Positions 1-64,000 of a stretch of DNA of 64,000 nt are shown here, piece after piece. Made by a program: the position numbers and the translations under genes. Numbering within the stretch: position 1 is the stretch's first letter; each line of letters begins with the position of its first letter. The DNA is from Candidatus Aenigmatarchaeota archaeon (GTDB lineage: Archaea; Aenigmatarchaeota; Aenigmatarchaeia; JACPZZ01). The notes beneath the pieces were generated by a model. It saw only the letters and a list, made by a program, of their open reading frames with translations. It made no database searches and was not told the origin of the DNA. The stretch spans positions 10,111 through 74,110 of the forward strand of contig JACPAF010000001.1 in NCBI GenBank assembly GCA_016180965.1, given 5' to 3'.

Positions 1-137
1 TTGATCGATTTTTCCGAATCTCCTATGGATGGCGCGCTGTCAATAACTGCGTCCATAGATTTCATTGAATCTTTAACTATCTCACCGCGCCTGTTGTCAA
101 AGTTTGAAAACGTCAGATGGCAATGCGCGTCTATCAT
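1..137 (-). CDS. TatD-family metal-dependent hydrolase, N-terminal fragment (gene continues beyond window start)
   Basis: Minus-strand ATG at 137-135 translates to MIDAHCHLTFSNFDNRRGEIVKD..., the HxH N-terminus typical of TatD/amidohydrolase-fold proteins. The ATG overlaps the stop of the upstream methyltransferase (ATGA). Too short to appear in the ORF track. Confidence 0.55.
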   Translation of the reverse strand, partial: MIDAHCHLTFSNFDNRRGEIVKDSMKSMDAVIDSAPSIGDSEKSI

Positions 138-745
138 GCTGATAACCTCGAAACTATCACACGATAACCGCCGCTTTTTTTGACGTAATCCTGGTTACCG
201 AAAACTTCCTTCATCCGTTTCGCTATAGATTTTGCGCCTTGTTTTGTTTGCACGACCAGGTACAGATAACCACCGGGAATCAAATGATCGACGGCGCCTT
301 CGATAATTTTGTTAACCACAATCCTCCCTGCCCGTATTGGGGGGTTGCAGATTATCTTGTCAAATTTCCCTGCTTCCAGTCCATCGTACAAGTCGCATTG
401 TACAACTTCCACATTACGCAACCCGTTCAATTTTACGTTAATTTTCGCAAGCTCAACTGCACGTTCGTTTATGTCTGTCATCAATACGCTATTGGCGTGT
501 TTGGAAAAGGCAATCCCGATCACCCCGTAACCGCAGCCCAAGTCCAGAATTCTGTCACCTTTTGAAACGGCGATTGATTCTACTAAAAGCAATGTTCCTC
601 GGTCGACTTTATACTTGGAAAATACACCGCTTGCGGTTGTGAACCTGTAATTTGTCCCGTTGATCAGGGCTGTTATTATCTGTGTGTATTTTTTCGAACT
701 TGGCGATGCGCTGAAATAGTGTTCCACTCTAAAATTATCGTACAT
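134..745 (-). CDS. Class I SAM-dependent methyltransferase (RsmC/RlmG-like small-domain MTase)
   Basis: 203 aa. SAM motif I ILDLGCGYGVIG and catalytic CNPPIRAG (NPPx) motif, as in rRNA/tRNA m2G-type methyltransferases. Confidence 0.75.
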   Translation of the reverse strand: MYDNFRVEHYFSASPSSKKYTQIITALINGTNYRFTTASGVFSKYKVDRGTLLLVESIAVSKGDRILDLGCGYGVIGIAFSKHANSVLMTDINERAVELAKINVKLNGLRNVEVVQCDLYDGLEAGKFDKIICNPPIRAGRIVVNKIIEGAVDHLIPGGYLYLVVQTKQGAKSIAKRMKEVFGNQDYVKKSGGYRVIVSRLSA

Positions 746-769
746 ATTAATAGTTATCCTTGATTACTG

Positions 770-3700
770 ATGCATATGTCCGGCTGGTCCGCGGGAATTA
801 TTTCGTTCTTAATCATCCTTATTATAACCCCTGCACTGCTGTTGTCAAATGTGTCGGCCAACGAAAAAACCTCCAATGGAGAAAAAGAAAGCCAAAAGGG
901 CGTATTCGCTCCCGGTTCCGGTGTCACTGCGCGGATACTACCTATAAAATCTGAATATTCGACTGCTCCTTCAAATACACCCGGCAGAACACAAAAACCA
1001 GTTGTTTTGTCGCAACAGGCCGCATGGGACGAAAACGATGAATATCACCACAGGTCGCACGCGCAATCCGTAATAGAGGCGAACAAAAACCTTCTCGGAA
1101 TAGGCGAAGAGAATATACGGCTTGTCAGCGGCAATTACGATGGTCCTTCTTATGCGAACCACAATTCGGGCACTTCTTATGTATTTTACGAGCAGATGCA
1201 CAACGGCATTCCGATTTACGGCAGCTACATAGGCTTGATTTCGGTCAACGGCGAAGATGTGCTGATAAAATCCAACGTTTATCCCGGCATTTCCGTTGGA
1301 ACGGAACCATCGATAAACGCGGATGATGCTGTAAAACTTGCACAAACAAACCTAGGAACGGACTCCGATCCGCTAAATTATTCCCTGATGATATTCCCCG
1401 TAAATTATGAAAAAAACGACTATGTACTGGCGTGGAAGATCCAGTTTTCAACGCTACATCCGCCGGCCGCATGGGAAATTTTTGTCGACGCCCAAAAAAG
1501 AAAAGTTATTTTCAAGCAAAACAGGATATTGGACTTATCAGTGTCCGGCAATGTTATAGGTTTCGTCTACCCTGAAAATCCCTCAAGGCCAAAGGCCGTG
1601 GTAAACTTTTCCGGATTGAATGTAAGCGCTTTCCAAAACGGCAAAATTGTCGGGTCTTCAATAACAAATGCAAACGGGTCGTATAATATTACCGGCGTTT
1701 CAGGCGATGTATACGTAATTTCAGAATTGAACGGTCCGTTCGTAAACGTAATTAATGAGGACCAATCAAAGGCTAACCACAGCCTACTTGTAAGTACGCC
1801 TTCTGTCCATAACTGGAATTGGAGCGCCAATGACACGTCATACAAACAGGAAGAATCGAATGTTTTCTACCATGTCAACCGCATACACGATTTCATAACA
1901 AAAGGCAGCCCGTTCGACATATCCCAGATGAATTACCAGGTTCCCGCCAATGTCGAATACGGATCGTCTTCGTGCAACGCATTCGCAGATCCGAATGCGG
2001 GATCAATAAACTTTTTCGGCCCGGACGGGGGTTGCGAGGCGACTTCGCTGGGAAGCGACGTGATTTACCATGAATACACCCACTTGGTCATTGACAAAGT
2101 CATGAACATCTTAGACCCGTCTCCCGATGAGAACGGAGGATCGATCCACGAGGGTGTAGCGGATTATTTCTCGGCCACATTAAGAAATGATTCTGTGATA
2201 GGAAACGAAATTTTGCCAGAATCATCAATAAGATACCTTAACAACAGCCTGAAGATGCCGGAAGATTTCAGTGAGGAGGTCCATGACGACGGCAGGATAA
2301 TTGCCGGCGCTTTGTGGGATCTTAGAGGATTGTTAGGCAACAGCACAGCGGATAACCTTACAATACGGACAATGAAACTACGGGGGCAGACATTCACACA
2401 GTTCCTCGCCGACATGTTCATTGCCGACGACAACAATGGAAACCTTGCAGACGGAACTCCTCACACAAGCGAAATTTGCAGGGCTTTCTACGTCAACCAT
2501 GGAATATTCAATTCATACTGCCCCGTCACACCTATCTACGGAAAACCGGGAGACAAAATATATTTGCTGGAGAACAACACACCGACGATTATCAACGATT
2601 ATCCGCTACCGGGCAATTCCAGTTCCATAACCGTTCCAAACCAATTGTCCGGTAATGTTAGCAACATCTCAGTGTTCGTGGGAATAAATCACACATACAT
2701 AGGCGATTTGAAAATACAGCTCCAATCGCCTTCCGGAAAGTCCATATTTCTCCATTACCTCACAGGAGGCCCTACAAATAATTTGTTCACGTGGTACGGC
2801 AACGAAACGGTTCCAAAAACACCGGAGGGGTTGCATCAATTTCTTAACGAGCCTGCCAATGGAACTTGGCTGCTGAAAGTTGCAGATCACGCCGAAGTGG
2901 ATACGGGCACAATAACAAAATGGAAGCTATTAATTACGGTGAATATGCTCACACCGCGATGGTCTCTGAATAATTCCTACCTGCATGAAACTTATGAAGC
3001 AAAACAAAATTACAGTTTCAAGATCGCCTGGAACGATACGGAAGGCGACGGCCCGTCAGCAATATCGCAAGCGGTTTTCGAGCTCAACTCCATGAATTAT
3101 ACCAAATACACCTCGCCTGCCGTGGCCAACGATTCCCAGGGAATTTTTTGGATAAACTTGACTGACCTGTCCGCTGGTTTGTATTCGTACAAATGGTACG
3201 CCAACAACACTCTCGGTATGTGGAACTCCACAGCATCACTCCAGTTTTCGGTACACAAGCAGCCGACAAACACGACACTCTTGCTTAACAGCACACCAGG
3301 CGATTTCGCATACAACATTTCAACGTTTGCGAATTTCACAGCTTTTGTAAACGTGACCGGAAAAAACGTGACCCTGACCTCTGATATTCCGGGATGGCTG
3401 GACCAGAACGCCACCGACAAATTATACAACACTACACTGCTGGTTAAAAAAGGCGCATACAACATAACCGCATATTTTGCCGGCGACCAGAATTATTCCG
3501 AATCCTTACAAACCCATTTCGCCATAATAAAAAATACGCAAGCGCCGTTAATTTTGGGCAATTTCAGCCTGCCAGAAAGCGGCGCGGATTACAATCCAAC
3601 CAGAAATTATACGTTTAACGTGACCGCAGAAGATGATATTGGAATAGAAAACGTAATATTTCAATTCGACCTGTTGAATTACACGGCGTCCGTTTATTCA

Positions 3701-5335
3701 ACTGGGTCTGCGCCACCCTTGAAATCCGGAAACTGGTCGGTCACGCTGCACGGCTTGGGCGCCAATGAATCCGGCCACAAACTAATCTGGTACGTAAACG
3801 ATTCGTACGATAACTGGAACAGGACCGGAGAAATTAATTACGCGATAAAGAAAAACACTTCCGCGTACACAATAATAAGATTAAATAAAACTCCTTCCGA
3901 TGACAGCGAAACATTCGATTTCGAAGTCGGCGAACCTTTTTACATATACGTTTCAGCATCGGACCCGGCGATAACATTCAACATATATGAAAATTTATCC
4001 ACCCCGGACACGCCAGAACTTGCAATTTCCCAGAATGGGATCCTTGAAGCCGATACCTACATATCTTCCGCGGGCGGTTATCATGTTTGGATAAACTCTT
4101 CTGAAAATGAAAATTATACTGCAAACAACACGCTTTCGCACATCTTCATCAGGTCTAAAGACACCATTACTCCCAGATTAACAGAGTCGATAATAGCACC
4201 AAGATCCATCAAAAGAAATTCAAACGTGACTTTCATGACAATCTCGGAAGATTACAGCGACACAAACGCATCCGTCAACATATACAATAAAACCAACCCA
4301 AGCTCGATGCGTGTATACATGGGCCAAATAACTTGGAAAGGCAATACGCTAACAAACCTGATAACTTTCAATTCTTCAATACTAGAAACGGGCACATTTT
4401 ATGTAAACGTATCGCTTACGGACGCAAGCGGAAATTCTGCAAACTATTCCATCGGGAATATTACGGTATCAGATTCTGTGGGGTCAAACTATTACAGCAA
4501 CACGTACCTGCCAATCGAGGAAAAAATAGAACTCAATCTTTCTTCGGAGTTGAACATATCACTTAACATAAGTTCAAGTTCTTCAGGATCCACGGACTCT
4601 CTTGTCGTATCTTCTTACAATACAAATCCCTCCAATGATAACACAAATGGTGTTGCAATAAACAAGTTTTCGGAAATATCCGCGGGAGGTTTCCTATCAG
4701 ATGTGTTAAACTGGGTTGAGATGAGAATATTTTATTCCTCTTCTGATATACCGGCGGGCTATGACGAGAACAATTTAAGAATCTATTACAACCATCCCAA
4801 CGGAACTTGGCTGCCGTATGAAGGTTCCGGTTCGGGCGGTGTTAATACAACCGAAAAATATGTTTGGGCAAATTCCACGCATTTCAGTATTTACGGTGTT
4901 TTCGTGATGCCAACATGCAGCGACGGCATACAAAACCAAGACGAAAGCGGGGCAGATTGCGGCGGAACATGTTCGGCGTGCGCGTCTTCGGCTCCTCACA
5001 TAAGCGGCGGAGGGGGTGGCGGAGGCGGATCTTCTATAACCACGACGACAACTACGACCACATCAACAACCACAACTGCTGCGACTGTTTCGGTCAAAAA
5101 AAATAATGAAACCGCAATTCCAAACATTACACAACCCGATTCAAAGGCGACTAACTCCACAAAAAACCAGGCTAACCTGAACAACAGCATTACAGGTGCG
5201 GTTACATCCAGAACAAACAGCTATCTGGCCCCGATAGCAGTAATAGGATTGGCTTTAATCGCAATAATTGCATTCAAAAAATTAATCGGCCATAAAAAAC
5301 CAAAATCCGCTGGGAAAAAATTAAAATTTAAATAA
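770..5335 (+). CDS. Giant secreted, membrane-anchored zinc metalloprotease (thermolysin/fungalysin-like) with proprotein-convertase P-domain
   Basis: 1521 aa. N-terminal signal/TM. PepSY/FTP-like propeptide region. HEYTH zinc motif (nt 2069-2083) followed by GGSIHEGVADYF (gluzincin third ligand). P-domain-like INHTYIGDLKIQLQSPSG. Long NxS/T-rich region. Cys motif CSDGIQNQDESGADCGGTCSAC. Gly7 and Thr-rich linker. C-terminal TM plus basic tail. Confidence 0.8.
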   Translation: MHMSGWSAGIISFLIILIITPALLLSNVSANEKTSNGEKESQKGVFAPGSGVTARILPIKSEYSTAPSNTPGRTQKPVVLSQQAAWDENDEYHHRSHAQSVIEANKNLLGIGEENIRLVSGNYDGPSYANHNSGTSYVFYEQMHNGIPIYGSYIGLISVNGEDVLIKSNVYPGISVGTEPSINADDAVKLAQTNLGTDSDPLNYSLMIFPVNYEKNDYVLAWKIQFSTLHPPAAWEIFVDAQKRKVIFKQNRILDLSVSGNVIGFVYPENPSRPKAVVNFSGLNVSAFQNGKIVGSSITNANGSYNITGVSGDVYVISELNGPFVNVINEDQSKANHSLLVSTPSVHNWNWSANDTSYKQEESNVFYHVNRIHDFITKGSPFDISQMNYQVPANVEYGSSSCNAFADPNAGSINFFGPDGGCEATSLGSDVIYHEYTHLVIDKVMNILDPSPDENGGSIHEGVADYFSATLRNDSVIGNEILPESSIRYLNNSLKMPEDFSEEVHDDGRIIAGALWDLRGLLGNSTADNLTIRTMKLRGQTFTQFLADMFIADDNNGNLADGTPHTSEICRAFYVNHGIFNSYCPVTPIYGKPGDKIYLLENNTPTIINDYPLPGNSSSITVPNQLSGNVSNISVFVGINHTYIGDLKIQLQSPSGKSIFLHYLTGGPTNNLFTWYGNETVPKTPEGLHQFLNEPANGTWLLKVADHAEVDTGTITKWKLLITVNMLTPRWSLNNSYLHETYEAKQNYSFKIAWNDTEGDGPSAISQAVFELNSMNYTKYTSPAVANDSQGIFWINLTDLSAGLYSYKWYANNTLGMWNSTASLQFSVHKQPTNTTLLLNSTPGDFAYNISTFANFTAFVNVTGKNVTLTSDIPGWLDQNATDKLYNTTLLVKKGAYNITAYFAGDQNYSESLQTHFAIIKNTQAPLILGNFSLPESGADYNPTRNYTFNVTAEDDIGIENVIFQFDLLNYTASVYSTGSAPPLKSGNWSVTLHGLGANESGHKLIWYVNDSYDNWNRTGEINYAIKKNTSAYTIIRLNKTPSDDSETFDFEVGEPFYIYVSASDPAITFNIYENLSTPDTPELAISQNGILEADTYISSAGGYHVWINSSENENYTANNTLSHIFIRSKDTITPRLTESIIAPRSIKRNSNVTFMTISEDYSDTNASVNIYNKTNPSSMRVYMGQITWKGNTLTNLITFNSSILETGTFYVNVSLTDASGNSANYSIGNITVSDSVGSNYYSNTYLPIEEKIELNLSSELNISLNISSSSSGSTDSLVVSSYNTNPSNDNTNGVAINKFSEISAGGFLSDVLNWVEMRIFYSSSDIPAGYDENNLRIYYNHPNGTWLPYEGSGSGGVNTTEKYVWANSTHFSIYGVFVMPTCSDGIQNQDESGADCGGTCSACASSAPHISGGGGGGGGSSITTTTTTTTSTTTTAATVSVKKNNETAIPNITQPDSKATNSTKNQANLNNSITGAVTSRTNSYLAPIAVIGLALIAIIAFKKLIGHKKPKSAGKKLKFK

Positions 5336-5344
5336 AATTCTAAA

Positions 5345-5734
5345 TCACTTTTTCTGCTCGACCAGAACAGCATTCACGACACCGGAACGGCTTGGTCTCG
5401 ACGTAACACGCGCCTTTCCGGCTTCCGTGTTTACCGTAGAACCCCGAGTTATTATGTTTCTCCTAATGAAGTTCGGGTTCGAGGGGCTTTCAACAACTGT
5501 CAATATCCTGACTTTTTTTGTCTTTCCAGTGGACGGGTCTGTAACATTGGCCATGTTTGTTGACAATGTAACGTAACTAACAGCTCCGCCTATGGATCTT
5601 TTGGTCTTTCTAACGAGTTCGCCGAGCCTGGTGAACAACGGTTCCGGTCTTCGGTCGCTTCTTGTTTTCTTGCCTAACCGATTGAGTTTACCGCCGGTCG
5701 GTTTCCTGTGCGGCCTAAGGTTCCATTTCGTCAT
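5345..5734 (-). CDS. rps8e: 30S ribosomal protein S8e
   Basis: 129 aa, basic. N-terminus MTKWNLRPHRKPTGGK is typical of S8e. Confidence 0.9.
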   Translation of the reverse strand: MTKWNLRPHRKPTGGKLNRLGKKTRSDRRPEPLFTRLGELVRKTKRSIGGAVSYVTLSTNMANVTDPSTGKTKKVRILTVVESPSNPNFIRRNIITRGSTVNTEAGKARVTSRPSRSGVVNAVLVEQKK

Positions 5735-5829
5735 TCAGATCTCACCATAATTTAGAGTATGCATATTAATTACTTAGGAGAATAAGCAGATTTATAAGCA
5801 TCACTATTTTATATTACATGGGGAATTAA

Positions 5830-6066
5830 ATGGGCGACAATGATTCATCTAGCAGGCCGTTCAACGAGTTGGACCAGGCCAAAGGAAAACGAGTAATAAT
5901 CAAATTGAAGGGCGGCGAGGAAATCAACGGTATTTTGAAATCTTTCGACCAGCACCTGAACATATGGCTCGAGGACGCGGATGAAAATTCTGCGCAGAAG
6001 AGCAGAAAACTGGGCGATGTGCTGGTGCGCGGGGACAACATCATTTTGATATCGCCCTCCAAGTGA
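5830..6066 (+). CDS. Sm-like (LSm) archaeal protein
   Basis: 78 aa. Sm1/Sm2 motifs (VIIKLKGGEEINGILKSFDQHLNIWLED ... VLVRGDNIILISP). Classic archaeal Sm-L37e gene pair. Confidence 0.9.
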   Translation: MGDNDSSSRPFNELDQAKGKRVIIKLKGGEEINGILKSFDQHLNIWLEDADENSAQKSRKLGDVLVRGDNIILISPSK

Positions 6067-6092
6067 TGGGCTAGATTCTTTCGGTGAATTAA

Positions 6093-6278
6093 TTGACAAA
6101 AGGAACATCCTCTTTCGGGAAACATAATAAGAAAACGCACATGCGCTGCCGTCGCTGTGGCAGATACACATATCACTTGCAGAAAAGCAAATGCGCGGCA
6201 TGCGGTTTCGGGCGCTCTCCGAAATTACGAGATTACTCATGGCGCAGAAAAACCATCCAAAGGAAGAGAAAGCTTTAG
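6093..6278 (+). CDS. rpl37e: 50S ribosomal protein L37e (TTG start)
   Basis: 61 aa. [28 protein letters not shown] zinc ribbon. The initiation codon at 6093 is TTG. Confidence 0.9.
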
Positions 6279-6327
6279 ATTTTCTTTATTTTAATAGCTG
6301 TGTTTATTGTATAATTTTGTAGTAGCA

Positions 6328-6367
6328 AACTGAAACAGATGCATACCAATAGCATCTGTTTCTAGTT
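6328..6367. repeat. tRNA-linked bulged palindromic hairpin (family copy)
   Basis: AACTGAAACAGATGC-ATACCAATA-GCATCTGTTTCTAGTT. The 3' end lies 5 nt (GCGAC) before tRNA-Lys +1. Confidence 0.8.
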
Positions 6368-6372
6368 GCGAC

Positions 6373-6469
6373 GGGCCCATAGCTCAGCCTGGTAGAGCAC
6401 CTGACTCTTAATTGAACTTTTGTTCATCGAGATATCAGGGAGTCGCGAGTTCAAATCTCGCTGGGCCCA
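6373..6469 (+). tRNA. tRNA-Lys-CTT: tRNA-Lys(CTT) with canonical 37/38 intron (6411-6433, 23 nt)
   Basis: Acceptor GGGCCCA/TGGGCCC, D arm GCTC..GAGC, anticodon arm CCTGA-CTCTTA|intron|A-TCAGG, T arm GCGAG-TTCAAAT-CTCGC. BHB has 3 of 4 central pairs. Confidence 0.9.
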
Positions 6470-6486
6470 ATTAAAGATGTTTTACT

Positions 6487-7404
6487 ATGATCTCCATAAA
6501 CTACACGTTCCTGGGCGATGAATCAATTGTTAAGGAATGGGGCAAGAAAGGAACTTCATCGGATATAACGATCTACGACCGCAAAGACACGGGCATTGTT
6601 AAAACATGGACACTGCCTACCGGATTTCCGGACAAAATACAATCTTTATTCCAAGCCATACAGCTTGGCGAATATGTTATTTTTCATGTATCCAAATTGG
6701 ACAAGTTCACGGGCGAGCAAATAATCGCGCTTGATGCTTTGCGAAAGGAAAAAGGTTTGTTGTGCCATTCTTACGAAGTTGATAGAAGCCTGCTGTTAAC
6801 AATGATAAAAGGAACTGTTGTTGAGAATTACAAGCTGGTGGAACTTGAGAATTTGAAAACGGAAATGGATTCGCTGGCTGCTATTCAAAAAGAAGGCGAG
6901 GCTAAAGTTGTGATAGACCATTCGTTCGAAGTTAAAGGCGTTGGCGCTGTGCTTCTGGGTAAATTGGACCGCGGAAAAATAAAAACTTACGACAATATGA
7001 AATTGTTGCCCGCGGGTTCCGAAGTAATGATAAAATCAATACAAATGCACGACGATACCGTAACGGAAGCATCGTCTCCAGCGCGCATTGGGTTAGCGAT
7101 CAAAGGTGTTGATGCAAGCGCTGTACAGCGCGGCGACGTTTTATGCAATTCTGCAGATTCCAAAGTTTCACAAGAAATAATTTTGGATTACAAACAAAAC
7201 AAATATTTTAAAGAGGATGTTAAAGAAGGCCAAACTTTCGTAGTTAATGTCGGAATGCAAATGAAGACCGCGAAAATAATTTCATCGGCTCCCATGAGGT
7301 TACAATTCATGAAACCGGTTGTTTTTGAAATCGGCGAAATTGCCGTAATATTAAGGCCGGAATCGCAGGGCGTTAGGATTGTCGGAAGTGGAAAGATAAG
7401 TTAA
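6487..7404 (+). CDS. EF-Tu/EF-1A-like protein with degenerate G domain (domain II beta-barrel retained)
   Basis: 305 aa. Central KVVIDHSFEVKGVGAVLLGKLDRGKIK...MIKSIQMHDD...ARIGLAIKGV...RGDVL matches the EF-Tu domain 2 pattern. I see no GxxxxGK[ST] P-loop in the N-terminal region. Confidence 0.6.
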   Translation: MISINYTFLGDESIVKEWGKKGTSSDITIYDRKDTGIVKTWTLPTGFPDKIQSLFQAIQLGEYVIFHVSKLDKFTGEQIIALDALRKEKGLLCHSYEVDRSLLLTMIKGTVVENYKLVELENLKTEMDSLAAIQKEGEAKVVIDHSFEVKGVGAVLLGKLDRGKIKTYDNMKLLPAGSEVMIKSIQMHDDTVTEASSPARIGLAIKGVDASAVQRGDVLCNSADSKVSQEIILDYKQNKYFKEDVKEGQTFVVNVGMQMKTAKIISSAPMRLQFMKPVVFEIGEIAVILRPESQGVRIVGSGKIS

Positions 7405-7454
7405 AAGTTTTTGACCGGATGTTTTATATATTTATTTGAAGAATAGCTTTTTTC

Positions 7455-7715
7455 ATGGTAGACCCCTACGTAGATAAGTTCAAAGACTTAAGTGTACTGG
7501 ACATAGAAACTGGGAAATTCGGTTTGCGTATAGGCTATGTAAACGGGAGCGGAAGGGCATTCATAGAGACGGATGCGGGCGAAGAACGCGTGTCTTACGT
7601 TAACCTGGGCATGCCTTCCGGCGGCTTATCTGCAGCATATGTTCTCAGCAGCCAGCTTAAGCGAGATCCGGGACTTTACAACTTCGGCAGAAGAAAAGAA
7701 GAAACACACGCCTGA
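7455..7715 (+). CDS. Hypothetical small protein
   Basis: 86-aa ORF in an otherwise empty gap. No motif recognised. Confidence 0.35.
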   Translation: MVDPYVDKFKDLSVLDIETGKFGLRIGYVNGSGRAFIETDAGEERVSYVNLGMPSGGLSAAYVLSSQLKRDPGLYNFGRRKEETHA

Positions 7716-7749
7716 TTCAATATTTCTATTCCAGATTTCAATTACTACA

Positions 7750-8613
7750 ATGGCGCTTACTGAAGGATTGTTGCTAGCATTAGTTTCAATGTTTTGCTGG
7801 GGAATTGCGGATTTTATTGTCGTAGGGCCTGTAAGGAAAATAGGCAATATCAAAACTCTGGTAATCGGCCAGGCTGTAATATTTGCCGCAATGATCTCCT
7901 ATGTTTCTCTTTTTCCTAATAACATACATTTCACCCAGCAGGCTGTATTGCTTTCGTTCCCGCCTTCGGCGCTGATCATACTCGGTTTTCTTGCACTGTA
8001 CAGGGGAATACAGGTTGGAAAGGTTTCGATTGTTGTTCCGATAGTTTCAAGCTGGTCCCTTGTTGCCGTAATCATAGGCTTTCTGGTTTTACGCCAAACG
8101 CCCACCCCACACCAGATTGCAGGTGCTTTGCTCATAGTCTCCGGAATAATCTTAGTTTCATTAAAGCTGTCTGATCTCAGGTCGTCGATAAGAAAACATA
8201 AATTAAAAGGCGTTAAAGAAGCTTTGTTGTCAATGGTTTTTTTCGGCTCTGCGCTCGCGTTCAACAAATTTGTGATCGAATACGTCGGGTGGCTTTCAGC
8301 CAGTTTCCTGTTTTCGCTGTGGCAAACCTTAATTCTGGCTGCCCTGTTCTTCGTAAGCAAGCAGGGTAAAACAAAAACCGCGGGCAATTATTTGCTTATT
8401 GCGGCTGCTGCCGGACTTTTGAACTGGTTTGGGGGATTGTCTTATAATCTTGGCATAAGCGGCGAATATCTTTCCGTGGTTTCTCCCGTTGCGTCGGCGT
8501 CCGTTTTTGTCACAGTAATACTTTCATTCATACTGTTGAAGGAGAGATTAACAAAACCACAATACGTCGGCGTGTTTTCCGTGATATTGGGAATAATCGC
8601 GATTGCCGTCTAA
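7750..8613 (+). CDS. EamA/DMT-family transporter
   Basis: About 10 hydrophobic segments in two repeats. Start moved to the ATG at 7750 (MALTEGLLLALVSMFCWGIADF); the upstream part of the track ORF overlaps the previous ORF. Confidence 0.75.
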   Translation: MALTEGLLLALVSMFCWGIADFIVVGPVRKIGNIKTLVIGQAVIFAAMISYVSLFPNNIHFTQQAVLLSFPPSALIILGFLALYRGIQVGKVSIVVPIVSSWSLVAVIIGFLVLRQTPTPHQIAGALLIVSGIILVSLKLSDLRSSIRKHKLKGVKEALLSMVFFGSALAFNKFVIEYVGWLSASFLFSLWQTLILAALFFVSKQGKTKTAGNYLLIAAAAGLLNWFGGLSYNLGISGEYLSVVSPVASASVFVTVILSFILLKERLTKPQYVGVFSVILGIIAIAV

Positions 8614-8646
8614 TGGTTTAAATACTTTCTGCACATCTGATTACTG

Positions 8647-9657
8647 ATGGCAAAACGCATACAACCTGAATACGCAAAAGAATATTGGAATGTTTTGCAA
8701 AGAGGTTTATTTTTTGAAAGTTCCATGCCTGAGATATGGGAATTTGAAAATCTGCAGGAATCCAATGATTGGATGAAAAAACATCACGCGGTTAAAAAAC
8801 GTGTATCTCTGGGCTTTCTTAAGCCCGCGATAACTTTTCAGTATGAACCGATGCCGTCCGCAATACCGGGCGAATCCAGCTTCATGTTACCGGCAACGGA
8901 AAAAGAAGTCCTGATGGCCAGGGTTTTGTACCAAAACGGCAAATTATCAGAAGAGGCCATCATGCAAAGAAATTTTAAACACAAAGAAGTTTTTTCCGGC
9001 CAATTGATACTTATTCCCACAGACGGCGCAGAAACTGCTGTCAGACACCTGGAAAGCGGCGGTTACCATGTACCATCAACGGCGATGGGAAGGAAAATCG
9101 GAATAATACACGAACTGTGCGAGCATGCAGCAACTCACATGAATCCTTCTTACACATTTGTAGTAAACTCCAAACTTGAGCGGGCGCATGCGCTTTCGCA
9201 AAATCCCAACGCGGATCAGGATTATGCAATACTTGAAGGTGCGGCTGCGCATGCGGCACAAGGCCACAGGCATACGATGGTAAACATGATAGAGACGTGG
9301 GCGTTGGACCAGTTTGGCGAAGATGGTCGTAAAATTGTGCGGGCTCAAAACATGGGCGTTCTCAATATGTTTGCTGATATTTTTAAAAAATACAAAACCC
9401 CCGAAGACATCAAGAACAACTACGGAGTTTACGTGGGTGAAATGATGGCATTTATGTCGTCGTTCCACGAATACACACTATTAGGCCAGCTTCTAACTGA
9501 ACCTGCGTACAAAGGCGGCGTTAGGAATGCCGCTGATGAGCACATAAGAGGCGCTGTGTGGAGAATGTCGCATGAACAGCTCCAAGACTTACAGGCAAGA
9601 TCAACAAAATATATGGAAACCAGAGGTTTTAGAAATGTGACGCCCGGAAAAAATTGA
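8647..9657 (+). CDS. Hypothetical protein
   Basis: 336-aa ORF. No confident family assignment. Confidence 0.5.
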   Translation: MAKRIQPEYAKEYWNVLQRGLFFESSMPEIWEFENLQESNDWMKKHHAVKKRVSLGFLKPAITFQYEPMPSAIPGESSFMLPATEKEVLMARVLYQNGKLSEEAIMQRNFKHKEVFSGQLILIPTDGAETAVRHLESGGYHVPSTAMGRKIGIIHELCEHAATHMNPSYTFVVNSKLERAHALSQNPNADQDYAILEGAAAHAAQGHRHTMVNMIETWALDQFGEDGRKIVRAQNMGVLNMFADIFKKYKTPEDIKNNYGVYVGEMMAFMSSFHEYTLLGQLLTEPAYKGGVRNAADEHIRGAVWRMSHEQLQDLQARSTKYMETRGFRNVTPGKN

Positions 9658-11064
9658 TTATAATTTCTTTACCATGTACGCGCCTTCCAAGGCGTAGCCG
9701 AGTTTCCTATAATATTCCCGCGCTCCAACGCCTGAAATGACTGCGATCTTTTCCATGTTGTTTTCTTTTGAAATTTTTTCCGCCTCTTCCAATAATTTTT
9801 TACCGAAGCCGCGGTGTTGGAATTGGTCTGGATCGAAGCTGTTACCTATACCGGTTTCTTTTCCGAATACGTGGATCTCACGAACCAATGAAGTCGCAGG
9901 TGTTATCTCCGGCCTGAAAGGGCGGGACGGGAATCGCAGACGCAATAAACCCAATAATATGTCGTTCTTCGCGTCCTCGAAGCTCAAAAATATTTCATGC
10001 CCGCCAGATGCCTGATAGTCTGTTCTCGTCAATTTTATTTCATTTTCGTCGATATGCTTTCCGTGCAACAAATTGTAACCGACTTCACGGCACCTTGTGC
10101 ATACACATTTTTGATTGTCCTGTTTCATCCGGGCTTTAACTGCGTCGCGTAAGTGCGAATATTTCGTACCGCCTACCACATACTCGGCGGGTATGTCGCG
10201 CATCACACGGGATATTCTCGCATAGCGCGGAACTATAAGTTTCAATTTTGCCAGCAATTCTATCAACTCGTCATTGGTATAGGCGTAATGTTTATCCTCA
10301 TTAAACCATTGCTGCAATTCCGTATTTTCCAAAACAAGGCAAGGATAAATTTTCACACCGTCCGGCCGTAAATCCGGTTTTTCAAATAAAATTTTAAACA
10401 TTTCCAAGTCTTTTTTTAAATCGGACCCGGGCAGGTTGCACATGTAATGGTAATAGACTTTGAATCCAGAGTCTTTCAACAATTTCGTGGACTCTATTAC
10501 GTCCTTAACAGTGTGGCCGCGTTTGGTCAATTCGTAGTTTTCATCGTCTGGAATTTGCACGCCCAATTCAACTCGTGTGGCGCCGAAACTTAACATTTGG
10601 TTTATCTGGTATTCAAGCGCCCAATCGGGCCGCGTTTCGATGCACATCGCCACACAGCGATTGTCTGCGGTTTCATTGTAATTTTTCGCGTCTTCAAGCG
10701 ATGCAGAAACGAAGCCGTTCAACCCGTCGTAACAGCCTTTGATGAAATCGTGGCGGTAATTTATGGGAGTGGCCATGAACGTTCCGCCCATCACAATAAT
10801 TTCGACTTTGTCCGTTATGTGGCCCATCGATTTTAACGCATTTACACGCGACTCAACTTGCTTGTATGGGTCGTAAGCGTCACGCATTGCGCGCATTACG
10901 ACCGGAGATTTAGGCAAATAGCTTTTAGGCGTGGGTATCTCCTTGTCAACCCCGCCCGGACAATAAATGCATTTACCCGGGCATGGAAGCGGTTTCGTCA
11001 TTACAGCTACTATGCTCACGCCGGATATTGTGCGGACTTTCTTTTTAACATTCAACTCGATCAT
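9658..11064 (-). CDS. elp3: Elp3-type radical SAM/GNAT tRNA U34 (c)m5U-forming enzyme
   Basis: 468 aa. Radical-SAM cluster CPGKCIYCPGG. C-terminal GNAT (QHRGFGKKLLEEAE). Overall archaeal Elp3 architecture. Confidence 0.85.
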   Translation of the reverse strand: MIELNVKKKVRTISGVSIVAVMTKPLPCPGKCIYCPGGVDKEIPTPKSYLPKSPVVMRAMRDAYDPYKQVESRVNALKSMGHITDKVEIIVMGGTFMATPINYRHDFIKGCYDGLNGFVSASLEDAKNYNETADNRCVAMCIETRPDWALEYQINQMLSFGATRVELGVQIPDDENYELTKRGHTVKDVIESTKLLKDSGFKVYYHYMCNLPGSDLKKDLEMFKILFEKPDLRPDGVKIYPCLVLENTELQQWFNEDKHYAYTNDELIELLAKLKLIVPRYARISRVMRDIPAEYVVGGTKYSHLRDAVKARMKQDNQKCVCTRCREVGYNLLHGKHIDENEIKLTRTDYQASGGHEIFLSFEDAKNDILLGLLRLRFPSRPFRPEITPATSLVREIHVFGKETGIGNSFDPDQFQHRGFGKKLLEEAEKISKENNMEKIAVISGVGAREYYRKLGYALEGAYMVKKL

Positions 11065-11098
11065 GCGATTAAATACATTCCCAAAGCAAGATAAGCTT

Positions 11099-11767
11099 AT
11101 GCGATTAACAGACGAAAACGTGGAGAATGTTTACGATTCGATAGCGGAAGGCTGGTACCATGTACGACAGGACCCATTTTACATATTCAATCCCGAATAT
11201 TACGCATCGAAATGGGTGAAAGGCAAGATATTGGACATAGGTTGCGGAAATGCTATGCATTCCATCATTTTTGCAAAGCATGGTTTTGATTGCGTCGCAA
11301 CAGACGTGAGTAAACAAATGCTTTACTGGGCGAAGAAGAACTTGGAAAAGAATAAAGTTAACTTTCCATTAGTCAAGGCGAATTGCTTGGATCTGCCCTT
11401 TAGAGCTAACACGTTTGACTATGTAATTTCTGTCGCTGTTTTCCATCACCTTGACTCGGAAGAGAAGCGATTAAAAGCTTTCAAAGAGGTTTTCCGGATC
11501 CTTAAACCGAATGGGATTGCGCTAGTCACAGTTTGGAATAAAACACAACCACGCTTTATACTGGGCAAAAAAGACCAATACGTGGCCTGGAACCACAAAG
11601 GTGTGGTTCACCAAAGATATTACCATTTATTCACTTACAGAGAAATGGAAAAAATGGCCAAACTAGCTGGTTTAACTGCTATTAAATTGTTCCCAGAAGA
11701 CTCCTACAAACTGCCGGTCAAGATGTTTTCAAAGAACGTGTGCGCGCTGTTAAAGAAACGAATATAA
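11099..11767 (+). CDS. Class I SAM methyltransferase, Trm9/ALKBH8-MTase-like
   Basis: Start set at the ATG at 11099. VYDSIAEGWYHVRQ..., ILDIGCGNA, LKPNG, QRYYHLFTYREME resemble Trm9. Divergently adjacent to elp3. Confidence 0.6.
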   Translation: MRLTDENVENVYDSIAEGWYHVRQDPFYIFNPEYYASKWVKGKILDIGCGNAMHSIIFAKHGFDCVATDVSKQMLYWAKKNLEKNKVNFPLVKANCLDLPFRANTFDYVISVAVFHHLDSEEKRLKAFKEVFRILKPNGIALVTVWNKTQPRFILGKKDQYVAWNHKGVVHQRYYHLFTYREMEKMAKLAGLTAIKLFPEDSYKLPVKMFSKNVCALLKKRI

Positions 11768-11816
11768 ATAACCTTGTCTGTTTAAGAAAAGGTTAATCAA
11801 AATATATACAATCGGT

Positions 11817-11943
11817 GCCTGGGTGGCTCAGTGGTAGAGCGCCAGAAATTTGGCGAAACTCATAAGGCGATGTATGAGTGTTGAGCTTATGCTATGATAA
11901 CTAAGACATCTGGAAGTCGTGAGTTCGATCCTCACCCCAGGCA
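11817..11943 (+). tRNA. tRNA-Met-CAT: tRNA-Met/Ile2(CAT) with two predicted introns (30/31: 11846-11857; second approx 11866-11908)
   Basis: Acceptor GCCTGGG/CCCAGGC, D arm GCTC-AGTGGTA-GAGC, T arm GTGAG-TTCGATC-CTCAC. Removing both inserts gives CCAGA-CTCATAA-TCTGG. The first intron has a clean BHB core (CGCC/GGCG with 3-nt bulges). The second BHB is relaxed (3 of 4 pairs), so its exact junction is uncertain. Confidence 0.7.
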
Positions 11944-11987
11944 ATCCAAATAATTTAGTTTAATAAAAACCAAACTCAAGTGTTTTT

Positions 11988-13121
11988 ATGCCAGAATACG
12001 TTTTCAGATATGCCGATTCTTATTTGGATGTTGCCAACAGCAAAGACAGTTACATAATAGCGAAAAACGGGAGAAAGTATCTCGATTTCTTGATGGGCTG
12101 GTGCGTTGGGAACGCGGGCTGGAATAAAAAAGCTATTACGGATTCCATGAAAAAATTCAAGGGCCCGACCTACGTTAGTCCGACGTACAATTACGATGGA
12201 TGGGAAAGGCTCGGAGAGAAGCTTGTATCCATAACGGGCCTTGATGCAACATGTTTCCGCGCTACCGGCGGAACGGAAGCTGTAGAAATAGCGCTAAAAA
12301 TTTCCAAAGCTTACAACAGGAGAAAAAATTTCATAGCTTTCAAAAACGCTTATCACGGGCAATCTTTTGCATGCATGGCTTTGGTCGGGCTGCATGAAAA
12401 CAAATTCGGTCCATATCCGGACAATTATCTCAGGATAAACCCGCTTTCCATAGCCAACTGGGACAAATTGACAGAGTCTGTTGTGAATAACATAAAAAAG
12501 AAAAACATCTGCGCGTTCATATCCGAGCCGATAATATGCAACCTCGGCGTTGTCGTACCGCCGAAATCTTTTTTCCAGTCTGTGCGCGAGGCATGCGACA
12601 AAACAGATACTGTAATGATACTCGACGAAGTGACGAACGGATTCGGGCGCACAGGCGAATGGTTCGGGTTCCAAAATTATGGAATTAAACCGGACATTAT
12701 TACAATCGCAAAAGGTTTCAGTTCAGGCTATGCGCCTATTGGAGCGACGGTTGCAGATGCAAAAATAGCTGAGTCCATGCGGTTCGATTTCAGCAATTAT
12801 TCAACTTTCGGCTGGCAGCCGTTAGCCGTAGAGACTGCTATTGCAAACATAAACTACATAGAAAAGAACAAGCTCGTCGAACGGGCGAAAAAAAGCGGCG
12901 AATACCTGATGTCAAGGCTCACTGAATTTTCAAAGCCGTCTGGCAAGGGCTTGTGCATAGGCATGTGGGTAAAAAACACAAACGTCAAAAAGAAATGCCG
13001 CGATGAAGGGCTTCTTCTCGACGCGTTCCTTTTCCGGGCAGTTTTATTTCCTGCGTTGGATGTAACTAAACAAGAAATGGACACGGCTGTAGAAATAATA
13101 AGGAAAAATTCAAAATTCTGA
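11988..13121 (+). CDS. Class III PLP-dependent aminotransferase
   Basis: 377 aa. GTEAVE, ILDEVTNGFGRTG and TIAKGFSSGYAPIG (PLP lysine) motifs. Confidence 0.8.
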   Translation: MPEYVFRYADSYLDVANSKDSYIIAKNGRKYLDFLMGWCVGNAGWNKKAITDSMKKFKGPTYVSPTYNYDGWERLGEKLVSITGLDATCFRATGGTEAVEIALKISKAYNRRKNFIAFKNAYHGQSFACMALVGLHENKFGPYPDNYLRINPLSIANWDKLTESVVNNIKKKNICAFISEPIICNLGVVVPPKSFFQSVREACDKTDTVMILDEVTNGFGRTGEWFGFQNYGIKPDIITIAKGFSSGYAPIGATVADAKIAESMRFDFSNYSTFGWQPLAVETAIANINYIEKNKLVERAKKSGEYLMSRLTEFSKPSGKGLCIGMWVKNTNVKKKCRDEGLLLDAFLFRAVLFPALDVTKQEMDTAVEIIRKNSKF

Positions 13122-13131
13122 ACGTGATTCA

Positions 13132-13752
13132 ATGGCCGACAAAGAACAAATATTGGCAGAGATAGAAAAACTCGTCAAAGAGCGCTGCATTGATGACGCG
13201 ACGGGCCATGACTGGAATCACATAGATCGTGTGCGCAGAAACTCGCTGAAGATCGCGAAAAAAGAGGGTGGCGATGCTTTCATAATCGAATTGGCTGCTC
13301 TGCTTCACGACGTAGAGGACTGGAAGACGGAAAATTACAAAAGCGGAATTGTTGCCAAATGGTTGGATAATTATGGTACGAATAAAAACGACAAACAAAA
13401 AATAATGAACATAATAGAAAGAATTTCCTTCAAAGGCACAAACCACGATGATAATATGGACTCCATTGAGGGGAAAATAGTACAAGACGCAGACCGTTTG
13501 GATGCTATAGGCGCGATAGGTTTGGCCAGATGTATAGCTTTCGGCACGAGCAAAAATAGAACCTTATACGACCCGTCAATAGAACCGGACATGGGAATGA
13601 AACGCAACACAACCACGATAAACCATTTTTACGAGAAACTGCTTTTGTTGAAAGACAGGATGAACACGAAGACTGCCAAAGAACTTGCCAAAGAAAGACA
13701 CGAATTTATGGATATGTTTTTAAAACAATTCTTTAGGGAGTGGAACAAATGA
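13132..13752 (+). CDS. HD-domain phosphohydrolase
   Basis: 206 aa. HDWNHIDRV ... LLHDVED ... QDADRLDAIGA motifs. Confidence 0.8.
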   Translation: MADKEQILAEIEKLVKERCIDDATGHDWNHIDRVRRNSLKIAKKEGGDAFIIELAALLHDVEDWKTENYKSGIVAKWLDNYGTNKNDKQKIMNIIERISFKGTNHDDNMDSIEGKIVQDADRLDAIGAIGLARCIAFGTSKNRTLYDPSIEPDMGMKRNTTTINHFYEKLLLLKDRMNTKTAKELAKERHEFMDMFLKQFFREWNK

Positions 13753-14291
13753 AAATTATTTGCCTTGTGGGGATGCCCGGCTCCGGGAAGGGTGAAATAA
13801 ACAAGATACTCGAATCTGAAAATATACCGACCGTGGTCATGAGTTCAATTGTGCGTGATGAAGTCAAAAAACGCAATTTAGAGTTAAACATTAAAAACCT
13901 TGACAATGTTGCAGTTGATTTACGCGAGAAATTCGGCAAGGACGTGGTTGCGAAGCGTACTGCAGAAAAAGTCAAAAAAATAAAATCCGGCATTGTTTGC
14001 GTAGACGGTGTGCGCAACATTGAAGAAATACACGCGTTAAAAGATGCCGGCGATGTTTATATTATTTCTGTAACAGCCCCGGAAAAAATACGTTTTGAAA
14101 GGCTATTGAAGCGCAACGAACAGAGGGATCCGAAAAATATTGAAGAGTTTAAATGGCGCGAACAAAAACAAATCGATTTCGGCATTTCCAAGGTCATTGA
14201 GGCTGCGAATTATGGTATAACTAACGACGGCGACCTGCAAAGTTTGCGTGATAAGATAATTAAAATTTTAACAGATATACGTCATGTTTGA
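13749..14291 (+). CDS. P-loop nucleotide kinase (archaeal UPF0200/CoaE/adenylate-kinase-like)
   Basis: Start at the ATG at 13749 (ATGA overlap with the HD gene). MKIICLVGMPGSGKG Walker A. Confidence 0.65.
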   Translation: MKIICLVGMPGSGKGEINKILESENIPTVVMSSIVRDEVKKRNLELNIKNLDNVAVDLREKFGKDVVAKRTAEKVKKIKSGIVCVDGVRNIEEIHALKDAGDVYIISVTAPEKIRFERLLKRNEQRDPKNIEEFKWREQKQIDFGISKVIEAANYGITNDGDLQSLRDKIIKILTDIRHV

Positions 14292-14777
14292 AACCAGATC
14301 CCCGCTTATTCCGAATTTGTTTTTGAAACGTAAAGTCAACGCTGCCATGTCGCTTGGTCTGGAATCGATCTCGCGCAGCGCGTATCCGTCGGAGAAAAGC
14401 AGCTTTGCAGTGTACACGCCTTCTGTTATTGAATCTATTTTTGCGTAAATTAAATTGACCTTGAAAGCGCCTGAGGTTTCGAAAAACAGGTCATGGGTCA
14501 ATGGGCGCGCAAACCTTTCCTTGGTAAGGCCTTCCTCTATTGAGAATGCCTGGTCGTTTGTTATCCCCATTTTTATCCCGTCGCAACCTCTGGAGAAATA
14601 CAATACGGGGCCGGGTTCGTATCTCATGTCTATACCGTCCAATTCTACAGTGTTGTTTGAGAATTCGTGCACGATTTTGTTGGCTGTGTATGACTTTGCC
14701 AGAAATGCCGCCAACAAAACCAAAAACAATACAGCCAGGAACGCGTTTTTTGTGTTTCTCCTTTTCCGGGATGGCAT
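14268..14777 (-). CDS. Bifunctional-nuclease (DUF151/BFN) domain protein with N-terminal membrane anchor
   Basis: 169 aa. TM after MPSRKRRNTK. RPLTHDL and DSRPSDMAALTLRF motifs typical of BFN. Confidence 0.65.
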   Translation of the reverse strand: MPSRKRRNTKNAFLAVLFLVLLAAFLAKSYTANKIVHEFSNNTVELDGIDMRYEPGPVLYFSRGCDGIKMGITNDQAFSIEEGLTKERFARPLTHDLFFETSGAFKVNLIYAKIDSITEGVYTAKLLFSDGYALREIDSRPSDMAALTLRFKNKFGISGDLVSNMTYIC

Positions 14778-14844
14778 AACAATAAAATAGCCTCCGGAGA
14801 GATATTAATAAACTTTCCTTTAGAAAAGAAACAAATGACAGACC

Positions 14845-14881
14845 GAAACGGACGCATACACAATGACGTCCGTTTCTAGTT
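14845..14881. repeat. tRNA-linked bulged palindromic hairpin (family copy)
   Basis: GAAACGGACG-CATACACAATGA-CGTCCGTTTCTAGTT, ending 6 nt before tRNA-Thr +1. Confidence 0.75.
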
Positions 14882-14887
14882 AGGATC

Positions 14888-14961
14888 GCCTCCGTAGCTC
14901 AATTCGGCAGAGCGAGTGCTTTGTAAGCACTAGGTTGCGGGTTCAAATCCCACCGGAGGCT
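14888..14961 (+). tRNA. tRNA-Thr-TGT: tRNA-Thr(TGT), intronless
   Basis: Acceptor GCCTCCG/CGGAGGC, anticodon arm AGTGC-TTTGTAA-GCACT, T loop TTCAAAT. Confidence 0.9.
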
Positions 14962-15002
14962 TATTATTTAAATCCGCCTAATCCTATTATCGAGTGATTG
15001 AC

Positions 15003-15299
15003 ATGGACGCAGTTTATTTCATTCCAAAGGACAAGTTTCAGGACGTGGAAAACGCATTGCTTAAAGATGACGTTCTATCGCGACAATCGCTAACGTTCAG
15101 AAATGCAGCCATTTTCGGGTCCAAAGAGGACGCGGTGTGCGTTAAGATTTCAGGATCCGAAGAAGCAATGGACAAAGCAAAAGAGCTGATAGGCGATAAC
15201 GGCAAGCTTGTAGAAGGCAAAGAAAAGGAAAAGATTTTGAAACAGATAACCGAAGAAGAGGATGCTGTCGCACAGGGCTTCGGAAGCATTTTCGAGTGA
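15003..15299 (+). CDS. Hypothetical acidic protein
   Basis: About 98 aa from the ATG at 15003 (track ORF starts at a GTG at 14994). Its stop overlaps the next gene's start (GTGA). Confidence 0.45.
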   Translation: MDAVYFIPKDKFQDVENALLKDDVLSRQSLTFRNAAIFGSKEDAVCVKISGSEEAMDKAKELIGDNGKLVEGKEKEKILKQITEEEDAVAQGFGSIFE

Positions 15300-16303
15300 T
15301 TTTTTTGAGGCGTCTGAAAAGGCTGTGGGATATAATCAACGACAAAAATATCAAGATCGACTCGATTTATCTGCCAAATGTTCCTGACGAAAATTTTTAT
15401 TATTTAACCAACTTAGAAGGCCCGTTTGAAGGATGTTTCGCGATGGTCTCGGATGGCGGCATGGAAGTGGCTGTTTCGGAACTGGATTACGAAACTGCGA
15501 AAAAACAGGGAATAAAAAAACCCACATTAATAACGAAACGTTCTGAAAAAATTGAAATGATAAAAGGTCGCGCGCCCACGGGCAACGTTGGAATTGTTGC
15601 AAACAAACTCCCATATCTGACGGGTAAAAGGCTTGAATCTTTTGGATTGAAGTTAATTGATGTGTCCAAGTGTTTCGACGAATGCCGGATGACCAAGGAC
15701 AAAGACGAGATAAAATTGATGAAAACCGCGGTTAATACAAGCAAAAAGGCGCTCGAAGAGTCAACCAGCGGTATGGCGATTGAAAATGATCTCGCAGTGA
15801 AAATAGAAAACATCATCCGTTCAAAGGGGTGCGGCATTGCTTTCCCTACAATATGCGCTGCGGACAGGAATTCTGCACTGCCACATTACACGACCGGCTT
15901 TGCCAAGATCAATGATATGGTACTGGTCGATTTCGGCGCGCGTTACAAAGGATATTGCGCGGACATAACCAGGTGCGTTTTCAAAAGGAAAAATGACTGG
16001 TTTTTGAGAACAGAAAACAAGGTGATGGAAGCTTATGAGAAATGTTTATCCATAGCCAATAACAATGGAACGGGCGAAGAGATGCAGAAGGCCGCACAGT
16101 CCATTCTGGGCAAAGGGTTTATACATTCCATAGGGCATTTTCTCGGGCGCGACGTGCATGAAAATTCGTTGAGTAATTTTAAGCGACCTTTCGAAAAAGG
16201 CATGGTTTTCACAATAGAACCAGGCCTGTATGATGTAAAGCGGGGCGGGGTCAGGTTTGAAAACGATTTTTTAGTTACGAAAAACGGGGTCAAAGAGCTC
16301 TAA
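15296..16303 (+). CDS. M24-family metallopeptidase (Xaa-Pro aminopeptidase-like)
   Basis: 335 aa. VLVDFGARYKGYCADITR, HSIGHFLGRDVHE, FTIEPGLY, VRFEND metal-ligand motifs. Confidence 0.85.
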   Translation: MIFLRRLKRLWDIINDKNIKIDSIYLPNVPDENFYYLTNLEGPFEGCFAMVSDGGMEVAVSELDYETAKKQGIKKPTLITKRSEKIEMIKGRAPTGNVGIVANKLPYLTGKRLESFGLKLIDVSKCFDECRMTKDKDEIKLMKTAVNTSKKALEESTSGMAIENDLAVKIENIIRSKGCGIAFPTICAADRNSALPHYTTGFAKINDMVLVDFGARYKGYCADITRCVFKRKNDWFLRTENKVMEAYEKCLSIANNNGTGEEMQKAAQSILGKGFIHSIGHFLGRDVHENSLSNFKRPFEKGMVFTIEPGLYDVKRGGVRFENDFLVTKNGVKEL

Positions 16304-16872
16304 TCTTTTTGTAGTTTTTTCAGCCCATGCCACCAAGAAGTGGGATCAATATTTTCCAATTTGTTCGCTAATTCCTTGGCGCTTTTTGTTTTTAACGCGG
16401 CTTTGGAGTTTTTCATCCAATTGTCTACGGATTGGAACGCCCCTGATTCCCTGTACTCCTTTGCCTGGATAAAAACCTCGAGAATGTCCGCGTCCTTGGC
16501 AACTATGGCTTCCTTGGTTTTCTGGGCCTCTCGCTCGGAAAATATTTCCACAAATTCGCCCTCGAAAATTTCGGAAAAAATGTCGGCAAATGCTTTTGCC
16601 TCACCCTTGCTTTCTATGTAGCGGTCGTTAACGCGGTTTACATCGCCTGTTCGTGTTTCCGCGAAATCGTGAAGCAAACACATCTTCACGACCTTGTTTT
16701 CATCAACGTTTTCCATTTTTGCAAGGACAAGCCCTATCAAAGAAGCTCGCCAGGAGTGTTCGGCGACGCTTTCCGCGTTTTTTACGCCTGCCAAAGACCA
16801 TCCGCTGCGCGGCAACCGCTTCAGTTGCCCGGCCTCGAAAAACAGTTTTGATATGCGTTCGTTGTTATCCAT
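16300..16872 (-). CDS. HD-domain 5'-nucleotidase (YfbR-like)
   Basis: 190 aa. RSGWSLAGV..ESVAEHSWR...LLHDFAETRTGD motifs. Confidence 0.8.
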   Translation of the reverse strand: MDNNERISKLFFEAGQLKRLPRSGWSLAGVKNAESVAEHSWRASLIGLVLAKMENVDENKVVKMCLLHDFAETRTGDVNRVNDRYIESKGEAKAFADIFSEIFEGEFVEIFSEREAQKTKEAIVAKDADILEVFIQAKEYRESGAFQSVDNWMKNSKAALKTKSAKELANKLENIDPTSWWHGLKKLQKD

Positions 16873-16942
16873 TAATTTAAAACACTTTTCCGATTATTAA
16901 GCCTTACCCCGAACATTAAAATTTAACCTCCGAACTTAGTTC

Positions 16943-17566
16943 ATGAACGACTGGGAAAAAATGAACAGGATAAAGGCGATATTCTTCAATCTTTTCAGGG
17001 GCTGGTTGGAAGGTAGCCCGACAGAACTCAAAATTAACCATGGCAAATTGTTTGACATGCTTCACGAAGGCCTGGTCAGGAATTGGGTGAGCCTCGAGAA
17101 CCAGATGAGGCCGGGATTTATACCGATGGCGAGAGGAATTCTCTACGAAGTTCTTTTTTACTGCTCCTGCATGCGATTAAGAAGTTTTTTCATTTACAGG
17201 GGCATGAAATACAAGTTCGAGATATTCCCATTTTATGACCTGAGCCCGAAAAGCGTTGTTAATGACGTCACAGACATGAGTTACATAAAACCGGATTTTT
17301 TCCTGAAATACAAGGGAGAAGGATTCTTTCCCCCGATACTTGTGGACGTGAAATCTTATGAAAGGTCTGATGAACAACTAAAGAAACAGGCGAGCCTTTC
17401 GATGAAACACGGCTTTCTATACCAGATAGCGTACCCAAAAATTAAGTATCCGAAACATTTGGGCGATTGGAACATACGAAACGTATGCCCGCACTGCGGA
17501 AAGTTGAATGAATACACTTCTTGCGAAGGCTGCCACAATCAGATATTTTCCGATTTTGGCGGTTGA
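16943..17566 (+). CDS. Hypothetical protein with C-terminal zinc ribbon
   Basis: 207 aa. CPHCG...CEGCHN at the C-terminus. PDFF...ILVDVKSYE is weakly reminiscent of a PD-(D/E)xK motif. Confidence 0.5.
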   Translation: MNDWEKMNRIKAIFFNLFRGWLEGSPTELKINHGKLFDMLHEGLVRNWVSLENQMRPGFIPMARGILYEVLFYCSCMRLRSFFIYRGMKYKFEIFPFYDLSPKSVVNDVTDMSYIKPDFFLKYKGEGFFPPILVDVKSYERSDEQLKKQASLSMKHGFLYQIAYPKIKYPKHLGDWNIRNVCPHCGKLNEYTSCEGCHNQIFSDFGG

Positions 17567-17567
17567 A

Positions 17568-17671
17568 TGCGGTTACCGGGATTCGAACCCGGATTAAAAG
17601 CTGTCTCCGTTTTCCCCAAATTCAAGGAAAAGGCATGGGAAGCTTTTGTCCTGCCATTAGACCATAACCGC
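17568..17671 (-). tRNA. tRNA-Gly-CCC: tRNA-Gly(CCC) with canonical 37/38 intron (17603-17635, 33 nt)
   Basis: Reverse complement: GCGGTTA..AAAGC-TTCCCA|intron|A-GCTTT..CCGGG-TTCGAAT-CCCGG-TAACCGC-A. BHB central helix TTCC/GGAG with 3-nt bulges. Confidence 0.9.
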
Positions 17672-17897
17672 ACGGTTTTTATCAATGAATCGTTTAGATT
17701 AATATTGTTAGATATGGATTATCGAAAGATATTCTGCGCTGTCGGCATCCACAGCTGGGGAAGCAAAACCATACACCCGTCAATTGGTTCGAACGTAACG
17801 GATTATTCTCAGGCGTGCAAAGTGTGCGGAAAAACGAAAAGATGGGTTGAATGAGGGCCAAGACAAATTTATATTAGCCCAAACTAAATGTTATTAT

Positions 17898-18356
17898 ATG
17901 GTCTGGTTTGTAAGAAAGAAACTCGATGCGGCGCCAATTGAACCAAGCCTATCTATGGAAAGTGAACAGGCTTTGATGACGCCAGAACCGATGCCGAAGC
18001 CTGTGATTGAAACGCCCCCGATGCGAGAAGCTCCACTGTTTATTAAAGTCGACCGTTACAAGGAAATGCTTTCTTATTTTGGTGCTCTGAAGAACGACAT
18101 AGAGACGTTGCGGCAGTTAAGCTCGGTTTTAAACAGCACCCAGGAAATGTTCATGGAAACGAACAAAGCGATAAGTTCTACTCTGGAAAGAACGGATAAG
18201 ATCTTGGAATCGCTGGACTCGGAAATGGGTCGTCCTGCTGGCTTGAACATAAACATGGACGCAGAGGCCAAAAGGGCGGAAATGAAGGTTTCTTTAAACG
18301 AACTGAAAAACCAGCTGGAAAAGCTAAAAAGCGAAGTCAGGTCAATTTCATCCTAA
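17898..18356 (+). CDS. Hypothetical coiled-coil protein
   Basis: Start set at the ATG at 17898, about 25 nt downstream of a TATA-like AAATTTATATTA. Heptad-rich C-terminal half. Confidence 0.5.
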   Translation: MVWFVRKKLDAAPIEPSLSMESEQALMTPEPMPKPVIETPPMREAPLFIKVDRYKEMLSYFGALKNDIETLRQLSSVLNSTQEMFMETNKAISSTLERTDKILESLDSEMGRPAGLNINMDAEAKRAEMKVSLNELKNQLEKLKSEVRSISS

Positions 18357-18409
18357 CTTATTAATATTTCTGAAGCAAACAGATGCTAAGTAAACTGAAT
18401 CATCGGTGG

Positions 18410-18490
18410 CTAGAAACATACGCTTAACAGCTAGAAGCATACCGTATACTGTATCGGTATGCTTCAGTTTACGACGCGTATGTTTCAGTT
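18410..18490. repeat. Nested pair of family hairpins upstream of tRNA-Leu
   Basis: Outer CTAGAAACATACGC...GCGTATGTTTCAGTT encloses inner CTAGAAGCATACCGTATACTGTATCGGTATGCTTCAGTT (18431-18469). Confidence 0.8.
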
Positions 18491-18512
18491 TCTCGATGAT
18501 TCTAACTGTAAC

Positions 18513-18733
18513 GCGGGGGTAGCCAAGCCCGGTCAAACTTGAGTGATGAGGTTAAGAAAACTGGCGCAACAACAAACTGACACATACATAGTATGTGTCT
18601 GGTTGCAATGCGCCTGTCTGAACAACCAATGACTAGAGGCGTCAGACTCAAGTTGAACTTTAGAAAAAAGTTTGATAGAAGAGGGAAATCTGATCTCCTA
18701 GCGAGTTCGTCGGTTCAAATCCGGCCCCCCGCA
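18513..18733 (+). tRNA. tRNA-Leu-CAA: tRNA-Leu(CAA) with D-loop intron (approx 18538-18635/7) and 37/38 intron (18653-18687)
   Basis: Exons join to GCGGGGGTAGCCAAGCCCGGTCAAA(GA)GGCGTCAGACTCAAGATCTGATCTCCTAGCGAGTTCGTCGGTTCAAATCCGGCCCCCCGCA, a typical archaeal class II tRNA-Leu. The D-loop intron has BHB core GTCA(18532-35)/TGAC(18630-33) with 3-nt bulges. Confidence 0.8.
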
Positions 18734-18821
18734 CTTTCCTTTCACTGAAAAAGCCATATTTAAACCTTGCAGAAACTCATTATTCAGTGAAAACTCAGAT
18801 AGAGTTGCGGAATTGGTGTCC

Positions 18822-19904
18822 ATGAAAGCATACCTAGGCTATTCGGTTGTCGGCGTGTTTGCGTTTAACCCAGCCGGCGCGCTATTGGACAAGGAGTTTT
18901 TCAAGAAAGACGCGAAACAGATCTCCATCAAATTAAACAACGTAAAAAACGAATTCCTGGACGAAGAACTTGTATTACTTAGAAGACTTGCAAAGAAAGG
19001 CGTAAACGAATTTTTCGGTGCATATCCCAAATCAGGCGAGTTCCAAATTGACCGCGATCCCGAATCTTTGGGCGAAAACAAAGCCAAAGGCGTTTTTCGT
19101 GAAATTGCGCTCACGGATAAGTGGGTTGTTTCGCAGGCCGAATTAAATAAAATCCTGTCAAGCGTCGGATCTGAGAGTTCCAAAGAAGAACTGCGCAACG
19201 TAGAAAAGGATAAAATAGGCATGCGCGTTGTCGGAATGATAGACGAGTTCAGCAGGAACATAAATACGCTTTCAGAACATTTGCGCGAGTGGTACGGTCT
19301 TTACTTCCCGGAGATCAACGGGCTGCTGAAGGACAATGAAAAATTCGTAATTTTCGTGGCGGATAAGACATTGCGCGGAAATTTTGAGCGCGACGGCAAG
19401 AAGTTAGACATAGAAACCGCCGGCATGGAATTCGACGAGAATGATTTAGAAAGCGTGAAACAAGCCGGTTTGACATTAAAACAAATGTATGTTGAGCGCA
19501 GGAATTTGGAAAATTATCTTGAAATACTGGGCAAAAAAATAATGCCGAATATGTCTGCAGTCGCAGGCGCATTGTTAGCGTTCAGGCTAGTATCACAGGC
19601 GGGCGGGTTGGATAAGATTGTAAAACTACCGTCGTCCACAATACAATTGCTCGGTGCCGAGAAAGCTTTATTCAGGTTTTTAAAGAAGCAGGGCAAGGCT
19701 CCGAAACACGGCATAATTTTCTACCATCCTGCCGTAATTTCAGCGCCGATACCAATACGCGGAAAAATAGCGCGTATTGTTGCGTCGAAAATAACCATGG
19801 CGGCAAGGATTGATTTCTATTCCGGCAACGACAAAAGTGCGGCTATGAAAGAAGAGTTGAACCATCTGGTAAATAATGCTTTGGCGCATTTTAGGGAAAA
19901 GTAG
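18822..19904 (+). CDS. nop5: Nop5 (Nop56/58) C/D box sRNP protein
   Basis: About 360 aa. NOP domain (LLGAEKALFRFLK...PKHGIIFYHP). Immediately upstream of fibrillarin. ATG at 18822; the track ORF starts at a TTG at 18813. Confidence 0.9.
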   Translation: MKAYLGYSVVGVFAFNPAGALLDKEFFKKDAKQISIKLNNVKNEFLDEELVLLRRLAKKGVNEFFGAYPKSGEFQIDRDPESLGENKAKGVFREIALTDKWVVSQAELNKILSSVGSESSKEELRNVEKDKIGMRVVGMIDEFSRNINTLSEHLREWYGLYFPEINGLLKDNEKFVIFVADKTLRGNFERDGKKLDIETAGMEFDENDLESVKQAGLTLKQMYVERRNLENYLEILGKKIMPNMSAVAGALLAFRLVSQAGGLDKIVKLPSSTIQLLGAEKALFRFLKKQGKAPKHGIIFYHPAVISAPIPIRGKIARIVASKITMAARIDFYSGNDKSAAMKEELNHLVNNALAHFREK

Positions 19905-19912
19905 TTGGTCAG

Positions 19913-20569
19913 ATGAAGTTAAAGGAAATTTTTCCGGGAGTCTTCCGTATAGACGGCCAGCTGGCTACAAAAAACCTGGTTAATGGAAGATCGTATTCCG
20001 AAAAAATAATAAAAATCAACGGCGAAGAGTACAGGACCTGGAACCCTGAAAAATCCAAAGCTGCTGCAGCAATTGAACGCGGGATAAAAAATTTCCCGAT
20101 AAATAAAGGCTCAAAAATCCTATATCTCGGGATTGCACAAGGCCAGACGGCTTCTTATTTTTCCGACATAATAGGCAACGACGGAATAATTTACGGGGTC
20201 GAATTTTCGGCGCGCGCGGTTAGCGATCTTGTCATCGCGTGTGAAAAAAGGGGAAATATAGTCCCCATAAAAGCGGACGCACGCAAGCCCGAGGATTATT
20301 CCTGGGTCGAAAAGGTCGACGTAATCTACGAAGATGTCGCGGATTCGGAACAAGTCGCTATATTGCTAAGGAACGTTGAGGCGTTCCTGAAAAAGGGCGG
20401 TTATGCAATGATAGGCATAAAGTCGAGAAGCATAGACGTAACGAAAGACCCAAAAAAGATTTTCGAAGAATCCCTGTCTGCCATAAAGGAAAAGATGGAA
20501 ATACTTGACTATGTTACTCTCGATCCGTTTGAAGTCGATCACGCATTTATAGTATGCAAATTAAGTTGA
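19913..20569 (+). CDS. flpA: Fibrillarin-like rRNA/tRNA 2'-O-methyltransferase
   Basis: 218 aa. EYRTWNP..SKAAAAI, ILYLGIAQGQTASY, VYGVEFS motifs. Confidence 0.9.
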   Translation: MKLKEIFPGVFRIDGQLATKNLVNGRSYSEKIIKINGEEYRTWNPEKSKAAAAIERGIKNFPINKGSKILYLGIAQGQTASYFSDIIGNDGIIYGVEFSARAVSDLVIACEKRGNIVPIKADARKPEDYSWVEKVDVIYEDVADSEQVAILLRNVEAFLKKGGYAMIGIKSRSIDVTKDPKKIFEESLSAIKEKMEILDYVTLDPFEVDHAFIVCKLS

Positions 20570-20573
20570 TAAA

Positions 20574-21371
20574 ATGAAACTGCTCCCCATTTTGGCAGCG
20601 GGTCTTCTTTTAATTCCGTTTTCTTCCGCAAGCTATATCACCATTAATTCGCAGTTGCCTGAAATATTTACCAATGAAAATTCCACTCCCGTGAAGCTCA
20701 CGATTTCCAACACCGGGGACGAGGGCGCGTTCTCCGTGCAAACTTCATTCAAGACGCCGGATGGGATAAATTTCCCCACGTTATTTGAAGCAAAAATGGA
20801 TCCGGACAGCCGGGTTGATAATTTTTTCAATATGAACATGACAGCAGAGTTAAAGCCGGGCAAATACCCGATCGTCACAATAACGGAATATTCCGATGCG
20901 AACAATTACCCGTTTTCCGCTATCTCTTACACATTTCTTGTGTACAATCACAGGACTTCTTCGGATGTCAACGGGCTCATAGATGACGTGCAAATACCCA
21001 AGGGCGGCAAATCAGGAACCAAATTAAAAATTGTTAACAGCGGACCTTCCGAAAAGGACGTCAAAATAACTTTATTCCTTCCAAAGGAATTATTCACATC
21101 CTCTTACACTGAGAATGTAACTCTGCACCCAAGCGAACAAAAATCGATCGGGATAGAAATATCTTCACTGTCCGCACTCCCAGGCAGCGCTTACACCATA
21201 CTGGCGTCGATAGAATACGACGATTCGGGATTGCATTACTCGTCATTTGCGCGCGGGCTTGCCACAATTTCCAAGAATGACGGGCTGTTCTCGAATTCTA
21301 TAACCGCAGTTTCAATTTTCATACTATCAGCATTAATTCTTTTGAAAAACCGAAAACCTAAGAGAAAGTGA
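20574..21371 (+). CDS. Secreted/anchored hypothetical protein (CARDB-like beta-rich)
   Basis: 265 aa. N-terminal signal, C-terminal TM plus KNRKPKRK tail. Confidence 0.55.
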   Translation: MKLLPILAAGLLLIPFSSASYITINSQLPEIFTNENSTPVKLTISNTGDEGAFSVQTSFKTPDGINFPTLFEAKMDPDSRVDNFFNMNMTAELKPGKYPIVTITEYSDANNYPFSAISYTFLVYNHRTSSDVNGLIDDVQIPKGGKSGTKLKIVNSGPSEKDVKITLFLPKELFTSSYTENVTLHPSEQKSIGIEISSLSALPGSAYTILASIEYDDSGLHYSSFARGLATISKNDGLFSNSITAVSIFILSALILLKNRKPKRK

Positions 21372-21375
21372 TCCC

Positions 21376-23466
21376 ATGGGCAAGAATTTTTTCATCGGAA
21401 TAGCCTCATTTGCCATAATATTTTCTTTTTTGTTTACACATTTTAAACCTGACCTGGTTTTTTCGGATACGACCGTCACCGGAGGCGATACAGGATCGCA
21501 TAATTACCTTTTTTATTACATGAAAAACAGCCTGCTGACAAACCTAAAATTAACGGGCTGGAGTCCGGACTGGTATTTAGGATTCCCGGCTTTCCAGTTT
21601 TATTTTCCCATTCCATATGCGTTAGGTTCCATACTTTCTAATTTTACACACATCAACATTGCGGTGAAAATAATAACACTTCTGGGAACTTTTCTGCTGC
21701 CCTTGGCTGCGTATTTTGCGATGAAGGCCATGGACTTCGAGGAGCCTGCTCCCTGCATAGCTGCGTTCCTTTCACTGATATTCCTTTTCATCGAATCCAA
21801 TTCGGTCTGGGGAGGCAACATACCCAGCACGCTTTCAGGCGAGTTTGCGTACAGCATCAGCTTTGCGCTGACGTTTTTATTTATTCCATCCATGTACGGT
21901 TCGGTGTCTCGGGGAAAATACGAGGTAAAGAATTCCATACTATTTTCACTTATTGTTCTGACCCACATTTACACGGCAATATTCTCGGCAGCGGCTTCTT
22001 TCCTGATTCTAATTTGCAACAACAAAACCAAGATGAGGGACAAGTTTCTAGTTCTGACGAAAACGTATTTCGTGTCCGCTTTGCTGGCCAGTTTCTGGGC
22101 GCTTCCTCTCCTTAATGACATACATTTCAAAACAGATTTCGGTTACAGGTGGACCATAGAAAGCATGTCCACCATATTTCCGGCAATTTATCTCCCAATA
22201 ATTATATTTTCCATTTTAGGAATAAAAAATGGTGCTGCTAAAAAAGACGCAAGGGTCCTGTTCCTAATTCACATCATGCTGCTAGCGGCAATTCTATACC
22301 TGGCTTCGCAGCTCATCGGGCTTGTTGACGTAAGATTTTTGCCGTTCATGCAGTTCGCGGGCGTACTGTTGGGCGCTTACGGATTGTCGCAACTGGTTAA
22401 AAATATAAAACCCAAAATTGCGGCCGTGTTGATAATAGGACTCCTGACAATATTGTGGGTCAACAACAACATCTCCTACATAGATGGGTGGATAGACTGG
22501 AATTACAGCGGATCCGAATCAAAAACTTCGTGGGCACAATTCAGCGAAATAAACGGTTTTCTGAAAAATTTGCCTTACGGAAGGATGTTCCACGAATATT
22601 CGCCGTCACATTCAAAATTCGGCACACCGCGCGCGTTTGAACTGTTGCCTATGTTTACGGGCAAGCCCACTATAGAAGGATTGACAATAGAATCCGGCCT
22701 GCTGGCCCCTTTTACGTTCTATCTGCAGTCCGAGCTTTCTGAATCGCCAACTTGCCCCATTCCAGGGCTAAAATGCTCCTACTTCGACCCAATAAACGGC
22801 ACAGAGCACCTGGAATTGTTCAATGTAAAATATGTGATAGCCACGTCGAATAAATTAAAAAATTCGTTGGACAATATGACACAATACGAAAAATTAAAAT
22901 CTTTCGATGACATATCGGTGTACGAATTGAACGACGGCCGTTATGCGTCTGTACCAAAATATGAACCGGTGGCCGTGATAACCGACGACTGGCGCAACGT
23001 TTCAATGTCATGGTTTAAGGACAAGTATATGCTTGATGTGCCGTTAGTCTTCATTAAAGAAAAGGACGACAGGTTTTCACAGATAATTTACGATTACGAA
23101 CCAGAGAAAATAAAAAAGGTTTCTATGAGCGATTGCCCATTGAATGAGACTTTCATGAACGAGAGTATAAAAATAACTACATCTTGCATCGGAAAACCAG
23201 TGCTGGTAAAGATTCCGTATTTTCCTGACTGGTCTGTGGTTGGTGCGGATAAAATATACCTCACGTCGCCAGGTTTTATGATGGTTTTTCCTGACCAAAC
23301 GACGGTTGAATTAAAATACGGTTCAACTTCAAATGTTGTTGGAAATGCGCTCACAATGTCCGGATTGGTTTTTGTTGGAATATATTTATTTTCTACCGTA
23401 TTTAGAAAAGAGTTTCAACAGTACGGCAGCGGCAAGCATGTTAAAAAGCATAAGCGGAATATTTAG
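21376..23466 (+). CDS. Large polytopic membrane protein, putative GT-C-type glycosyltransferase
   Basis: 696 aa. More than 10 TM segments, then a soluble C-terminal domain. N-terminal TGGDTGSHNY...WSPDWYLGFPAFQFYFP resembles predicted integral-membrane glycosyltransferases (assignment tentative). Confidence 0.5.
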   Translation: MGKNFFIGIASFAIIFSFLFTHFKPDLVFSDTTVTGGDTGSHNYLFYYMKNSLLTNLKLTGWSPDWYLGFPAFQFYFPIPYALGSILSNFTHINIAVKIITLLGTFLLPLAAYFAMKAMDFEEPAPCIAAFLSLIFLFIESNSVWGGNIPSTLSGEFAYSISFALTFLFIPSMYGSVSRGKYEVKNSILFSLIVLTHIYTAIFSAAASFLILICNNKTKMRDKFLVLTKTYFVSALLASFWALPLLNDIHFKTDFGYRWTIESMSTIFPAIYLPIIIFSILGIKNGAAKKDARVLFLIHIMLLAAILYLASQLIGLVDVRFLPFMQFAGVLLGAYGLSQLVKNIKPKIAAVLIIGLLTILWVNNNISYIDGWIDWNYSGSESKTSWAQFSEINGFLKNLPYGRMFHEYSPSHSKFGTPRAFELLPMFTGKPTIEGLTIESGLLAPFTFYLQSELSESPTCPIPGLKCSYFDPINGTEHLELFNVKYVIATSNKLKNSLDNMTQYEKLKSFDDISVYELNDGRYASVPKYEPVAVITDDWRNVSMSWFKDKYMLDVPLVFIKEKDDRFSQIIYDYEPEKIKKVSMSDCPLNETFMNESIKITTSCIGKPVLVKIPYFPDWSVVGADKIYLTSPGFMMVFPDQTTVELKYGSTSNVVGNALTMSGLVFVGIYLFSTVFRKEFQQYGSGKHVKKHKRNI

Positions 23467-24087
23467 GTAACTAAAGCTGGATTTTTTAATGTGTTTGGGC
23501 CGTACAAAAACTTCCTTTATACTCATTCCGCCCTTTTTCATCCTGTACAATATTTCTGCGTCAAATTCGAAACCCTTCCCAAAAATACGCCCGATTTTTT
23601 TTATCGCGCCCGATCGAAACAGTTTCAAGCCCGCTTGCGTGTCGTCGAATTCCAATCCCAATAGGAGTCTTGATATCGTGTTCCATAAACGCCCGAAAAT
23701 TTTCTTTGGAAAGCTTCCATCGACCTCACCGAATTTTTTTCCTTTCCATTTGGATGCGATCACGCAATCATAACCGTTTAATTCGCGTACCAGTCTGGAC
23801 AGGTCCGCAGGCCCGAACGCGCCGTCGGCGTCGGCGAATGCCACTAATTTTTTGGTCGCGTGTCTGACGCCTTCCATTACGGCGGCGCCTTTCCCTGATT
23901 TTTTTGGAAGGCGGATAACTTTTATTTTTTTGCTGCCCATTGATTTGGATATTCCATAAGTTTCGTCTTCCGAACCGTCGTCAACAACAATTATTTCAGC
24001 TTTCGGAAAGCTACGGGAAAATTCCAAGATTGTTTTTTTAATCACATCCGCTTCGTTGCGGGCGGGTATGATTATAGAAATTTCCAT
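23386..24087 (-). CDS. GT2-family glycosyltransferase (dolichyl-phosphate sugar synthase-like)
   Basis: 233 aa. IIIPARNE...VVDDGSEDET...DADG motifs. Its 3' end overlaps the convergent gene by 81 nt. Confidence 0.8.
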   Translation of the reverse strand: MEISIIIPARNEADVIKKTILEFSRSFPKAEIIVVDDGSEDETYGISKSMGSKKIKVIRLPKKSGKGAAVMEGVRHATKKLVAFADADGAFGPADLSRLVRELNGYDCVIASKWKGKKFGEVDGSFPKKIFGRLWNTISRLLLGLEFDDTQAGLKLFRSGAIKKIGRIFGKGFEFDAEILYRMKKGGMSIKEVFVRPKHIKKSSFSYLNIPLMLFNMLAAAVLLKLFSKYGRK

Positions 24088-24091
24088 GCGC

Positions 24092-25231
24092 TCACTTCTT
24101 TAACGGGGCAGGATACCTGGTGTTATTGTTTATCAACGCGTTCTTGAAAGCGACCCAGTCGCTTTTGCGTATCGAAGCTGCCGCGGCCTGGGGATGCCCG
24201 CCTCCGCGCGCGTCTTTCAAACCTGCAATACTTGCCTTTACCAAGCCGCCCAGCTCGGCTGTGCGCTGGTTCCTTAAACTACATCCTATGCGGTCTTCGG
24301 ATTCGCGACAAACAACTATTGTCATGCGCTGGAATTTGTCGGATATTATCGACGCAACTACGGATTCAATCCGCCGGTCCGTTTTTATAGTGTAGATTGC
24401 TATGTTTGCATTCGGGTTTAGCTCGGAATCTTTTTCGAAGTTTTGCACGAAGCGGCCGATAATTGCCTGCATTTCCGTGTGCCATTCTTTCAGTGTTTGC
24501 GCGGACAAGAACGCGTCAACATTGATTGCGCGGTCCATCACAATTCTCGCGGTTTCTATCCCATCTTCGTCCGAAGCTTTAGCAGACATGATATATTCGG
24601 AAGCTTTACCGTACTTTGTTTGCGAAAAATCTTTCTGGGTAGATGCTATTCTCCCGTAAATTGATGAGAAATCTTTCACTAAATCCTGGCAATTGTCGAT
24701 TCCATGATCGCCTATGGTTCCTATTAAAGAAACCCACGAATAATCTTTCGCAAGTTCTGCGCTTATTTTTCCGGCTATCTTGTGCATGATGTACGATGCC
24801 GGCAAGTACGCCGTCGCGTCCGCGAAGCGGGTGTTTATGTGGGTTATGTCCAGCATATTCAAATCCATGGATGCGGGGTGGTGGTCTATCACGATAATTT
24901 TCGTACCATATTTTTGTCTTATCATAACCAGCGGGTTTGCGTCTTGGTCGACGGCCATGTCAACGAATATCAAATAATCGGGCTGCAGTTCGGACAACGA
25001 ACGCATCAACGGAGGCGTGATTGCCGGAGTTCCGGGGTCGCATGGGATAATTTTAACTGACCCGCAACCAAGATGTTTCAATATCTTCGACGCCATTACA
25101 GCGGAACAAACGCCGTCAGAATCACGATGGTATACAACTACGGTCAAAGCGTTTTTCCTTATTTGCTTTAACCAGTTAGCAGCTTCCGTGTACAACGAAT
25201 CGAGGGTTTTCACAATTGCCACATACTCCAT
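24092..25231 (-). CDS. DHH/DHHA1 phosphoesterase (archaeal RecJ-like)
   Basis: 379 aa. HRDSDGVCS, VIDHHP, GGGHPQAAAA motifs. Confidence 0.75.
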   Translation of the reverse strand: MEYVAIVKTLDSLYTEAANWLKQIRKNALTVVVYHRDSDGVCSAVMASKILKHLGCGSVKIIPCDPGTPAITPPLMRSLSELQPDYLIFVDMAVDQDANPLVMIRQKYGTKIIVIDHHPASMDLNMLDITHINTRFADATAYLPASYIMHKIAGKISAELAKDYSWVSLIGTIGDHGIDNCQDLVKDFSSIYGRIASTQKDFSQTKYGKASEYIMSAKASDEDGIETARIVMDRAINVDAFLSAQTLKEWHTEMQAIIGRFVQNFEKDSELNPNANIAIYTIKTDRRIESVVASIISDKFQRMTIVVCRESEDRIGCSLRNQRTAELGGLVKASIAGLKDARGGGHPQAAAASIRKSDWVAFKNALINNNTRYPAPLKK

Positions 25232-25260
25232 TAGGAAAATTTGTTAATATATTCTTTTTT

Positions 25261-28113
25261 TTACGGTTTTACCAGATCAAACCCGAGGAAAATCTTCACG
25301 CCTTCAAACTCCAATGTATCCGAATTACCGTGTTCGCCGTATTCTATTTTCGCTGCGCCAACTGACTTCATTATTGTTTCTTCCCATTTTCTCAATGACC
25401 GCTCGGTTTTTGGATCGGAACGGATGAACAGCAAGATCGATTCGCCCACTTCCAGTTTTTTATCCTTTCTCATTGTTTGCACCTTGCGGACCAATTCCAT
25501 TACCATGCTTTCCTCGATAAGTTCGGCGTCCATGCGTACGTCCAGGAATATTTCCGTACCGCCCGCGGATTTTGATGCCATGTCCTTCTGCGGGTGAGGA
25601 GAAAATAACAATTCTTTTACGTTTCCGGAGTTCTTTATCACATTCACCGCGCCTTCGGATATGCTGTTCTTTTGCACAGAATCGTTTTCTTGTATAACCG
25701 CCTTTCTAAGGGGCCAGCGCAACCTGACGCTGTTCTCCTGCCGCAGCGCGTTTATGGATTCCACGGCCGAACGGACAAATTCCATTTCATCCTCTATATT
25801 GGAACTCGCGCCCCCATTGGATTCGGGCCAATCCTCAAGATGCACCGATTCCTTTTTGCCTGAAACCGATTGGTAGATTATTTCAGAGATGAACGGGCAT
25901 ATTGGAGCTAATACCAACACGAGCTTGCCAAAAACGTAATACATAGTGTAGAACGCAGCGTTTTTATCCGCGCCCTCGTATGTAGGCCACGCACGGTCTC
26001 GGATTAAACGAATGTACCATCTGCTGAAATCTTTCAATACGAAATCCCGAATTAACCGGACGGATTCCGATGCATTGTACGATTCGTTGCTTTTTTTGCA
26101 CGCCGCGACGACATTGTTTATCCTGGATATTATCCATTCGTCTTCAAAATTCAATTTATCGGGTTTGGGGACTTTTTTGCAGTACGACTCCATGAATGAG
26201 AAACTGTTCCACAATGTGTTCATGATATTCATGGATTCTTTTACCGATTCCATGTTAAACGCGAAATCTTCGCCCGTCGGCAGGCCCAAAAGGTACAGCC
26301 TCAAAGCATCTCTACCGTATTTTTCTATGACCTCCTCGGGCGTTATTACATTTCCCTTTGACTTGGACATTTTCGCGCCCTTCAAATCCAAAACCTTGCC
26401 GTGCAGGAGGACATTCTTGAAAGGCGTTTTGCCGAACGTAATCATGCTTGTTATTATCTGGGAATTCCACCAGCCTCGGAATTGGTCGGGCCCTTCTATG
26501 TTCAAATCCGCGGGCCATTTTTCCTTGAATGTTTTTTCGTCTTTCGGAAACCCTATCGAAGCCCATGACGCGACTCCGGAGTCGAACCATACATCAAGCA
26601 CGTCGGGTATGCGTTTCATTTTATTTCCGCACGTGCACTTGAAAAAAACTTCATCGATGTAAGGCCTGTGCAAATCCTCGATTTCGACATTGAGCTCTTT
26701 GGACGAGCCTATGACACGAACGCTGCCGCATTTTTCGCATTCCCATATCGGAAGCGGTATACCCCAATATCTCTGCCGGGATATGGGCCAGTCGCTCAGC
26801 GTGTTTAACCAACTGTCAAAATTATTCGATGCGAATTGCGGATACCAATTGACTTTCTTATTTTCTTCGATAAGTTTTTCACGTATCGCGCTCACGCGAA
26901 AAAACCATTGCGGAACCGCGATAAATAACAATGAAGAATCACAGCGCCAGCATTTCGGGTATTCGTGCGTCGTCGGCTCGACAGCGAACAACGCATTCTT
27001 TTCCCTGAGTTTTTCTATAATTTCCTTGTCAGCGTCTTTTGCGAACATGCCTTCCAACCAACCGGCCTCCGATTTAAATTTACCTCCCATAGTCAGCGGG
27101 GATAAAACGGGTAGGCTGTGTTTCATGCCTACGAGAAAATCTTCCTTTCCGTGTCCGGGAGCCATGTGAACCAGGCCCGTGCCTTCTTCCAATGTAACGT
27201 GCTGGTCAGACGGTACGACACGACCGACGATATTTTTCTGCAACGGCAAATCGTTTAACGGGTTATCATACTCCATCCCTACTAATTGGCTGCCTTTAAT
27301 GGTTCCGATAATTTCGAAATATTCTGTTTTGCCAACGAGAACTTTCTCGGCAAGCTCTTTTGCCAGGATTAATACATCCTTGCCGGACTTTGCGCGAACG
27401 TAATCGTAATTCGGGTTGACCATGATTCCCGTGTTTGACGGCAGAGTCCACGGAGTTGTTGTCCATATTAACAGGCTGTCGTTGCTGTTTTTCACCCTGA
27501 ATTTCACATAAACCGAGTTGTCGCGTACTTCTTTGTGTTCTATTTCGTTGAACGCCACAGCGGTTTCACAATGAGGGCATACATGGACCGGATAAGAACC
27601 TTTGTAGAGCAACCCGTTTTCGAAACCTTTCTTGAACGTGAACCAAGCGCCTTCTATATAACTTTTGCTCAATGTCAAATACGGATTATCCCAATCCATC
27701 CACACGCCCAAATTTTTAAATTGGTCGTTCATTATACCCATGAATTTTGTCGCGAATTTTTTGCATTCTTCATTGAATTTCCCTATCCCGAATTTTTCGA
27801 TGTCCGACTTCGTCCTAAAGTTAAGCTCTTTTTCGATTTTATTTTCTATCGGCAATCCGTGCGTATCGTAGCCCGGTTGCATCGAAACTTCATAGCCTAA
27901 CATGCTGAAAAACCGTATGAAAAAATCCTTCAGCGTTTTGTTCATGGCTGTTCCGAGATGTATGGAACCTGTTGCGTAGGGCGGGCCGTCGAGGAAATAG
28001 TATTTTTTTGCGCCTTTCCTATTTGAAGCGTACTTCCGAAAAATATCGGATTTTTTCCATGAATCCATTGTCTGCTTTTCCAGTTCCAGCGGATTGTAGG
28101 GCCCTCTTTTCAT
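25261..28113 (-). CDS. ileS: Isoleucyl-tRNA synthetase
   Basis: 950 aa. PPYATGSIHLGTAMNK (HIGH), DWPISRQRYWGIPLP, KMSKSKGN. Confidence 0.9.
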   Translation of the reverse strand: MKRGPYNPLELEKQTMDSWKKSDIFRKYASNRKGAKKYYFLDGPPYATGSIHLGTAMNKTLKDFFIRFFSMLGYEVSMQPGYDTHGLPIENKIEKELNFRTKSDIEKFGIGKFNEECKKFATKFMGIMNDQFKNLGVWMDWDNPYLTLSKSYIEGAWFTFKKGFENGLLYKGSYPVHVCPHCETAVAFNEIEHKEVRDNSVYVKFRVKNSNDSLLIWTTTPWTLPSNTGIMVNPNYDYVRAKSGKDVLILAKELAEKVLVGKTEYFEIIGTIKGSQLVGMEYDNPLNDLPLQKNIVGRVVPSDQHVTLEEGTGLVHMAPGHGKEDFLVGMKHSLPVLSPLTMGGKFKSEAGWLEGMFAKDADKEIIEKLREKNALFAVEPTTHEYPKCWRCDSSLLFIAVPQWFFRVSAIREKLIEENKKVNWYPQFASNNFDSWLNTLSDWPISRQRYWGIPLPIWECEKCGSVRVIGSSKELNVEIEDLHRPYIDEVFFKCTCGNKMKRIPDVLDVWFDSGVASWASIGFPKDEKTFKEKWPADLNIEGPDQFRGWWNSQIITSMITFGKTPFKNVLLHGKVLDLKGAKMSKSKGNVITPEEVIEKYGRDALRLYLLGLPTGEDFAFNMESVKESMNIMNTLWNSFSFMESYCKKVPKPDKLNFEDEWIISRINNVVAACKKSNESYNASESVRLIRDFVLKDFSRWYIRLIRDRAWPTYEGADKNAAFYTMYYVFGKLVLVLAPICPFISEIIYQSVSGKKESVHLEDWPESNGGASSNIEDEMEFVRSAVESINALRQENSVRLRWPLRKAVIQENDSVQKNSISEGAVNVIKNSGNVKELLFSPHPQKDMASKSAGGTEIFLDVRMDAELIEESMVMELVRKVQTMRKDKKLEVGESILLFIRSDPKTERSLRKWEETIMKSVGAAKIEYGEHGNSDTLEFEGVKIFLGFDLVKP

Positions 28114-28194
28114 AGGTGGTCACCGAACGAATAAAATAAATGGGATGAGTTTAGATTAATCTTTGACAATTCGACTAAAAAACTGGATTTGCCG

Positions 28195-28280
28195 ACTGAA
28201 GCATACCGTATACTGAATAGGAAACCTTGGTTTCCTATTTGAGAAAACCGTAGGTTTTCTCAATATCGGCATGCTTCTGG
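28195..28280. repeat. Free-standing composite hairpin element (family arms enclosing two extra hairpins)
   Basis: ACTGAAGCATACCGTATAC...ATATCGGCATGCTTCTGG arms enclose ATAGGAAACC-TTGG-TTTCCTAT and GAGAAAACC-GTAG-GTTTTCTC. Lies between divergent ileS and the PilT-like ATPase, with no tRNA nearby. Confidence 0.7.
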
Positions 28281-28355
28281 CTGCGCATCATCCGAATCAA
28301 GATGATTTGGCTTATAAAATATAAATATAGCGAAAAACATCACTTCTCAGATACA

Positions 28356-30155
28356 ATGAAAAAATGGGTGCCGGATACTTCTGTTCTGATTAATGGAAAA
28401 CTGGCTAATCTTGTTGAGACGAACCAGGTTGAGGGAGAGATTATTATTCCCGTCACTGTGATCGATGAATTGCAGGCGCAGGCCTCGCGAGGCAAGGATA
28501 TAGGTTTCCAGGGGCTGGAGCAGTTAAAATCCGTGCGCGTGATGGCCGAAAGCGGAAAAAAGATAAAATTAATATACACGGGACGCAGGCCGACCATGGA
28601 AGAAATAATGATGGCCAAGAAAGGGCGATTAGATGCGTTAATACGCGATGTCGCAAAAGAAAACGCAGCCACGCTGATAACCGCGGATTATGTGCAAGCG
28701 CTCGTGGCGGAAGCAGAGGGCGTTTCAGTCATGTACATACAGAACGTGCGCTCGACAAGCCCGATTAAACTGGAAGACTTTTTCGATGAAAACACTTCCT
28801 CCGTCCACTTAAAGGTTGATGTTTTGCCGATGGCGAAAAAAGGGAAACCCGGACAGGTTAAACTGCTAAAAATACGCGACACGCCCATGAAAGAGGAGGA
28901 GATAGAATCGATCGTAAAGGAAATATTGGACCGTGTAAGGCACGAAAAAAACGCGTTCATCGAAATGGGTTCTGCGGGCGCGATGGTAATACAATTTGAC
29001 AAGTACAGGATTGCCGTGGCGCGCCGGCCTTTCAGCGACGGGTTAGAGCTGACTGCTGTCAGGCCGATAACCAAGCTCGTGCTTTCTGATTACAAACTTT
29101 CCGAAAAATTAATGGACCGCTTAAAAGAGCGTGCGGAAGGCGTAATTATCTGCGGGCCGCCGGGTTCCGGAAAATCCACGTTCGCCGCTTCAATCGCGGA
29201 ATATTACCTGTCTCTTGACAAGATCGTAAAGACCATTGAAAACCCAAGGGATTTGCAGGTACCTCCTGAAATAACTCAGTACGGCGCGCTGGACGGGAGT
29301 ATGGAGAAAACAGCTGACATACTGCTGTTGGTAAGGCCGGATTACACGATTTATGATGAAGTGCGAAAAACCAAGGATTTCGAATTGTTCGCTGACATGC
29401 GCATGGCGGGCGTTGGAATGGTTGGCGTGGTTCATGCGTCGAATGCGATCGATTCCGTGCAAAGGTTCATAGGCAGGATAGAAATGGGCATGATAACGAG
29501 TGTTCTGGACACGATAATATTCCTTAAGGGCGGGGAGATTAAAAAAGTTTACGAATTGCAGCTGCTTGTGCGGGTGCCGACGGGCATGATGGAAGCGGAT
29601 TTGGCCCGACCGCTGATAGAAGTGCGCGATTTTGAGACCGGCAGATGCGAGTATGAAATATACACGTACGGCGAGGAGAACGTGGTTGTTCCTGTCAATG
29701 AGACTAGCAAAGAACAGCCTGTCAGGAAATTGGCCAAAGAAAGGATATTGCAGGAGATTAGAAAGTTTGATCCGCAGGCCGAAGCTGAGGTCGTGAGCGA
29801 CAATAAAGTGATAGTCCGCGTGGATAATGAAATGGTTCCGCATATCATCGGCAAAGAGGGTAAAACCGTGATGGAGCTTGAGAAGAAGCTTGGCATATCC
29901 ATTGATATTGAGCCTTTAGCGAAGAACATGGGAAAACTTGTTTCACACAACATATCCGAATCAGGCGCATACTTGAATATTGGGTTTGATACAAGGTTAT
30001 CAGGCAAGGTTGTTTCCGTTTATGTGGACGACGAATTTTTATTATCCGCCACGGTCGGCTCGAAGGACGTAATAAAAGTTTCCAAGGACTCCGATATAGG
30101 ATCAGCTTTGATGCGGGCCGCCGTAAACAAGAAAAAAATAAAATGTTACATGTAA
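28356..30155 (+). CDS. PIN-domain / PilT-type ATPase / KH-domain protein
   Basis: Start at the ATG at 28356. N-terminal PIN-like (VPDTSVLING). Walker A GPPGSGKST. C-terminal KH-like IIGKEGKTVMELEKKLG. Confidence 0.8.
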   Translation: MKKWVPDTSVLINGKLANLVETNQVEGEIIIPVTVIDELQAQASRGKDIGFQGLEQLKSVRVMAESGKKIKLIYTGRRPTMEEIMMAKKGRLDALIRDVAKENAATLITADYVQALVAEAEGVSVMYIQNVRSTSPIKLEDFFDENTSSVHLKVDVLPMAKKGKPGQVKLLKIRDTPMKEEEIESIVKEILDRVRHEKNAFIEMGSAGAMVIQFDKYRIAVARRPFSDGLELTAVRPITKLVLSDYKLSEKLMDRLKERAEGVIICGPPGSGKSTFAASIAEYYLSLDKIVKTIENPRDLQVPPEITQYGALDGSMEKTADILLLVRPDYTIYDEVRKTKDFELFADMRMAGVGMVGVVHASNAIDSVQRFIGRIEMGMITSVLDTIIFLKGGEIKKVYELQLLVRVPTGMMEADLARPLIEVRDFETGRCEYEIYTYGEENVVVPVNETSKEQPVRKLAKERILQEIRKFDPQAEAEVVSDNKVIVRVDNEMVPHIIGKEGKTVMELEKKLGISIDIEPLAKNMGKLVSHNISESGAYLNIGFDTRLSGKVVSVYVDDEFLLSATVGSKDVIKVSKDSDIGSALMRAAVNKKKIKCYM

Positions 30156-30211
30156 TTTTATCCCGCACTCCGAAACTGTCATTTTATTAGGGTTTCCGAC
30201 GAAATAATATC

Positions 30212-30736
30212 ATGATAGAAGACTTGGGCAAAAAACAATTTATCCCGGTTTCCAGGCTAGTCGTTATTGCTGCAATGGTTGCCATGGTCATCCTGGTCGG
30301 CAACGGCGTAACCGGATTTACAACTTCTTTGATAAAACTTCAGGAGGCCGCGGCAAACTCAACCCATACGACTGCCGTGCTACAAGACCTGCAAAAGCAG
30401 GCTGGGGAATGCACGAACACGCTTAACTCAACGTCCCAGTTGTTTAATTCCTGCAGAATAGAACTGGAGGATAAAAAATCCGAGAACTCCAGGCTTTCAA
30501 CCGAGACTTCCGTGCAGGAAAAAAACATAACAATTTACGTGAACACGATAACGACGCTGCAGCGCGAATTACAAAGACTAACGAGCCTGTCGGACAGCAT
30601 GGCAGTCAGCATCTGCTGCCTCAGGCGGTATGTGCTGGAGGATGATTCCCTGAGATACTATTATATCCAGGACAACAAAACGTTCTGCGTAAGCCAACCG
30701 GAAGATATTCTAGCCACGAAAGAATTCTCCTGCTGA
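30212..30736 (+). CDS. Membrane-anchored coiled-coil hypothetical protein
   Basis: 174 aa. One TM, then heptad-rich and Cys-containing C-terminal part. Confidence 0.5.
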   Translation: MIEDLGKKQFIPVSRLVVIAAMVAMVILVGNGVTGFTTSLIKLQEAAANSTHTTAVLQDLQKQAGECTNTLNSTSQLFNSCRIELEDKKSENSRLSTETSVQEKNITIYVNTITTLQRELQRLTSLSDSMAVSICCLRRYVLEDDSLRYYYIQDNKTFCVSQPEDILATKEFSC

Positions 30737-30770
30737 GGAAAAAATTAGTATTTAACCGCACGCGATCTAG

Positions 30771-30928
30771 CTAGAAATATGTGTTGACAGTAGCACATAT
30801 TTCAGTTAGTAGCTGAAAACAGTCACATACAAGATGTGACTGTTTTAGTTGTAGCTAGAAACATATGAATACCAATTGCATATGTTTCAGTTAGTTACAG
30901 CTAGACTCATACTTCGTATGAGTCAGTT
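30771..30928. repeat. Tandem array of four family hairpins directly upstream of tRNA-Arg
   Basis: H1 30771-30807, H2 30813-30850 (opposite bulge polarity), H3 30855-30892, H4 30901-30928. Flanks AG|CTAGA / CAGTT are conserved, stems differ but stay complementary. H4 ends 7 nt before tRNA +1. Confidence 0.85.
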
Positions 30929-30935
30929 TACAACA

Positions 30936-31051
30936 GGATCCGTAGCTCAGCCTGGACAGAGCAGCAGCCTCCTAACGAGCTTTTCCAAAAAGCTCGACCA
31001 AAAGAGAATGGAGATAGTTGAAGGTCGCGGGTTCAAATCCCGTCGGATCCG
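30936..31051 (+). tRNA. tRNA-Arg-CCT: tRNA-Arg(CCT) with canonical 37/38 intron (30975-31015, 41 nt)
   Basis: GGATCCG..GCAGC-CTCCTA|intron|A-GTTGA..GCGGG-TTCAAAT-CCCGT-CGGATCC-G. BHB core CTCC/GGAG. Confidence 0.85.
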
Positions 31052-31126
31052 TTGATAAAAGCGCATGTTCTGGTTTTGGCGGGCTACAATATATTATATA
31101 TCGCAAAAACGGCAAATCTTAAACCA

Positions 31127-34100
31127 ATGAGTATCATTAAAAGGCTGCCGCCTTACTTGGTTTTTGTTTTGTCGGTTTCCGGCCTGGTTTTGTACGCCGG
31201 CGGTTATGTGTGGAGTTCTTCGATTTTAGAGTTCAACGTAACTTCCGAAGCCTATTACGCCAATTGGACACAATCAGACTGGGTTGACCCGTACGCTTTC
31301 AATGTCAGCGTCGGATACCTTTACATCAACACGCCTGGAGTGGCTTGGATTTTGTTAAATGCGACGAACAGCAGTTTTATCCGTACTTCGGCCTCGGATT
31401 TTGCGGACATGATACTGGTCAACAATACTCTTTTATCCAACCAGGTAAACGTAAGCAACAATTCTTATGCAAATTTCACAATACGCTTCAACGCCTCGCT
31501 ATTGAAACCGGGGCGTTATACTGGAAACTTGTCATTGGCCAATGCGACCAACGCGAACGCGGCGATTAACAACATTACAATAAGGCTGGACATACCGCTT
31601 ACTACGAACCAGACTTTTGCGCACTCGAACAATTTCTTCGGAAATTTAAGCGTATTAAACAGCTTCGATGTTTTCTATTTCAATTCCACATCGACGAGCG
31701 GGTTTTACGCCAACGTAAACAGCAGCTTAATCGACCTTTTACTTTTTGATGCGAACGACAACCTAGTCGGCTTAAACAACACGAACTCAACGTCGGGCAA
31801 TAAAACTTTGCTCTACGCTTTCCCTTCATACAACAGTTTCTACCAGCTGAAAGTCTTTTACAACACATCGAACGCGTCTAAATACATACCCTACAACGGG
31901 ATAATCGAATTTTCTTACATCAACTCCAGCTTGAGTTTCCTCAATTTCCTAGTTAATGCGACTCCGGATGCGGCGACCGGGACAGGCATAACGCTCAATT
32001 TAAACAACACCGGCCAGGTTAACTATTCGACATTAATCGAAACGGAGCAGGTCTATAAACTAGATCTGTATGTGAACCTGCAAAATTCTACGAATATAAC
32101 GATACCAATTGCCGGTCACTATGTTTCGATTGACACAACAATAGAGTGGAACAACGCGTCAGCGGACTTCAATTTGACTATTTATAATTCTTCCACAATT
32201 TCCGTAGCGAACCAAAGCAAAAGGACTGATATGTTTAACATAACGGGGCTGGGCTTCAACAGGATATTTTCACGGTCCACGGCGGGCGTGAACGAATTCA
32301 ACAAAAGCTGGGCCGTGTCCGTAGTAGGGGATAAATTAGTTTACTACAATCTCACGATAAAAATAAATATCGACAACACATGGTTGAACAGCTCGTTTGG
32401 AAATTATACAAGGCAATATGTGTTAAACGCAACCCAGAACGGCACATCAATAAATTTCAATGTGACTGTTCCAGCGCTATCTACGGACGGGATTTACAAC
32501 GGCACGATAACTTTCTTCGAGAATGGAGGCCATTATATGGCCGTGCCTTTCGGAATAAACGTGACCGAGCCCATGCTGGTTGTAAACAACACTTTGTCAG
32601 GATTGTTGTTGTACGTAACGGACAACGTCGGGACGAACAAAACGCTTGATTACACACTTACAATAAACAACACCGGAACTTTTTCGCTTTTGTTAAACGA
32701 CTACAATTCCACGTCCTTGAATAGTTCAGGCGGGAATTTCGAATATTTCAATTACTCATTTGAAAATCCTGTGACTGCCAGAAATTCAACGCTGCTTAAA
32801 ATCAGGATCAACCAAACCACGCTGACATCCGCGACGGGAGAATCAATTTATTTGGGCTGGATAAAATTAAACTCAACCAGCGCGCATCCGTACAAGGATT
32901 TCCTTGTAAACATAACTTTCAACCTTACCGACAAATTGAATGTTTTGGTCAGTAATGTTGCGAACCAGACTGACAGGGGCCTGTGGATAAACCCGATAAA
33001 CAAGACCGAAAATTATTCGACGATCCCCAGCAGCAATCCAGTGTTTATCAACGTCACTGTAAACGTGACTTACCAGAACGGGACTTTTGTAAGCGTGTTG
33101 AACGCGACCAACTTTACAGTTTGGCTGCAAAACGAATTTCCGTATGAAGGCTCCAATTACACAATCAATTTCACCACCGCAGGCGTGGCGAATGTGATAC
33201 GCGCCAATCCCTCGTTGAATAATTACGTGCTCAACGTGTCGGTGCCGTCGAACATTTCCGGAGGCAACTATTCAGTGTATGCGACTGCGTACGATTCTTC
33301 TAACGGGCCGAGGAACGGCGGCACTGCGAAATTTAATTATCTCTATGTGAACAGCAGCGCACTGGCCATCGACGTGTACAATGGCACGCATGATAACGAC
33401 GATTTCACTAACATCGGATCGAGGAGCATATTTGTCAACGTAACCAATGTCGGCGGGGGCGCCATTTTCAACGCCTCACTGTCGTTAAGCTTGTCCGGAT
33501 CCTGTTCGGCCGTGACCAGCGGATATACGGCAGATTACGACATCGGAAACATTTCCGGATTCAGCAGTTACACAAACAGTTCGGCCACGTGGAAAATAGA
33601 AATATCTTCCAATTCAACATGCACGGCAACTATCGTGGGTAAAGGCCCGTCTGGCGTTTGGGTATTAAACGACACGCTGGTTTTCATTTACACCGGCACT
33701 GTGATATCATCGGGCAACAACCCTTCGAATACAGGAGGAAGCGGGCCGGGCAACGCGCTAGCATTGACAATCGTGACCGGCGATTCGGTATATTTCAAGG
33801 GCAAGCCCGTCTCGTTTAATTTCAGCGTATCATCGGGCGGGTCGGCTGTGAACAGCGCAAATGTAAAATATAATATAACAAACTCTGCAGGCGCCAAAGT
33901 TGCGGAAGGATCTTGTTCAACGGGCTCGGGCAAATGCGACGGATCCTACAATTCAGACCCGAATGCGATAGGAACTTTCACCATATCCGCAACCGCAACA
34001 AAGGACGGCTACACATCCGACAATAAGAAAAAAACATTCGAGATCCAGGGGTACAACGCCACCATACCGACATACACAAAAACAATTTACATATTGCAGG

Positions 34101-34909
34101 GAAGCGCAAACTCAACAACTGCGACGATTAAAAACAGCGGGATCTTTGACGGTGCAATGTCGCTCTCGATAAAAGATATCGACGCATCGTGGTGGAAAAT
34201 AAATCCCGACAACGCAACGTTAAGCGCAGGACAAACTGCCAGTTTCGGCGTGAATTTCAGCGTACCCGCGGGCGCAGTAGTCAAAAATTATACGGCAAAA
34301 TATTCCGTGACCGCAGACACGGAAATACAAAACGAATATTTCTACCTGGTTGTCACGCCCACTGAAAAAACCAAGTCTGAAATAAACGCGACCGTGCTGA
34401 ATTACACGGAACTGCTGAACGGGCTGATGGCAAGGCTAAATGTAACCACATTCCCGGCTTTCAACAGCACGGAACTGAAAATAGCTTCGGACAAGCTTAA
34501 CCTCGCTTACTCGCTTCTTTCACAGGCAAATGACTCGATATACAAAGGCGATTACGTGAAGGCCAACGAATTCGCGATACAATCTAAAGCCCTTCTGGAT
34601 TCTGCGGAAACTTTAATAAGAGCCGCGGAAGCCGGGCAAGGCAACAAAAAATTTGAAAACGTTCTCGTTGTCGCCGGAGTTGTGGCCGGTGTAATATTCG
34701 CCGGCCTGCTCGTCTACACCATGCTGCCTGAGCCGGGATATTCTTCGTCAAAAGGGTATACGGTACCCGAACAGGCCGGGTCTGCGGGTGCGGTGAAACA
34801 AAAATTCAAAAAAATAGAGAACATTGTCCAGGAAATTGTTGACAAGCTCAAGGAACTTGTTAAAAAGATCTCGGGAAAGAAAGAAGAAGAATTCAAGGTC
34901 GTTAACTAG
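31127..34909 (+). CDS. Giant sequon-rich surface protein (S-layer/adhesin-like), C-terminally anchored
   Basis: About 1260 aa from the ATG at 31127 (TATA-like ATATTATATAT about 30 nt upstream). Signal/TM at the N-terminus. Dozens of NxS/T sequons. C-terminal TM VLVVAGVVAGVIFAGLLVY plus charged tail. Confidence 0.75.
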   Translation: MSIIKRLPPYLVFVLSVSGLVLYAGGYVWSSSILEFNVTSEAYYANWTQSDWVDPYAFNVSVGYLYINTPGVAWILLNATNSSFIRTSASDFADMILVNNTLLSNQVNVSNNSYANFTIRFNASLLKPGRYTGNLSLANATNANAAINNITIRLDIPLTTNQTFAHSNNFFGNLSVLNSFDVFYFNSTSTSGFYANVNSSLIDLLLFDANDNLVGLNNTNSTSGNKTLLYAFPSYNSFYQLKVFYNTSNASKYIPYNGIIEFSYINSSLSFLNFLVNATPDAATGTGITLNLNNTGQVNYSTLIETEQVYKLDLYVNLQNSTNITIPIAGHYVSIDTTIEWNNASADFNLTIYNSSTISVANQSKRTDMFNITGLGFNRIFSRSTAGVNEFNKSWAVSVVGDKLVYYNLTIKINIDNTWLNSSFGNYTRQYVLNATQNGTSINFNVTVPALSTDGIYNGTITFFENGGHYMAVPFGINVTEPMLVVNNTLSGLLLYVTDNVGTNKTLDYTLTINNTGTFSLLLNDYNSTSLNSSGGNFEYFNYSFENPVTARNSTLLKIRINQTTLTSATGESIYLGWIKLNSTSAHPYKDFLVNITFNLTDKLNVLVSNVANQTDRGLWINPINKTENYSTIPSSNPVFINVTVNVTYQNGTFVSVLNATNFTVWLQNEFPYEGSNYTINFTTAGVANVIRANPSLNNYVLNVSVPSNISGGNYSVYATAYDSSNGPRNGGTAKFNYLYVNSSALAIDVYNGTHDNDDFTNIGSRSIFVNVTNVGGGAIFNASLSLSLSGSCSAVTSGYTADYDIGNISGFSSYTNSSATWKIEISSNSTCTATIVGKGPSGVWVLNDTLVFIYTGTVISSGNNPSNTGGSGPGNALALTIVTGDSVYFKGKPVSFNFSVSSGGSAVNSANVKYNITNSAGAKVAEGSCSTGSGKCDGSYNSDPNAIGTFTISATATKDGYTSDNKKKTFEIQGYNATIPTYTKTIYILQGSANSTTATIKNSGIFDGAMSLSIKDIDASWWKINPDNATLSAGQTASFGVNFSVPAGAVVKNYTAKYSVTADTEIQNEYFYLVVTPTEKTKSEINATVLNYTELLNGLMARLNVTTFPAFNSTELKIASDKLNLAYSLLSQANDSIYKGDYVKANEFAIQSKALLDSAETLIRAAEAGQGNKKFENVLVVAGVVAGVIFAGLLVYTMLPEPGYSSSKGYTVPEQAGSAGAVKQKFKKIENIVQEIVDKLKELVKKISGKKEEEFKVVN

Positions 34910-34972
34910 AAGCCTTCAGGTCAGAAAGGGGAAAACTACATTAATCCAAAAGGATAATTCTTAGCGGTCAAG

Positions 34973-35323
34973 ATGGCAAAGAAATCTTATTTTGTGTATA
35001 AGGACAGCCTGACGGGAAAAATAAAGAGGACCTTGGACGACCAGATACCGCAAAAGGCTATCCTGGAAAAAATAAAGAACATGCACGTAGAAAACCTGAT
35101 CAAAGGGCCGGCCAGCGAGGCCAAGAGGCAAATGCTGACTTTTGTGACTACGGCATTCTCGCTGACCGCGGCGTTGTTCTGGAACGACGCAATCAAGGCC
35201 ATGATAACCAACTACATACCAAAAGAGGGCGGATGGCCTTATCTCATGCTGGCTGCGGCCATTGTGACAGTAATAGCGGTCACAATCACATGGTTAATTT
35301 CCACGACCATGGAAAAAAGATAG
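34973..35323 (+). CDS. Small membrane protein (DUF5654-like)
   Basis: 116 aa. FSLTAALFWNDAIKAMI motif and two hydrophobic helices. Confidence 0.5.
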   Translation: MAKKSYFVYKDSLTGKIKRTLDDQIPQKAILEKIKNMHVENLIKGPASEAKRQMLTFVTTAFSLTAALFWNDAIKAMITNYIPKEGGWPYLMLAAAIVTVIAVTITWLISTTMEKR

Positions 35324-35343
35324 TTCCTTCCAAAAATAAAAAA

Positions 35344-35805
35344 TTAAGTTACCGTGTGCACGCCAAGCCTTTTCTCGATGTATTTCAACGGCCTTAAGAT
35401 GAAAAGTATCACTGCTGCTGATAATATTGCTACTTCGTAGTCTCCCATCCCGACCAATACGCCGACGGCTGCAACGCTCCAAACGTCCGCGGCTGTGGTG
35501 AGTCCGCGCTTCTCCCCTTTTTTCGACTGGAATATTATACCGCCTCCGATAAATCCGATGCCGGTAATTATGCCTGGCAGCACGCGGGAGAAATCTGCGA
35601 AACTGCCAGAGCTAAGGCCGATGATTGTGAATAGGCACGCGCCCAGAGAAACCAATGCCTGGGTCCTTGTTCCAGCCGGGCTGTTGCTTAAACTTCTTTC
35701 CAGCCCGATTAAAATTCCCAGCAAAGCGGACAGCATGATCTTGATTACAATTGTGTAATCCACCATTACCATGATTAATTTTTGGGTTAAGTCCGTTAAA
35801 TACAC
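35344..35805 (-). CDS. MgtC/SapB-family membrane protein
   Basis: 153 aa. LLGILIGLERSLSNSPAGTRTQALVSLGACLF signature. Confidence 0.8.
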   Translation of the reverse strand: MYLTDLTQKLIMVMVDYTIVIKIMLSALLGILIGLERSLSNSPAGTRTQALVSLGACLFTIIGLSSGSFADFSRVLPGIITGIGFIGGGIIFQSKKGEKRGLTTAADVWSVAAVGVLVGMGDYEVAILSAAVILFILRPLKYIEKRLGVHTVT

Positions 35806-35848
35806 TTAGACTGCTGATATTATATTAAAAATAATGTAAATGGCAAGG

Positions 35849-37705
35849 TCACATCTTTTCAAGTGCGTCAACGCCTATCAGGCTTAAACTTTTTTCAAGT
35901 ACGCTGACGAAAGCGCGAACCAAATTCAAACGGAAAGTTTTAATCGGTTCTTCAGCGTGAAGCACGGGAGAATCCTGGTAAAACTTGTTGAACAGCGAAC
36001 AAAGATTAAAAGCATAGCGGCAAATTTCCTGGGGCGATAAAGTAACTACAGACTTATCCACGATTGACGGGAAGTCCATCATGCTCTTGATTATTTCAGA
36101 TTCCGTGTCCGTGACGGATTTGACAGGCTTCAACTTCGGGATTTTACCGGCCTTTTCCAGTATTTTCAGCGACCTTGCGTATGCGTATTGCAGGTAAGGA
36201 GAAGTGTTTCCGTCGAGGCGCAACGATTCTTCGGTATCGAAAGTTATAATGTTCTCGCGGCCGACCTTGACCATTTCGTACCTTAATGCAGAGCGGGCGA
36301 TTTTGCGGGCGGTCCCGATTAACCATTTCTCTGTTGCGCTGTTATTGCGCTTCTTGGTTTCTTCATAAGCCTTCTTTTCCAGTATGTTTAACACGTCATC
36401 AACGTTGATGAAAAGGCCTTTGCGCCCGGACATGTTCGTCGCTGAATCGGCGTCGAAGCCGAGCTGTTGCGCCGCGTTTTTGCTCAATGTGACGACGCCG
36501 TAATCGTAATGGTTGTAATCTACTTTTTTACCAGCTAGCATTTCCAGTGCCGCAGCTACAACGTCCTGCGCATACGACTGGCGCACGTCGACTATTGCTA
36601 TGGTTTTATCGGCGTTGCCGAATTTTTTGGCCGGTTTTCCTTTGCCTGAAGTAATCCATGTCCTGCTTCCGCTTGAAAATAATTTGTAGTTGAATTTGTC
36701 TTTGACCATCCCATGTTTCCACATCGCGTACGCAATGTCCTTGCCCGTGTATAACACTGTACCGTCGGAACGCGAGAGTATTTTATCGCCGCTCTCTAGG
36801 CCGGAGAATTCCGGCCTATCAGATAATTTTAACAGCCAGCAACCTTTGTTTTTCCCGTCGGTTGCGTTGTAAACCAAACCCGCCTTTTTTAACGCGCCGA
36901 AAGCCTCGTTCCACATGTCGGAGCGCAATACTGCCGTCTCCGAAACTAAAAGGTCAAAACTTATCCCCATGCGCGCCAAAGTTTCAAGCTGGGCGCGCAA
37001 TATTTTTTCAACAACACTGTCCGCAATTTCCGATGTGGCATTGTTGCCCTTTTCTATCTCGCGTATGATTTCCCCGCGCTTCAACTGAAGCTCCGGGTTT
37101 GTCTCATAAATTTTGTTGACGCGCACGTAAACCTCGTTGCCGCAGTACTGGTCAAATTTCAGTTTTGTTTCCATGGGCATGTTTAAAAATTTAAAACCTA
37201 CGATAATATCCGCAAGCTGCGAACCGCTGTCGTCGATGTAATTTATTTCCTGGACCTCATTGCCGGCAAATTTTAACATCCTAACAAGCGCGTCGCCGAG
37301 ACACGAATTTCTTATGTGGCCAACGTGAAGCGCTTTATTGGGATTCACGGACGTGTGTTCGACTATGACATGCCTGCCCTTTCCCGGGGTTTTACCGTAA
37401 TTTTTTTTCACAGTTTCACGAATTACGATGTCGGCCAGTTTAGCCCGGTTAAAGAAAAAATTTATGTAGCCCGCTTTCGCTTCGACGCGCTCTATTATGG
37501 AATTTTTCGGGATTTTGACTGAAGCAACTAACTGTTCCGCGATCTTCATCGGCGGCATTCTCCGCTCGCGGGCGAGGTTGAAGCATATCGTGGATGCAAT
37601 GTCGCCAAAAGAAGGGTCTCGCGGCGCCTCAAGCGTGTTTTCTATGTTTTCCAGCCGAATCAATTTCCGTATCTCGGAGTAAATTTTAAGCATGTTGCGC
37701 ACCAC
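35849..37705 (-). CDS. argS: Arginyl-tRNA synthetase
   Basis: 618 aa. VEHTSVNPNKALHVGHIRN (HIGH region). C-terminal anticodon-binding domain pattern. Confidence 0.9.
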   Translation of the reverse strand: MVRNMLKIYSEIRKLIRLENIENTLEAPRDPSFGDIASTICFNLARERRMPPMKIAEQLVASVKIPKNSIIERVEAKAGYINFFFNRAKLADIVIRETVKKNYGKTPGKGRHVIVEHTSVNPNKALHVGHIRNSCLGDALVRMLKFAGNEVQEINYIDDSGSQLADIIVGFKFLNMPMETKLKFDQYCGNEVYVRVNKIYETNPELQLKRGEIIREIEKGNNATSEIADSVVEKILRAQLETLARMGISFDLLVSETAVLRSDMWNEAFGALKKAGLVYNATDGKNKGCWLLKLSDRPEFSGLESGDKILSRSDGTVLYTGKDIAYAMWKHGMVKDKFNYKLFSSGSRTWITSGKGKPAKKFGNADKTIAIVDVRQSYAQDVVAAALEMLAGKKVDYNHYDYGVVTLSKNAAQQLGFDADSATNMSGRKGLFINVDDVLNILEKKAYEETKKRNNSATEKWLIGTARKIARSALRYEMVKVGRENIITFDTEESLRLDGNTSPYLQYAYARSLKILEKAGKIPKLKPVKSVTDTESEIIKSMMDFPSIVDKSVVTLSPQEICRYAFNLCSLFNKFYQDSPVLHAEEPIKTFRLNLVRAFVSVLEKSLSLIGVDALEKM

Positions 37706-37757
37706 TAGAGTAAATTAACTGTGTTGACTGTTAAATTTAGCTTTAGAATGAGTTAAG

Positions 37758-38183
37758 CTATTTCGGGAACTTGCGCCCGCGGATAACCTCGTTCCTTTCC
37801 ACTTCTTTTATGCCGAAAGCGCTTGACAAAAATGCTATCGCCTTGTCAGAATCGAAGTGGTTGCACGAATAAACGTCGGCTGTTAAATATCCTTTCTCCG
37901 GGTATGTGTGTATGCTTATGTGCGATTCGGCTATCATTACGAAACCGCTAACGCCCCAGTCTTCGGGTTTTTTGTCCCCGTCATAAGGTATCACGTAAGG
38001 CGTTGTTATTTTTTTCATGCCTATTACTGAAGGAAGCTTATCCAGAACTCTGAAAACAGTTGCTACATCGCCCAACCTGGTACTGTCACAGCCGTAGCCG
38101 TCAAGCGTTAAATGCAAACCGTAAGCGCTTTGCACCGCCAGCTTTGAGGTTTTCCCAACGAGTGGAACATTTTTTTGATTCAT
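37758..38183 (-). CDS. speH: Pyruvoyl-dependent S-adenosylmethionine decarboxylase proenzyme (SpeH-type)
   Basis: 141 aa. LDGYGC ... AESHISIHTYPE self-cleavage motif. Confidence 0.8.
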   Translation of the reverse strand: MNQKNVPLVGKTSKLAVQSAYGLHLTLDGYGCDSTRLGDVATVFRVLDKLPSVIGMKKITTPYVIPYDGDKKPEDWGVSGFVMIAESHISIHTYPEKGYLTADVYSCNHFDSDKAIAFLSSAFGIKEVERNEVIRGRKFPK

Positions 38184-38256
38184 TTTCTTTTCTGCTCTAC
38201 CAATTATGTAATACTAATTTAAATATTATTATTGCGTCGCTTCCTTTTAAGTTTTT

Positions 38257-39246
38257 TTATTTTACAAGCTCGGTTTCCAGAGTTTCTTGGGGCGCCAAAT
38301 TAACGTCCAGTTTGTCCAGCAACTCGCAAACTTTACAAATTTCGCCGGAACATGGCTCTCCGCAGGTTTCGCATTCGGTTATTTCCGGCAACCCGCTTCT
38401 TGTTGCGGTCTCGCGTAAAACGGGCAGCATGGCGTCAAATGTGCGCAGGAAAGAGAATTTTGTGCCGGAGTGTTTTGCCTCAACGTCGTTTAGGAAATCG
38501 CGGACCTCGAACCGGATTCCGGAAACGTACGGGCATTCGCCCCAATAATTGCCGGCTTTCGTTATGAGTGCGTACAGGGCGACTTCTTTTTCCGGGATGT
38601 CGCGCAGCGGCTTGATGCGCGGGATAAATTTGGCATTTTTTACCATGGCAGGGCTCGGTCCCATGCGCGCAAGCCGTTTCAAATCGCCTTTTAGATAATT
38701 TATTAAAACCGCCTGCGCCTCGTCGTCCATGTTGTGGCCTGTGCAGACCTTTGTTGCGCCCAGCTCACGGGAGGCGCGGTTCAGCAAATAACGGCGGAAA
38801 ACCCCGCAAAACGTGCAAGAATTCAGGTTCTTGTTCTCGCCTCTGGCTCTTGCGGCCATTACGTCGTCGATGCTTTTTCCCAGATTGGTTTTAAAACTAA
38901 CAATGTAATGGTCGACGCCCAGCTTTCGCGTGAGCGATTTTGTCACTTCAAGGCTTTTGTCGCGGTAATGTTCAATGCCTTCGTCGATGCTAACCGCGAT
39001 TATCCTGATGTCTGGCCGTTCGCCGAATATCTTTTTCATCAGCGCCAAAGAGACAGAGGAGTCTTTGCCGCCGCTCAAACCGACGACGATAACTTCGTTT
39101 TTTCCCACCAAACTGTGCTCCCTGATAGTCCGTTTAACGCGCTTTTCGAACTGGTCTTTGAAACACGACGCACAATAAGAATTGCCTTCATACTTGCGGG
39201 TGTAAATCGCTCGCGCGCCACATGAACAGTTATCCACCGGAAACAA
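38257..39246 (-). CDS. ncsA: tRNA 2-thiolation PP-loop ATPase (NcsA/Ncs6/TtuA family)
   Basis: 329 aa. N- and C-terminal CxxC zinc fingers, SGGKDS PP-loop, CTFCGVFRR, GHNMDDEAQ. Confidence 0.85.
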   Translation of the reverse strand: MFPVDNCSCGARAIYTRKYEGNSYCASCFKDQFEKRVKRTIREHSLVGKNEVIVVGLSGGKDSSVSLALMKKIFGERPDIRIIAVSIDEGIEHYRDKSLEVTKSLTRKLGVDHYIVSFKTNLGKSIDDVMAARARGENKNLNSCTFCGVFRRYLLNRASRELGATKVCTGHNMDDEAQAVLINYLKGDLKRLARMGPSPAMVKNAKFIPRIKPLRDIPEKEVALYALITKAGNYWGECPYVSGIRFEVRDFLNDVEAKHSGTKFSFLRTFDAMLPVLRETATRSGLPEITECETCGEPCSGEICKVCELLDKLDVNLAPQETLETELVK

Positions 39247-39427
39247 CCTTCAGAATTTCAACATAATCGTTTTCTTTTATCGGCGAGTCGTCGGGCACTA
39301 TTTCGTTGTTTACGGAAACTAAAACAATTTCGGGGTTTATTTTTAACTCTTTTAATATTCCCAAGACTGTCTTGGAGCTTGTTTCCATCTCCTTGGCCTC
39401 TTCCAACCAGGCGATCTTGATCTTCAT
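39230..39427 (-). CDS. Ubiquitin-like sulfur carrier (ThiS/MoaD/SAMP-type) ending in Gly-Gly
   Basis: 65 aa. C-terminus ...EILKVVSGG. Overlaps the start of ncsA by 17 nt. Confidence 0.75.
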   Translation of the reverse strand: MKIKIAWLEEAKEMETSSKTVLGILKELKINPEIVLVSVNNEIVPDDSPIKENDYVEILKVVSGG

Positions 39428-39526
39428 GGCGTCACTAATAAGATAGTCAGATTTAAATAAAACTTCCGATACTTATCGGAACTTTACAGCCGAAAAGGAT
39501 GATGTATTACAAGTCCATATTGGTTT

Positions 39527-40162
39527 GTGTGCCCGAATAATTCTATCAAACTTGATCCCAACAAGGACGTACTAAAAGCTAGATTGTGCGGTTTTTTGGC
39601 TGCCGACGGCAGCGTTTTCATAAGAAAGGAGACCAGAACAGGAAAAATTCACCACTCTATGAGATTTTACCCTGACAACTTAGTACTAGCTCAACTTTTC
39701 AATGACGTGCTAAAAGGCGTTTACGGCAGAGAGGCGGCGATAAAGAGTATGGGAAATTATTACGCTCTATCTTTAACTAGCAAACAAGCTGTCACAGATC
39801 TTTTATCGATAGCCAGTTTCACGTCCAAAGGTTGGACATTTCCTGAAACCATTGTTACCAAAGATGCAAAAATCGAGTGGCTAAGAGCTTATTTTGATTG
39901 TGATGGTTATGTTGGTAAAAAATACATCCAGCTGCAATCGGTCAATGAAAACGGTATAAAAGTGATACAAAAACTGTTAGAAGATTTCGGAATAGAGTCC
40001 AAAATATACGATTATACGAGAAAGAACAAGTCCTGGAACATAAATTATCTGCTGAACATAAACAAGAGGGAAATGCGTATTAAATTTTTGAGAGAAATAG
40101 GGTTCAATCACCCATTAAAAAGGAAGAAATTGGAAAGTTTAATCAATGCCGAGGTCGCATAA
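39527..40162 (+). CDS. Free-standing double-motif LAGLIDADG homing endonuclease-like protein
   Basis: 211 aa, GTG start. Two LAGLIDADG motifs (LCGFLAADGSVF, LRAYFDCDGYVG). The last 15 nt overlap the 5' end of tRNA-Ser. Confidence 0.75.
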   Translation: MCPNNSIKLDPNKDVLKARLCGFLAADGSVFIRKETRTGKIHHSMRFYPDNLVLAQLFNDVLKGVYGREAAIKSMGNYYALSLTSKQAVTDLLSIASFTSKGWTFPETIVTKDAKIEWLRAYFDCDGYVGKKYIQLQSVNENGIKVIQKLLEDFGIESKIYDYTRKNKSWNINYLLNINKREMRIKFLREIGFNHPLKRKKLESLINAEVA

Positions 40163-40320
40163 CCAGGTCAGTGCACCAGATTAAAAAAGGTGATTCTCGA
40201 AAACTGGCGGGCGCAAACAGCTAGAAGCAACAGTAAACCGAAACATGTCATAGACATGTTTCAGTCTGAACCTGCTTCAGTTGGCGATTGCCCATGAGGG
40301 TTCAAATCCCTCCCTCGGCG
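40148..40320 (+). tRNA. tRNA-Ser-CGA: tRNA-Ser(CGA) with 30/31 mini-intron (40180-40194) and 73-nt hairpin insertion in the variable arm (40214-40286)
   Basis: GCCGAGG-TC-GCAT..GTGC-A-CCAG|15 nt|T-CTCGAAA-ACTGG-CGGGCG|73 nt|ATTGCCCAT-GAGGG-TTCAAAT-CCCTC-CCTCGGC-G. Discriminator G. The mini-intron has BHB core CACC/GGTG. Confidence 0.7.
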
Positions 40321-40527
40321 CTTTTAATTTTATTCGACCATTGGTTCGATAATTTGAACCGCCAATCGGTCTTACATCCTCCTGAGTGATCGCCTGCACC
40401 CGAGGGCCAATGCGCGTGTATTTTGCCATCTTCTTGTCGAATTGAACGCCACCACGCTGTTTTGAGAAGCCCGCTGTTCAAAAAACTTAAAAACCGCATT
40501 TTTACCAATAATCTATTAGGTGTTTCC

Positions 40528-40911
40528 ATGATAGCTGTTGTCGGCATTGTAGAGAATAACGGCAGGATACTGGTCGGAAAAAAGGTTTCCGGAAACAGTT
40601 TTCTTGCAGGCAAGTGGCACATACCAGGAGGCAAAGTTTTGCCCGGCGAAACGGATGAAATTGCGTTAAAGCGCGAGATGAAAGAGGAATGCGGAATAGA
40701 TGTTTCCGTAGGACGTTTTCTGGACGAATTTTACGAACCTGTCGCAGATATGCGTGCGAAATGGTTTTTGTGCTCTTGCGATGATGACAAATTAAAACCC
40801 GGCGGTGATTTGGCTGATGCCAAATGGGTTGATAAAAAAGACGCAATGGAAATCTGCGATAAAGACGCAATCGCGCGCTGGCCACGCAAAATCAAACGGT
40901 TTTTTGGTTAA
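40528..40911 (+). CDS. NUDIX hydrolase
   Basis: Start at the ATG at 40528. Nudix box GGKVLPGETDEIALKREMKEECG. Confidence 0.85.
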   Translation: MIAVVGIVENNGRILVGKKVSGNSFLAGKWHIPGGKVLPGETDEIALKREMKEECGIDVSVGRFLDEFYEPVADMRAKWFLCSCDDDKLKPGGDLADAKWVDKKDAMEICDKDAIARWPRKIKRFFG

Positions 40912-40988
40912 GCTTTTTATCAAAAAGGTTATTTTGGTTAAGCTTTTCAGGAAAAAGGTTATTTGGTTAAGCTTTTTATTAAAAAATT
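40904..40988 (+). repeat. Tandem direct repeat, about 30 nt x 2.8
   Basis: TTGGTTAAGCTTTTTATCAAAAAGGTTATT / TTGGTTAAGCTTTTCAGGAAAAAGGTTAT / TTGGTTAAGCTTTTTATTAAAAAATT. Each unit has a CTTTTT..AAAAAG hairpin. Lies between convergent genes. Confidence 0.8.
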
Positions 40989-40990
40989 CT

Positions 40991-41824
40991 TCATTCCCAA
41001 AATTCCTTGATTATTTCCTCGGATATCCGCGTTATGACGCGCTCAGGCACGAAAATTTCCATTGAAATGGTCTTGCCGTATTTTATTTTTTTCAATTCTT
41101 TCACGGTCCTGCGGAAATCTATTGACGCGATCCCGACCGGCAGGTGCTCGTCCATTTTCCCGTGGTTGTCGTGCATGTGTATGTGCTGGATGCGTTTACC
41201 GAATTTTTTGATGTGGTTCGAAATAGATTTCATGCCTCCGCCTATGAACGCATGGCCGATGTCAAGATTCACAGCGAGCCCGTCGACTTTTGAAATTATT
41301 TTTTGGAAGTCCTTTATCGATGACATTTCTGTGGTGTTTTCCAACATCACGACCATCGAATCACCGGCGTAATCCACCAGCTTCTTCATGTTCTCGATGT
41401 AGTTTGATATAACCTCTTTCAGCGTGCCGCGATCCGATAGCATCATGCTCTGCGAATGTGCGTGGAAAGTTATTTTTTCTATATTTATCCTCTTTCCCGC
41501 GTCTATGACCTTTTTACATTCTTCTAACCACGCGTCGCGCACTATTTCGTGCGGGCTGCCAAGATCTATCCACCACGCCGCGTGCCCGAGCGCGAACATC
41601 CTATGTTTTTTGATTATCCTGTTTATTTTGCCCGCCCTATTCGCGATTATTTTCGGCGACCCTTCCGGCTCCTCAATCCCGATTTCTACGAAATCAAAAT
41701 TAAGCGCCGCGATTTCACGTATTTCCTGCATCAAGTCCAATGAGGGATTTGTAGTTGTGCCGAACTTTGGCAGGCCTGGTTGATTGAAACGCATCTTGGA
41801 TGCGTTTCTGTCTGTCTCTACCAT
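40991..41824 (-). CDS. Sugar phosphate isomerase/epimerase (xylose-isomerase-like TIM barrel)
   Basis: 277 aa. FVEIGIEEPE, ITFHAH, LENT, NLDIGHAF, IHMHDNHG metal-site pattern. Confidence 0.7.
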   Translation of the reverse strand: MVETDRNASKMRFNQPGLPKFGTTTNPSLDLMQEIREIAALNFDFVEIGIEEPEGSPKIIANRAGKINRIIKKHRMFALGHAAWWIDLGSPHEIVRDAWLEECKKVIDAGKRINIEKITFHAHSQSMMLSDRGTLKEVISNYIENMKKLVDYAGDSMVVMLENTTEMSSIKDFQKIISKVDGLAVNLDIGHAFIGGGMKSISNHIKKFGKRIQHIHMHDNHGKMDEHLPVGIASIDFRRTVKELKKIKYGKTISMEIFVPERVITRISEEIIKEFWE

Positions 41825-41888
41825 GGAATTAGTTCTCCTAAAGCCAATTTAAATAGAAGCCTACAAAACGGTTTGTTCGGTATGTTGC

Positions 41889-41978
41889 AACAGACGCTTG
41901 GAGTATGCGTCTGTTTCGGTCAACCGCTGAATCATATGCATTTGGGAACTAGACTCGTATGATAGTATGAGTCTTGTT
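41889..41978. repeat. Two family hairpins upstream of tRNA-Val(CAC)
   Basis: AACAGACGC-TTGGAGTAT-GCGTCTGTT (41889-41915) and CTAGACTCGTATGA-TAG-TATGAGTCTTGTT (41949-41978). The latter ends 5 nt (ACGAC) before tRNA +1. Confidence 0.75.
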
Positions 41979-41983
41979 ACGAC

Positions 41984-42056
41984 GGGTCCATGGTCTAGTG
42001 GTTAGGACGTCGCGTTCACATCGCGGAGATCGCCGGTTCGAATCCGGCTGGACCCA
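41984..42056 (+). tRNA. tRNA-Val-CAC: tRNA-Val(CAC), intronless
   Basis: GGGTCCA..TCGCG-TTCACAT-CGCGG..GCCGG-TTCGAAT-CCGGC-TGGACCC-A. Confidence 0.9.
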
Positions 42057-42066
42057 ATAGTCGATT

Positions 42067-42102
42067 GAAGCATACCGATACAATCATAGGCATGTTTCTA
42101 GT
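42067..42102. repeat. Family hairpin (imperfect) downstream of tRNA-Val(CAC)
   Basis: GAAGCATACCGATA-CAATC-ATAGGCATGTTTCTAGTT. A further CTGAAACTTTCTT-CA-AAGAAAGTTTGTT hairpin lies at 42109-42136. Confidence 0.65.
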
Positions 42103-42134
42103 TACTGACTGAAACTTTCTTCAAAGAAAGTTTG

Positions 42135-42626
42135 TTATAATTTGCTCGAAAGGCTCATCTTCGACGATGCTATTTCCTCGCCAGTTTCCGCGTCAATTAC
42201 GGTAGAGATCACGTTAAAGTTTTTCAGGAATATGTTGACCTGCCACGTTGGCCCAGTTTCGGCGTTAGCGTTAGTCGATGTTCGTAAAACTGAAACCACG
42301 CGCGAAATGGATTCTTTTGGGGCTTTTGCCAGGCATTTTTTCATGGCTTCCTCCGGATCCATTTTGGCTTTGTCAATTTCCAGGGGCATTATTTCAGTCT
42401 CTTTCATAGGCGGCGATAAACCGGAAAATTCCATCCCGTTTTCCGTCGCGTTGAACGATGCTATTTCATTTTTCTCCCGATTGTAGAAATTTACGAGCGC
42501 AGAATTGGCTTTTGACTCAAGAGCGCTCGTGACCAACATAACTGACGAAAAGAAATAGTTTTGCTTATTCAGCTCTGAGACCCTTTTATTGGTTTCGACA
42601 AGGCTTTTAATCTTTTGTATATCCAT
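42135..42626 (-). CDS. Hypothetical protein (possible PepSY-like C-terminal region)
   Basis: 163 aa. C-terminal ...VIDAETGEEIA pattern is reminiscent of PepSY. Weak. Confidence 0.45.
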   Translation of the reverse strand: MDIQKIKSLVETNKRVSELNKQNYFFSSVMLVTSALESKANSALVNFYNREKNEIASFNATENGMEFSGLSPPMKETEIMPLEIDKAKMDPEEAMKKCLAKAPKESISRVVSVLRTSTNANAETGPTWQVNIFLKNFNVISTVIDAETGEEIASSKMSLSSKL

Positions 42627-42686
42627 TTAGACCTACGAACTAATAATTCAAGCGTAGAAGATAAATAAGTTAAAGTCGACTGAAAC

Positions 42687-42759
42687 GGGCCTATGGTCTA
42701 GTGGTTAGGACGTCGCGTTTACACCGCGAAGACCGCCGGTTCGAATCCGGCTGGGCCCA
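42687..42759 (+). tRNA. tRNA-Val-TAC: tRNA-Val(TAC), intronless
   Basis: GGGCCTA..TCGCG-TTTACAC-CGCGA..GCCGG-TTCGAAT-CCGGC-TGGGCCC-A. Confidence 0.9.
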
Positions 42760-42971
42760 CTGGCAGACTGATGCATATCTCGGATATGCGTCTGATCGTA
42801 ACCGCCCTTTTGTGATCAAAAGCGCTGGCGGAAAAAAATAATTATACGAATGCGTGTAAACAGGAAACGTTAGGCTGTGGGAAAGCAAGTTTTGTAATAC
42901 AAAACTGCTGCAGTTTATCTGAAGATAAACTTGCAAACCTCAGGTTTTCGTGGTCGACTGACGCAGAGGTA

Positions 42972-43012
42972 AACTGAAGCATATCGATAGTGCATACGGT
43001 ATGCTTCCAGTT
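42972..43012. repeat. tRNA-linked bulged palindromic hairpin (family copy)
   Basis: AACTGAAGCATATCG-ATAGTGCATA-CGGTATGCTTCCAGTT, ending 5 nt (GTGAC) before tRNA-Ala +1. Confidence 0.8.
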
Positions 43013-43017
43013 GTGAC

Positions 43018-43106
43018 GGGCCGGTAGATCAACGGTAGATCGCCACATTGGCATTGGAAAGAGACCAAAATTGTGGAGGCTTCGGGTTCGAATCCCGACC
43101 GGTCCA
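43018..43106 (+). tRNA. tRNA-Ala-GGC: tRNA-Ala(GGC) with canonical 37/38 intron (43054-43070, 17 nt)
   Basis: GGGCCGG/CCGGTCC with G3:U70. CCACA-TTGGCA|intron|T-TGTGG. BHB core TTGG/CCAA. Confidence 0.9.
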
Positions 43107-43309
43107 AATAACCTTTTAAAAAAAGGTTAATCAAAACTTAAGCTTGACCAAAATTCGTAAGACCCAAGCAAAGCTCATAAAACTGCTGCAACAATTCTAA
43201 TTTGCCCGATGAAGACACCCAATGGGCGGACTGAGGGCGCTATTTTTGCGTACCAGACACAAAACATGTTTTATTAAGAGTTTTGGATAAAAGTTAATCA
43301 GGGAGCCTT

Positions 43310-44494
43310 ATGGAAAGTTTTGCTGTTTTGCTTATAGCTTCGGTATTGTTCCTAGGATTCCTGTTTTTAGGAACTTACGCAATGGACGCCCAATATAACA
43401 GCGCCAGCGGCGGGTTCTGGGGCGGGCTATTTGGGCCTGCTCCTAAAAAAACATCGCTGATGAGGATCGATTTAACCTCGTTCCCGCAGTTCTTTATCGG
43501 ATTTACCAAGGAAGACAAAGCACGCACAGTCAGTTATGAGGATTTTTCCCTGGGCTCAGAATCGTCGATGAACATCAAGAATATTTTGTCACAAGACATA
43601 TCGAACGGGCTGTTTTCTAACGACGAATTATCACTGGATGTAAAGCTCGAACAGGCTACAGTTAGCGAGGCGACTGGAGCGACACTGGTGTTTGAAGTTG
43701 TGGATACTAACAATTACGGCAATCTTGTAGCCTCGTGGAACGGTAAAGAATATTTCAACGGCAAACCTCCCACGGGCAAGATTTCGTTAAAGCTTCCCAA
43801 AGAGTCGCTGAAGAGTGAGAATAAACTTGAAATAAAATCCACGGGCCCCGGCGCAAGGTTCTGGGCCAACTCCGTGTATTCACTGAAAAACATCAAACTG
43901 GATTTGCTGACAGTTTCCAAGAGGACCCTTTTCTTCGAGGTGTTCCCGGAAGAAATGTCGTCGTGGAGTTCTGGCGTACTCAATTTTAAGCGCGCGGATT
44001 ATTCTTCACAGAACGGAGTGATAAAAGCCTACGTGAATGGAAAACTTGTTTACAACAGATTTCCGAATGAGGGGGATAAAATAGAAATCGGACCCAATGA
44101 CATAAGGTCCGGAAGCAACCTGATAAGCTTGGAATCTTCAGCCGGGACTTTCAACCTAAAAAATATTTTCTTAAACGTGTTTTTGTGGAAAAACAGGACA
44201 TCTGGCATAACCAACTCGTTTGTCTTGGATGAAAGCGATGCAATGCTGTTAAACAAAACCGGATATACAGGAGTCATAGATATAACGATGGGCGAGATCC
44301 TGAAAGCCGCTCCGCTGGAAATAAGATTTTCCGAGAACAAGACGGTCAAATCTATATTCATTACGGAATTGAAAGACCGCGTTGTCGCAACTTTCGACGA
44401 GGACCAGGTTGTGGCTGGAAACAACACGATGACATTCGCAACTGACGGTTCCATGAGGATAGCTTCTGTTGACGTTTTCATCCAGGGTCGATAA
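43310..44494 (+). CDS. Secreted/anchored hypothetical protein
   Basis: 394 aa. N-terminal TM/signal, beta-rich remainder. First gene of a same-strand cluster. Confidence 0.55.
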   Translation: MESFAVLLIASVLFLGFLFLGTYAMDAQYNSASGGFWGGLFGPAPKKTSLMRIDLTSFPQFFIGFTKEDKARTVSYEDFSLGSESSMNIKNILSQDISNGLFSNDELSLDVKLEQATVSEATGATLVFEVVDTNNYGNLVASWNGKEYFNGKPPTGKISLKLPKESLKSENKLEIKSTGPGARFWANSVYSLKNIKLDLLTVSKRTLFFEVFPEEMSSWSSGVLNFKRADYSSQNGVIKAYVNGKLVYNRFPNEGDKIEIGPNDIRSGSNLISLESSAGTFNLKNIFLNVFLWKNRTSGITNSFVLDESDAMLLNKTGYTGVIDITMGEILKAAPLEIRFSENKTVKSIFITELKDRVVATFDEDQVVAGNNTMTFATDGSMRIASVDVFIQGR

Positions 44495-44496
44495 AA

Positions 44497-45822
44497 TTGG
44501 TCACGAAAGAAGAGCTGATAGAAAGATTCCGAGCGAAACAAAACCCTGAGAACCGCGAGGAACCTGCGCCCGCGGAGAGCCCATGGAAAAAAATTTTATT
44601 CCATTTTATTCTGGCTCTCGTTTATTTCATAACAATTTCCTGGTTCAAGTTCTGGACATTCGGGCTTTTCTGGATAATAATTTTCGTGCTAATCGGGCTG
44701 TGGGTATTTTCGATAAATGTTCCGAGTGTTTCGGAATTGATTATGTGGTCCATCATGATTGTTGTTGTGGTTGGCGGGATATTATGGCTATTCACATTAA
44801 GCCCGTGGCGGCCTGCGATAAACACCCAAGTCAACGCATTCATGACAGGTTTTAATAAAATTTCGGATACTATCGAAGAATACAAAGCCGGGCTTGATTG
44901 CATATTCAACCCGGGGCTGGAAAGATGCTTAAAAACTCCGGAAGCCGGCACGAAGCAAAGCTCGAGGAAAGGACTGGAAATAACAACGTTATCTTCCGAG
45001 TCTTCGGTGAGCGTCGGCAAGACAGCAAGATTATTCGCAGCCGTAAGAAACGACGGCGAGTCCGACGCGATTGTGAGATCGGCGCGAATGTACGGCGGGG
45101 AAGGCAGAACGTTCATGATGGCCGGCGCTCCGGAATGCACAGGCTGTGCGATAGGCATAACAAACGAAAAAATAATTCCAAATTCCAGGCGCGATTTGAC
45201 AGCAGACTTGATTGTGCCATGTGAAAAAACGTCCTCATTCCCATTTAGTTTGAACGTGGAATACGGATACAAAGTTACCGCGTCCATGCCTGTCGATGTA
45301 CTAAATTCAAAAGATTACGATGATAAGACCGCTGCCAAAGAAGCTTTCCTTTCCCAGCCTTCGGCAAGCTCGTCGAGCGGGCCTGTCATAGCAAGCATAG
45401 TCATAGGAGTGGAAGGCTACCAGCCGATAAAGGGCGGGACGAAAAACATACTGTTTGCCAAGTTAACGAACCTTGGACCGGGCACGTTCAAGTTGGAGAA
45501 TGCGAAAGTTTCCGTACAACCGGAAACTCAATTCATTGTTAGCAACTGCAAAATCAACGGCGCACCTGTTGGAAAAGACATAACAAACCTCGTTGACCCG
45601 TCAGATAGATCTTACTCTACAGAGAAATTTATTTCGCTGAGCTGTGACATGGACGTCAAAGATGTGGACGGGCAAAAAAGATTTATCGCGACAATTGACG
45701 CCAATTACTTTTACAACACAACAAGATCGTCGGAAATGGGCGTGGATCCGGCTGGCTATGACGAATGCAGCGCATCATCAAAAACTTCCACAATTGATAC
45801 GACCGAACCGCCAACTCCGTAA
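44497..45822 (+). CDS. Membrane protein with extracellular CARDB-like domains
   Basis: 441 aa, TTG start 2 nt after the upstream stop. Three or four TM helices, then beta-rich domains (LEITTLSSESSVSVGKTARLFAAVRNDGES). Confidence 0.55.
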   Translation: MVTKEELIERFRAKQNPENREEPAPAESPWKKILFHFILALVYFITISWFKFWTFGLFWIIIFVLIGLWVFSINVPSVSELIMWSIMIVVVVGGILWLFTLSPWRPAINTQVNAFMTGFNKISDTIEEYKAGLDCIFNPGLERCLKTPEAGTKQSSRKGLEITTLSSESSVSVGKTARLFAAVRNDGESDAIVRSARMYGGEGRTFMMAGAPECTGCAIGITNEKIIPNSRRDLTADLIVPCEKTSSFPFSLNVEYGYKVTASMPVDVLNSKDYDDKTAAKEAFLSQPSASSSSGPVIASIVIGVEGYQPIKGGTKNILFAKLTNLGPGTFKLENAKVSVQPETQFIVSNCKINGAPVGKDITNLVDPSDRSYSTEKFISLSCDMDVKDVDGQKRFIATIDANYFYNTTRSSEMGVDPAGYDECSASSKTSTIDTTEPPTP

Positions 45823-45857
45823 CGCATAGCAGCCAGAAGCATATCGCAATCTTCCAG

Positions 45858-46658
45858 TTAAGTTAACACGGATAACCTTAAAGTGTCGCGCAAACCCGGA
45901 GCGAGGCCCAGCATCAAAACTATTATTTTGAAAAATGAACGGGCCTGCTTGTCTTTTATCTCCCTGTCGAAAGAATAAAGCACGAATCCTATTACCAATA
46001 GTTTTAGCGGATACATCACGATCGGCCCGAAAATTCCCATCAAAAAAGTCGGGAGGAAATGCTGTTCCCTGTAGCCGAAAAATGCTATCGAAACAAAAGT
46101 TGACGAAGCATCGAGCATGTGAGCGGCCAAAATGTAAAAATTTTCTTTTGTTATTAATTTCGGCAGCTTCTTGTGAAGCATGTATACCAGATACGACGAT
46201 GCCGCGAACGATGCGGCTACATAAAAAACGCCGATAAGATTTTGGGCGCGCGAAAAAATAAAATATGTTATGATGAATGCGGGTATAAGCGCTATCGCGG
46301 AAAAGGTTTTCCAATATTCCACCTTGGCGTATTTCTTAACGAACATTGAAAATGCGAAGGATGCGAGGAACAAAGACAATAACAAAACATAACGAAGCGG
46401 CGTTTCCAGTATTGTAATATTGATCGATCCCATGTCCTGCAATACCCGCACAGCCGCGGAAAGGAACATGAATGAAGATAATGCAAACGCGAGCTTCCGG
46501 TCTATCCCCACATATTTCCTGAACACAACGTACAAAACATACGCAACGGAAATTATCAACAATGTGTGCACAAATGTTACGGACGGGCTGAAAGAATAGG
46601 TCGGTGCTGTCAGCGGATTCACTATGTAATTATCAATTAAATCTACCAAAACGGGCAT
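45858..46658 (-). CDS. Polytopic membrane protein (DUF63-like)
   Basis: 266 aa, about 7 TM. Overall resemblance to archaeal DUF63 proteins (tentative). Confidence 0.5.
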   Translation of the reverse strand: MPVLVDLIDNYIVNPLTAPTYSFSPSVTFVHTLLIISVAYVLYVVFRKYVGIDRKLAFALSSFMFLSAAVRVLQDMGSINITILETPLRYVLLLSLFLASFAFSMFVKKYAKVEYWKTFSAIALIPAFIITYFIFSRAQNLIGVFYVAASFAASSYLVYMLHKKLPKLITKENFYILAAHMLDASSTFVSIAFFGYREQHFLPTFLMGIFGPIVMYPLKLLVIGFVLYSFDREIKDKQARSFFKIIVLMLGLAPGLRDTLRLSVLT

Positions 46659-46690
46659 GGTTTAATATTTGGGCGCGGACTTATAATATC

Positions 46691-47557
46691 ATGAAATTTT
46701 ATTCGGTGACCGCGATTTTGCTGGTTATTTCCACTATCATGGTTTCCGGCTGCACGGACACAAACGATGGAACTCCAGCGGTAAAAAACAATGAAATTGT
46801 AATACTGGAAAATGTCGAGGCTGTGCCCAACGAAATAAAACCGGATAGGAACTTCGCGGTCAGCGGGTTTGTTACCAACAAAGCCGCGGCAAAAACCAGC
46901 AACGTGCAAATTTCGCTTGCGGATTATTGTTCTTCGGTTTTTGACGTCAGCAAGACGTCGTGTGCGTTGACGCAGTCAAACGGATATTCTGCGTGTTTTT
47001 TTGACCTCAACCTGGACGCGAGTAAAAAATTCCAGTGGGATTTCAAGGCGCCTCCGGCAAGCCGCACAGCCGGCCAGGATTTCGATTGCAACATAATTGT
47101 TAAAACAAATTACTCCTATACAAGCCACGGTTCTGTTGGAGTCGTTCTAGCCAACGACGCGGAGATAGCTGCGCGCGAAAACGGGCCCGCGCCTGTAACG
47201 GGCGACGGGCCGGTTAAAATTCATATCACGGTGGATTCGGCGCAACCGATCGGGAAGGATGAAACGTTCGACGTCAAAATAATACTCAAAAACGAAGGCG
47301 AAGGCGAACTTGAAGGCTCGATATCAGAAGGAAATTTCAAGTACACGGCGCCGCCGGACTTTACCGGAAGCTGCGACACACCAGCGGAAATAATCATATC
47401 GGACGCTTCCAAAGAGTCCGATCCTTTCTATTGCACTTTCACGACGCCGAACTTGCTCCCTCCGCGGGTTACGAAATTTATAACGGCCGATGTAGTATAT
47501 TCGTACAAATTCACAACCATGCTGCCTGTGAAGCTGAAGGTAACTAAGCAATCTTAA
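46691..47557 (+). CDS. Putative lipoprotein, CARDB-like
   Basis: Start at the ATG at 46691. MKFYSVTAILLVISTIMVSGC lipobox-like signal. KIILKNEGEGELEG CARDB-like strand pattern. Confidence 0.6.
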   Translation: MKFYSVTAILLVISTIMVSGCTDTNDGTPAVKNNEIVILENVEAVPNEIKPDRNFAVSGFVTNKAAAKTSNVQISLADYCSSVFDVSKTSCALTQSNGYSACFFDLNLDASKKFQWDFKAPPASRTAGQDFDCNIIVKTNYSYTSHGSVGVVLANDAEIAARENGPAPVTGDGPVKIHITVDSAQPIGKDETFDVKIILKNEGEGELEGSISEGNFKYTAPPDFTGSCDTPAEIIISDASKESDPFYCTFTTPNLLPPRVTKFITADVVYSYKFTTMLPVKLKVTKQS

Positions 47558-47611
47558 GGTTTAAATAAGTGTGAATTAAATCATTATAATACGGATTATT
47601 TGGTGCGATAA

Positions 47612-49063
47612 ATGAAATTGGCTCTATTTGGTATCATTTTGGCTGTGATAGTTTCTGGTTGTACGGGTACAGGTGATTCAGGCAACACAGGAACAGGCGG
47701 ATCGGTTATCATAAAATCATTTTCTGCCGACGAAACAAATTTACAAGGCAACGACAGGACAACGCTTTCAACTGAAATTATCAACACAGGAGACTCAAAA
47801 GCCACCGCTGTTAAAATACAATTATTAGATTTGGATACGGCTTGCGCGCAACCTTCATGCGATTCGACGGAAACACAGTGGGGGTTGTCCAGCGGAAAGA
47901 CGAGCGATGTACTCACCGATTTGAGGATAAACACGCCGGGTGAAGAGGCCATAGCAAAACAATACAACTGGCGCGTGCAATCGCCAAAATTGCCGGCTAA
48001 TTTGCCACAGACCTACGATGCCAAAGCGAGAGTTTCATTCGGATATTCGACCACAGCTATCAAACAAATAAAAATTGTCACCCTATCTGAATACCAGAGG
48101 TTAAAAACGAACGGACAGACGTTGCCTGTTACTACAGCACAGCCGTCTAACGGGCCTTTAAAGATCGACGTAAGAGTGGCAGAGCCCGTCAGGATTGAAG
48201 AGGGTTCCACTACGTTCTTGCTTGTCATTGAAGTTACTAACCTGATTGGCGGAACCACGTTCCTGGCCGATAACCCGAACGACGTGTCAAAATGGAACCT
48301 GGCCAATTTGAAATTAACGCTTCCTTCAGGGCTTGCGATGGCAGAAACGAGCGGGGATTGCGCAGCCATCACAAGCAGCGTCACCATCGAGCTTTCAAAG
48401 GGCAAAAGTTACAAAACGCAATGCGAAGTCAAGACCACAACAAACATCCCGGTTTCGGTGGACAAGACCGTCAACGTTAAAGCTGATTACGGGTACTTTG
48501 TCGAATCCAAACTGTCCGTGCCTATATCGGTTATAGGAAAATCCAATTATGTCCCGCCTTCGGGCGGCGGTGCACCAGGACAGGCCGGAACAGGCACAGT
48601 AACACCTCCCGCGTCCGGCGGCTCAACTGCACCGGATACCGAACCGCCTAACACGGTTAGAAATATACAAGTCCAAAAATTCGCAGGACAACCCGGAACA
48701 GCGAGCGCGGGCAAGTGGCAATACACAATAAGTTTCCTCGAGCCATCCGACAATGTGGGCGTTGCGGGTTTTGAAATATATGTAGGCACAATCCAGCCAG
48801 CCACAGGAACTTGGAATACTGCTACTCTGGATGCCAGCAATGAAGTTAAGAAACAAGGCCTTGCATCCAATATACCGCTCGGTTCGAGAACACCTCAAGG
48901 AGGAACTGTGGAATCATTCCCACCCAACGGCGTGGCTAGATTGCTTTTAGATCCGAATACATCATATTGGATAGGCATTCTTGCTGTGGATGCCAGTGGA
49001 AACAGGGGAGACTTGTCAACATCCGCGGGTTCTGTAATCCAAATACAAACAGGTTCTTTCTAG
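47612..49063 (+). CDS. Putative lipoprotein with CARDB-like domains, Pro/Gly linker and FN3-like C-terminal domain
   Basis: 483 aa. MKLALFGIILAVIVSGC signal. STEIINTGDSKATAVKIQLLD. Linker PPSGGGAPGQAGTGTVTPPASGG. C-terminal VRNIQVQ...FEIYVG...YWIGILAVDASGNRG. Confidence 0.6.
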   Translation: MKLALFGIILAVIVSGCTGTGDSGNTGTGGSVIIKSFSADETNLQGNDRTTLSTEIINTGDSKATAVKIQLLDLDTACAQPSCDSTETQWGLSSGKTSDVLTDLRINTPGEEAIAKQYNWRVQSPKLPANLPQTYDAKARVSFGYSTTAIKQIKIVTLSEYQRLKTNGQTLPVTTAQPSNGPLKIDVRVAEPVRIEEGSTTFLLVIEVTNLIGGTTFLADNPNDVSKWNLANLKLTLPSGLAMAETSGDCAAITSSVTIELSKGKSYKTQCEVKTTTNIPVSVDKTVNVKADYGYFVESKLSVPISVIGKSNYVPPSGGGAPGQAGTGTVTPPASGGSTAPDTEPPNTVRNIQVQKFAGQPGTASAGKWQYTISFLEPSDNVGVAGFEIYVGTIQPATGTWNTATLDASNEVKKQGLASNIPLGSRTPQGGTVESFPPNGVARLLLDPNTSYWIGILAVDASGNRGDLSTSAGSVIQIQTGSF

Positions 49064-50337
49064 AATTTTTGTTTTGCGAATTCGCCCAGGCCTTTCTGCC
49101 CTGATTTTTGCATCTCAAACGAGCCTTCGAACAACGGAACTCCGTAGACGCCGTCGTAGCCCGGCTTAAATTTTAGCTCCCCATTACGCGATTTTATTAT
49201 TGCGTTTGCGATTTTTTCGTGCGTGATCTTTTTTAACTCGTTTTCAGGGACGTTCATCAACACGTTTAACTCTGTGCCAAATTGCGAGATTATTTTATCG
49301 TGTTCTTCGGTGACTTTTTTAGAGTATAATGCGTTGACACCGGTGACGTGCGATATTATCTCATACAACGGCAATAATGTTTTGAATGGTATCGCGTTTT
49401 TAGGAACAAAACCAACAGGACGGTCGGCTAATTGTTCAACACGACTGAGAACGCCTATTGTTAATCCCCGTTTGCAGCGCGGGCAAATACCATTTAATTT
49501 TTTTGTTTCAGACGGCTCTAAAGAAACGTTACAGTCTTTGTGGCCATCTAAATGGTATTTTCCATAATTCGGGTCGCACTCAATTGTATATAAAAACTTT
49601 TCCTTGTCCTTGTTTTTTATTGCATCGAAGATTTTGTTGTATGTGGGGTTTTCAATATCAAATACGTTCGCCTCTCTTCCTAACCTCCAAGGCCATGGTG
49701 AATGTGCGTCGGAATTTGAGATTAATGCAAACTTGTCCAAACTTGAAATGTTCCAGCACATCGCGGGATCCGCTGATAGGCCTGTTTCGATCGCGAAAAT
49801 GTTTTTTGTCTGATCCTGAAAACATTCTTCCACTGAGTTAAAACCGGATTTCGAACCGAAAATTGAAAACCATGGCGTAAACGAATGGGCTGGTATGATA
49901 AATGCATCTTTAGATATTGACACCACCAGTTCTGTAAATTCCGGACAGGTTATGTTTGTTAATATCGGACGTCCGTCTGCGGAAAGGTTTCCGTATCTGC
50001 TTAATTTTTCATTAATTTGGTCTACGATTTCGAAACTTGGAGCGAAAATCATGTTGTGGACTTTTTTGCTCACGCCGTTGACATAGTAAATCAGCGAAAC
50101 TTCCGATGTCAGCATAAAAGCTGTTTTCGTTTTGTTGTCCGTGAACAATCCCGTGCCATTAATTTCCTTCAATGAAGATTTCAAATCTTCCAAATGTTTC
50201 GGGTGTGTGAAATCGCCTGTTCCGAGAATGTCCAAGCCTTTCGTTTCTGCGAATTTTCCAAGCGTGTGTATGTTCATCTGGGGTGATGTGGCGCGGCTGT
50301 ATTTCGAATGTATCTGGAGGTCTGCGATAATTTTCAT
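49060..50337 (-). CDS. endoQ: Endonuclease Q-like PHP-domain nuclease with zinc ribbon
   Basis: Start moved to the ATG at 50337 (MKIIADLQIHSKYSRATSPQM...GTGDFTHP). CPRCKRGLTIGVLSRVEQL zinc ribbon. The 37 extra N-terminal codons in the track ORF overlap tRNA-Ile. Confidence 0.7.
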   Translation of the reverse strand: MKIIADLQIHSKYSRATSPQMNIHTLGKFAETKGLDILGTGDFTHPKHLEDLKSSLKEINGTGLFTDNKTKTAFMLTSEVSLIYYVNGVSKKVHNMIFAPSFEIVDQINEKLSRYGNLSADGRPILTNITCPEFTELVVSISKDAFIIPAHSFTPWFSIFGSKSGFNSVEECFQDQTKNIFAIETGLSADPAMCWNISSLDKFALISNSDAHSPWPWRLGREANVFDIENPTYNKIFDAIKNKDKEKFLYTIECDPNYGKYHLDGHKDCNVSLEPSETKKLNGICPRCKRGLTIGVLSRVEQLADRPVGFVPKNAIPFKTLLPLYEIISHVTGVNALYSKKVTEEHDKIISQFGTELNVLMNVPENELKKITHEKIANAIIKSRNGELKFKPGYDGVYGVPLFEGSFEMQKSGQKGLGEFAKQKF

Positions 50338-50372
50338 AGAGAATATTCCTTTGCCAGATGTAAAAATAGAAG

Positions 50373-50574
50373 TGGGCCCGACCGGATGATCGGCTGACAC
50401 ATCGCAGCTAGGCACACACAAGATGTGTGCCGATTTGCCGTGTGTCAAGCTTTCGAACCGGCGACCATGCCGTTGCTATCCATTGCAATTACGGCGTCTA
50501 CGCAGCTTAGTTTCGCAAGCAAATGCTTGCGGGCCTTATAAGACCGTCGCTCTACCAAGCTGAGCTACAGGCCC
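50373..50574 (-). tRNA. tRNA-Ile-TAT: tRNA-Ile(TAT) with three predicted introns (38/39: 50496-50535; variable loop: 50467-50489; T-loop 59/60: 50387-50451)
   Basis: Reverse complement gives GGGCCTG-TA-GCTC-AGCTTGGTA-GAGC-G-ACGGT-CTTATAA|40 nt|GCCGT-A|23 nt|GGTC-GCCGG-TTCGAA|65 nt|T-CCGGT-CGGGCCC-A. BHB cores: TTAT/GTAG (two G.U), GCCG/CGGC (perfect), TTCG/CGAT (3 of 4). Confidence 0.7.
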
Positions 50575-50586
50575 ACTTTGTCGACC

Positions 50587-50622
50587 GAAGCATACCGATA
50601 CAGTATACGGTATGCTTCTAGT
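50587..50622. repeat. Family hairpin just 5' of tRNA-Ile (minus-strand sense)
   Basis: GAAGCATACCGATACAGTATACGGTATGCTTCTAGTT. The reverse complement of 50588-50622 is identical over 35 nt to 18431-18465. An additional ACTGGCG..CGCCAGT hairpin lies at 50633-50657. Confidence 0.85.
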
Positions 50623-50731
50623 TGTAACTAAAACTGGCGATTTTTGAATGCGCCAGTTTCTATTTACCACGCTTTAATCATTTTTTACGCAAGCTTAAAA
50701 AGATAAAAGCACGCCGTCTCATTGTAAATGT

Positions 50732-51622
50732 ATGAAACAGGACGTTTTGGATTCGGTTGAAGCTGAATTTGAAAATGCTGATTACAGAATCGCGGAAACA
50801 AAGGGGCTTTTCGACATGGTTGCCGCGGGCGAAAATTCTATTGTTGTTAAAATATTGAACAACATAGATTCTGCAACAAAAAGCGAAGCACTTCGATTGT
50901 CTGCGGCCGCCTCATCGTTAGATGCGATGCCGGTTTTTGTAGGCGCGAAAACAAGGAAAGGCCCAATAGAAAACCGCGTTTACCGCAGGTTTGGAGTTCC
51001 TTCTGTTTCATTGCAAGGTTTGGGCGGAATCATACACGATAAGATGTTAAATTATGTTTCGAAAGGCGGCTCGGTTGTTTACGTCGACGGCGAGAAAATG
51101 AGGCAGCGAAGAGAACGTTTAGGTTTATCATTGGGCGCAATTTCACGCAGCGTGGGGGTTTCGCGCAAATCCATAGCAGAATACGAGAACGGCGGGCGGG
51201 CAAGGCCGGAGATTGCAGAAAAAATGGAAAACGTTTTGGGCACCAAGATAACTAAAAATGATTTGCGCGCCATGACAATAGAAAATGACAAATTCAGGGC
51301 GCGCGGACTTGAGGCATTCGTAAATAAAAAATTAAAAACCTTCGGGTTCGATACAACAATAATCTCAAAATCCATTTTTAACCTGGCAGCGAGGCACGGC
51401 GAAGTTATTATTGCGAACGTTTCCGAGAATACCAGGAATTTGCATAAAAAGGCTGCGATGCTCCATGATATTTCCGAGGTTACCAACAAGCGGGCAGTTT
51501 TGGTTTACAAAAGGTTCCGCAAGAATAACGTCGAAGGCGTGCCGGTGATAACCAAAGACGATTTAAACTGTATGGGCGGGCTGGAAGACTTTGAGCAAAT
51601 GGTCGGGAAAAAGGGCCGATGA
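50732..51622 (+). CDS. HTH (XRE/Cro-C1-type) transcriptional regulator, archaeal two-domain type
   Basis: 296 aa. Central LRQRRERLGLSLGAISRSVGVSRKSIAEYENG helix-turn-helix. Confidence 0.7.
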   Translation: MKQDVLDSVEAEFENADYRIAETKGLFDMVAAGENSIVVKILNNIDSATKSEALRLSAAASSLDAMPVFVGAKTRKGPIENRVYRRFGVPSVSLQGLGGIIHDKMLNYVSKGGSVVYVDGEKMRQRRERLGLSLGAISRSVGVSRKSIAEYENGGRARPEIAEKMENVLGTKITKNDLRAMTIENDKFRARGLEAFVNKKLKTFGFDTTIISKSIFNLAARHGEVIIANVSENTRNLHKKAAMLHDISEVTNKRAVLVYKRFRKNNVEGVPVITKDDLNCMGGLEDFEQMVGKKGR

Positions 51623-51637
51623 TAGATGCGCGCTTTT

Positions 51638-51790
51638 ATGAAAGGTCAAATGGAATCAGCACTCCTTGTTGCGATAGCGCTTTGTTTGATACTATTCGCT
51701 TACGGGGTTTTCACAAACACACCGTCTTTCAAAATACTCGGCGCAGTTCTTGCGGGCATTCTTGCAATCGCTTTTGCCACAGGCAAATAG
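51638..51790 (+). CDS. Small two-TM membrane peptide (50 aa)
   Basis: MKGQMESALLVAIALCLILFAYGVFTNTPSFKILGAVLAGILAIAFATGK. More plausible than the overlapping 82-aa track ORF, which is in another frame. Below the track length cutoff. Confidence 0.4.
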   Translation: MKGQMESALLVAIALCLILFAYGVFTNTPSFKILGAVLAGILAIAFATGK

Positions 51791-51863
51791 GTCGAAAAAC
51801 GGGTTCTGTCTTAAATACGGTTGTTTTGGCTAAAACTGCGGTTATGTCAGGAACGGTTGCTAA

Positions 51864-52166
51864 TTAAATGACGCCGTTCAATTTAAGGAAAAACACTACG
51901 TTGACTATTGACAACACACCGTTAAACACGGCGAACCCCATCATTGTCGAGTTATAGGTTTTCACTGTTTTTTGAAACTCTTTGTCCATTTCCAAACGCT
52001 CTATGCTTGTAGCCGCTTGCACGTCTTTCGTCATAGTTCCTCTAATTTCGGCATCCATTATGGGTACAGTGTTGTGTATATGGATAAGTTTCTTTTTCCA
52101 GTGTTCTTTCTCTTCCTTCCACTCCGCAGCTTCTTCGGGTGTGGGATTCGGATATTCGTCTACCAT
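51864..52166 (-). CDS. Tail-anchored hypothetical protein
   Basis: 100 aa. Acidic N-terminus, single C-terminal TM. Confidence 0.45.
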   Translation of the reverse strand: MVDEYPNPTPEEAAEWKEEKEHWKKKLIHIHNTVPIMDAEIRGTMTKDVQAATSIERLEMDKEFQKTVKTYNSTMMGFAVFNGVLSIVNVVFFLKLNGVI

Positions 52167-52667
52167 AATTCATTAATTATGCTGCCGACGATAAAAATAC
52201 TTGCTACATGGTTATGGTAAAACTTTATTAGCGTATGGGATAAATTAATCTTGAATCAGCTTGGAGAGTTTTTCTGATTTCACGATCGAAATACCTCTCC
52301 AAGCTGGCTATTTTTCGCAGGCATAAATTTAAAAGCAAAGAATTGCATAGATTATAAGTTCGGTCGTGAAAGTTGGTGCGTATACACCAGCTAAGGATTG
52401 TCAGAAACAAGCGTGACAAGAGCCATAAAAGGTAGTCGTCATGTTCATTGGTTTCCCAGATCTTGAATATTCGTAAAACTGATCAGTTCTGGTTAACTCC
52501 GATGAAAAAATAGGTTTCCTCCCGGACTCCTATGCAGGATGGCTACCTGTGGCCACTCAAACCCGATTGGATTAAAGTGGGTTTAATCTGATAATACTAA
52601 GTATTAATTGAAATTCTATTTAAAGTTTTAGTTAAAGTTAAACTTTAATTCTTAGTTTAAATTCAAT
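52167..52667. other. About 500 nt non-coding, hairpin-rich gap (candidate structured ncRNA or degraded mobile DNA)
   Basis: No credible ORF in six frames. 12-bp stem CAGCTTGGAGAG...CTCTCCAAGCTG (about 52258-52306). TTGGTG-CGTATA-CACCAG, TCCT-ATGC-AGGA and AAACCC...GGGTTT hairpins. Confidence 0.35.
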
Positions 52668-53860
52668 TTAAATTCGTTTTTGCTTCAACAACCCCATCCA
52701 TCGATTCGTACCGAGTCTTAGATCTATACCCGACGCCGCCGCCGGTGTCATCCCTAACGCCATGTGCGGACGGATGAAGTTGTAGTAGTTGCGGAAACCA
52801 ACCGAGAAGACCGCCTCACCGCCCTTGAACCCACGCATAACCTTATCTCGCTCTCGGAACGTGCCGTGAAACCGCTCTACGAGGTTGTTGTCAGGCTTCT
52901 TGCGGATGCTCTCCAGCCTGATATGCTGAACCCTATCGGGGTGTCGTCCGTGAGCATGATATTCGTCCTTTAGGGCTTGGTAGTAGCTTTGCAGACCATC
53001 CGTAACTACGAACTTTGGTAGTGTGCCAGCCGTCTCTTTGGCTAGCCTTAAAATCTGGCTCGCCTCACCTATTGTCCGTCCGTTGGTTACGTTGTTGGCT
53101 ATCAAAAATCGTGTCTTCTCGTCAACCATGTTCCAGACCCATCTCTCCCTGCCTTCGGACTTGATAGCCTGCTCATCCAGATGCCATGCTTCGCTTAATC
53201 TCGGTTTTAGGTCTTTGGTGTAGTCGTTGATCTTCTCTGTGAACTTGGTTATCCATTGCCTTACGGTTTCGTGGCTGACGACCACACCGTAGAACTGCTT
53301 TAGCGTGTCCGAGATCTCACGCAATGACAAACCCTTGTAATACAAATCCATAGCCAGCATTGCTATTTTGCTGTCAACGCTAAGGCGAGCGAAAACGCTG
53401 TCTTTGATAAACGTCTTTTTGCAGTCGAGGCATTGAAACCTCTGCTTAACACCATTGGTTGTTTTCCTGTTTCCGTTTTTCTTAATGTTGGTTGATTTGC
53501 AGTATTCGCATTTCGTTTTATCCTCGTCCGCAAACGGTATTGTGCTGTCGTCAACTTTCGCCCTCATTTTCAATAAAAACTCAACAGCATGGATGTGTTT
53601 GCATTTTTCTTTCCTATGAATAAAGTCGGGACATTCACACAGCCAACGCTTCTTTAGGACTACTTTATATTTCCTGTCCGAGTTCTGCGAAGGGACTAAA
53701 AACGTCTCCTTGTCAATAATCCTTGGCGTGTCGCCTTTGGCTATAATAGCGTAGCCCCTGATCTTTCTTGGGTCATCTTTAGGTTGTCTATTTGTTAACA
53801 TCATGTTAACTATTATGTAGGCTTAACTATTTAAACCTATGTTAACAAGACTTTAACATG
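52580..53860 (-). mobile_element. Insertion sequence (boundaries approximate)
   Basis: Single transposase gene. Weak candidate terminal repeats GGTTTAAT.. (52580) versus the reverse complement of ..ATTTAAACC (53838). 9-nt direct repeat CTATTTAAA at 52616 and 53827. Ends not resolved. Confidence 0.45.
52668..53804 (-). CDS. IS6-family-like DDE transposase with N-terminal SWIM and zinc-ribbon fingers
   Basis: 378 aa. CECPDF..CKHIH (SWIM-like), CEYC..CLDC ribbon. DDE core WHLDEQ..., FVVTDGLQSY, NNLVERFHGTFRERDKVMRGFK. Confidence 0.8.
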   Translation of the reverse strand: MMLTNRQPKDDPRKIRGYAIIAKGDTPRIIDKETFLVPSQNSDRKYKVVLKKRWLCECPDFIHRKEKCKHIHAVEFLLKMRAKVDDSTIPFADEDKTKCEYCKSTNIKKNGNRKTTNGVKQRFQCLDCKKTFIKDSVFARLSVDSKIAMLAMDLYYKGLSLREISDTLKQFYGVVVSHETVRQWITKFTEKINDYTKDLKPRLSEAWHLDEQAIKSEGRERWVWNMVDEKTRFLIANNVTNGRTIGEASQILRLAKETAGTLPKFVVTDGLQSYYQALKDEYHAHGRHPDRVQHIRLESIRKKPDNNLVERFHGTFRERDKVMRGFKGGEAVFSVGFRNYYNFIRPHMALGMTPAAASGIDLRLGTNRWMGLLKQKRI

Positions 53861-54110
53861 GAAACGAGCGACACGATTGAGAAAGGGATAACGGTAACAA
53901 TAAGAGACAGAGTTAAGAACAGATCAAAGTCGTTTACGGTTTATTCGGACGATCTGAACAAGGTATATAAGATTTTGAAGGATGCCGCGGAGAAGGCGGA
54001 ATAATCTTATTTTTCCAGGAAAAATTTAGCGAACAATACTATCAACACACCTATGATTATCATTACAAAATATGGATCCCTGAATAACAACATTACTAAA
54101 TCAACAATGG

Positions 54111-54602
54111 TCATTTTTTACTTCTCCTAAGAGCTTGTATAATTCTGATATCCGTTCTGATTTTATTCAATGCTTCATTATAAGTTGACAATATCATCAA
54201 TAAAGTTGTTATGAAAATGAAAAACAAAAAAGGCAAGCCAAATCCTGTGTTGCTTATTGATTGATTGTTTCCTAAAAAAATTGTCATACCAGCAAACGCG
54301 GAAAAACTGCCTGCTAGTAATACCCTAAATATTTCGATGGTTTCCTTGTGCTTCATTTCTCGTTCTTTTTCCGAAAAAAATAATCGCCTATTACAGTTCT
54401 CACATTTAAGATCTGTAAATCCGATGATTTCTCCATATAATTTTTTGGACAACCATGGAAACTTTTTTATGGTGATTATCATGGGTTCACCACCGCAGAA
54501 AGGACATTTATAAGAAATATTTGTTTTTTGCCTATACTCTTCAGAGAAGAAACATTTAATGTTGTCCCATGCAGGCAATTTAAAACAACCTTTGAAAACC
54601 AT
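54111..54602 (-). CDS. Zinc-ribbon membrane protein, hypothetical
   Basis: 163 aa. CPFCGG...CENCNRRL, then two TM helices. A 35-aa hydrophobic ORF (54007-54114, minus strand) follows with an ATGA overlap. Confidence 0.5.
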   Translation of the reverse strand: MVFKGCFKLPAWDNIKCFFSEEYRQKTNISYKCPFCGGEPMIITIKKFPWLSKKLYGEIIGFTDLKCENCNRRLFFSEKEREMKHKETIEIFRVLLAGSFSAFAGMTIFLGNNQSISNTGFGLPFLFFIFITTLLMILSTYNEALNKIRTDIRIIQALRRSKK

Positions 54603-54789
54603 AATTTAATCTTAGAGTATATCATAAAAAACAACCGCTCTTGACAGTCTCCGTAGCAACCGCCGACTGGACAATACCGAAAAACGATAACTATTTATAT
54701 ACGCGCATTTACATAGATTTAGTGATTTGATAATTGAGGCTGATAAAGTCAGCTTCTGGATAATTACAACTTTTGGAGGTTGAATTTGT

Positions 54790-56436
54790 ATGGTAAATGC
54801 AACAATGGGACAGATTGGCGGACAGCCTGTATTGATATTGCCCGAAGGCGCGCTGCGCTCGACTGGAAAAGATGCACAGCGCAATAATATTGCTGCTGCG
54901 AAAGCTGTCGGTGATGCTATACGAACTACGCTAGGCCCGCGAGGAATGGATAAGATGCTTGTTGACTCATTAGGCGATGTCGTTATCAGCAACGACGGCG
55001 CCACGATTTTGAGCGAGATGGAAATTGAACATCCCGCTGCAAAAATGATGGTTGAAATTTCAAAGACGCAAGACGAAGAAGTCGGCGACGGCACTACAAC
55101 TGTTGTAGTTTTAGCTGGCACAATGTTAAAGAAGGCTGAAGAACTTCTAGACCAAGATGTCCATCCTACTGTCATAACGAAAGGTTACCGCACAGCAAAG
55201 GAAAGGGCGTTGGAAGTTGTGAGAAACATTTCGAAATCTATCTCGATCAACGACGAAGAGAAGCTTGTGCAAATCGCAACAACAGCGATGAACAGCAAGG
55301 CTGTCGGAGAAAACACGGACAAATTGGCGCGGGTGATTGTCAAAGCTGTCAAAGAAATTTCCGAAACAACTGATGGAAAAACTTTGATCGACGTTGAAAA
55401 TGTAAAGCTTGAAAAGAGGCAGGGCGGCGGGATCGTAGACACGGAATTGATAAAAGGAATTGTCATCGACAAAGATGTGGTCCATCCGTCGATGCCGAAA
55501 AAATCCGAGAATGCAAAAATAGCATTATTGGACGTTGCGCTTGAAGTCAAGGAGTTGGAAACTGACGCCGAGATAAGGATAACGTCGCCGGAGCAGATGC
55601 AATCATTCCTTGCAGAGGAAGAGAGAATGCTAAAGGATATGGTTGAGAAAATCGCCGCTACCGGAGCGAATGTTGTTTTCTCCCAGAAAGGTATCGATGA
55701 TGCTGCGCAACATTACATGGCGAAGAAAGGTATTTTGGCCTCGAGGCGGGTTAAAAAGTCTGACATGGACAAATTGGCGCGCGCCACTGGAGCGAAAGTT
55801 ACGTCAAGCATAAATGACCTGAGCTCAAGCGACCTGGGTTTCGCAGGAATTGTCGAAGAGAAAAAAGTTTCCGGCGAGCAGATGGTTTTCGTGCAGAAAT
55901 GCAAGGATCCTAAAGCGGTTACGATTTTGATACGCGGCGGTTCTGAGCATATCGTTGACGAAGTCGAGCGTGCGGTTAACGATGCTATCAAAGGCGTTGC
56001 TGCGGCTGTTGAGATGGGCAAATATGTTGCTGGGGGCGGGGCGCCCGAAGCTGAAATCGCGAGACAATTGAGAAAATTAGCAGAAAGTTTCCCTGGGCGT
56101 GAGCAGTTGGCGATAAACGCGTTCGCCGATGCCATGGAAGTAATTCCGCGCACGCTTGCAGAGAACGCGGGTTTGGATACGATCGACATGTTAGTTAAGT
56201 TGCGCGCAGAGCATGACGCAGGAAATGCGTCGGCTGGTGTGGATGTTTTGAACGGCAGGATAAGCGACATGGAAAAATTAAATGTCATTGACCCGCTGAA
56301 GACAAAGATACAGGCCATAAATTCCGCTTCGGAAGCTGCGGAAATGATATTGAGGATAGATGATGTCATTTCGGCGAGCAAGTTAAACAAGGGCGGAGGC
56401 ATGCCTGCTGGCATGCCGGACATGGGCGGGGAATAG
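54790..56436 (+). CDS. ths: Thermosome subunit (group II chaperonin)
   Basis: 548 aa. [30 protein letters not shown] motifs. GGAGG about 10 nt upstream of the ATG. Confidence 0.95.
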
Positions 56437-56563
56437 AAAACCGAAGGATTTCTATTTGAGAAAATCCAAAGATTTTCTCAAAAATGTAGTATAATTTTTA
56501 GTAATTTCCTCGTTACCCGGCGATTAATAAAGTATATATTGGTAGAAAGCAAAATCTACATTA

Positions 56564-57058
56564 ATGAGCGAAACATCTGATTCTGACGAATATGAAATTG
56601 TGGCGATGACCCCTCTAAGACGTTTGGAGAGGCGGTTAGACCAGATAGAAGGCGGAACTTCTGCGAAGGAAATAAACAAACTAGTCGACGAAATGATAGA
56701 ACTGATAAAAGCCAACCAGCAGATTGTCGATGATTTGGTCCGCGCTAATCTAGATTTACGCAATGAAATTTCACGATTACCCGGAAAAATGGACGAATTG
56801 ATGGGGACGTTAAACGAATTCGTTTCTCTATTGAAGGCTGCGTCACAGGAAGAGGTTTCCGGCAATTCCAGCGAAGCCATGAGACCGCTTGCGGAAGGCA
56901 TCGGGCAATTGGTCGAATACGGCAAAAAGACCGTTGAATCAAACCAAGCGATAATAGGATCATTGGATGAAATTGACAAGAGGTTAAAGAGGTTGTATGT
57001 GGTGCCTCCGAGGCCCACAATTGGCACGACAACGAGTACACCTTTAATAAGGAGATAA
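56564..57058 (+). CDS. Coiled-coil hypothetical protein upstream of pilin genes
   Basis: 164 aa, acidic N-terminus, heptad repeats. Confidence 0.5.
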   Translation: MSETSDSDEYEIVAMTPLRRLERRLDQIEGGTSAKEINKLVDEMIELIKANQQIVDDLVRANLDLRNEISRLPGKMDELMGTLNEFVSLLKAASQEEVSGNSSEAMRPLAEGIGQLVEYGKKTVESNQAIIGSLDEIDKRLKRLYVVPPRPTIGTTTSTPLIRR

Positions 57059-57067
57059 AATAAATTA

Positions 57068-57325
57068 TTGAAAAGGATTTTTATGGCTAAGCCCGCAACG
57101 CTGAAAGAAAATGTTTTCGTCGATGTTTTTGTTGTGGTTATTTGCGCCATATTGGTTATCACTGGTTATCTGGTCATGGTTTTGATGACTACACTACAAC
57201 AAGATAACACCGCGAGGGGCGTTTTGTTGCTTGCCTTATTGGTCATCGTTTCGAGCATGATACAACTGGCTTCGTTGGCAATGCTTGGCAAGATCAGGCA
57301 GAATTTAAAGGGTGGTTCAAGATGA
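57068..57325 (+). CDS. Small two-TM protein, pilin-coupled (paralog A)
   Basis: 85 aa. Its stop overlaps the pilin ATG (ATGA). Paralogous to 57827-58048. Confidence 0.55.
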   Translation: MKRIFMAKPATLKENVFVDVFVVVICAILVITGYLVMVLMTTLQQDNTARGVLLLALLVIVSSMIQLASLAMLGKIRQNLKGGSR

Positions 57326-57816
57326 AGGGAATTACACCTGTGATCGCTTTAGTCATGTTAATGTTAATCACAGTCGGCATGGTTGGCATCGCTTATTCAT
57401 GGTTTTCCGGTTTATTGTCCACACAGACGGAAAAAGGCATTTCGATCCCGCCGGGCGGATCGTATTGCGTGGCTGGCCTGATAAGCGTTTTGATACAGAA
57501 CAATGGCGCGTCAAGTGATATTAGTAAAAATGATTTGATCATCGTACAAGTCGATGGGACTGATGTTCCATATGTTGCGGACACATTACCAGCCAATGGC
57601 GTGCTAGCTGGGGATGGCAAAACCCTGTTGGGCGACGGCTCGGATTATCCATTAATAACTTCGGGCAGCGGCGGAGTTTTCGTAAGGAATTATGACTGTA
57701 ATATAGCAGTCGCAGGCAACCCGTCAGCTCCGACAACGACTTGTGCTTCTGGTTCACACTCAGTCCGCGTCGGCACGCGTACAGGTGTGGTTGAATCCAC
57801 GGCATACTGCAAGTAA
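57322..57816 (+). CDS. Archaeal type IV pilin (class III signal peptide, Pilin_N type)
   Basis: MKG|ITPVIALVMLMLITVGMVGIAYSWFSG. 164 aa. Confidence 0.8.
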   Translation: MKGITPVIALVMLMLITVGMVGIAYSWFSGLLSTQTEKGISIPPGGSYCVAGLISVLIQNNGASSDISKNDLIIVQVDGTDVPYVADTLPANGVLAGDGKTLLGDGSDYPLITSGSGGVFVRNYDCNIAVAGNPSAPTTTCASGSHSVRVGTRTGVVESTAYCK

Positions 57817-57826
57817 GGGGAATTAA

Positions 57827-58048
57827 ATGATTAAACCGCATGAACGAAGGACCATAACCAATTCATTTGTCACGGCCGTCGGTGTTTTGTTAGTGGTTGG
57901 CGGTTACCTGCTCATAGGCGTGATGAGCGTGCTTCCGCAGGGCGACAATGTTACAAAGGCGCTGATAATGCTGGCCGTCCTAATTATAATATCATGCATC
58001 ACACAATTGGCGATGTTTTCAATGATGTCCGTGGAAAAGGGAAGATAA
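57827..58048 (+). CDS. Small two-TM protein, pilin-coupled (paralog B)
   Basis: 73 aa. Ends immediately before the next pilin ATG. Confidence 0.55.
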   Translation: MIKPHERRTITNSFVTAVGVLLVVGGYLLIGVMSVLPQGDNVTKALIMLAVLIIISCITQLAMFSMMSVEKGR

Positions 58049-58519
58049 ATGGGATATAAAAAAGGCATTACACCGGTAATCGCTTTAGTCATGTTAATGT
58101 TAATCACAGTCGGCATTGTAGGATTAGCTTACACCTGGTTTTCCGGGCTTGTATCTACGCAGACGGAAAAAGGCATTTCGATCCCGCCGGGCGGGGCTAG
58201 ATGCTACAAACAAGGCGCAAACAATTATGTTTCTGTTGTTATCCAGAACAATGGGGCTACCGCAGCTGTATCAAGAAGTGATATTATTCTTGCAACAATA
58301 AACGGCGTGGATTGTACTGCTGGAACGTCTTGGACCACTGGAACTTCTGGGGAATATTTCCCGTCCGCGGGTATAGGGCCGGGATCAGGAAGCACAATAA
58401 TGTCTGGAAGGGGAAGCTCCGCAAGCTGCGCCAACGGAACAGGCTTCGCTGCAGGAACATACCCTGTTGCCGTAGGCACACGGACCAATGTTGCACAGAC
58501 ACAGGTTATCTGCACGTAA
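58049..58519 (+). CDS. Archaeal type IV pilin (paralog)
   Basis: MGYKKG|ITPVIALVMLMLITVGIVGLAYTWFSG. The N-terminal coding part shares 38-nt and 35-nt exact blocks with 57322-57816. The C-terminal domain is divergent. Confidence 0.8.
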   Translation: MGYKKGITPVIALVMLMLITVGIVGLAYTWFSGLVSTQTEKGISIPPGGARCYKQGANNYVSVVIQNNGATAAVSRSDIILATINGVDCTAGTSWTTGTSGEYFPSAGIGPGSGSTIMSGRGSSASCANGTGFAAGTYPVAVGTRTNVAQTQVICT

Positions 58520-58620
58520 GTTCGCCGGAAGAAATTTTTTGGACGCATACGAACTAAGCTAGGGCTGTCAAAATTTTCTTCGTTATATATTTAATTTACC
58601 CGACGCGAATACTATTACTA

Positions 58621-59280
58621 ATGGCAATTAACAAAGGTCAAAGCGAAGTCGTCACTTTCGTCATGCTGGGCGGCGTGGTCGTTGCGTTAGTGGGCGCAGC
58701 TTACATGTGGGGAGCGCCGCTGACTGAGAAAAGGAGCTCATTGGCCGAGTCGGAAAGCACAGTTGCATTTTTTAACGCATTGGATTCCAGGATACAACAA
58801 ATCGCGCAGACATGCACTGGAACGTGCATCGAATCTATAGATATTTCGCCGAAAGGCGTTTTCAGCTCGTTCAATTACGAACAGTATTACAAAGGCCTCG
58901 GCGCGGGCATGGCCAACGAACTTAACAACAGCATAGTGTTAAACGTGACTGCGGCGCGCAATGTTTACGCTTTAGACAGGTGGATAGGTATTAACACCGG
59001 CAACCTGCAATGGTATGCTAACTTTGGCGAGAAGGAAGGAGTCACGATGGTCAGGATGATCAAGACGCCGAGAAGCGAATATGAGGCTGTCTACAAGTTG
59101 TGGTACAGGGAAGTTGATACGCCGAACAAGGGCTTTCTCATCGAGTTAGAAACCGGCCCTGTAAAAAGCGCGACTTCCGGAAGAATAACCATAACTTACA
59201 CGGGCCGTTTTGTGATTACCAGCGGCGCGGCCAATGGCAAGGATTTGGAAATAAGCAGGTTAAGAGTAGATTTCACATAA
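58621..59280 (+). CDS. Pilin-like protein (class III signal peptide)
   Basis: MAINKGQSEVVTFVMLGGVVVALVGAAY. 219 aa. Confidence 0.65.
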   Translation: MAINKGQSEVVTFVMLGGVVVALVGAAYMWGAPLTEKRSSLAESESTVAFFNALDSRIQQIAQTCTGTCIESIDISPKGVFSSFNYEQYYKGLGAGMANELNNSIVLNVTAARNVYALDRWIGINTGNLQWYANFGEKEGVTMVRMIKTPRSEYEAVYKLWYREVDTPNKGFLIELETGPVKSATSGRITITYTGRFVITSGAANGKDLEISRLRVDFT

Positions 59281-59314
59281 TTCTGTTTATCTTTTTCCCG
59301 ATAGAAGATATTCT

Positions 59315-59761
59315 ATGGTCAAATTTTTGCGCGGCCAATACCAAGTACTCGAACAGGTCGTGCTGTTCGGCATAGGCCTGATAATATTAACAAGCGTCTT
59401 TTCGATATTCAGCCTGCTCGGCAACAGGATAGACCTTGTCGCGGGGCATGACAGTTTCCAGGAAACGAACATGTTTTTGGTTTCAAACGCGATAGAGGCG
59501 TACGGCCAGGGGAGGTTTTTTTACAACGTGAGCATAACATTACCCGCGCCGCGCGTAATCGGCGGCAACACATATCAGATCAGTTTAAACAAGAACGGGA
59601 TACACATCAGCGCCATCGGTTCCAGCGCGTACAACACTTCTTCGGGCGTGTACAACGCAAATAACACGGCTGTAAATATGAACGGGGTTGAATTGAGCGC
59701 ACAGTCCCCATTAAAAATGATTTTTTACAACAACACGAGGGAATTTTTCCTGCGAAGATAA
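59315..59761 (+). CDS. Pilin-like protein (class III signal peptide)
   Basis: MVKFLRGQYQVLEQVVLFGIGLIILTSVF. 148 aa. Confidence 0.6.
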   Translation: MVKFLRGQYQVLEQVVLFGIGLIILTSVFSIFSLLGNRIDLVAGHDSFQETNMFLVSNAIEAYGQGRFFYNVSITLPAPRVIGGNTYQISLNKNGIHISAIGSSAYNTSSGVYNANNTAVNMNGVELSAQSPLKMIFYNNTREFFLRR

Positions 59762-59828
59762 ACAAAAAACAGTTAAGCCGGGAAACACAATAAAAATATG
59801 GGATAATTTGATCAAACTAAACTCTTTG

Positions 59829-62800
59829 ATGAGAAAAGCCGCGGCAAAAAAGCAGTCGATGCAGGAAATAACCGAAACTGTTGAAAAAAACGAGGACGCT
59901 TCGAAAGCTGTGGGAAAAATTGTTTCTAGGGCGCTTGCTGTGAAACCGGAAAAGGGGTTCGTCGTTCCGAAATCAAAAGTTCGGCTGGTTGTTAGGAAAC
60001 TCATAGGCGCATCAGGTTACAAACAGGAACGCCGGGAAAATCCGATAGAAGAAATAATTAACAACCCGCAAAAACTGAAAAAAATCGCGGAGAAATATGG
60101 CGTTTCCGAATCTTCCATAGAGGATATTTACCACAGGCTGACAAGGCTGGAAGACCGCTCACGGCCAGGCATGTCGCCCGAAGACATGTTATCTTTGCGC
60201 AACGATTTGGCATCGGTCAAATCCGCGCCGGATTTTGGAAGATTAAACGACATAGATGAAATACGCCAAAGCCTTTCCGGAATTGAAGAACGCCTTGAGA
60301 ATGGAACTTCGAGCGCGGAGGACAAATTGCGCGAGGCTGAAATAGAAAGAGACAGCCTGGTTAAATCAAAGGACGAGGTCGAACGCAAATATTACAAACG
60401 GGAAATAGACGAACAAACTTTCAAAAAAATGATTTCGGATTACGAACAACAATTGATAAAAACCGAGGAAAAAATAAAAAGTTACCGGGCGCAAGGAACT
60501 AAACTGGGAATACCGAGGCCGGGCATAAAAATGGATCGCGTGTTCGAAAAATATGCCAAAGGCTTCAAAGCGGTTTATTTTCCAGTCTACGGCCAGGCCA
60601 TGCAACAGCAGATGATGCAGCCCGTGCAAGCTGTACAGCAAAACACAGAATCTCTGCGCCCTATTATAGCGATTGAAAGCAAAAACGTGATATCAAAAAG
60701 CGTTATCGACGGGATAGAAATACCGGACATGTCCAAGAAGGCCGAGCCGATTGACGCGGAACAAATTGAAAACATAATGAACATAAATGTAGTTTATCCG
60801 CTGATTCCGAGGGCGCCCGCAAAAGGCGAGACAGTTTATTCGTACACCAACATCAAATGGGACCAGCCGGACAACGCATTAGTTTACAACGTATTCGAGC
60901 CCGGGCTGACAGCTGAGGAAAAACACATACTTTCCAAGAGCAAAGAACTTCTTGAAGAGCGGTTAAACATAGACCTTCGAAAACTCCGAAAAGCCGAGGC
61001 GGTCAGCTATCTGATGAGACAAACGGATGACGTTTTTTCATTGATGGGCATCAAATTGGACCAGAAAAGGGTCGATGTGCTAAAATATTACATCAAAAGG
61101 GACTTTGTCGGACTGGAAAGGATAGACCCGATGATGAATGACCCGAACATAGAAGACATAAGCTGCGACGGCACGAACATACCGATTTACATATTTCACA
61201 GAAACCCGCTGATAGGTTCGATAAGGACAAACGTGAAATTCACCGACCAGAGAACACTGGACAATTTTGCGGTCAGGCTTGCGCAACGCGCGGGCAAAAA
61301 TATATCCGTTGCTAATCCCCTGTTGGACGGCACACTAACAGACGGCTCGCGAGTGCAAGCGACTCTAGGAACTGATATAGCGAGGCGCGGGTCGAATTTC
61401 ACAATAAGAAAATTTACCGATATACCATTAACTCCGATTGACATGCTGAATTACGGGACGATGAATGCGACAGCGCTTGCCTACCTTTGGATGGCTGTGG
61501 AAAACGGCAAATCTGTTTTAATCGGCGGATCAACCGCATCCGGTAAAACGACTTTGTTGAACGTGTTGTCCCTTTTCATAAAGCCCAACAAGAAAATAAT
61601 TTCGATTGAAGACAGCGTGACGGGAGACTCCGAAATACTGGTTAACAGGAACGGGTCGTTTGAAAAATTGCCGATTGAAAAATTGGTTGACGGACAGATA
61701 GAGAAGTACGGCAACGAAAAAGACGTCTTCGGCACGGAGTACTGCCAAACGAATCCGGAGGGCGTGCAAACTTTTTCAATGGATACAGAAGGAAAAATAA
61801 AACTCTGCCCGGTCAGGTCCTTTGTCAGGCACCGTGTAAACAAAGACGTTCTTGAGGTCACAACAAGGGCTGGCAGGAGAATCAAAGTTACGGGTGACCA
61901 TTCACTTTTTTCCTTGGACACGAATGGGAAAATAATTCCGGTAGAAGCGAGGAGCCTGCTAAAGGGAAGTTTTATAGCGACGCCAAGAACCTTACCGCAC
62001 GATACTAGAAAGCTGGAAAGCATCAACCTGCTTTCCGAAGCAAAATATTTGGAAGGCGTGTTCGTGGAAGGGGACGGATTGAAACACATACCAATACCGG
62101 AGTTGGTGAGGGCGGGCGCGAATGGGCGTCAAAAAAATAAATGTATTACGGACGGCCTGATTCCGGTGGAAATTTTCAACAGACTTAACAACGCTGAAGA
62201 ATTTATCGACGCACCAGGCGGGCTTTCGATAAAAGCCGGGCGGGGAGGCAAGGCTGTGAAAGCCGTTCTCAAACTGACTGACGAATTTTTAACATTGGTC
62301 GGCCTTTGGCTTGCAGACGGATGTTATGACAAAAATTCCGTTTTGATATCCGCTGCGAATGACGCTGAATGTAAATACTCCATAGAGCAGGCGGCATCCC
62401 AATTGGGGCTGGACTGCAAATACCACAGCGACGGGATAACGTACATGATAAACTCAACCGTACTCAAAAAGGTGATGGAAAATATTCTCGGGATTCGCGG
62501 GGACGCGTATACGAAAAGGGTTCCCGACTGGGTTTATAATCTAGGGATCGAGCAGATTTCCTGCCTGCTAAAAGGTTATTTCAGCGGGGACGGTTCGGTT
62601 TCAAAGGATGAGATAGAGGCAAGTTCTTCGTCCATCGGACTGATTAAAGACGTACACACCATGATGCTAAGGTTGGGAATAATGTCAAGGTTCACCACAA
62701 AGATCAAGGAGCGCGACAAAACCTATAGGATCCGGATAAGCGGATCTGAAAACCTGAAGATGTTCTGCAAAAAAATCGGCTTTTTACAAAAATACAAACA

Positions 62801-63794
62801 GGAAAAATTGGCTAATCGGTCGTTGATATTTGCAAACCATACAATTACCGATGTTATTCCTGTTACGAAAGAATTTTTGAGTGCATTGGCCGAGGAGGGC
62901 GCAATTTTTAACAGCAATTCATATTGGTACGGCAGCAAAATAGGCAGGAATGCCATGGGTAAAGCTGTTTTGCAAGGCGAAGGTAAATTCTTGTCCAAAG
63001 CCGCGCAGCTTGCAAATTCGGATCTTCTTTGGGACGAGATACTGGAAATACGAAACCTGGGCAAAACAGAACTTTATGTTTATGACCTCAGCGTCCCGAA
63101 TTTCGAAAATTTTGTGTGCGAAAATGTTATAGCGCACAATACGCCTGAATTACGTTTACCGCACCCTCACTGGGTGCCCGAGGTTGCGAGGACCGCAATA
63201 TCGGACACCGAAGGCAGGAAGATGGGAGAGGTAGACATGTTTGACCTGCTAAAAGAAAGTTTAAGACAACGGCCGGATTACATAATAGTCGGCGAAGTGC
63301 GAGGCAAAGAGGCGTACGTTTTATTCCAGCAAATGGCGTCGGGCCATCCTGGCATGTCCACGATACACGCCGACAGCATATCCAAACTTGTTGACAGATT
63401 AACAACGCCGCCGATAAGCCTGCCGGGCAACCTGATACAAAACCTTGACGTCCTGATATTCAGCGACACAACCAGCTTCAAGAGCAAGAACGTCAGGAAG
63501 ATAGACACGATAATGGAAATTGTCGGATATGAAAACGGCGCGCCGGTAGGCAATGTCGTTTTCAAATGGGATCCTGTGAAGAATTACCTGCGGGTTGTCG
63601 GGAAAAGCGCGCTTCTCAAAAAAATCGCGTACAGCAACAACATGTCGGAAAAAAACGTACGCGAGGAAATTTCTAACCGTGTGAAAGTTTTGGAGTGGAT
63701 GCAGGACAAGGGGATAAACGGTTTTTCATCGGTCGCTAAAATGTTCAACTTGTACACATCGGACCCGGAAAAAGCCCTTGCCATGGTCGATTAA
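59829..63794 (+). CDS. FlaI/PilB/VirB11-type secretion ATPase (type IV pilus assembly), intein-containing, with long N-terminal coiled-coil extension
   Basis: ATG at 59829 (upstream in-frame TTG at 59808). IEDISCDG, Walker A GGSTASGKTT, split Asp box IISIED|...|TPEL, IIVGEVRGKEA, His box SGHPGMSTIHA. Confidence 0.85.
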   Translation: MRKAAAKKQSMQEITETVEKNEDASKAVGKIVSRALAVKPEKGFVVPKSKVRLVVRKLIGASGYKQERRENPIEEIINNPQKLKKIAEKYGVSESSIEDIYHRLTRLEDRSRPGMSPEDMLSLRNDLASVKSAPDFGRLNDIDEIRQSLSGIEERLENGTSSAEDKLREAEIERDSLVKSKDEVERKYYKREIDEQTFKKMISDYEQQLIKTEEKIKSYRAQGTKLGIPRPGIKMDRVFEKYAKGFKAVYFPVYGQAMQQQMMQPVQAVQQNTESLRPIIAIESKNVISKSVIDGIEIPDMSKKAEPIDAEQIENIMNINVVYPLIPRAPAKGETVYSYTNIKWDQPDNALVYNVFEPGLTAEEKHILSKSKELLEERLNIDLRKLRKAEAVSYLMRQTDDVFSLMGIKLDQKRVDVLKYYIKRDFVGLERIDPMMNDPNIEDISCDGTNIPIYIFHRNPLIGSIRTNVKFTDQRTLDNFAVRLAQRAGKNISVANPLLDGTLTDGSRVQATLGTDIARRGSNFTIRKFTDIPLTPIDMLNYGTMNATALAYLWMAVENGKSVLIGGSTASGKTTLLNVLSLFIKPNKKIISIEDSVTGDSEILVNRNGSFEKLPIEKLVDGQIEKYGNEKDVFGTEYCQTNPEGVQTFSMDTEGKIKLCPVRSFVRHRVNKDVLEVTTRAGRRIKVTGDHSLFSLDTNGKIIPVEARSLLKGSFIATPRTLPHDTRKLESINLLSEAKYLEGVFVEGDGLKHIPIPELVRAGANGRQKNKCITDGLIPVEIFNRLNNAEEFIDAPGGLSIKAGRGGKAVKAVLKLTDEFLTLVGLWLADGCYDKNSVLISAANDAECKYSIEQAASQLGLDCKYHSDGITYMINSTVLKKVMENILGIRGDAYTKRVPDWVYNLGIEQISCLLKGYFSGDGSVSKDEIEASSSSIGLIKDVHTMMLRLGIMSRFTTKIKERDKTYRIRISGSENLKMFCKKIGFLQKYKQEKLANRSLIFANHTITDVIPVTKEFLSALAEEGAIFNSNSYWYGSKIGRNAMGKAVLQGEGKFLSKAAQLANSDLLWDEILEIRNLGKTELYVYDLSVPNFENFVCENVIAHNTPELRLPHPHWVPEVARTAISDTEGRKMGEVDMFDLLKESLRQRPDYIIVGEVRGKEAYVLFQQMASGHPGMSTIHADSISKLVDRLTTPPISLPGNLIQNLDVLIFSDTTSFKSKNVRKIDTIMEIVGYENGAPVGNVVFKWDPVKNYLRVVGKSALLKKIAYSNNMSEKNVREEISNRVKVLEWMQDKGINGFSSVAKMFNLYTSDPEKALAMVD
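61614..63140 (+). mobile_element. Intein (509 aa) with LAGLIDADG homing-endonuclease domain
   Basis: Starts SVTGDSEIL (Ser1), block B VTGDHSLF, DOD motifs LVGLWLADGCYD and LLKGYFSGDGSV, ends VIAHN followed by Thr+1. Splicing it out restores the canonical IISIED-TPEL. Confidence 0.85.
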
Positions 63795-63887
63795 AAGCAA
63801 CGCTTATACGGCATTAAACACAACACTCTATGGCCGGCTGGTGTATGTTTATTATTAGAAAATACCAACTCGTTTTGCGGGGATGTC

Positions 63888-64000
63888 ATGCTGAATAAAA
63901 TTGCATTCAAGTATTTTGGAGACATAGTCAAACCCTACCTAAAACATTTCGACCCGCTGAAAGAAAGTCTGGTAAAAGCTGATATACGCGTCTCGATACA
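63888..64000 (+). CDS. FlaJ/TadC/PilC-like membrane platform protein, N-terminal fragment (runs off window end)
   Basis: MLNKIAFKYFGDIVKPYLKHFDPLKESLVKADIRVSI. Position directly after the ATPase matches the usual ATPase-platform gene pair. Only 37 aa are visible. Confidence 0.45.
   Translation, partial: MLNKIAFKYFGDIVKPYLKHFDPLKESLVKADIRVSI

What the first reader, a model, noticed from the sequence alone, without database searches (positions are those of the whole stretch)
39461..40320. LAGLIDADG endonuclease ORF wedged between a tRNA-type leader hairpin and tRNA-Ser, overlapping the tRNA by 15 nt
A small hairpin (AACTTCCGATA-C-TATCGGAACTT, 39461-39484) is followed by TTTACA and then GCCGA (39489-93). 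This mimics the hairpin-spacer-tRNA +1 arrangement seen at other tRNAs, and GCCGA matches the first 5 nt of tRNA-Ser (GCCGAGG at 40148). Between the two sits a 211-aa double-LAGLIDADG ORF (GTG start) whose last five codons plus stop (AAT GCC GAG GTC GCA TAA) are the tRNA's acceptor/D-arm 5' end. The arrangement looks like a homing-endonuclease gene inserted at the extreme 5' end of a tRNA gene with a 5-nt duplication. In archaea LAGLIDADG genes are known from rRNA introns and inteins. I am not aware of free-standing ones fused to a tRNA 5' end.
Basis: partly seen in the sequence, partly recalled or inferred. Interest (0 to 1): 0.62.

Follow-up and report, generated by a model that had tools for sequence, protein, structure and literature searches.

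The report
Homing endonuclease gene abutting tRNA-Ser
An intact selfish DNA-cutting enzyme gene sits between the promoter and the first base of a serine tRNA gene in a tiny groundwater archaeon. It belongs to a large family, which I did not find described in the papers searched, that always lodges in front of tRNA genes and in relatives carries its own replacement tRNA.

Summary
The anatomy is real. A 211-aa ORF (39527-40162) encodes an intact I-DmoI-like double-LAGLIDADG endonuclease. Its last four sense codons and its stop codon are the first 15 nt of a genuine tRNA-Ser(CGA) gene (40148-40320). That tRNA carries two bulge-helix-bulge (BHB) introns.

The ORF is not an intron. The tRNA behind it is complete, and no BHB motif fits the boundaries.

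The site is polymorphic within the genus:
- occupied in this genome and in a 78%-identical orthologue;
- occupied by a different endonuclease subclade in G004;
- footprint-like in G001;
- empty in four loci.

All nine fetched loci of this protein's clade (this window included) put the gene directly 5' of a tRNA-Ser. A second, distant paralogue in the same genome abuts tRNA-Glu. Other subclades abut tRNA-Arg, Leu, Asp and Pro, and the endonuclease tree follows tRNA identity.

In four relatives the endonuclease plus a complete tRNA-Ser lie between the two complementary halves of an older, broken tRNA-Ser. The element therefore brings a replacement tRNA.

It overlaps a CGAAAA box that in relatives is the relic anticodon loop of the broken tRNA.

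Inferred, not shown: transcription from the conserved tRNA promoter, and release of the tRNA by RNase P (its RNA gene is present).

The parts
39453..39460 (+). Archaeal TATA box TTTAAATA. It is the promoter of tRNA-Ser(CGA) in HEG-less relatives and lies upstream of the endonuclease gene here.
   Evidence: The same AGATTTAAATAAAA block lies 24-27 nt before tRNA +1 in G002, G001 and G004:C3, and also in G005 and G006. Its use as a promoter here is inferred.
39464..39481 (+). Inverted repeat TTCCGATA-CT-TATCGGAA in the leader. The 3' arm TATCGGAA is shared with the HEG-bearing loci L144 and G004:C10.
   Evidence: It is not a member of the GAAAC...GTTTC hairpin family seen before other tRNAs.
39489..39498 (+). 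GCCGAAAAGG. Probably a relic of a disrupted older tRNA-Ser copy.
   Evidence: L144 has ATCGAAAATG here. L147-L150 have TTCGAAA(A/T) 32-48 nt before the start codon. In L148 and L150 that box continues a recognisable old tRNA 5' part. Not significant within the window alone.
39527..40162 (+). Free-standing double-LAGLIDADG homing endonuclease gene: 211 aa, GTG start, stop TAA at 40160-40162. The catalytic residues are Asp27 (39605-39607) and Asp126 (39902-39904).
   Evidence: Pfam LAGLIDADG_3, E 3.8e-19. PI-PfuI (1dq3), E 1e-11, with D27 and D126 aligned to its D149 and E250. AF2 model pLDDT 91.4; I-DmoI TM 0.8, rmsd about 2.5 A.
40148..40162 (+). 15-nt overlap. The last four sense codons (GCC GAG GTC GCA) and the TAA stop are tRNA positions 1-15, so the stop is U13-A14-A15 of the D-loop.
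   Evidence: The same in-frame junction and D-loop stop occur in L144, L145, L149, L150, L090 and L045.
40148..40320 (+). tRNA-Ser(CGA) gene. Exons 40148-40179, 40195-40209 and 40283-40320. BHB introns 40180-40194 (15 nt, at 30/31) and 40210-40282 (73 nt, in the variable loop).
   Evidence: Rfam 36.6 bits. Both introns obey the rule of a 4-bp central helix plus a 2-nt bulge. The spliced product is a perfect tRNA-Ser(CGA). Orthologues.

Best explanation
The ORF is an intact, monomeric, I-DmoI-like LAGLIDADG homing endonuclease gene. It is neither in an intron nor an intein. It occupies the slot between the promoter of tRNA-Ser(CGA) and the tRNA's first base, runs in frame into the tRNA, and takes its stop codon from the D-loop (U13-A14-A15).

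It belongs to a large clade in tiny-genome (DPANN) archaea whose members all sit directly 5' of a tRNA-Ser gene. Sister clades sit before tRNA-Arg, Leu, Glu, Asp and Pro.

The unit that moves is the endonuclease gene together with the tRNA behind it. In relatives this pair lies between the two complementary halves of an older tRNA-Ser gene, so the element destroys a resident tRNA gene and supplies a working replacement.

In this genus the site is gained and lost: occupied, occupied by a different subclade, footprint-like, or empty.

Inferred steps:
- The enzyme cuts HEG-less tRNA-Ser genes, and repair copies the cassette.
- The gene and the tRNA are transcribed together from the conserved tRNA promoter.
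- RNase P cuts at tRNA +1 and frees the tRNA, which still needs two BHB splicing events. A cut transcript loses the ORF's last codons and stop, so translation and tRNA maturation compete on each transcript.
For: Protein:
- Pfam LAGLIDADG_3, E 3.8e-19.
- Both catalytic Asp residues align to PI-PfuI D149 and E250.
- High-confidence model matches I-DmoI and PI-PfuI.

tRNA:
- It is intact and conserved, with a compensatory swap in the anticodon stem between species.

Site polymorphism, with conserved NcsA-ThiS-TATA synteny:
- Empty in G002, G004:C3, G005 and G006.
- Partial 5' duplication without an HEG in G001.
- A 31%-identical HEG at the same place in G004:C10.
- A 78%-identical orthologue with the same junction in L144.
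- Logan's contigs of the same groundwater runs, which may be the MAG's own source samples and so are not independent, span both junctions in single contigs. They also show a co-occurring sister species that lacks the HEG.

Recurrence:
- A second HEG runs into tRNA-Glu(UUC) on contig C5 of the same genome. That site is empty in three congeners.
- G043 tRNA-Ser(GCU) and L042 tRNA-Ser(GGA).
- L045, L078, L090 and L101 tRNA-Arg; L120 and L133 tRNA-Leu; L127 and L143 tRNA-Asp; L108 tRNA-Pro.
- All nine fetched loci of this protein's clade (the window plus eight homologue contexts, 78-40% identity) are directly 5' of tRNA-Ser.
- On the HEG tree the adjacent-tRNA label needs the minimum 5 changes. 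The shuffled mean is 8.7, and 0 of 200 shuffles are as low.

Cassette with replacement tRNA:
- L145-L148 have, in order: old 5' fragment (GCCGAGG... or GCTCAGG...), HEG, complete tRNA-Ser(CGA) with a different acceptor stem (GCTGGAG/CTCCAGC), and old 3' fragment. The old 3' acceptor strand (CCTCGGC or CCTGAGC) is complementary to the old 5' fragment.

RNase P:
- An RNase P RNA gene is present (59.7 bits, E 1e-16).
Against: - No transcript data exist; only DNA runs hold the locus. Co-transcription, RNase P release and translation of the ORF are therefore inferred.
- An A-rich stretch (ATTAAAAA, 40114-40121; -34 to -27 from tRNA +1) inside the ORF could be a separate tRNA promoter.
- In this window neither flank shows a statistically recognisable relic of an older tRNA. 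The tRNA's acceptor stem is the one used by HEG-less congeners. 'Cassette brings its own tRNA' is therefore shown for relatives and only suspected here.
- The hint for this window is that the anticodon-stem type and the 30/31 intron are shared with other HEG-linked or footprint loci, not with the closest HEG-less relatives G002 and G005.
- No cleavage activity or target site has been shown.
- The start codon (GTG) has no obvious ribosome-binding site.
Confidence: 0.75

Rival explanations
1. Simple insertion of an endonuclease gene at position +5/+6 (or -1/+1) of the resident tRNA gene, with a 5-bp target-site duplication (GCCGA). The tRNA downstream is the original one.
For: - GCCGA sits 29 nt after the conserved TATA box, about where +1 lies in HEG-less relatives.
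- The tRNA's acceptor stem equals that of congeners.
- At the tRNA-Glu locus of the same genome the cassette sits exactly between leader and +1, with no relic.
Against: - Five nucleotides only.
- The 78%-identical orthologous locus has ATCGA.
- The match overlaps the clade-wide CGAAAA box, which in L148 and L150 is the old anticodon loop.
- LAGLIDADG enzymes leave 4-nt 3' overhangs (established knowledge), not 5-nt duplications.
- Relatives show long relics on both sides, not short duplications.
Confidence: 0.13
2. The 0.66-kb segment is an archaeal BHB intron, or a group I intron, in the acceptor stem of the tRNA. GCCGA at 39489 would be exon 1, and the endonuclease would be intron-encoded as in archaeal rRNA introns.
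For: - This tRNA gene already has two introns at non-canonical positions.
- Archaeal rRNA introns carry LAGLIDADG genes (established knowledge).
- The GCCGA repeat makes the boundaries ambiguous.
Against: - The tRNA downstream of the ORF is complete from +1, so no exon is missing.
- In all six possible registers the central 4-bp helix of a BHB motif has at most 2 of 4 pairs. Both true introns of the same tRNA score 4 of 4.
- No group I intron match at E <= 1.
- Most relatives have no upstream repeat at all.
Confidence: 0.03
3. A domesticated LAGLIDADG protein with a host function, for example a DNA-binding regulator of the tRNA-Ser locus (like WhiA) or an RNA chaperone for the multi-intron tRNA. 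On this reading it is no longer a mobile element.
For: - The ORF is intact.
- It is fixed in this strain, with the same depth as its flanks.
- It is conserved at 78% identity in a sister lineage at the same locus.
- WhiA appears among the weaker structural matches.
Against: - Both catalytic Asp residues are kept.
- Presence and absence are patchy among congeners whose tRNA works without it.
- A different subclade sits at the same site in G004:C10, whose nearest relative abuts another tRNA-Ser isoacceptor in another lineage (95% SH-aLRT).
- Relics of destroyed tRNA genes flank relatives.
- All of these are hallmarks of a selfish element.
Confidence: 0.07

Closest known systems
Phage T4 SegB, a free-standing homing endonuclease in the T4 tRNA gene cluster (PMC2330249)
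   Same: - The endonuclease gene is free-standing and lies among or next to tRNA genes.
- Its recognition site includes a conserved tRNA-gene motif.
- It spreads together with the neighbouring tRNA genes by gene conversion (intron-less homing).
   Different: - SegB is a GIY-YIG enzyme of a phage.
- It lies between tRNA genes without running into one.
- No broken resident tRNA plus replacement tRNA has been described for it.
- Here the enzyme is LAGLIDADG, the host is cellular (a DPANN archaeon), the ORF is fused in frame to tRNA +1, and each clade is tied to one tRNA identity.
I-DmoI and other LAGLIDADG endonucleases of archaeal rRNA introns; PI-PfuI intein endonuclease
   Same: - Same fold and the same two-motif monomeric architecture with catalytic acidic residues.
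- Same logic of targeting highly conserved RNA genes.
- Several relatives of this protein do sit in rRNA genes or inteins.
   Different: Those enzymes are made harmless by RNA splicing (BHB intron) or protein splicing (intein). This gene has neither. It sits outside the mature tRNA, and in relatives it carries a substitute tRNA.
Integrative elements that target tRNA genes and carry a copy of the tRNA end in attP (established knowledge, not tested here)
   Same: The insertion disrupts a tRNA gene, but the element supplies the displaced part, so a functional tRNA remains and a fragment of the old gene is left as a relic.
   Different: Those elements use tyrosine or serine integrases, target the 3' part and restore only a segment. 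Here there is no integrase. The mobility gene is a homing endonuclease, and in relatives a whole tRNA is supplied.
LAGLIDADG-bearing insertion sequences in rRNA genes of CPR bacteria (PMC11270868)
   Same: Ultra-small-genome uncultured lineages. LAGLIDADG genes occupy stable-RNA genes without a self-splicing ribozyme.
   Different: Those elements interrupt rRNA, whereas this one precedes a tRNA. I read only the title and abstract of that paper.

Membership tests
LAGLIDADG homing endonuclease (monomeric, two-motif; Pfam LAGLIDADG_3) | Two LAGLIDADG motifs in one chain | tested here: met
   The motifs are LCGFLAADGSV (residues 20-30) and LRAYFDCDGYV (119-129). Pfam LAGLIDADG_3 E 3.8e-19, above the cut-off. 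Alignments.
LAGLIDADG homing endonuclease (monomeric, two-motif; Pfam LAGLIDADG_3) | Catalytic acidic residue at the end of each motif | tested here: met
   D27 and D126 align with PI-PfuI D149 and E250 (their catalytic role is from my knowledge). D126-G127 is invariant in 9 relatives.
LAGLIDADG homing endonuclease (monomeric, two-motif; Pfam LAGLIDADG_3) | Pseudo-symmetric alpha-beta-beta-alpha-beta-beta-alpha fold | tested here: met
   AF2 model pLDDT 91.4, pTM 0.88. Foldseek hits: PI-PfuI E 5.6e-15; I-DmoI TM 0.81-0.84, rmsd 2.4-2.8 A.
LAGLIDADG homing endonuclease (monomeric, two-motif; Pfam LAGLIDADG_3) | Site-specific double-strand cleavage of the HEG-less allele | not testable with these tools
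   Needs purified protein and substrates. Candidate substrates are the empty loci of G002, G005 and G006.
Free-standing homing endonuclease gene (intron-less homing, SegB-like) | The ORF is not inside an intron or intein and has its own start | tested here: met
   Pfam finds no intein splicing domains. The tRNA is complete downstream. No BHB motif. No group I intron.
Free-standing homing endonuclease gene (intron-less homing, SegB-like) | Presence/absence polymorphism at one conserved site among close relatives | tested here: met
   Occupied: G000, L144 and G004:C10. Empty: G002, G004:C3, G005 and G006. Footprint-like: G001. The tRNA-Glu site is empty in G004, G005 and G006.
Free-standing homing endonuclease gene (intron-less homing, SegB-like) | Co-conversion of flanking markers with the endonuclease gene | tested here: inconclusive
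   The CCAG/CUGG anticodon-stem type together with the 30/31 intron occurs in the window, L144, G004:C10 and G001. The window's closest HEG-less relatives G002 and G005 have neither. HEG-less G006 shares the stem type but lacks the intron. The sample is small and not phylogenetically independent.
Archaeal BHB intron | Bulge-helix-bulge motif at both boundaries, and exons that join into the mature RNA | tested here: not met
   At most 2 of 4 central-helix pairs in all six registers, against 4 of 4 for both genuine introns of the same tRNA. No exon is missing.
Group I intron with HEG | Group I ribozyme core around the ORF | tested here: not met
   No Intron_gpI match at E <= 1 in 39000-44000.
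HEG-plus-replacement-tRNA cassette (seen in relatives L145-L148; no published name found) | Relics of an older tRNA on both sides of the HEG-tRNA pair | tested here: inconclusive
   Clear in L145-L148, where the 5' and 3' relics are complementary to each other and differ from the new tRNA. In the window there is only GCCGAAAAGG upstream and a non-significant resemblance downstream.

The most novel reading that the evidence does not exclude
The pair 'LAGLIDADG gene + tRNA' is a self-complementing homing cassette. This would be a third way, beside introns and inteins, for a homing endonuclease to be harmless inside an essential conserved gene.

- The enzyme cuts a resident tRNA-Ser gene. Relic boundaries in relatives suggest the cut lies near the anticodon-stem/variable-arm region.
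- Repair copies the endonuclease gene together with a complete substitute tRNA between the two halves of the old gene.
- The host then depends on the cassette's tRNA, which is transcribed behind the endonuclease ORF and freed by RNase P.
- The ORF needs no stop codon of its own, because the D-loop U13-A14-A15 provides one.
- The copy in this window would be an old, settled insertion whose relics have almost decayed.
Probability: 0.45. Interest if true: 0.8.

Novelty: new variant of a known kind. Interest (0 to 1): 0.65.

Why it matters
Homing endonucleases are thought to survive in conserved genes only because an intron or an intein removes them from the product. Here, and in dozens of uncultured archaea and bacteria, LAGLIDADG genes use the front of a tRNA gene instead. 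In relatives they bring a spare tRNA.

Consequences if this holds:
- It is a different solution to the same problem.
- It may explain part of the odd tRNA gene structures of tiny-genome archaea: duplicated 5' ends, relic halves, many introns.
- It points to a pool of natural enzymes that presumably recognise tRNA-gene sequences. No cleavage activity or target has been shown yet.
- It warns annotators that these ORFs overlap real tRNA genes that standard tRNA finders miss.

Tried and rejected
- **BHB intron.** Rejected by the register test, with both true introns of the same tRNA as positive controls.
- **Group I intron.** No Rfam match.
- **Intein.** No splicing domains, and the ORF stands alone.
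- **5' exon pattern in congeners.** A search allowing up to 3 mismatches found nothing, because the D-loops differ. Synteny through the NcsA-like neighbour worked instead.
- **Default ARAGORN and the quick Rfam look.** Both miss multi-intron tRNAs, including this one.
- **Relics of an older tRNA in the window's own flanks.** Local alignments are no better than shuffles.
- **Upstream copies of the tRNA 5' end.** A scan of 11 HEG-tRNA loci was significant only in L042.
- **Transcript mapping.** Only DNA metagenome runs hold the locus.
- **The 30/31 mini-intron protects the HEG-linked tRNA from self-cleavage.**
  - For: the intron is present in all 6 HEG-linked tRNA-Ser(CGA) genes first examined (window, L144, G004:C10, L145-L147) and in the G001 footprint. 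It is absent from 4 HEG-less loci.
  - Against: the old, destroyed copies in L148 and L149 also seem to carry such an intron.
  - I do not rely on it.
- **Oligo-T tracts inside the ORF as terminators.** Two tracts (39592-39597 and 40085-40089), which is no more than the genome background.
- **L107.** A 34%-identical relative lies between a tRNA and a truncated tRNA-like sequence. I could not resolve it.
Full report
**Observation.**
- TATA box TTTAAATA at 39453-39460.
- An 8-bp inverted repeat, TTCCGATA-CT-TATCGGAA, at 39464-39481.
- CTTTACA, then GCCGA at 39489-39493.
- A 211-codon ORF with a GTG start at 39527-40162.
- A tRNA beginning at 40148, so the last four sense codons and the TAA stop are tRNA positions 1-15.

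Default ARAGORN does not see this tRNA. Rfam does: 36.6 bits against a cut-off of 29.

**The tRNA.**
- Comparison with orthologues, one of them intron-less (G004:C3), shows a tRNA-Ser(CGA).
- It has two non-canonical introns: 15 nt at position 30/31 (40180-40194) and 73 nt in the variable loop (40210-40282).
- Both introns obey the archaeal bulge-helix-bulge (BHB) rule I tested, a 4-bp central helix with the cut after the second bulge base: CACC/GGUG and CUGG/UCAG.
- The spliced 85-mer folds as a flawless tRNA-Ser(CGA).
- It is the only copy in the assembly.
- The anticodon stem differs between species by compensatory changes (CCAG/CUGG versus CUGG/CCAG), so the gene is under selection.

**The protein.**
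- Pfam LAGLIDADG_3, E 3.8e-19.
- The best solved relative is the endonuclease domain of the PI-PfuI intein. Asp27 and Asp126 align with its Asp149 and Glu250.
- An AlphaFold model (pLDDT 91.4) superposes on I-DmoI at TM 0.81-0.84 and about 2.5 A.
- It is therefore a monomeric two-motif enzyme with both catalytic residues, not a decayed remnant.

**Not an intron.**
- The tRNA behind the ORF is complete from +1.
- For the six registers allowed by the GCCGA repeat, the central-helix test gives at most 2 of 4 pairs. The two genuine introns give 4 of 4.
- Rfam finds no group I intron at E <= 1.
- Pfam finds no intein domains.

**Locus comparison.** The window lies in a 0.73-Mb, 7-contig genome.

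The upstream neighbours are an NcsA-like PP-loop ATPase, a ThiS-like protein and the TATA box. All are conserved in every congener.

| Locus | State of the site |
|---|---|
| G002, G004:C3, G005, G006 | tRNA directly follows the promoter; no endonuclease gene |
| G001 | No endonuclease gene, but a partial copy of the tRNA 5' end (GCCGAGG-GCATAA-TTAT) directly before the tRNA |
| G004:C10 | A LAGLIDADG gene of only 31% identity in the same slot, plus an extra GCCGAGGTA copy |
| L144 (NCBI JAIYFX010000053.1) | A 78%-identical orthologue in the same synteny, with the same junction ...ATC AGT\|GCC GAG GTC GCA TAA |

In the groundwater metagenomes that hold the locus, single Logan contigs span both junctions. 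These runs may be the MAG's own source samples, so this is not independent support. The endonuclease region has the same depth as its flanks. A co-occurring sister species of similar abundance lacks the insert.

**Recurrence.**
- On contig C5 of the same genome a 24%-identical LAGLIDADG ORF runs into tRNA-Glu(UUC). In G004, G005 and G006 that tRNA has no such gene.
- Elsewhere I found the same arrangement before:
  - tRNA-Ser(GCU) in G043;
  - tRNA-Ser(GGA) in L042, and tRNA-Arg in L045, L078, L090 and L101;
  - tRNA-Leu, tRNA-Asp and tRNA-Pro in metagenome contigs.
- A homology search gave 89 proteins at E <= 1e-8. I fetched eight contexts, of 78-40% identity. All eight lie immediately 5' of a tRNA-Ser: seven CGA and one GGA.
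- On a tree of 16 such proteins the identity of the adjacent tRNA needs the minimum possible five changes. The shuffled mean is 8.7, and none of 200 shuffles is as low.
- The G004:C10 enzyme groups with the one before tRNA-Ser(GGA) of another lineage (95% SH-aLRT), not with the window's enzyme at the same locus. That is what horizontal movement predicts.
- In the window, L144, L145, L149, L150, L090 and L045 the ORF is in frame with tRNA +1 and stops at U13-A14-A15.

**What moves.** In L145, L146, L147 and L148 the order is as follows:
1. Promoter.
2. A 26-31-nt 5' part of a tRNA-Ser (acceptor GCCGAGG or GCTCAGG).
3. The endonuclease gene.
4. A complete tRNA-Ser(CGA) with a different acceptor stem (GCUGGAG/CUCCAGC) and a 13-15-nt intron at 30/31.
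5. A 24-34-nt 3' part of a tRNA, whose acceptor strand (CCTCGGC or CCTGAGC) is complementary to the upstream fragment.

So the endonuclease and a complete tRNA sit inside a broken older tRNA-Ser gene. The element brings a replacement for what it destroys, and the relics can serve as homology arms for further homing.
- In L148 and L150 the left relic runs through the anticodon loop and ends in TTCGAAAAC.
- The right relic starts in the variable loop (CAAGCCCAT...).

**Bearing on GCCGA.**
- The same (T/C)CGAAA box lies 32-48 nt before the start codon in L147-L150 and in L144 (ATCGAAAATG).
- The window has GCCGAAAAGG at that distance.
- I cannot say which part of the tRNA it comes from.
- Within the window neither flank aligns to the tRNA better than shuffled sequence.

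**How it probably works.**
- Shown: an intact enzyme gene; an intact tRNA; the conserved tRNA promoter upstream of both; an RNase P RNA gene in the genome (59.7 bits, E 1e-16); presence/absence polymorphism; linkage of clade to tRNA identity; relic-flanked cassettes in relatives.
- Inferred:
  - Transcription starts near 39485-39490 and runs through the ORF into the tRNA.
  - RNase P cuts at 40147/40148.
  - The splicing endonuclease then removes the two introns.
  - A transcript cut by RNase P loses the ORF's last four codons and stop, so enzyme synthesis and tRNA maturation compete. That would keep enzyme levels low.
  - An internal promoter (ATTAAAAA, 40114-40121) cannot be excluded.
  - Spread would follow cleavage of HEG-less tRNA-Ser genes and repair from an occupied locus.

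**Comparison with what is known.**
- The closest described system is T4 SegB. It is a free-standing GIY-YIG endonuclease in a tRNA gene cluster that recognises a tRNA T-arm motif and drags neighbouring tRNA genes along (PMC2330249).
- The enzyme itself is of the I-DmoI/PI-PfuI kind, but those are neutralised by RNA or protein splicing.
- Four full-text searches and one paper read in part gave no description of archaeal LAGLIDADG genes fused to tRNA 5' ends, or of an endonuclease-plus-replacement-tRNA cassette.
- Earlier notes of this scan report the same kind of arrangement in many CPR and DPANN genomes. They are leads, not independent support.
- I rate it a new variant of a known kind: free-standing homing endonucleases.

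**Caveats.**
- There is no RNA or biochemical evidence.
- The 'own tRNA' claim is demonstrated in relatives, not in this window.
- The sample of contexts is small (9 of about 90 for this clade, the window included).
- Some tRNA identities in metagenome contigs rest on my reading of the anticodon loop.

Noticed in passing
G000 contig C5, minus strand, about 6496-5748 (outside the window; locus L003 1388-2136): A second LAGLIDADG ORF (232 aa, 24% identical) runs about 65 nt into tRNA-Glu(UUC). Its stop lies at the end of a roughly 49-nt D-loop intron. The site is empty in G004, G005 and G006.
   Followed up: yes
window 6373, 14888, 41984, 43018 and 10 more tRNAs genome-wide: 14 of 28 tRNA genes have a 9-12-bp hairpin of one sequence family (GAAAC/GAAGC...GTTTC/GCTTC, or GACTCATAC...GTATGAGTC) ending 8-11 nt before tRNA +1. 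The same hairpins occur inside tRNA introns, for example the variable-arm introns of tRNA-Ser in the window, G001 and G006.
   Followed up: partly
window 40180-40194 and 40210-40282: tRNA-Ser(CGA) has two introns at non-canonical positions. One is 15 nt at 30/31. The other is 73 nt in the variable loop and holds nested hairpins. G005's orthologue has three introns, including one in the T-loop. G004:C10 has one at 8/9.
   Followed up: partly
G000 contig C2 311566-311971, minus strand (outside the window; L031): An archaeal RNase P RNA matches over the full model at 59.7 bits (E 1e-16). That is below Rfam's gathering score of 84, so it is a divergent RNase P RNA.
   Followed up: no
window 62565-62813 (+): A weak LAGLIDADG match (E 1.6e-4) lies inside a 1357-aa open frame. 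It is probably an intein-borne endonuclease in a large protein.
   Followed up: no
window 39499-39540 (+): A 13-codon upstream ORF (ATG ATG TAT ... GAA TAA) overlaps the GTG start of the endonuclease ORF in another frame. It follows an AAAGGA purine stretch. Possibly translational coupling, possibly chance.
   Followed up: no
window 40334-40370 (+): A long imperfect hairpin (GACCATTGGTTC...GAACCGCCAATCGGTC) lies just after the tRNA, in about 60 nt that the closest HEG-less relative G002 lacks. It may be a terminator, a repeat element or a decayed tRNA 3' relic. Its similarity to the tRNA is not significant.
   Followed up: partly
L107 (metagenome contig Ga0187771_10089419) 1343-2200: A 34%-identical relative lies between a complete tRNA and a downstream tRNA-like 3' part that lacks a matching 5' acceptor strand. 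I did not resolve its architecture.
   Followed up: partly
L042 (Aenigmatarchaeota JAGVVZ010000001.1) 1439-2251: A 15-nt tRNA-Ser 5' fragment (GCCCAGGTCGCATAA) precedes the endonuclease gene. The ORF reads through the entire downstream tRNA-Ser(GGA). The fragment pairs perfectly with that tRNA's 3' acceptor strand, whereas the tRNA's own 5' strand has a U-G wobble.
   Followed up: partly

Follow-up and report, generated by a model that had tools for sequence, protein, structure and literature searches.

The window, that is, the whole 64,000-nt stretch of DNA analysed here, contains a gene for tRNA-Ser(CGA) that is interrupted twice, by 15 nt in the 5' strand of the anticodon stem and by 73 nt in the loop of the variable arm (Table 1). 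The acceptor stem is formed by GCCGAGG (40148-54) and CCTCGGC (40313-19) and is followed by the discriminator base G40320. The anticodon CGA (40198-40200) lies in the loop CUCGAAA, the D stem has 3 bp, which is typical of class II tRNAs, and the T arm reads GAGGG-UUCAAAU-CCCUC. ARAGORN misses the gene (40148-40320) on the genomic sequence, and nothing is called by it when the gene is presented unspliced or half-spliced. When both 40180-40194 and 40217-40289 are removed, an 86-nt tRNA-Ser(cga) is called. The identical tRNA-Ser(CGA) sequence occurs in two independent assemblies of a groundwater series, L001 (SRR12113384) and L258 (SRR12113431), and the insert is therefore no assembly artefact.

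The surrounding genes encode SAMP2, an NcsA-like protein, AdoMet decarboxylase and ArgRS, and this neighbourhood carries the orthologous tRNA-Ser(CGA) gene in many relatives. Homologs of the NcsA-like protein are annotated as Candidatus Aenigmarchaeota/Aenigmatarchaeota, the best of them being 92% identical. Further DPANN tRNA-Ser genes were collected by a D-arm pattern scan of GTDB genomes. A metagenome scan with CGAAAACTGGCGGGCG returned 120 unrelated high-GC matches and no tRNA-Ser.

Table 1. The tRNA-Ser(CGA) gene, copies of the hairpin family in the window, and variable arms of the orthologous gene in relatives (arrows mark predicted cuts; in the central helix, positions are given by their last two digits).
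Feature	Position	Strand	Remarks
tRNA-Ser(CGA) gene	40148..40320	+	Rfam RF00005, 36.6 bits (gathering score 29); ARAGORN tRNA-Ser(cga) on the spliced sequence
Exon 1	40148..40179	+	5' strand of acceptor stem, D arm, anticodon-stem bases 1-4; sequence and ortholog alignment
Intron 1, 15 nt (ATTAAAAAAGGTGAT)	40180..40194	+	position 30/31, anticodon stem; strict BHB
Exon 2	40195..40216	+	last base of the 5' strand of the anticodon stem through variable-arm GGGC and loop GCAA
Predicted variable-arm intron, 73 nt	40217..40289	+	empty-site orthologs; the only register with a BHB-like signature
Exon 3	40290..40320	+	3' strand GCCC of the variable arm, AT, T arm, 3' strand of acceptor stem, discriminator
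Central BHB helix, exon side GCGC	40211..40214	+	C12-G86, G13-C85, C14-G84 paired; G11·A87 mismatch
Central BHB helix, intron side GCGA	40284..40287	+	BHB test
5' bulge AA↓A	40215..40217	+	predicted cut after A40216; BHB geometry
3' bulge TT↓G	40288..40290	+	predicted cut after T40289
Outer family hairpin	40218..40283	+	MFE fold; matches the family copy at 18427-18472
Second family element, in the loop of the outer hairpin	40230..40271	+	core GAAACATGTC-ATA-GACATGTTTC, 40240-40262
Family hairpin core	6332..6362		ends 10 nt before the tRNA at 6373
Family hairpin core	14845..14876		ends 11 nt before tRNA-Thr at 14888
Three nested family hairpins	18397..18502		end 10 nt before an uncalled tRNA-Leu(CAA), 18513-18733
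Family copy	18579-18599		within the D-loop insert of the uncalled tRNA-Leu(CAA)
Family stem around two more small hairpins	28198..28277		intergenic, no tRNA nearby
Two tandem family hairpins (30858-30888, 30904-30924)	30858..30924		end 11 nt before the tRNA at 30936
Family hairpin	41952..41973		ends 10 nt before tRNA-Val at 41984
Family hairpin	42067..42098		begins 10 nt beyond tRNA-Val (3' end, 42056)
Family-like hairpin	42770..42792		begins about 10 nt beyond the second tRNA-Val (3' end, 42759)
Family hairpin	42976..43007		ends 10 nt before tRNA-Pro at 43018
Family hairpin	50587..50618		12 nt upstream of the minus-strand tRNA 50574-50373
Variable arm in L257, L250, L048			CGGGCGCAAGCCCAU; no insert
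Variable arm in L248, L249, L002, L006, L007, L251, L124, L025			close variants; no insert
Variable arm in L008 (= L058)			41-nt insert homologous to that of the window: UAAACAGCUAGAAGCAUACC-AUC-GGUAUGUUUCAGUUGACGAAU
Variable arm in L103, L003 (= L011)			different insert, 1 nt further 5': GGGCGAA↓U GCUAGA...UCUAGC CGCUAA↓A GCCC

The shorter interruption, intron 1, has a strict BHB motif (a 4-bp helix with two 3-nt bulges). Its central helix is CACC (40174-77) paired with GGTG (40189-92), the bulges are AG↓A and AT↓T, and the score is H=4/4 for the central helix with A=1 and B=2 for the exon-side and intron-side helices. In this scoring the 5' exon and the intron must each end in four helix bases plus two bulge bases; besides intron 1, the script perfectly recovered an intron in the T loop of L003 (A5, H4, B5). 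Intron 1 of tRNA-Ser is also found in L103, L248, L249, L250 and L257. The window holds several further multi-intron tRNAs, and together with a strict BHB intron at a non-canonical position they imply that the host enzyme must handle such sites. Apart from tRNA-Ser(CGA), ARAGORN missed three more interrupted tRNAs that were caught by Rfam, and two heavily interrupted genes in the window were missed by both programs. For this reason, genomes of this kind will seem to lack some of their tRNAs.

In the variable arm, GGGC (40209-12) and GCCC (40290-93) enclose 77 nt. A tRNA-Ser(CGA) with a 73-nt insert in this arm had been proposed in a preliminary description of the locus, and this is borne out by the sequence, Rfam and ARAGORN. 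The position of the insert can be read from orthologs that lack it. In L257, L250 and L048 the variable arm has GGGCGCAA followed directly by GCCC, the sequence across the empty site being CTGGCGGGCGCAA joined to GCCCATGAGGG; all three genes read CGGGCGCAAGCCCAT here, which matches the spliced product of the window. Exon 2 is contiguous and identical in these three genes. The insert is thus placed uniquely between A40216 and G40290, since a shift of one base either way fails, and excision of 40217-40289 gives the ortholog sequence base for base, with the arm GGGC-GCAA-GCCC. The preliminary description had set the unit at 40214-40286, which the empty sites move 3 nt to the right, and had obtained a residual arm GGGC-GATT-GCCC; the corrected register yields GCAA instead, the loop of the genes without an insert. 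The direct repeat GGCG that it reported does exist (40210-13 and 40283-86), but the upstream copy is separated from the insert by CAA. Its further interpretation as a 4-nt target-site duplication has to be given up, as the empty-site placement is unique, the repeat in L008 is imperfect (GGCG/GACG), and no such repeat exists in L103 or L003. A degenerate duplication of 7 nt, GGCGCAA/GGCGATT (4/7), is conceivable, though unsupported, and does not fit L103 and L003.

Two types of filled site therefore stand beside the empty ones listed in Table 1. The window and L008, whose inserts are homologous, represent two lineages that are about 84% identical in a neighbouring protein. The insert of L103 and L003 is of a different type, which occurs with or without a full family hairpin inside. 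Although these two genes have the same variable-arm intron, their other introns and their anticodon stems differ, which implies transfer or recombination of the intron.

With cuts at the borders given by the orthologs (between 40216 and 40217 and between 40289 and 40290), the insert scores H=3/4, A=2, B=5, with a 3-nt bulge on either strand; the flanking helices are 5 bp on the intron side (40218-22 with 40279-83) and 2 bp on the exon side. The border motif is a relaxed BHB whose central helix consists of three standard pairs and a G·A. A BHB-like signature is seen in 1 of the 18 registers tested, namely the corrected one, the other 17 neighbours being without it. The same combination (H=3/4, A=2, B=5, 3-nt bulges) is found in 5e-4 of random junctions and in 2.5% of junctions where a hairpin is already in register. 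The statement of the preliminary description that no BHB can be drawn at the borders holds for a strict motif in the five registers allowed by GGCG, and fails at the corrected borders, where the relaxed motif lies. Among those five excision registers no BHB was found; the best (p=40209/q=40282) has a central helix only (A=0, B=1) and would melt the anticodon stem.

In the same register the insert of L008 has the central helix GCGT/ACGA, so that a C-G pair is replaced by T-A in a compensatory manner and the G·A mismatch is kept; this covariation consists of one substitution pair in two sequences. The spliced loop of L008 would be GUAA, a GNRA tetraloop like the GCAA of the window. The intron of L103 and L003 has a strict central helix, GGCG/CGCT, with bulges AA↓U and AA↓A and B=6, and its predicted splicing product is GGGC-GAAA-GCCC. 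Patterns of this kind arise readily, with about 580 combinatorial BHBs per strand of the window (A>=3, H=4, B>=3), and the motif alone proves little. Weight for splicing comes from the coincidence of the motif, the empty-site junction and the behaviour of the orthologs.

Taken together, the sequence comparisons suggest that the 73-nt insert is probably a tRNA intron in the variable-arm loop, removed by the splicing endonuclease, rather than the mark of a dead gene or a giant arm that is retained. In the precursor, exonic GCGC (40211-14) would pair with intronic GCGA (40284-87), with AA↓A (40215-17) left unpaired on one strand and UU↓G (40288-90) on the other, each as a 3-nt bulge. The intron-side helix (40218-22 with 40279-83) could be provided by the foot of the family hairpin, and the exon-side helix by GG/CC (40209-10 with 40291-92). 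The tRNA splicing endonuclease would then cut after A40216 and U40289, and the exons would be joined by an RtcB-type ligase. With intron 1 (40180-40194) also removed, an 86-nt tRNA-Ser with the variable arm GGGC-GCAA-GCCC would be formed. No endonuclease or ligase gene (EndA, RtcB) is present among the 57 ORFs of the window. The preliminary description had left three fates side by side, i.e., removal by a non-standard route, retention and inactivation. Removal is favoured by the present data, and it could be carried out by a standard endonuclease acting on a relaxed motif, with no need for a non-standard route.

The insert could instead be kept, giving a functional or partly functional tRNA whose giant variable arm, about 88 nt in length, forms a long helix. 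In the minimum free energy (MFE) fold of the precursor (-65.8 kcal/mol, z = -5.7, with 0 of 200 shuffles equally good) the whole insert is one long hairpin stacked on the GGGC/GCCC stem, and the BHB at the borders is imperfect. The BHB conformation lies 7 kcal/mol above this fold, which just extends the arm; the MFE folds of the L103 and L003 introns, with their strict central helix, show no BHB either. Seryl-tRNA synthetases recognise the variable arm chiefly through its length and orientation, which would also speak for retention. On the other hand, the variable region of the closest relatives has the standard 15 nt, the border geometry restores the exact sequence of the relatives both in the window and in L008, and the unspliced form is rejected by ARAGORN. 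To our knowledge, no functional tRNA has a variable arm anywhere near 88 nt. Retention is accordingly rated improbable.

Inactivation of the gene by the insertion would require UCG codons to be read by a tRNA-Ser(UGA) encoded elsewhere. Genes for tRNA-Ser(UGA) occur in the related genomes L026, L061 and L110, so the CGA gene might be dispensable. Furthermore, the window copy lacks the promoter TTTAAATA of its relatives, which is replaced by an overlapping LAGLIDADG ORF. Against this, the same LAGLIDADG overlap at the 5' end of the tRNA is found in L257, where the gene is otherwise normal up to the contig end. All stems of the window gene are intact, and its exons differ from those of L250 and L257 at a single D-loop base, while the introns have diverged. 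The insert has been kept in two lineages with compensatory changes in the central helix and in the D stem (GCA/TGC in the window vs. ACA/TGT in L008). The ARAGORN call after both excisions, the identity of the exons to those of L250 and L257 and the D-stem change relative to L008 argue that the tRNA-Ser(CGA) gene is alive and against a pseudogene, as far as can be judged from the sequences. There is thus only a small chance that the insertion has silenced it.

Splicing of the inner 51 nt alone (40230-40280) through an internal strict BHB, leaving a variable region of 37 nt, was also considered. This motif has A = GCTA/TGGC, H = GAAG/CTTC and B = CAG/CTG (H=4/4, A=4, B=3). Such motifs, however, occur about once per 110 nt by chance, the conformation is 9 kcal/mol above the MFE, and the product is not recognised as a tRNA. 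Moreover, it restores neither of the two hairpins nor any ortholog sequence and has no equivalent in L008. This route hardly deserves credence, and splicing of the entire 73 nt is retained as the preferred reading.

The body of the putative intron consists of two nested copies of a clade-specific hairpin repeat, which would also be the source of the intron-side helix. In the outer hairpin CAGCT (40218-22) pairs with AGTTG (40279-83) and GAAGCA (40224-29) with TGCTTC (40273-78), A40223 being bulged. The nested arrangement had been recognised in the preliminary description and was found again, with the outer CTAGAAGCA...TGCTTCAGTT at 40221-40282 and the inner GAAACATGTC-ATA-GACATGTTTC within it. 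In L008 the outer hairpin is present and the nested copy absent. That the insert is built of a family hairpin was likewise supported, and the family itself is real, with many copies and strong stem covariation. Repeat finding and a simple pairing search put the number of copies in the window at about 13-16, the range reflecting different ways of counting nested and degenerate ones; this is about one per 4 kb. Each copy is an imperfect palindrome in which the foot is conserved and a single base is bulged; read in one orientation, the family has the consensus GUMRACY-GAARC-(5-6 variable pairs)-loop-GYUUC-YAGUURYRAC. When 19 copies were aligned, none had a break in any of the 11 core pairs, 7 of which show two-sided changes, and the covariation score was 0.469, compared with 0.20 after shuffling and no more than 0.11 when the partners were slid. 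These 19 copies were picked with a pairing filter, and hairpins in single-stranded DNA would give the same covariation signal. Several copies contain G·U wobbles on the tRNA-sense strand, which mildly favour a structure at the RNA level. No family hairpin copy has a match in Rfam 15 at E<=10.

Further copies were found in the close clade (L002, L003, L006, L008, L103 and L248-L251) and none in the more distant Aenigmarchaeota loci examined; judging by the sequences compared, the family is limited to this clade. Three matches to the palindrome core in viral contigs were dismissed as chance, since the contigs have 61% GC and unrelated flanks. The family has a regular position relative to tRNA genes. 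Copies lie 10-12 nt upstream of the +1 position at seven tRNAs (6373, 14888, 18513, 30936, 41984, 43018 and, on the minus strand, 50574) and 10 nt downstream of the 3' end at two tRNAs of the window (42056, 42759); in relatives the family copies have the same placement at tRNA borders. Within the variable-arm introns the distance from the hairpin core to exon 3 is 10-11 nt (11 in the window, 11 in L008, 10 in L103). In L249 and L248 a family copy stands inside an intron at 8/9 with the BHB CGAG/CUCG, and about 18 nt separate its core from the downstream exon; the 10-12 nt spacing is thus not kept in every intron. In L250 this 8/9 intron lacks the hairpin.

Two roles for the copies in front of tRNA genes were examined and set aside. 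BHB-style cutting of leader hairpins at the -1/+1 boundary finds no consistent motif at eight tRNAs. A TATA box in the hairpin loop would fit by position (centre at about -26 from +1) but not by sequence; the loops before tRNA-Leu and the tRNA at 30936 have no A/T boxes, and copies also occur 10 nt downstream of tRNAs.

The variable-arm intron appears to have arisen through the hairpin repeat, and two views of how this could have happened are compatible with splicing. In the first, a mobile repeat at the DNA level (MITE, REP or IS200/IS605-derived) landed in the variable loop. The insert would have survived since its paired ends, together with the self-complementary GC-rich target GCGC, happened to form a cleavable motif. 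Such an event agrees with the high copy number, the imperfectly palindromic structure with its conserved foot and single bulged base, the nested copies at 18397-18502 and 40218-40283, and the patchy presence among close relatives. Fragments of TnpB-type genes in L003 and L008 point the same way, as does the weak likeness of the insert end GGCGATT to the target GGCGCAA (4/7). It has to be set against this that a clean target-site duplication is lacking and that the window contains no IS200/IS605 or matching transposase. Neither an HUH (Y1) transposase nor a RAYT was found among its 57 ORFs, and no other transposase or reverse transcriptase fit to spread the family occurs there, the only transposase in the window being one IS240-like DDE enzyme. 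In addition, the G·U wobbles on the tRNA-sense strand point to selection at the RNA level, and ordinary transposition does not account for the fixed distance of 10-12 nt to the mature tRNA ends. A DNA-level origin can be regarded as a real, if somewhat doubtful, possibility.

In the second view the hairpin family is itself a vehicle of tRNA-intron gain: a small mobile unit whose ends lie at the boundaries of mature tRNA, with flanks of 10-12 nt beside the 5' and 3' ends of tRNAs and also at exon junctions, and whose paired foot could make a BHB at once. A foot placed beside a short complementary stretch would give a cleavable BHB. Excised hairpin RNA could be ligated or reverse-spliced onto tRNA ends and then copied back into DNA; alternatively, an unknown enzyme could target the borders of tRNA genes. 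Coincidence of the hairpin ends with RNA-defined boundaries would point to a step at the RNA level. This view is offered as a speculative one and is, on balance, unlikely.

Experiments have confirmed variable-region introns with BHB-like borders in tRNA-Lys of Aeropyrum pernix (PMC4307357), and position 45/46 is a listed non-canonical intron site (PMC4090602). Like these, the insert of the window lies in the tRNA body off position 37/38, its borders fall in two 3-nt bulges with a short helix between them, a normal tRNA would result from joining the exons, and the gene has a second intron. Unlike these, it is situated in the loop of a class II long variable arm, its central helix has only three standard pairs next to the G·A, and nested copies of a hairpin repeat that is spread over the genome make up its 73-nt body.

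Relaxed BHB substrates (hBH, HBh', BHL) are handled by broad-specificity endonucleases, such as the crenarchaeal (alpha-beta)2, the epsilon2 of ARMAN-2 and the DPANN alpha4 with an L3 insert (PMC3239211, PMC5829648). In DPANN archaea, insert-bearing endonucleases go together with disrupted tRNA genes (PMC5829648). The insert resembles such substrates in its imperfect motif, its non-canonical position and its occurrence in a lineage rich in disrupted tRNA genes.

Families of transposed introns are described in Thermoproteales, and the accounts of them cited here give no mechanism of gain (Fujishima et al. 2010, per PMC4090602, PMC4033280). Related introns occur in unrelated tRNAs, with no mechanism given (PMC4090602). 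As in those families, related intron sequences are found here at different positions and in different tRNA genes, and their presence varies among close relatives. The differences are that the repeat also occurs outside introns, 10-12 nt from mature tRNA ends and at a few intergenic spots, that the host belongs to DPANN, and that filled and empty sites of one gene are at hand.

Short, abundant imperfect palindromes are also formed by REP/BIME elements, IS200/IS605-derived PATEs and MITEs. The family hairpins share with them the short length, the abundance, the conserved foot, the bulged base and the nesting of copies. They differ from them in the lack of a target-site duplication and of a partner transposase seen in the window, in the tight link to tRNA borders, and in wobble pairs that fit an RNA-level structure. 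No description of an abundant structured repeat that stands at tRNA gene borders and forms the body of an intron was found in the literature searched. The locus differs from known systems in the site in a class II variable-arm loop, in the relaxed central helix and, above all, in an intron body that is part of such a repeat.

The tRNA-Ser(CGA) locus touches on the question of how archaeal tRNA genes gain introns at new positions. Filled and empty alleles of one gene are joined here among close relatives. Two different hairpin-bearing introns lie 1 nt apart in the same loop, and one variable-arm intron is common to genes that differ in their other introns. Finally, the body of the putative intron is a member of an abundant repeat family that is found precisely at tRNA gene borders. 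The combination of these features makes the question of intron gain testable. If the intron did originate from the hairpin repeat, the locus may show how archaeal tRNA introns are gained and could provide a concrete snapshot of such a gain.

The cores of the clade-specific imperfect palindrome (family hairpin) lie 10–12 nt from the mature tRNA ends, with nearly fixed spacing, at both 5' ends (n = 7) and 3' ends (n = 2). Neither a promoter role nor cleavage of a bulge-helix-bulge (BHB) motif by the splicing endonuclease accounts for this distance. A tRNA-Val gene at 42687, which lacks a hairpin, is directly preceded by GTCGACTGAAAC (42675–42686). The hairpin family carries an identical stretch, made up of its left flank and the opening bases of its arm, as if the repeat had been derived from, or mimicked, a native tRNA leader.

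Features of the window in and around tRNA genes, with other repeats and mobile elements
Feature	Position	Strand	Remark
Family hairpin cores, tRNA 5' side	6332-6362, 14845-14876, 18397-18502, 30904-30924, 41952-41973, 42976-43007, 50587-50618		7 tRNAs
Family hairpin cores, tRNA 3' side	42067-42098, 42770-42792		2 tRNAs
tRNA, ARAGORN label Ile(aat)	6373-6469	+	Hand reading differs
Class II tRNA, tRNA-Leu(CAA) as read by hand	18513-18733	+	Uncalled by ARAGORN and Rfam
tRNA	50373-50574	-	Uncalled by ARAGORN and Rfam
Family stem GAAGCAUACCG/CGGCAUGCUUC around two more small hairpins	28198-28277		
LAGLIDADG_3 ORF, free-standing, 211 aa	39527-40162	+	3' end within tRNA-Ser gene
~30-nt A/T-rich unit (AAAGGTTATTTGGTTAAGCTTTTTAT...), three tandem copies	40894-40985		
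IS240-like DDE transposase gene	52668-53804	-	Separate from intein-bearing ATPase
Type II/IV secretion family ATPase	59808-63794	+	Split by intein with LAGLIDADG domain

Family hairpins also occur inside tRNA genes. The D-loop of tRNA-Leu(CAA) carries an insert of ~100 nt with a family hairpin at 18579–18599, and no strict BHB (4-bp central helix, two 3-nt bulges) was found for this D-loop insert; a second insert adjoins the anticodon. The other uncalled tRNA contains a big T-loop insert with nested hairpins and more inserts around the anticodon, and its 3' part is overlapped by the longest ORF call (49060–50448). Read by hand, the tRNA labeled Ile(aat) by ARAGORN has the loop CUCUUAA followed by an intron at the canonical position, which would instead make its anticodon CUU (Lys). 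The family stem located between the IleRS and PIN-ATPase genes has no adjacent tRNA and could encode a small RNA or be a repeat of composite type. The tandem A/T-rich copies, which overlap the NUDIX gene at its 3' end, reach almost to the AP-endonuclease-like gene.

The stop codon TAA of the LAGLIDADG_3 ORF (40160–62) is situated 15 nt inside the tRNA-Ser gene. This overlap is likewise present in the related locus L257, the protein of which is 78% identical to that of the window; in other relatives its place is taken by a promoter box, TTTAAATA, ~24 nt 5' of tRNA-Ser. In two related loci, L249 (-) and L250 (-), the 5' end of tRNA-Ser is partly duplicated (GCCGAGGCGGGCATAAYTRT) immediately before the true GCCGAGG start, with which the partial copy forms an imperfect palindrome.

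The variable-arm intron has identical borders in the tRNA-Ser genes of two further relatives, L003 (5553–5743, -) and L103 (1869–2017, +). Their remaining introns differ (37/38 and T-loop in L003 versus 30/31 in L103), and their anticodon stems are unlike. Identical borders in such dissimilar genes suggest lateral transfer of this intron, or recombination, among co-occurring groundwater populations.

Follow-up and report, generated by a model that had tools for sequence, protein, structure and literature searches.

The window (the whole 64,000-nucleotide stretch of Candidatus Aenigmatarchaeota DNA analysed here) very probably holds a functional tRNA-Ile gene with a genomically encoded UAU anticodon and three BHB introns, the spliced product of which most likely replaces TiaS and tRNA-Ile2(CAU). 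The original prediction, a 202-nt tRNA-Ile gene with three introns, a UAU anticodon and a 74-nt product, is upheld by detection of the spliced sequence, by the geometry of the BHB motifs, by nine orthologues and by alleles that lack one or another of the introns.

A tRNA-Ile(UAU) in four exons

The gene lies on the minus strand, with its 5' end at 50574 and the discriminator A73 at 50373, and its 202-nt precursor consists of four exons (39 + 6 + 15 + 14 nt) separated by three introns (Table 1). Joining of the exons gives a 74-nt tRNA, GGGCCTGTAGCTCAGCTTGGTAGAGCGACGGTCTTATAAGCCGTAGGTCGCCGGTTCGAATCCGGTCGGGCCCA, for which the MFE structure is a cloverleaf (-30.3 kcal/mol) and which ARAGORN calls as tRNA-Ile(tat). 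The 5' half reads GGGCCUG-UA-GCUC-AGCUUGGUA-GAGC-G-ACGGU-CUUAUAA and the 3' end UCCGGU-CGGGCCC-A. The MFE fold, ARAGORN and RNAalifold all describe a class I elongator cloverleaf, with a 7-bp acceptor stem, a 4-bp D stem, a 5-bp anticodon stem and 7-nt loop (U33 and a purine at 37), a 5-nt variable loop, a 5-bp T stem with the loop UUCGAAU, and a discriminator base. The anticodon U34 A35 U36, the hallmark of an Ile3 tRNA, is encoded in the genome at 50540-50538 within an isoleucine-type body. The spliced tRNA aligns free of gaps with seven intron-less and one spliced DPANN tRNA-Ile(UAU) genes, and RNAalifold on that alignment gives 21 pairs, 10 of which show compensatory changes. CCA is not encoded, and the T-rich tract directly 3' of the gene, comparable to the tracts that trail the orthologues (CTCATTTTTTAC / CTTTATTTTTAA), is likely to be an archaeal oligo-T terminator.

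In the raw window, the unspliced locus was called neither by ARAGORN, with or without its intron mode, nor by the Rfam tRNA model at the gathering threshold, and a gene of this kind is therefore easily missed.

Table 1. Features of the tRNA-Ile(UAU) locus, in window coordinates.
Feature	Length and sequence	Position	Strand	Site or class	Content
Hairpin	GAAGCATACCG-(10 nt)-CGGTATGCTTC	50587..50618	-	palindromic	ends 13 nt upstream of the tRNA-Ile(UAU) 5' end
Exon 1	39 nt	50536..50574	-		acceptor 5' strand, D arm, 5' anticodon stem, whole loop CUUAUAA (positions 1-38)
Intron 1	40 nt	50496..50535	-	38/39, relaxed BHB (HBh')	
Exon 2	6 nt, GCCGUA	50490..50495	-		3' anticodon stem 39-43 and position 44
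Intron 2	23 nt	50467..50489	-	44/45, strict hBHBh'	
Exon 3	15 nt, GGUCGCCGGUUCGAA	50452..50466	-		variable loop 45-48, 5' T stem, T loop 54-59
Intron 3	65 nt	50387..50451	-	59/60, near-strict BHB	
Exon 4	14 nt, UCCGGUCGGGCCCA	50373..50386	-		position 60, 3' T stem, 3' acceptor strand, discriminator A73
T-rich tract	CTTCTATTTTTAC	50360..50372	-		directly 3' of the gene

BHB motifs and predicted order of splicing

Intron boundaries were placed by a rule that cuts after nucleotide 2 of each 3-nt bulge flanking a 4-bp helix, a rule that gives the expected product for the canonical 37/38 intron of locus L106. A strict hBHBh' motif is taken as two 3-nt bulges with a 4-bp helix between them and outer and inner helices on either side. 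The geometry of the motifs, together with the comparison with orthologues and intron-less alleles, bears out the predicted sites at 38/39, 44/45 and 59/60. The original prediction had also given each intron a plausible BHB core, and of these GCCG/CGGC (intron 2) stands as a strict motif, TTCG/CGAT (intron 3) forms only three of its four pairs and TTAT/GTAG (intron 1) belongs to a relaxed motif with a 2-nt bulge on its 3' side.

Intron 2 carries the best-scoring motif of the locus. Its central helix GCCG/CGGC has all four pairs, the bulges are UAA and AUG, and the helix is flanked by a 3-bp outer helix (GAC/GUC) and a 4-bp inner helix (UUGC/GCAA). One side of the central helix, GCCG, is also the 3' strand of the anticodon stem; the GAC of the outer helix comes from the last three nucleotides of intron 1. 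Across orthologues intron 2 measures 22-33 nt with the CGGC core fixed, and the inner helices differ yet stay paired (covariation in five). Two alleles without the intron (L134 and L135) read GCCGTAGGTC, exactly the predicted spliced junction GCCGTA|GGTC, and exon 2 is contiguous with exon 3 in these and in L132.

Intron 3 uses the 5-bp T stem as its outer helix, with bulges AAA and CAU and a central helix in which a U54·U mismatch accompanies the pairs U-A, C-G and G-C. The inner helix GCU(U)GACACA/UGUGUCAGC extends for at least 3 bp, resumes past a 1-nt bulge and encloses the hairpin GGCACACA-UCUUG-UGUGUGCC. A CTAG-flanked hairpin had been predicted in this intron (GGCACACA..TGTGTGCC); the hairpin is there, and CTAG lies on one side of it only, not both. 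Four alleles that lack intron 3 (L001, L101, L127 and L129) read GGTTCGAATCCGG, again exactly the predicted junction, TTCGAA|TCCGG. In L134 and L135 the introns at 59/60 likewise form three central pairs out of four, with the mismatch at the opposite end to that of intron 3.

Intron 1 departs from the strict form and fits the relaxed HBh' class. All four pairs of its central helix form between U33U34A35U36 and GUAG, two of them G·U; the 5' bulge is A37 A38|G (AAG), the inner helix GC/GC has 2 bp, and on the 3' side a 2-nt bulge (AC|) lies opposite C32 with the outer helix out of register. This core is present in all orthologues, and the chosen register and A38 are supported by L132, which has GUAA for GUAG (turning U33·G into U33-A) and ends the intron in AU, not AC. 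The intron also contains an internal hairpin, CGCAAGC-AUUU-GCUUGCG, in which L129 and L134 show compensatory changes. Both the intron-2 and the intron-3 motif appear in the precursor's MFE structure (z = -5.7).

Self-splicing group I or II introns were rejected as an explanation, the introns measuring 23-65 nt against a ribozyme core of more than 200 nt and the Rfam intron models giving zero matches in the window; a split or permuted tRNA is ruled out by the colinear exons. A search of the window for paralogous copies of the three introns returned only chance-level matches of at most 15 nt.

Following the known archaeal pathway, the 202-nt precursor would be transcribed from the minus strand, its BHB motifs cut by the archaeal splicing endonuclease and the exons joined by an RtcB-type ligase. 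Splicing would be ordered: intron 2 must go first because its BHB ties up both GCCG and the 3' end of intron 1, and only once it has left could the anticodon stem form, and with it the relaxed motif of intron 1. Intron 3, which uses the T stem, would be removed independently. Cleavage would be by a splicing endonuclease of broad specificity, as described for DPANN archaea (PMC3239211, PMC5829648), with ligation to follow; the 11 introns in the ten tRNA genes of the window, including introns at 30/31 and in variable arms, imply that the host endonuclease must accept relaxed motifs.

Intron 1 contains a segment, CUAAGCUG, that is complementary to the D loop and D arm and is conserved while other parts of the intron diverge; its counterpart is CAAGCUG in L134 and L135 and CUGAGC in L132. 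Thermodynamic folding favours pairing of intron 1 with the D arm, along with GGUCU/AGGCC pairing (G29-U33), over the D stem, the anticodon stem and the intron-1 BHB. The antisense segment and the pairing of GGCC with G29-C32 may keep the precursor folded in an alternative way. Such a fold could enforce the order of splicing, or it could make U34-A37 accessible to an intron-dependent modification against misreading of AUG, by analogy with eukaryotic tRNA-Ile(UAU).

Other tRNA genes of the window

Ten tRNA genes occur in the 64 kb (at 6373, 11817, 14888, 17568, 30936, 40148, 41984, 42687, 43018 and 50373), and their 11 introns include other non-canonical sites. This intron density resembles that reported for Thermoproteales. 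The nine genes besides tRNA-Ile(UAU) are detected by ARAGORN and the Rfam tRNA model, with some labels from ARAGORN in error (Lys as Ile, Ser as Phe, CAU as Leu). The gene called as Phe(aaa) at 40148-40320 (+) is a tRNA-Ser(CGA) interrupted twice, by 15 nt at 30/31 and by an intron of about 70 nt in its variable arm, and a 167-aa ORF with a LAGLIDADG_3 domain (39659-40162, +) ends 15 nt inside its 5' end.

The CAT-anticodon tRNA predicted at 11817-11943 (+) is confirmed and has two introns of its own, one of 12 nt at 30/31 (bulge-helix-loop, helix CGCC/GGCG) and one of 43 nt at 37/38 or 38/39. The longer of these carries UGAGCU, complementary to the D arm of the same tRNA. The G1-C72 pair and A73 mark it as a non-initiator tRNA. 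The acceptor stem (GCCUGGG) and U8-G9 presumably resemble those of archaeal elongator tRNA-Met, and, judged by the acceptor stem, elongator Met is its most likely identity; the original prediction had allowed either elongator Met or Ile2.

Intron turnover among relatives

Nine orthologues were retrieved, seven through a conserved neighbouring gene and two through a DNA pattern. Most adjoin the same endonuclease-Q-like gene, which in the window occupies 49060-50337 on the minus strand, and the identity of its protein to the window's copy is given in Table 2. In the distant relatives L131 and L133 synteny is lost, and the UAU gene was not found beside their endonuclease-Q gene.

Table 2. Introns of orthologous tRNA-Ile(UAU) genes.
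Locus	Source	Neighbour identity	Intron 1	Intron 2	T-loop intron	Other
L126	GCA_016202815.1	87%	enlarged, 78 nt	26 nt	38 nt, ends as window's intron 3	
L134	GCA_053536235.1	87%	present	none	80 nt, AT-rich, unrelated, 59/60	
L135	SRR22388321	87%	present	none	125 nt, AT-rich, relative of that in L134	
L127	GCA_016177205.1	84-85%	present	present	none	
L001	GCA_053536375.1	80%	present	present	none	
L101	JAZDLW01	75%	present	present	none	
L129	SRR16110278	73%	present	present	none	
L132	GCA_053536555.1	65-66%	17 nt	none	none	D-loop insertion, about 40 nt

The exons are identical across the orthologues save for position 65 (U/C) and a few changes in the acceptor and T stems of L132, and exon 1 is identical in L001, L101, L126, L129, L134 and L135. 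The introns vary in sequence, length and presence. The D-loop insertion of L132 (about 1100-1235 of that locus), for which several boundary registers score alike, adds a fourth intron position for tRNA-Ile(UAU). Compared at the sequence level, the set of introns turns over quickly among close relatives, and the pattern disagrees with the tree of the neighbouring gene: L134 and L135 have in common the loss of intron 2 and a second type of T-loop intron, and L126 and L127 a hairpin insertion in intron 1. This mismatch suggests an exchange of alleles, or repeated gain and loss of introns, among relatives.

The palindromic hairpin upstream of the gene (Table 1) occurs as nested copies in L126 and as a compensatory variant in L129 and is absent from L134 and L135. 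It belongs to a family of hairpins, of the form CYGAAAC-stem-loop-stem-GTTTCRG or GAAGCATACCG…CGGTATGCTTC, found in the window at 6332-6362, 14845-14876, 30858-30888, 50587-50618, 18413-18486, 41786-41808 and 40240-40262. Ahead of tRNA-Lys, tRNA-Thr and tRNA-Ile(UAU) a member ends about 10-13 nt before the gene, ahead of tRNA-Arg about 48 nt before it, and the variable-arm intron of tRNA-Ser contains one copy. The insertion in intron 1 of L126 and L127 is an element of this family too. The pattern GAAACN{12,40}GTTTC has 12 matches in the window against 4.1 expected, and the family could represent promoter context or a small mobile element.

A wider reading joins these observations, in which BHB introns are actively mobile at the strain level in this Aenigmatarchaeota clade and the alternative fold of intron 1 has a role; as a combination it is speculative and more doubtful than not by a good way. 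Were the introns mobile, unrelated introns may have entered the same 59/60 site, the 44/45 and D-loop introns may come and go, and the GAAAC…GTTTC hairpins may invade introns and enlarge them.

Several other genes lie in the window. A DDE transposase (IS240/IS6-like; 52668-53804, -) sits between tRNA-Ile(UAU) and the thermosome gene (54790-56436), and is absent at that place in L001; in protein sequence the thermosome matches Candidatus Aenigmatarchaeota MAGs with 89-93% identity, and the endonuclease-Q-like protein beside the tRNA has a 100% identical counterpart in a 'Candidatus Aenigmarchaeota archaeon' from NCBI, which makes the host a DPANN archaeon. Nop56/58 and fibrillarin are encoded at 18822-20569 (+), and a T2SSE-type ATPase (59829-63794, +) carries an intein with a LAGLIDADG domain.

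Decoding of AUA

Across 43 long ORFs of the window AUA is the commonest isoleucine codon, chosen at 666 of 1308 isoleucine positions (51%), or 39 times per 1000 codons. As the predicted AUA decoder, tRNA-Ile(UAU) is thus a major tRNA that matters to the cell. The 74-nt product is predicted to read AUA and most likely replaces TiaS and the agmatidine-modified tRNA-Ile2(CAU), as in Nanoarchaeum, Korarchaeum and ARMAN. The window also encodes an IleRS (25261-28113, -; TIGR00392, 895 bits) and Elp3, the radical-SAM/GNAT enzyme for cm5U at tRNA U34 (9658-11064, -).

The Pfam domain of TiaS was not found among the 43 ORFs of the 64-kb window, and tblastn with a verified N-terminus of A. fulgidus TiaS returned nothing in the window or the fetched loci. 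Likewise, tiaS/K06932 is absent from the supplementary tables of two DPANN genomics papers, tables that are not full gene inventories, and a full-text literature search for TiaS or agmatidine with DPANN names found no relevant paper.

Alternative readings

The strongest of the alternatives accepts the gene as real and makes it redundant, the genome also keeping TiaS and a tRNA-Ile2(CAU), for which the tRNA at 11817-11943 would be the candidate. Such a reading draws on the presence in the same window of a CAU tRNA that, with G1-C72 and A73, is no initiator. To our knowledge every archaeon requires an elongator tRNA-Met(CAU), however, and the window shows just one such gene; its acceptor GCCUGGG and U8-G9 also differ from the GGGCC…UA of the isoleucine tRNA. 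The TiaS domain is absent from the window and from all fetched loci, published archaea with a UAU tRNA lack both TiaS and tRNA-Ile2 (PMC3239211, PMC8450103), and a weaker point in the same direction is the absence of tiaS/K06932 from the tables of an Aenigmarchaeota genomics paper, which list only putative horizontally transferred genes. Redundancy is accordingly judged unlikely. A narrower question is where exactly intron 1 is cut. Shifting the junction one nucleotide upstream on both sides, to the canonical 37/38, gives the loop CUUAUAC with C38, and C38 is the base in seven of seven intron-less DPANN homologues; the last nucleotide of the intron here is likewise C. Yet in that register the central helix, worked out by hand with the cut rule tested on L106, has only one of four pairs, the last intron nucleotide of L132 is U, and A38 is kept in nine of nine orthologues of the clade. 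The shifted register was rejected on its pairing and seems quite improbable, and the anticodon is UAU either way.

That the locus is a decayed tRNA pseudogene, unspliced, non-functional and riddled with small mobile hairpin insertions, would account for its being missed by standard tRNA finders, and hairpin elements do insert into or beside such genes. Against this, the exons are invariant in nine genomes despite diverged flanks and introns, each insertion is framed by a BHB motif in which the geometry of the cleavage sites is conserved, alleles without an insertion are precise, and the codon concerned is the commonest for isoleucine. Near-invariant exons, varying introns and exact intron-less junctions together are taken to rule out chance and a pseudogene, the latter having a very slim probability. 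Even slimmer odds would attach to another joining of the exons, with the 5' cut after positions 33-35, which on paper is permitted by the UA that ...CUUA and ...GUAGAC have in common and would give the loop CUUAGAC with a UAG anticodon, hence a leucine tRNA. No BHB exists at those cut sites, and the tRNA class is wrong: tRNA-Leu has a long variable arm, and the body here is class I with a 5-nt variable loop and is closest to DPANN tRNA-Ile(UAU). This joining was rejected, and the three-intron tRNA-Ile(UAU) spliced at 38/39, 44/45 and 59/60 is retained.

Comparison with known systems

In eukaryotic tRNA-Ile(UAU) the intron is needed for formation of the ΨAΨ anticodon. As in the gene described here, the intron pairs with the UAU anticodon and the tRNA must read AUA and not AUG; unlike it, the eukaryotic gene contains just one intron, at 37/38, which a eukaryotic endonuclease excises.

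Among archaea, Nanoarchaeum equitans and Korarchaeum cryptofilum use a UAU tRNA-Ile ('Ile3') in place of TiaS and agmatidine-modified tRNA-Ile2 (PMC8450103, PMC6000648). The Ile3 gene of K. cryptofilum has an intron, like the one here, whereas both organisms belong to other phyla and have at most one intron in this gene, against three here (PMC8450103, PMC6000648). The ARMAN-2, -4 and -5 genomes (DPANN) have a UAU tRNA-Ile and are reported without TiaS and tRNA-Ile(CAU) (PMC3239211). These Micrarchaeota and Parvarchaeota, described by Fujishima et al. in 2011, share with the present case membership in the DPANN, a genomic UAU and an anticodon-adjacent intron, as well as non-canonical introns elsewhere, including one at 59/60 in ARMAN tRNA-Cys (PMC3239211). 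In contrast, the tRNA-Ile(UAU) of ARMAN-2 has one strict intron, at the canonical 37/38 (PMC3239211), and the gene here, from the phylum Aenigmatarchaeota, has three (38/39 relaxed, 44/45 and 59/60). The use of UAU in place of a TiaS-modified CAU in small-genome archaea, part of the original prediction, agrees with these published cases (PMC8450103, PMC6000648, PMC3239211).

The original prediction called a genomic UAU rare; within the DPANN it is not rare, with at least 17 archaeal loci from at least seven named lineages. A pattern scan of genome contigs for UAU tRNA-Ile gave at least 120 matches, a sample of taxa and not a census. Among the matches listed, the gene occurs in Nano-, Pace-, Woese-, Micr-, Iain- and Aenigmatarchaeota and in one Promethearchaeota MAG, and 7 of the 17 archaeal UAU genes are intron-less. 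The gene of the Promethearchaeota (Asgard) MAG (L037), among the matches listed, has an intron. Most of the pattern matches listed as loci L006-L125 come from Patescibacteria (CPR) MAGs and Streptomyces. With the UAU tRNA-Ile not rare within the DPANN, its presence here is less surprising; the locus and the scan suggest that UAU is the usual solution to AUA across the DPANN and CPR and not a curiosity of two or three genomes. Aenigmatarchaeota would thereby join the archaea predicted to read AUA by a genomic UAU anticodon. The locus is also a warning, in that ARAGORN and the Rfam tRNA model both overlook the predicted decoder of the commonest isoleucine codon, and automatic annotation of MAGs may for this reason report a missing AUA decoder.

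Genes with several introns have their closest parallel in the Thermoproteales, such as Pyrobaculum calidifontis, with up to three BHB introns per tRNA gene, canonical and non-canonical (cited in PMC8450103). The same source describes that one intron sometimes has to leave before the next BHB forms, and the gain and loss of introns between relatives (PMC8450103). The Thermoproteales are Crenarchaeota with an (αβ)2 endonuclease, and the multi-intron genes described for them are not UAU tRNA-Ile, whereas the host here is a DPANN archaeon and the turnover is visible between genomes with 84-87% identity in the neighbouring protein. Related archaea had thus already shown both a UAU tRNA-Ile and a multi-intron tRNA gene. 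New here are the phylum, the pairing of UAU with three introns in one gene and the fine scale of the intron turnover, and the added value lies in this strain-level turnover, read from sequence comparison, in which one and the same site, 59/60, has come to carry unrelated introns. The nine orthologues together offer a clean natural series in which to follow how archaeal tRNA introns are gained, lost and replaced at short evolutionary range.
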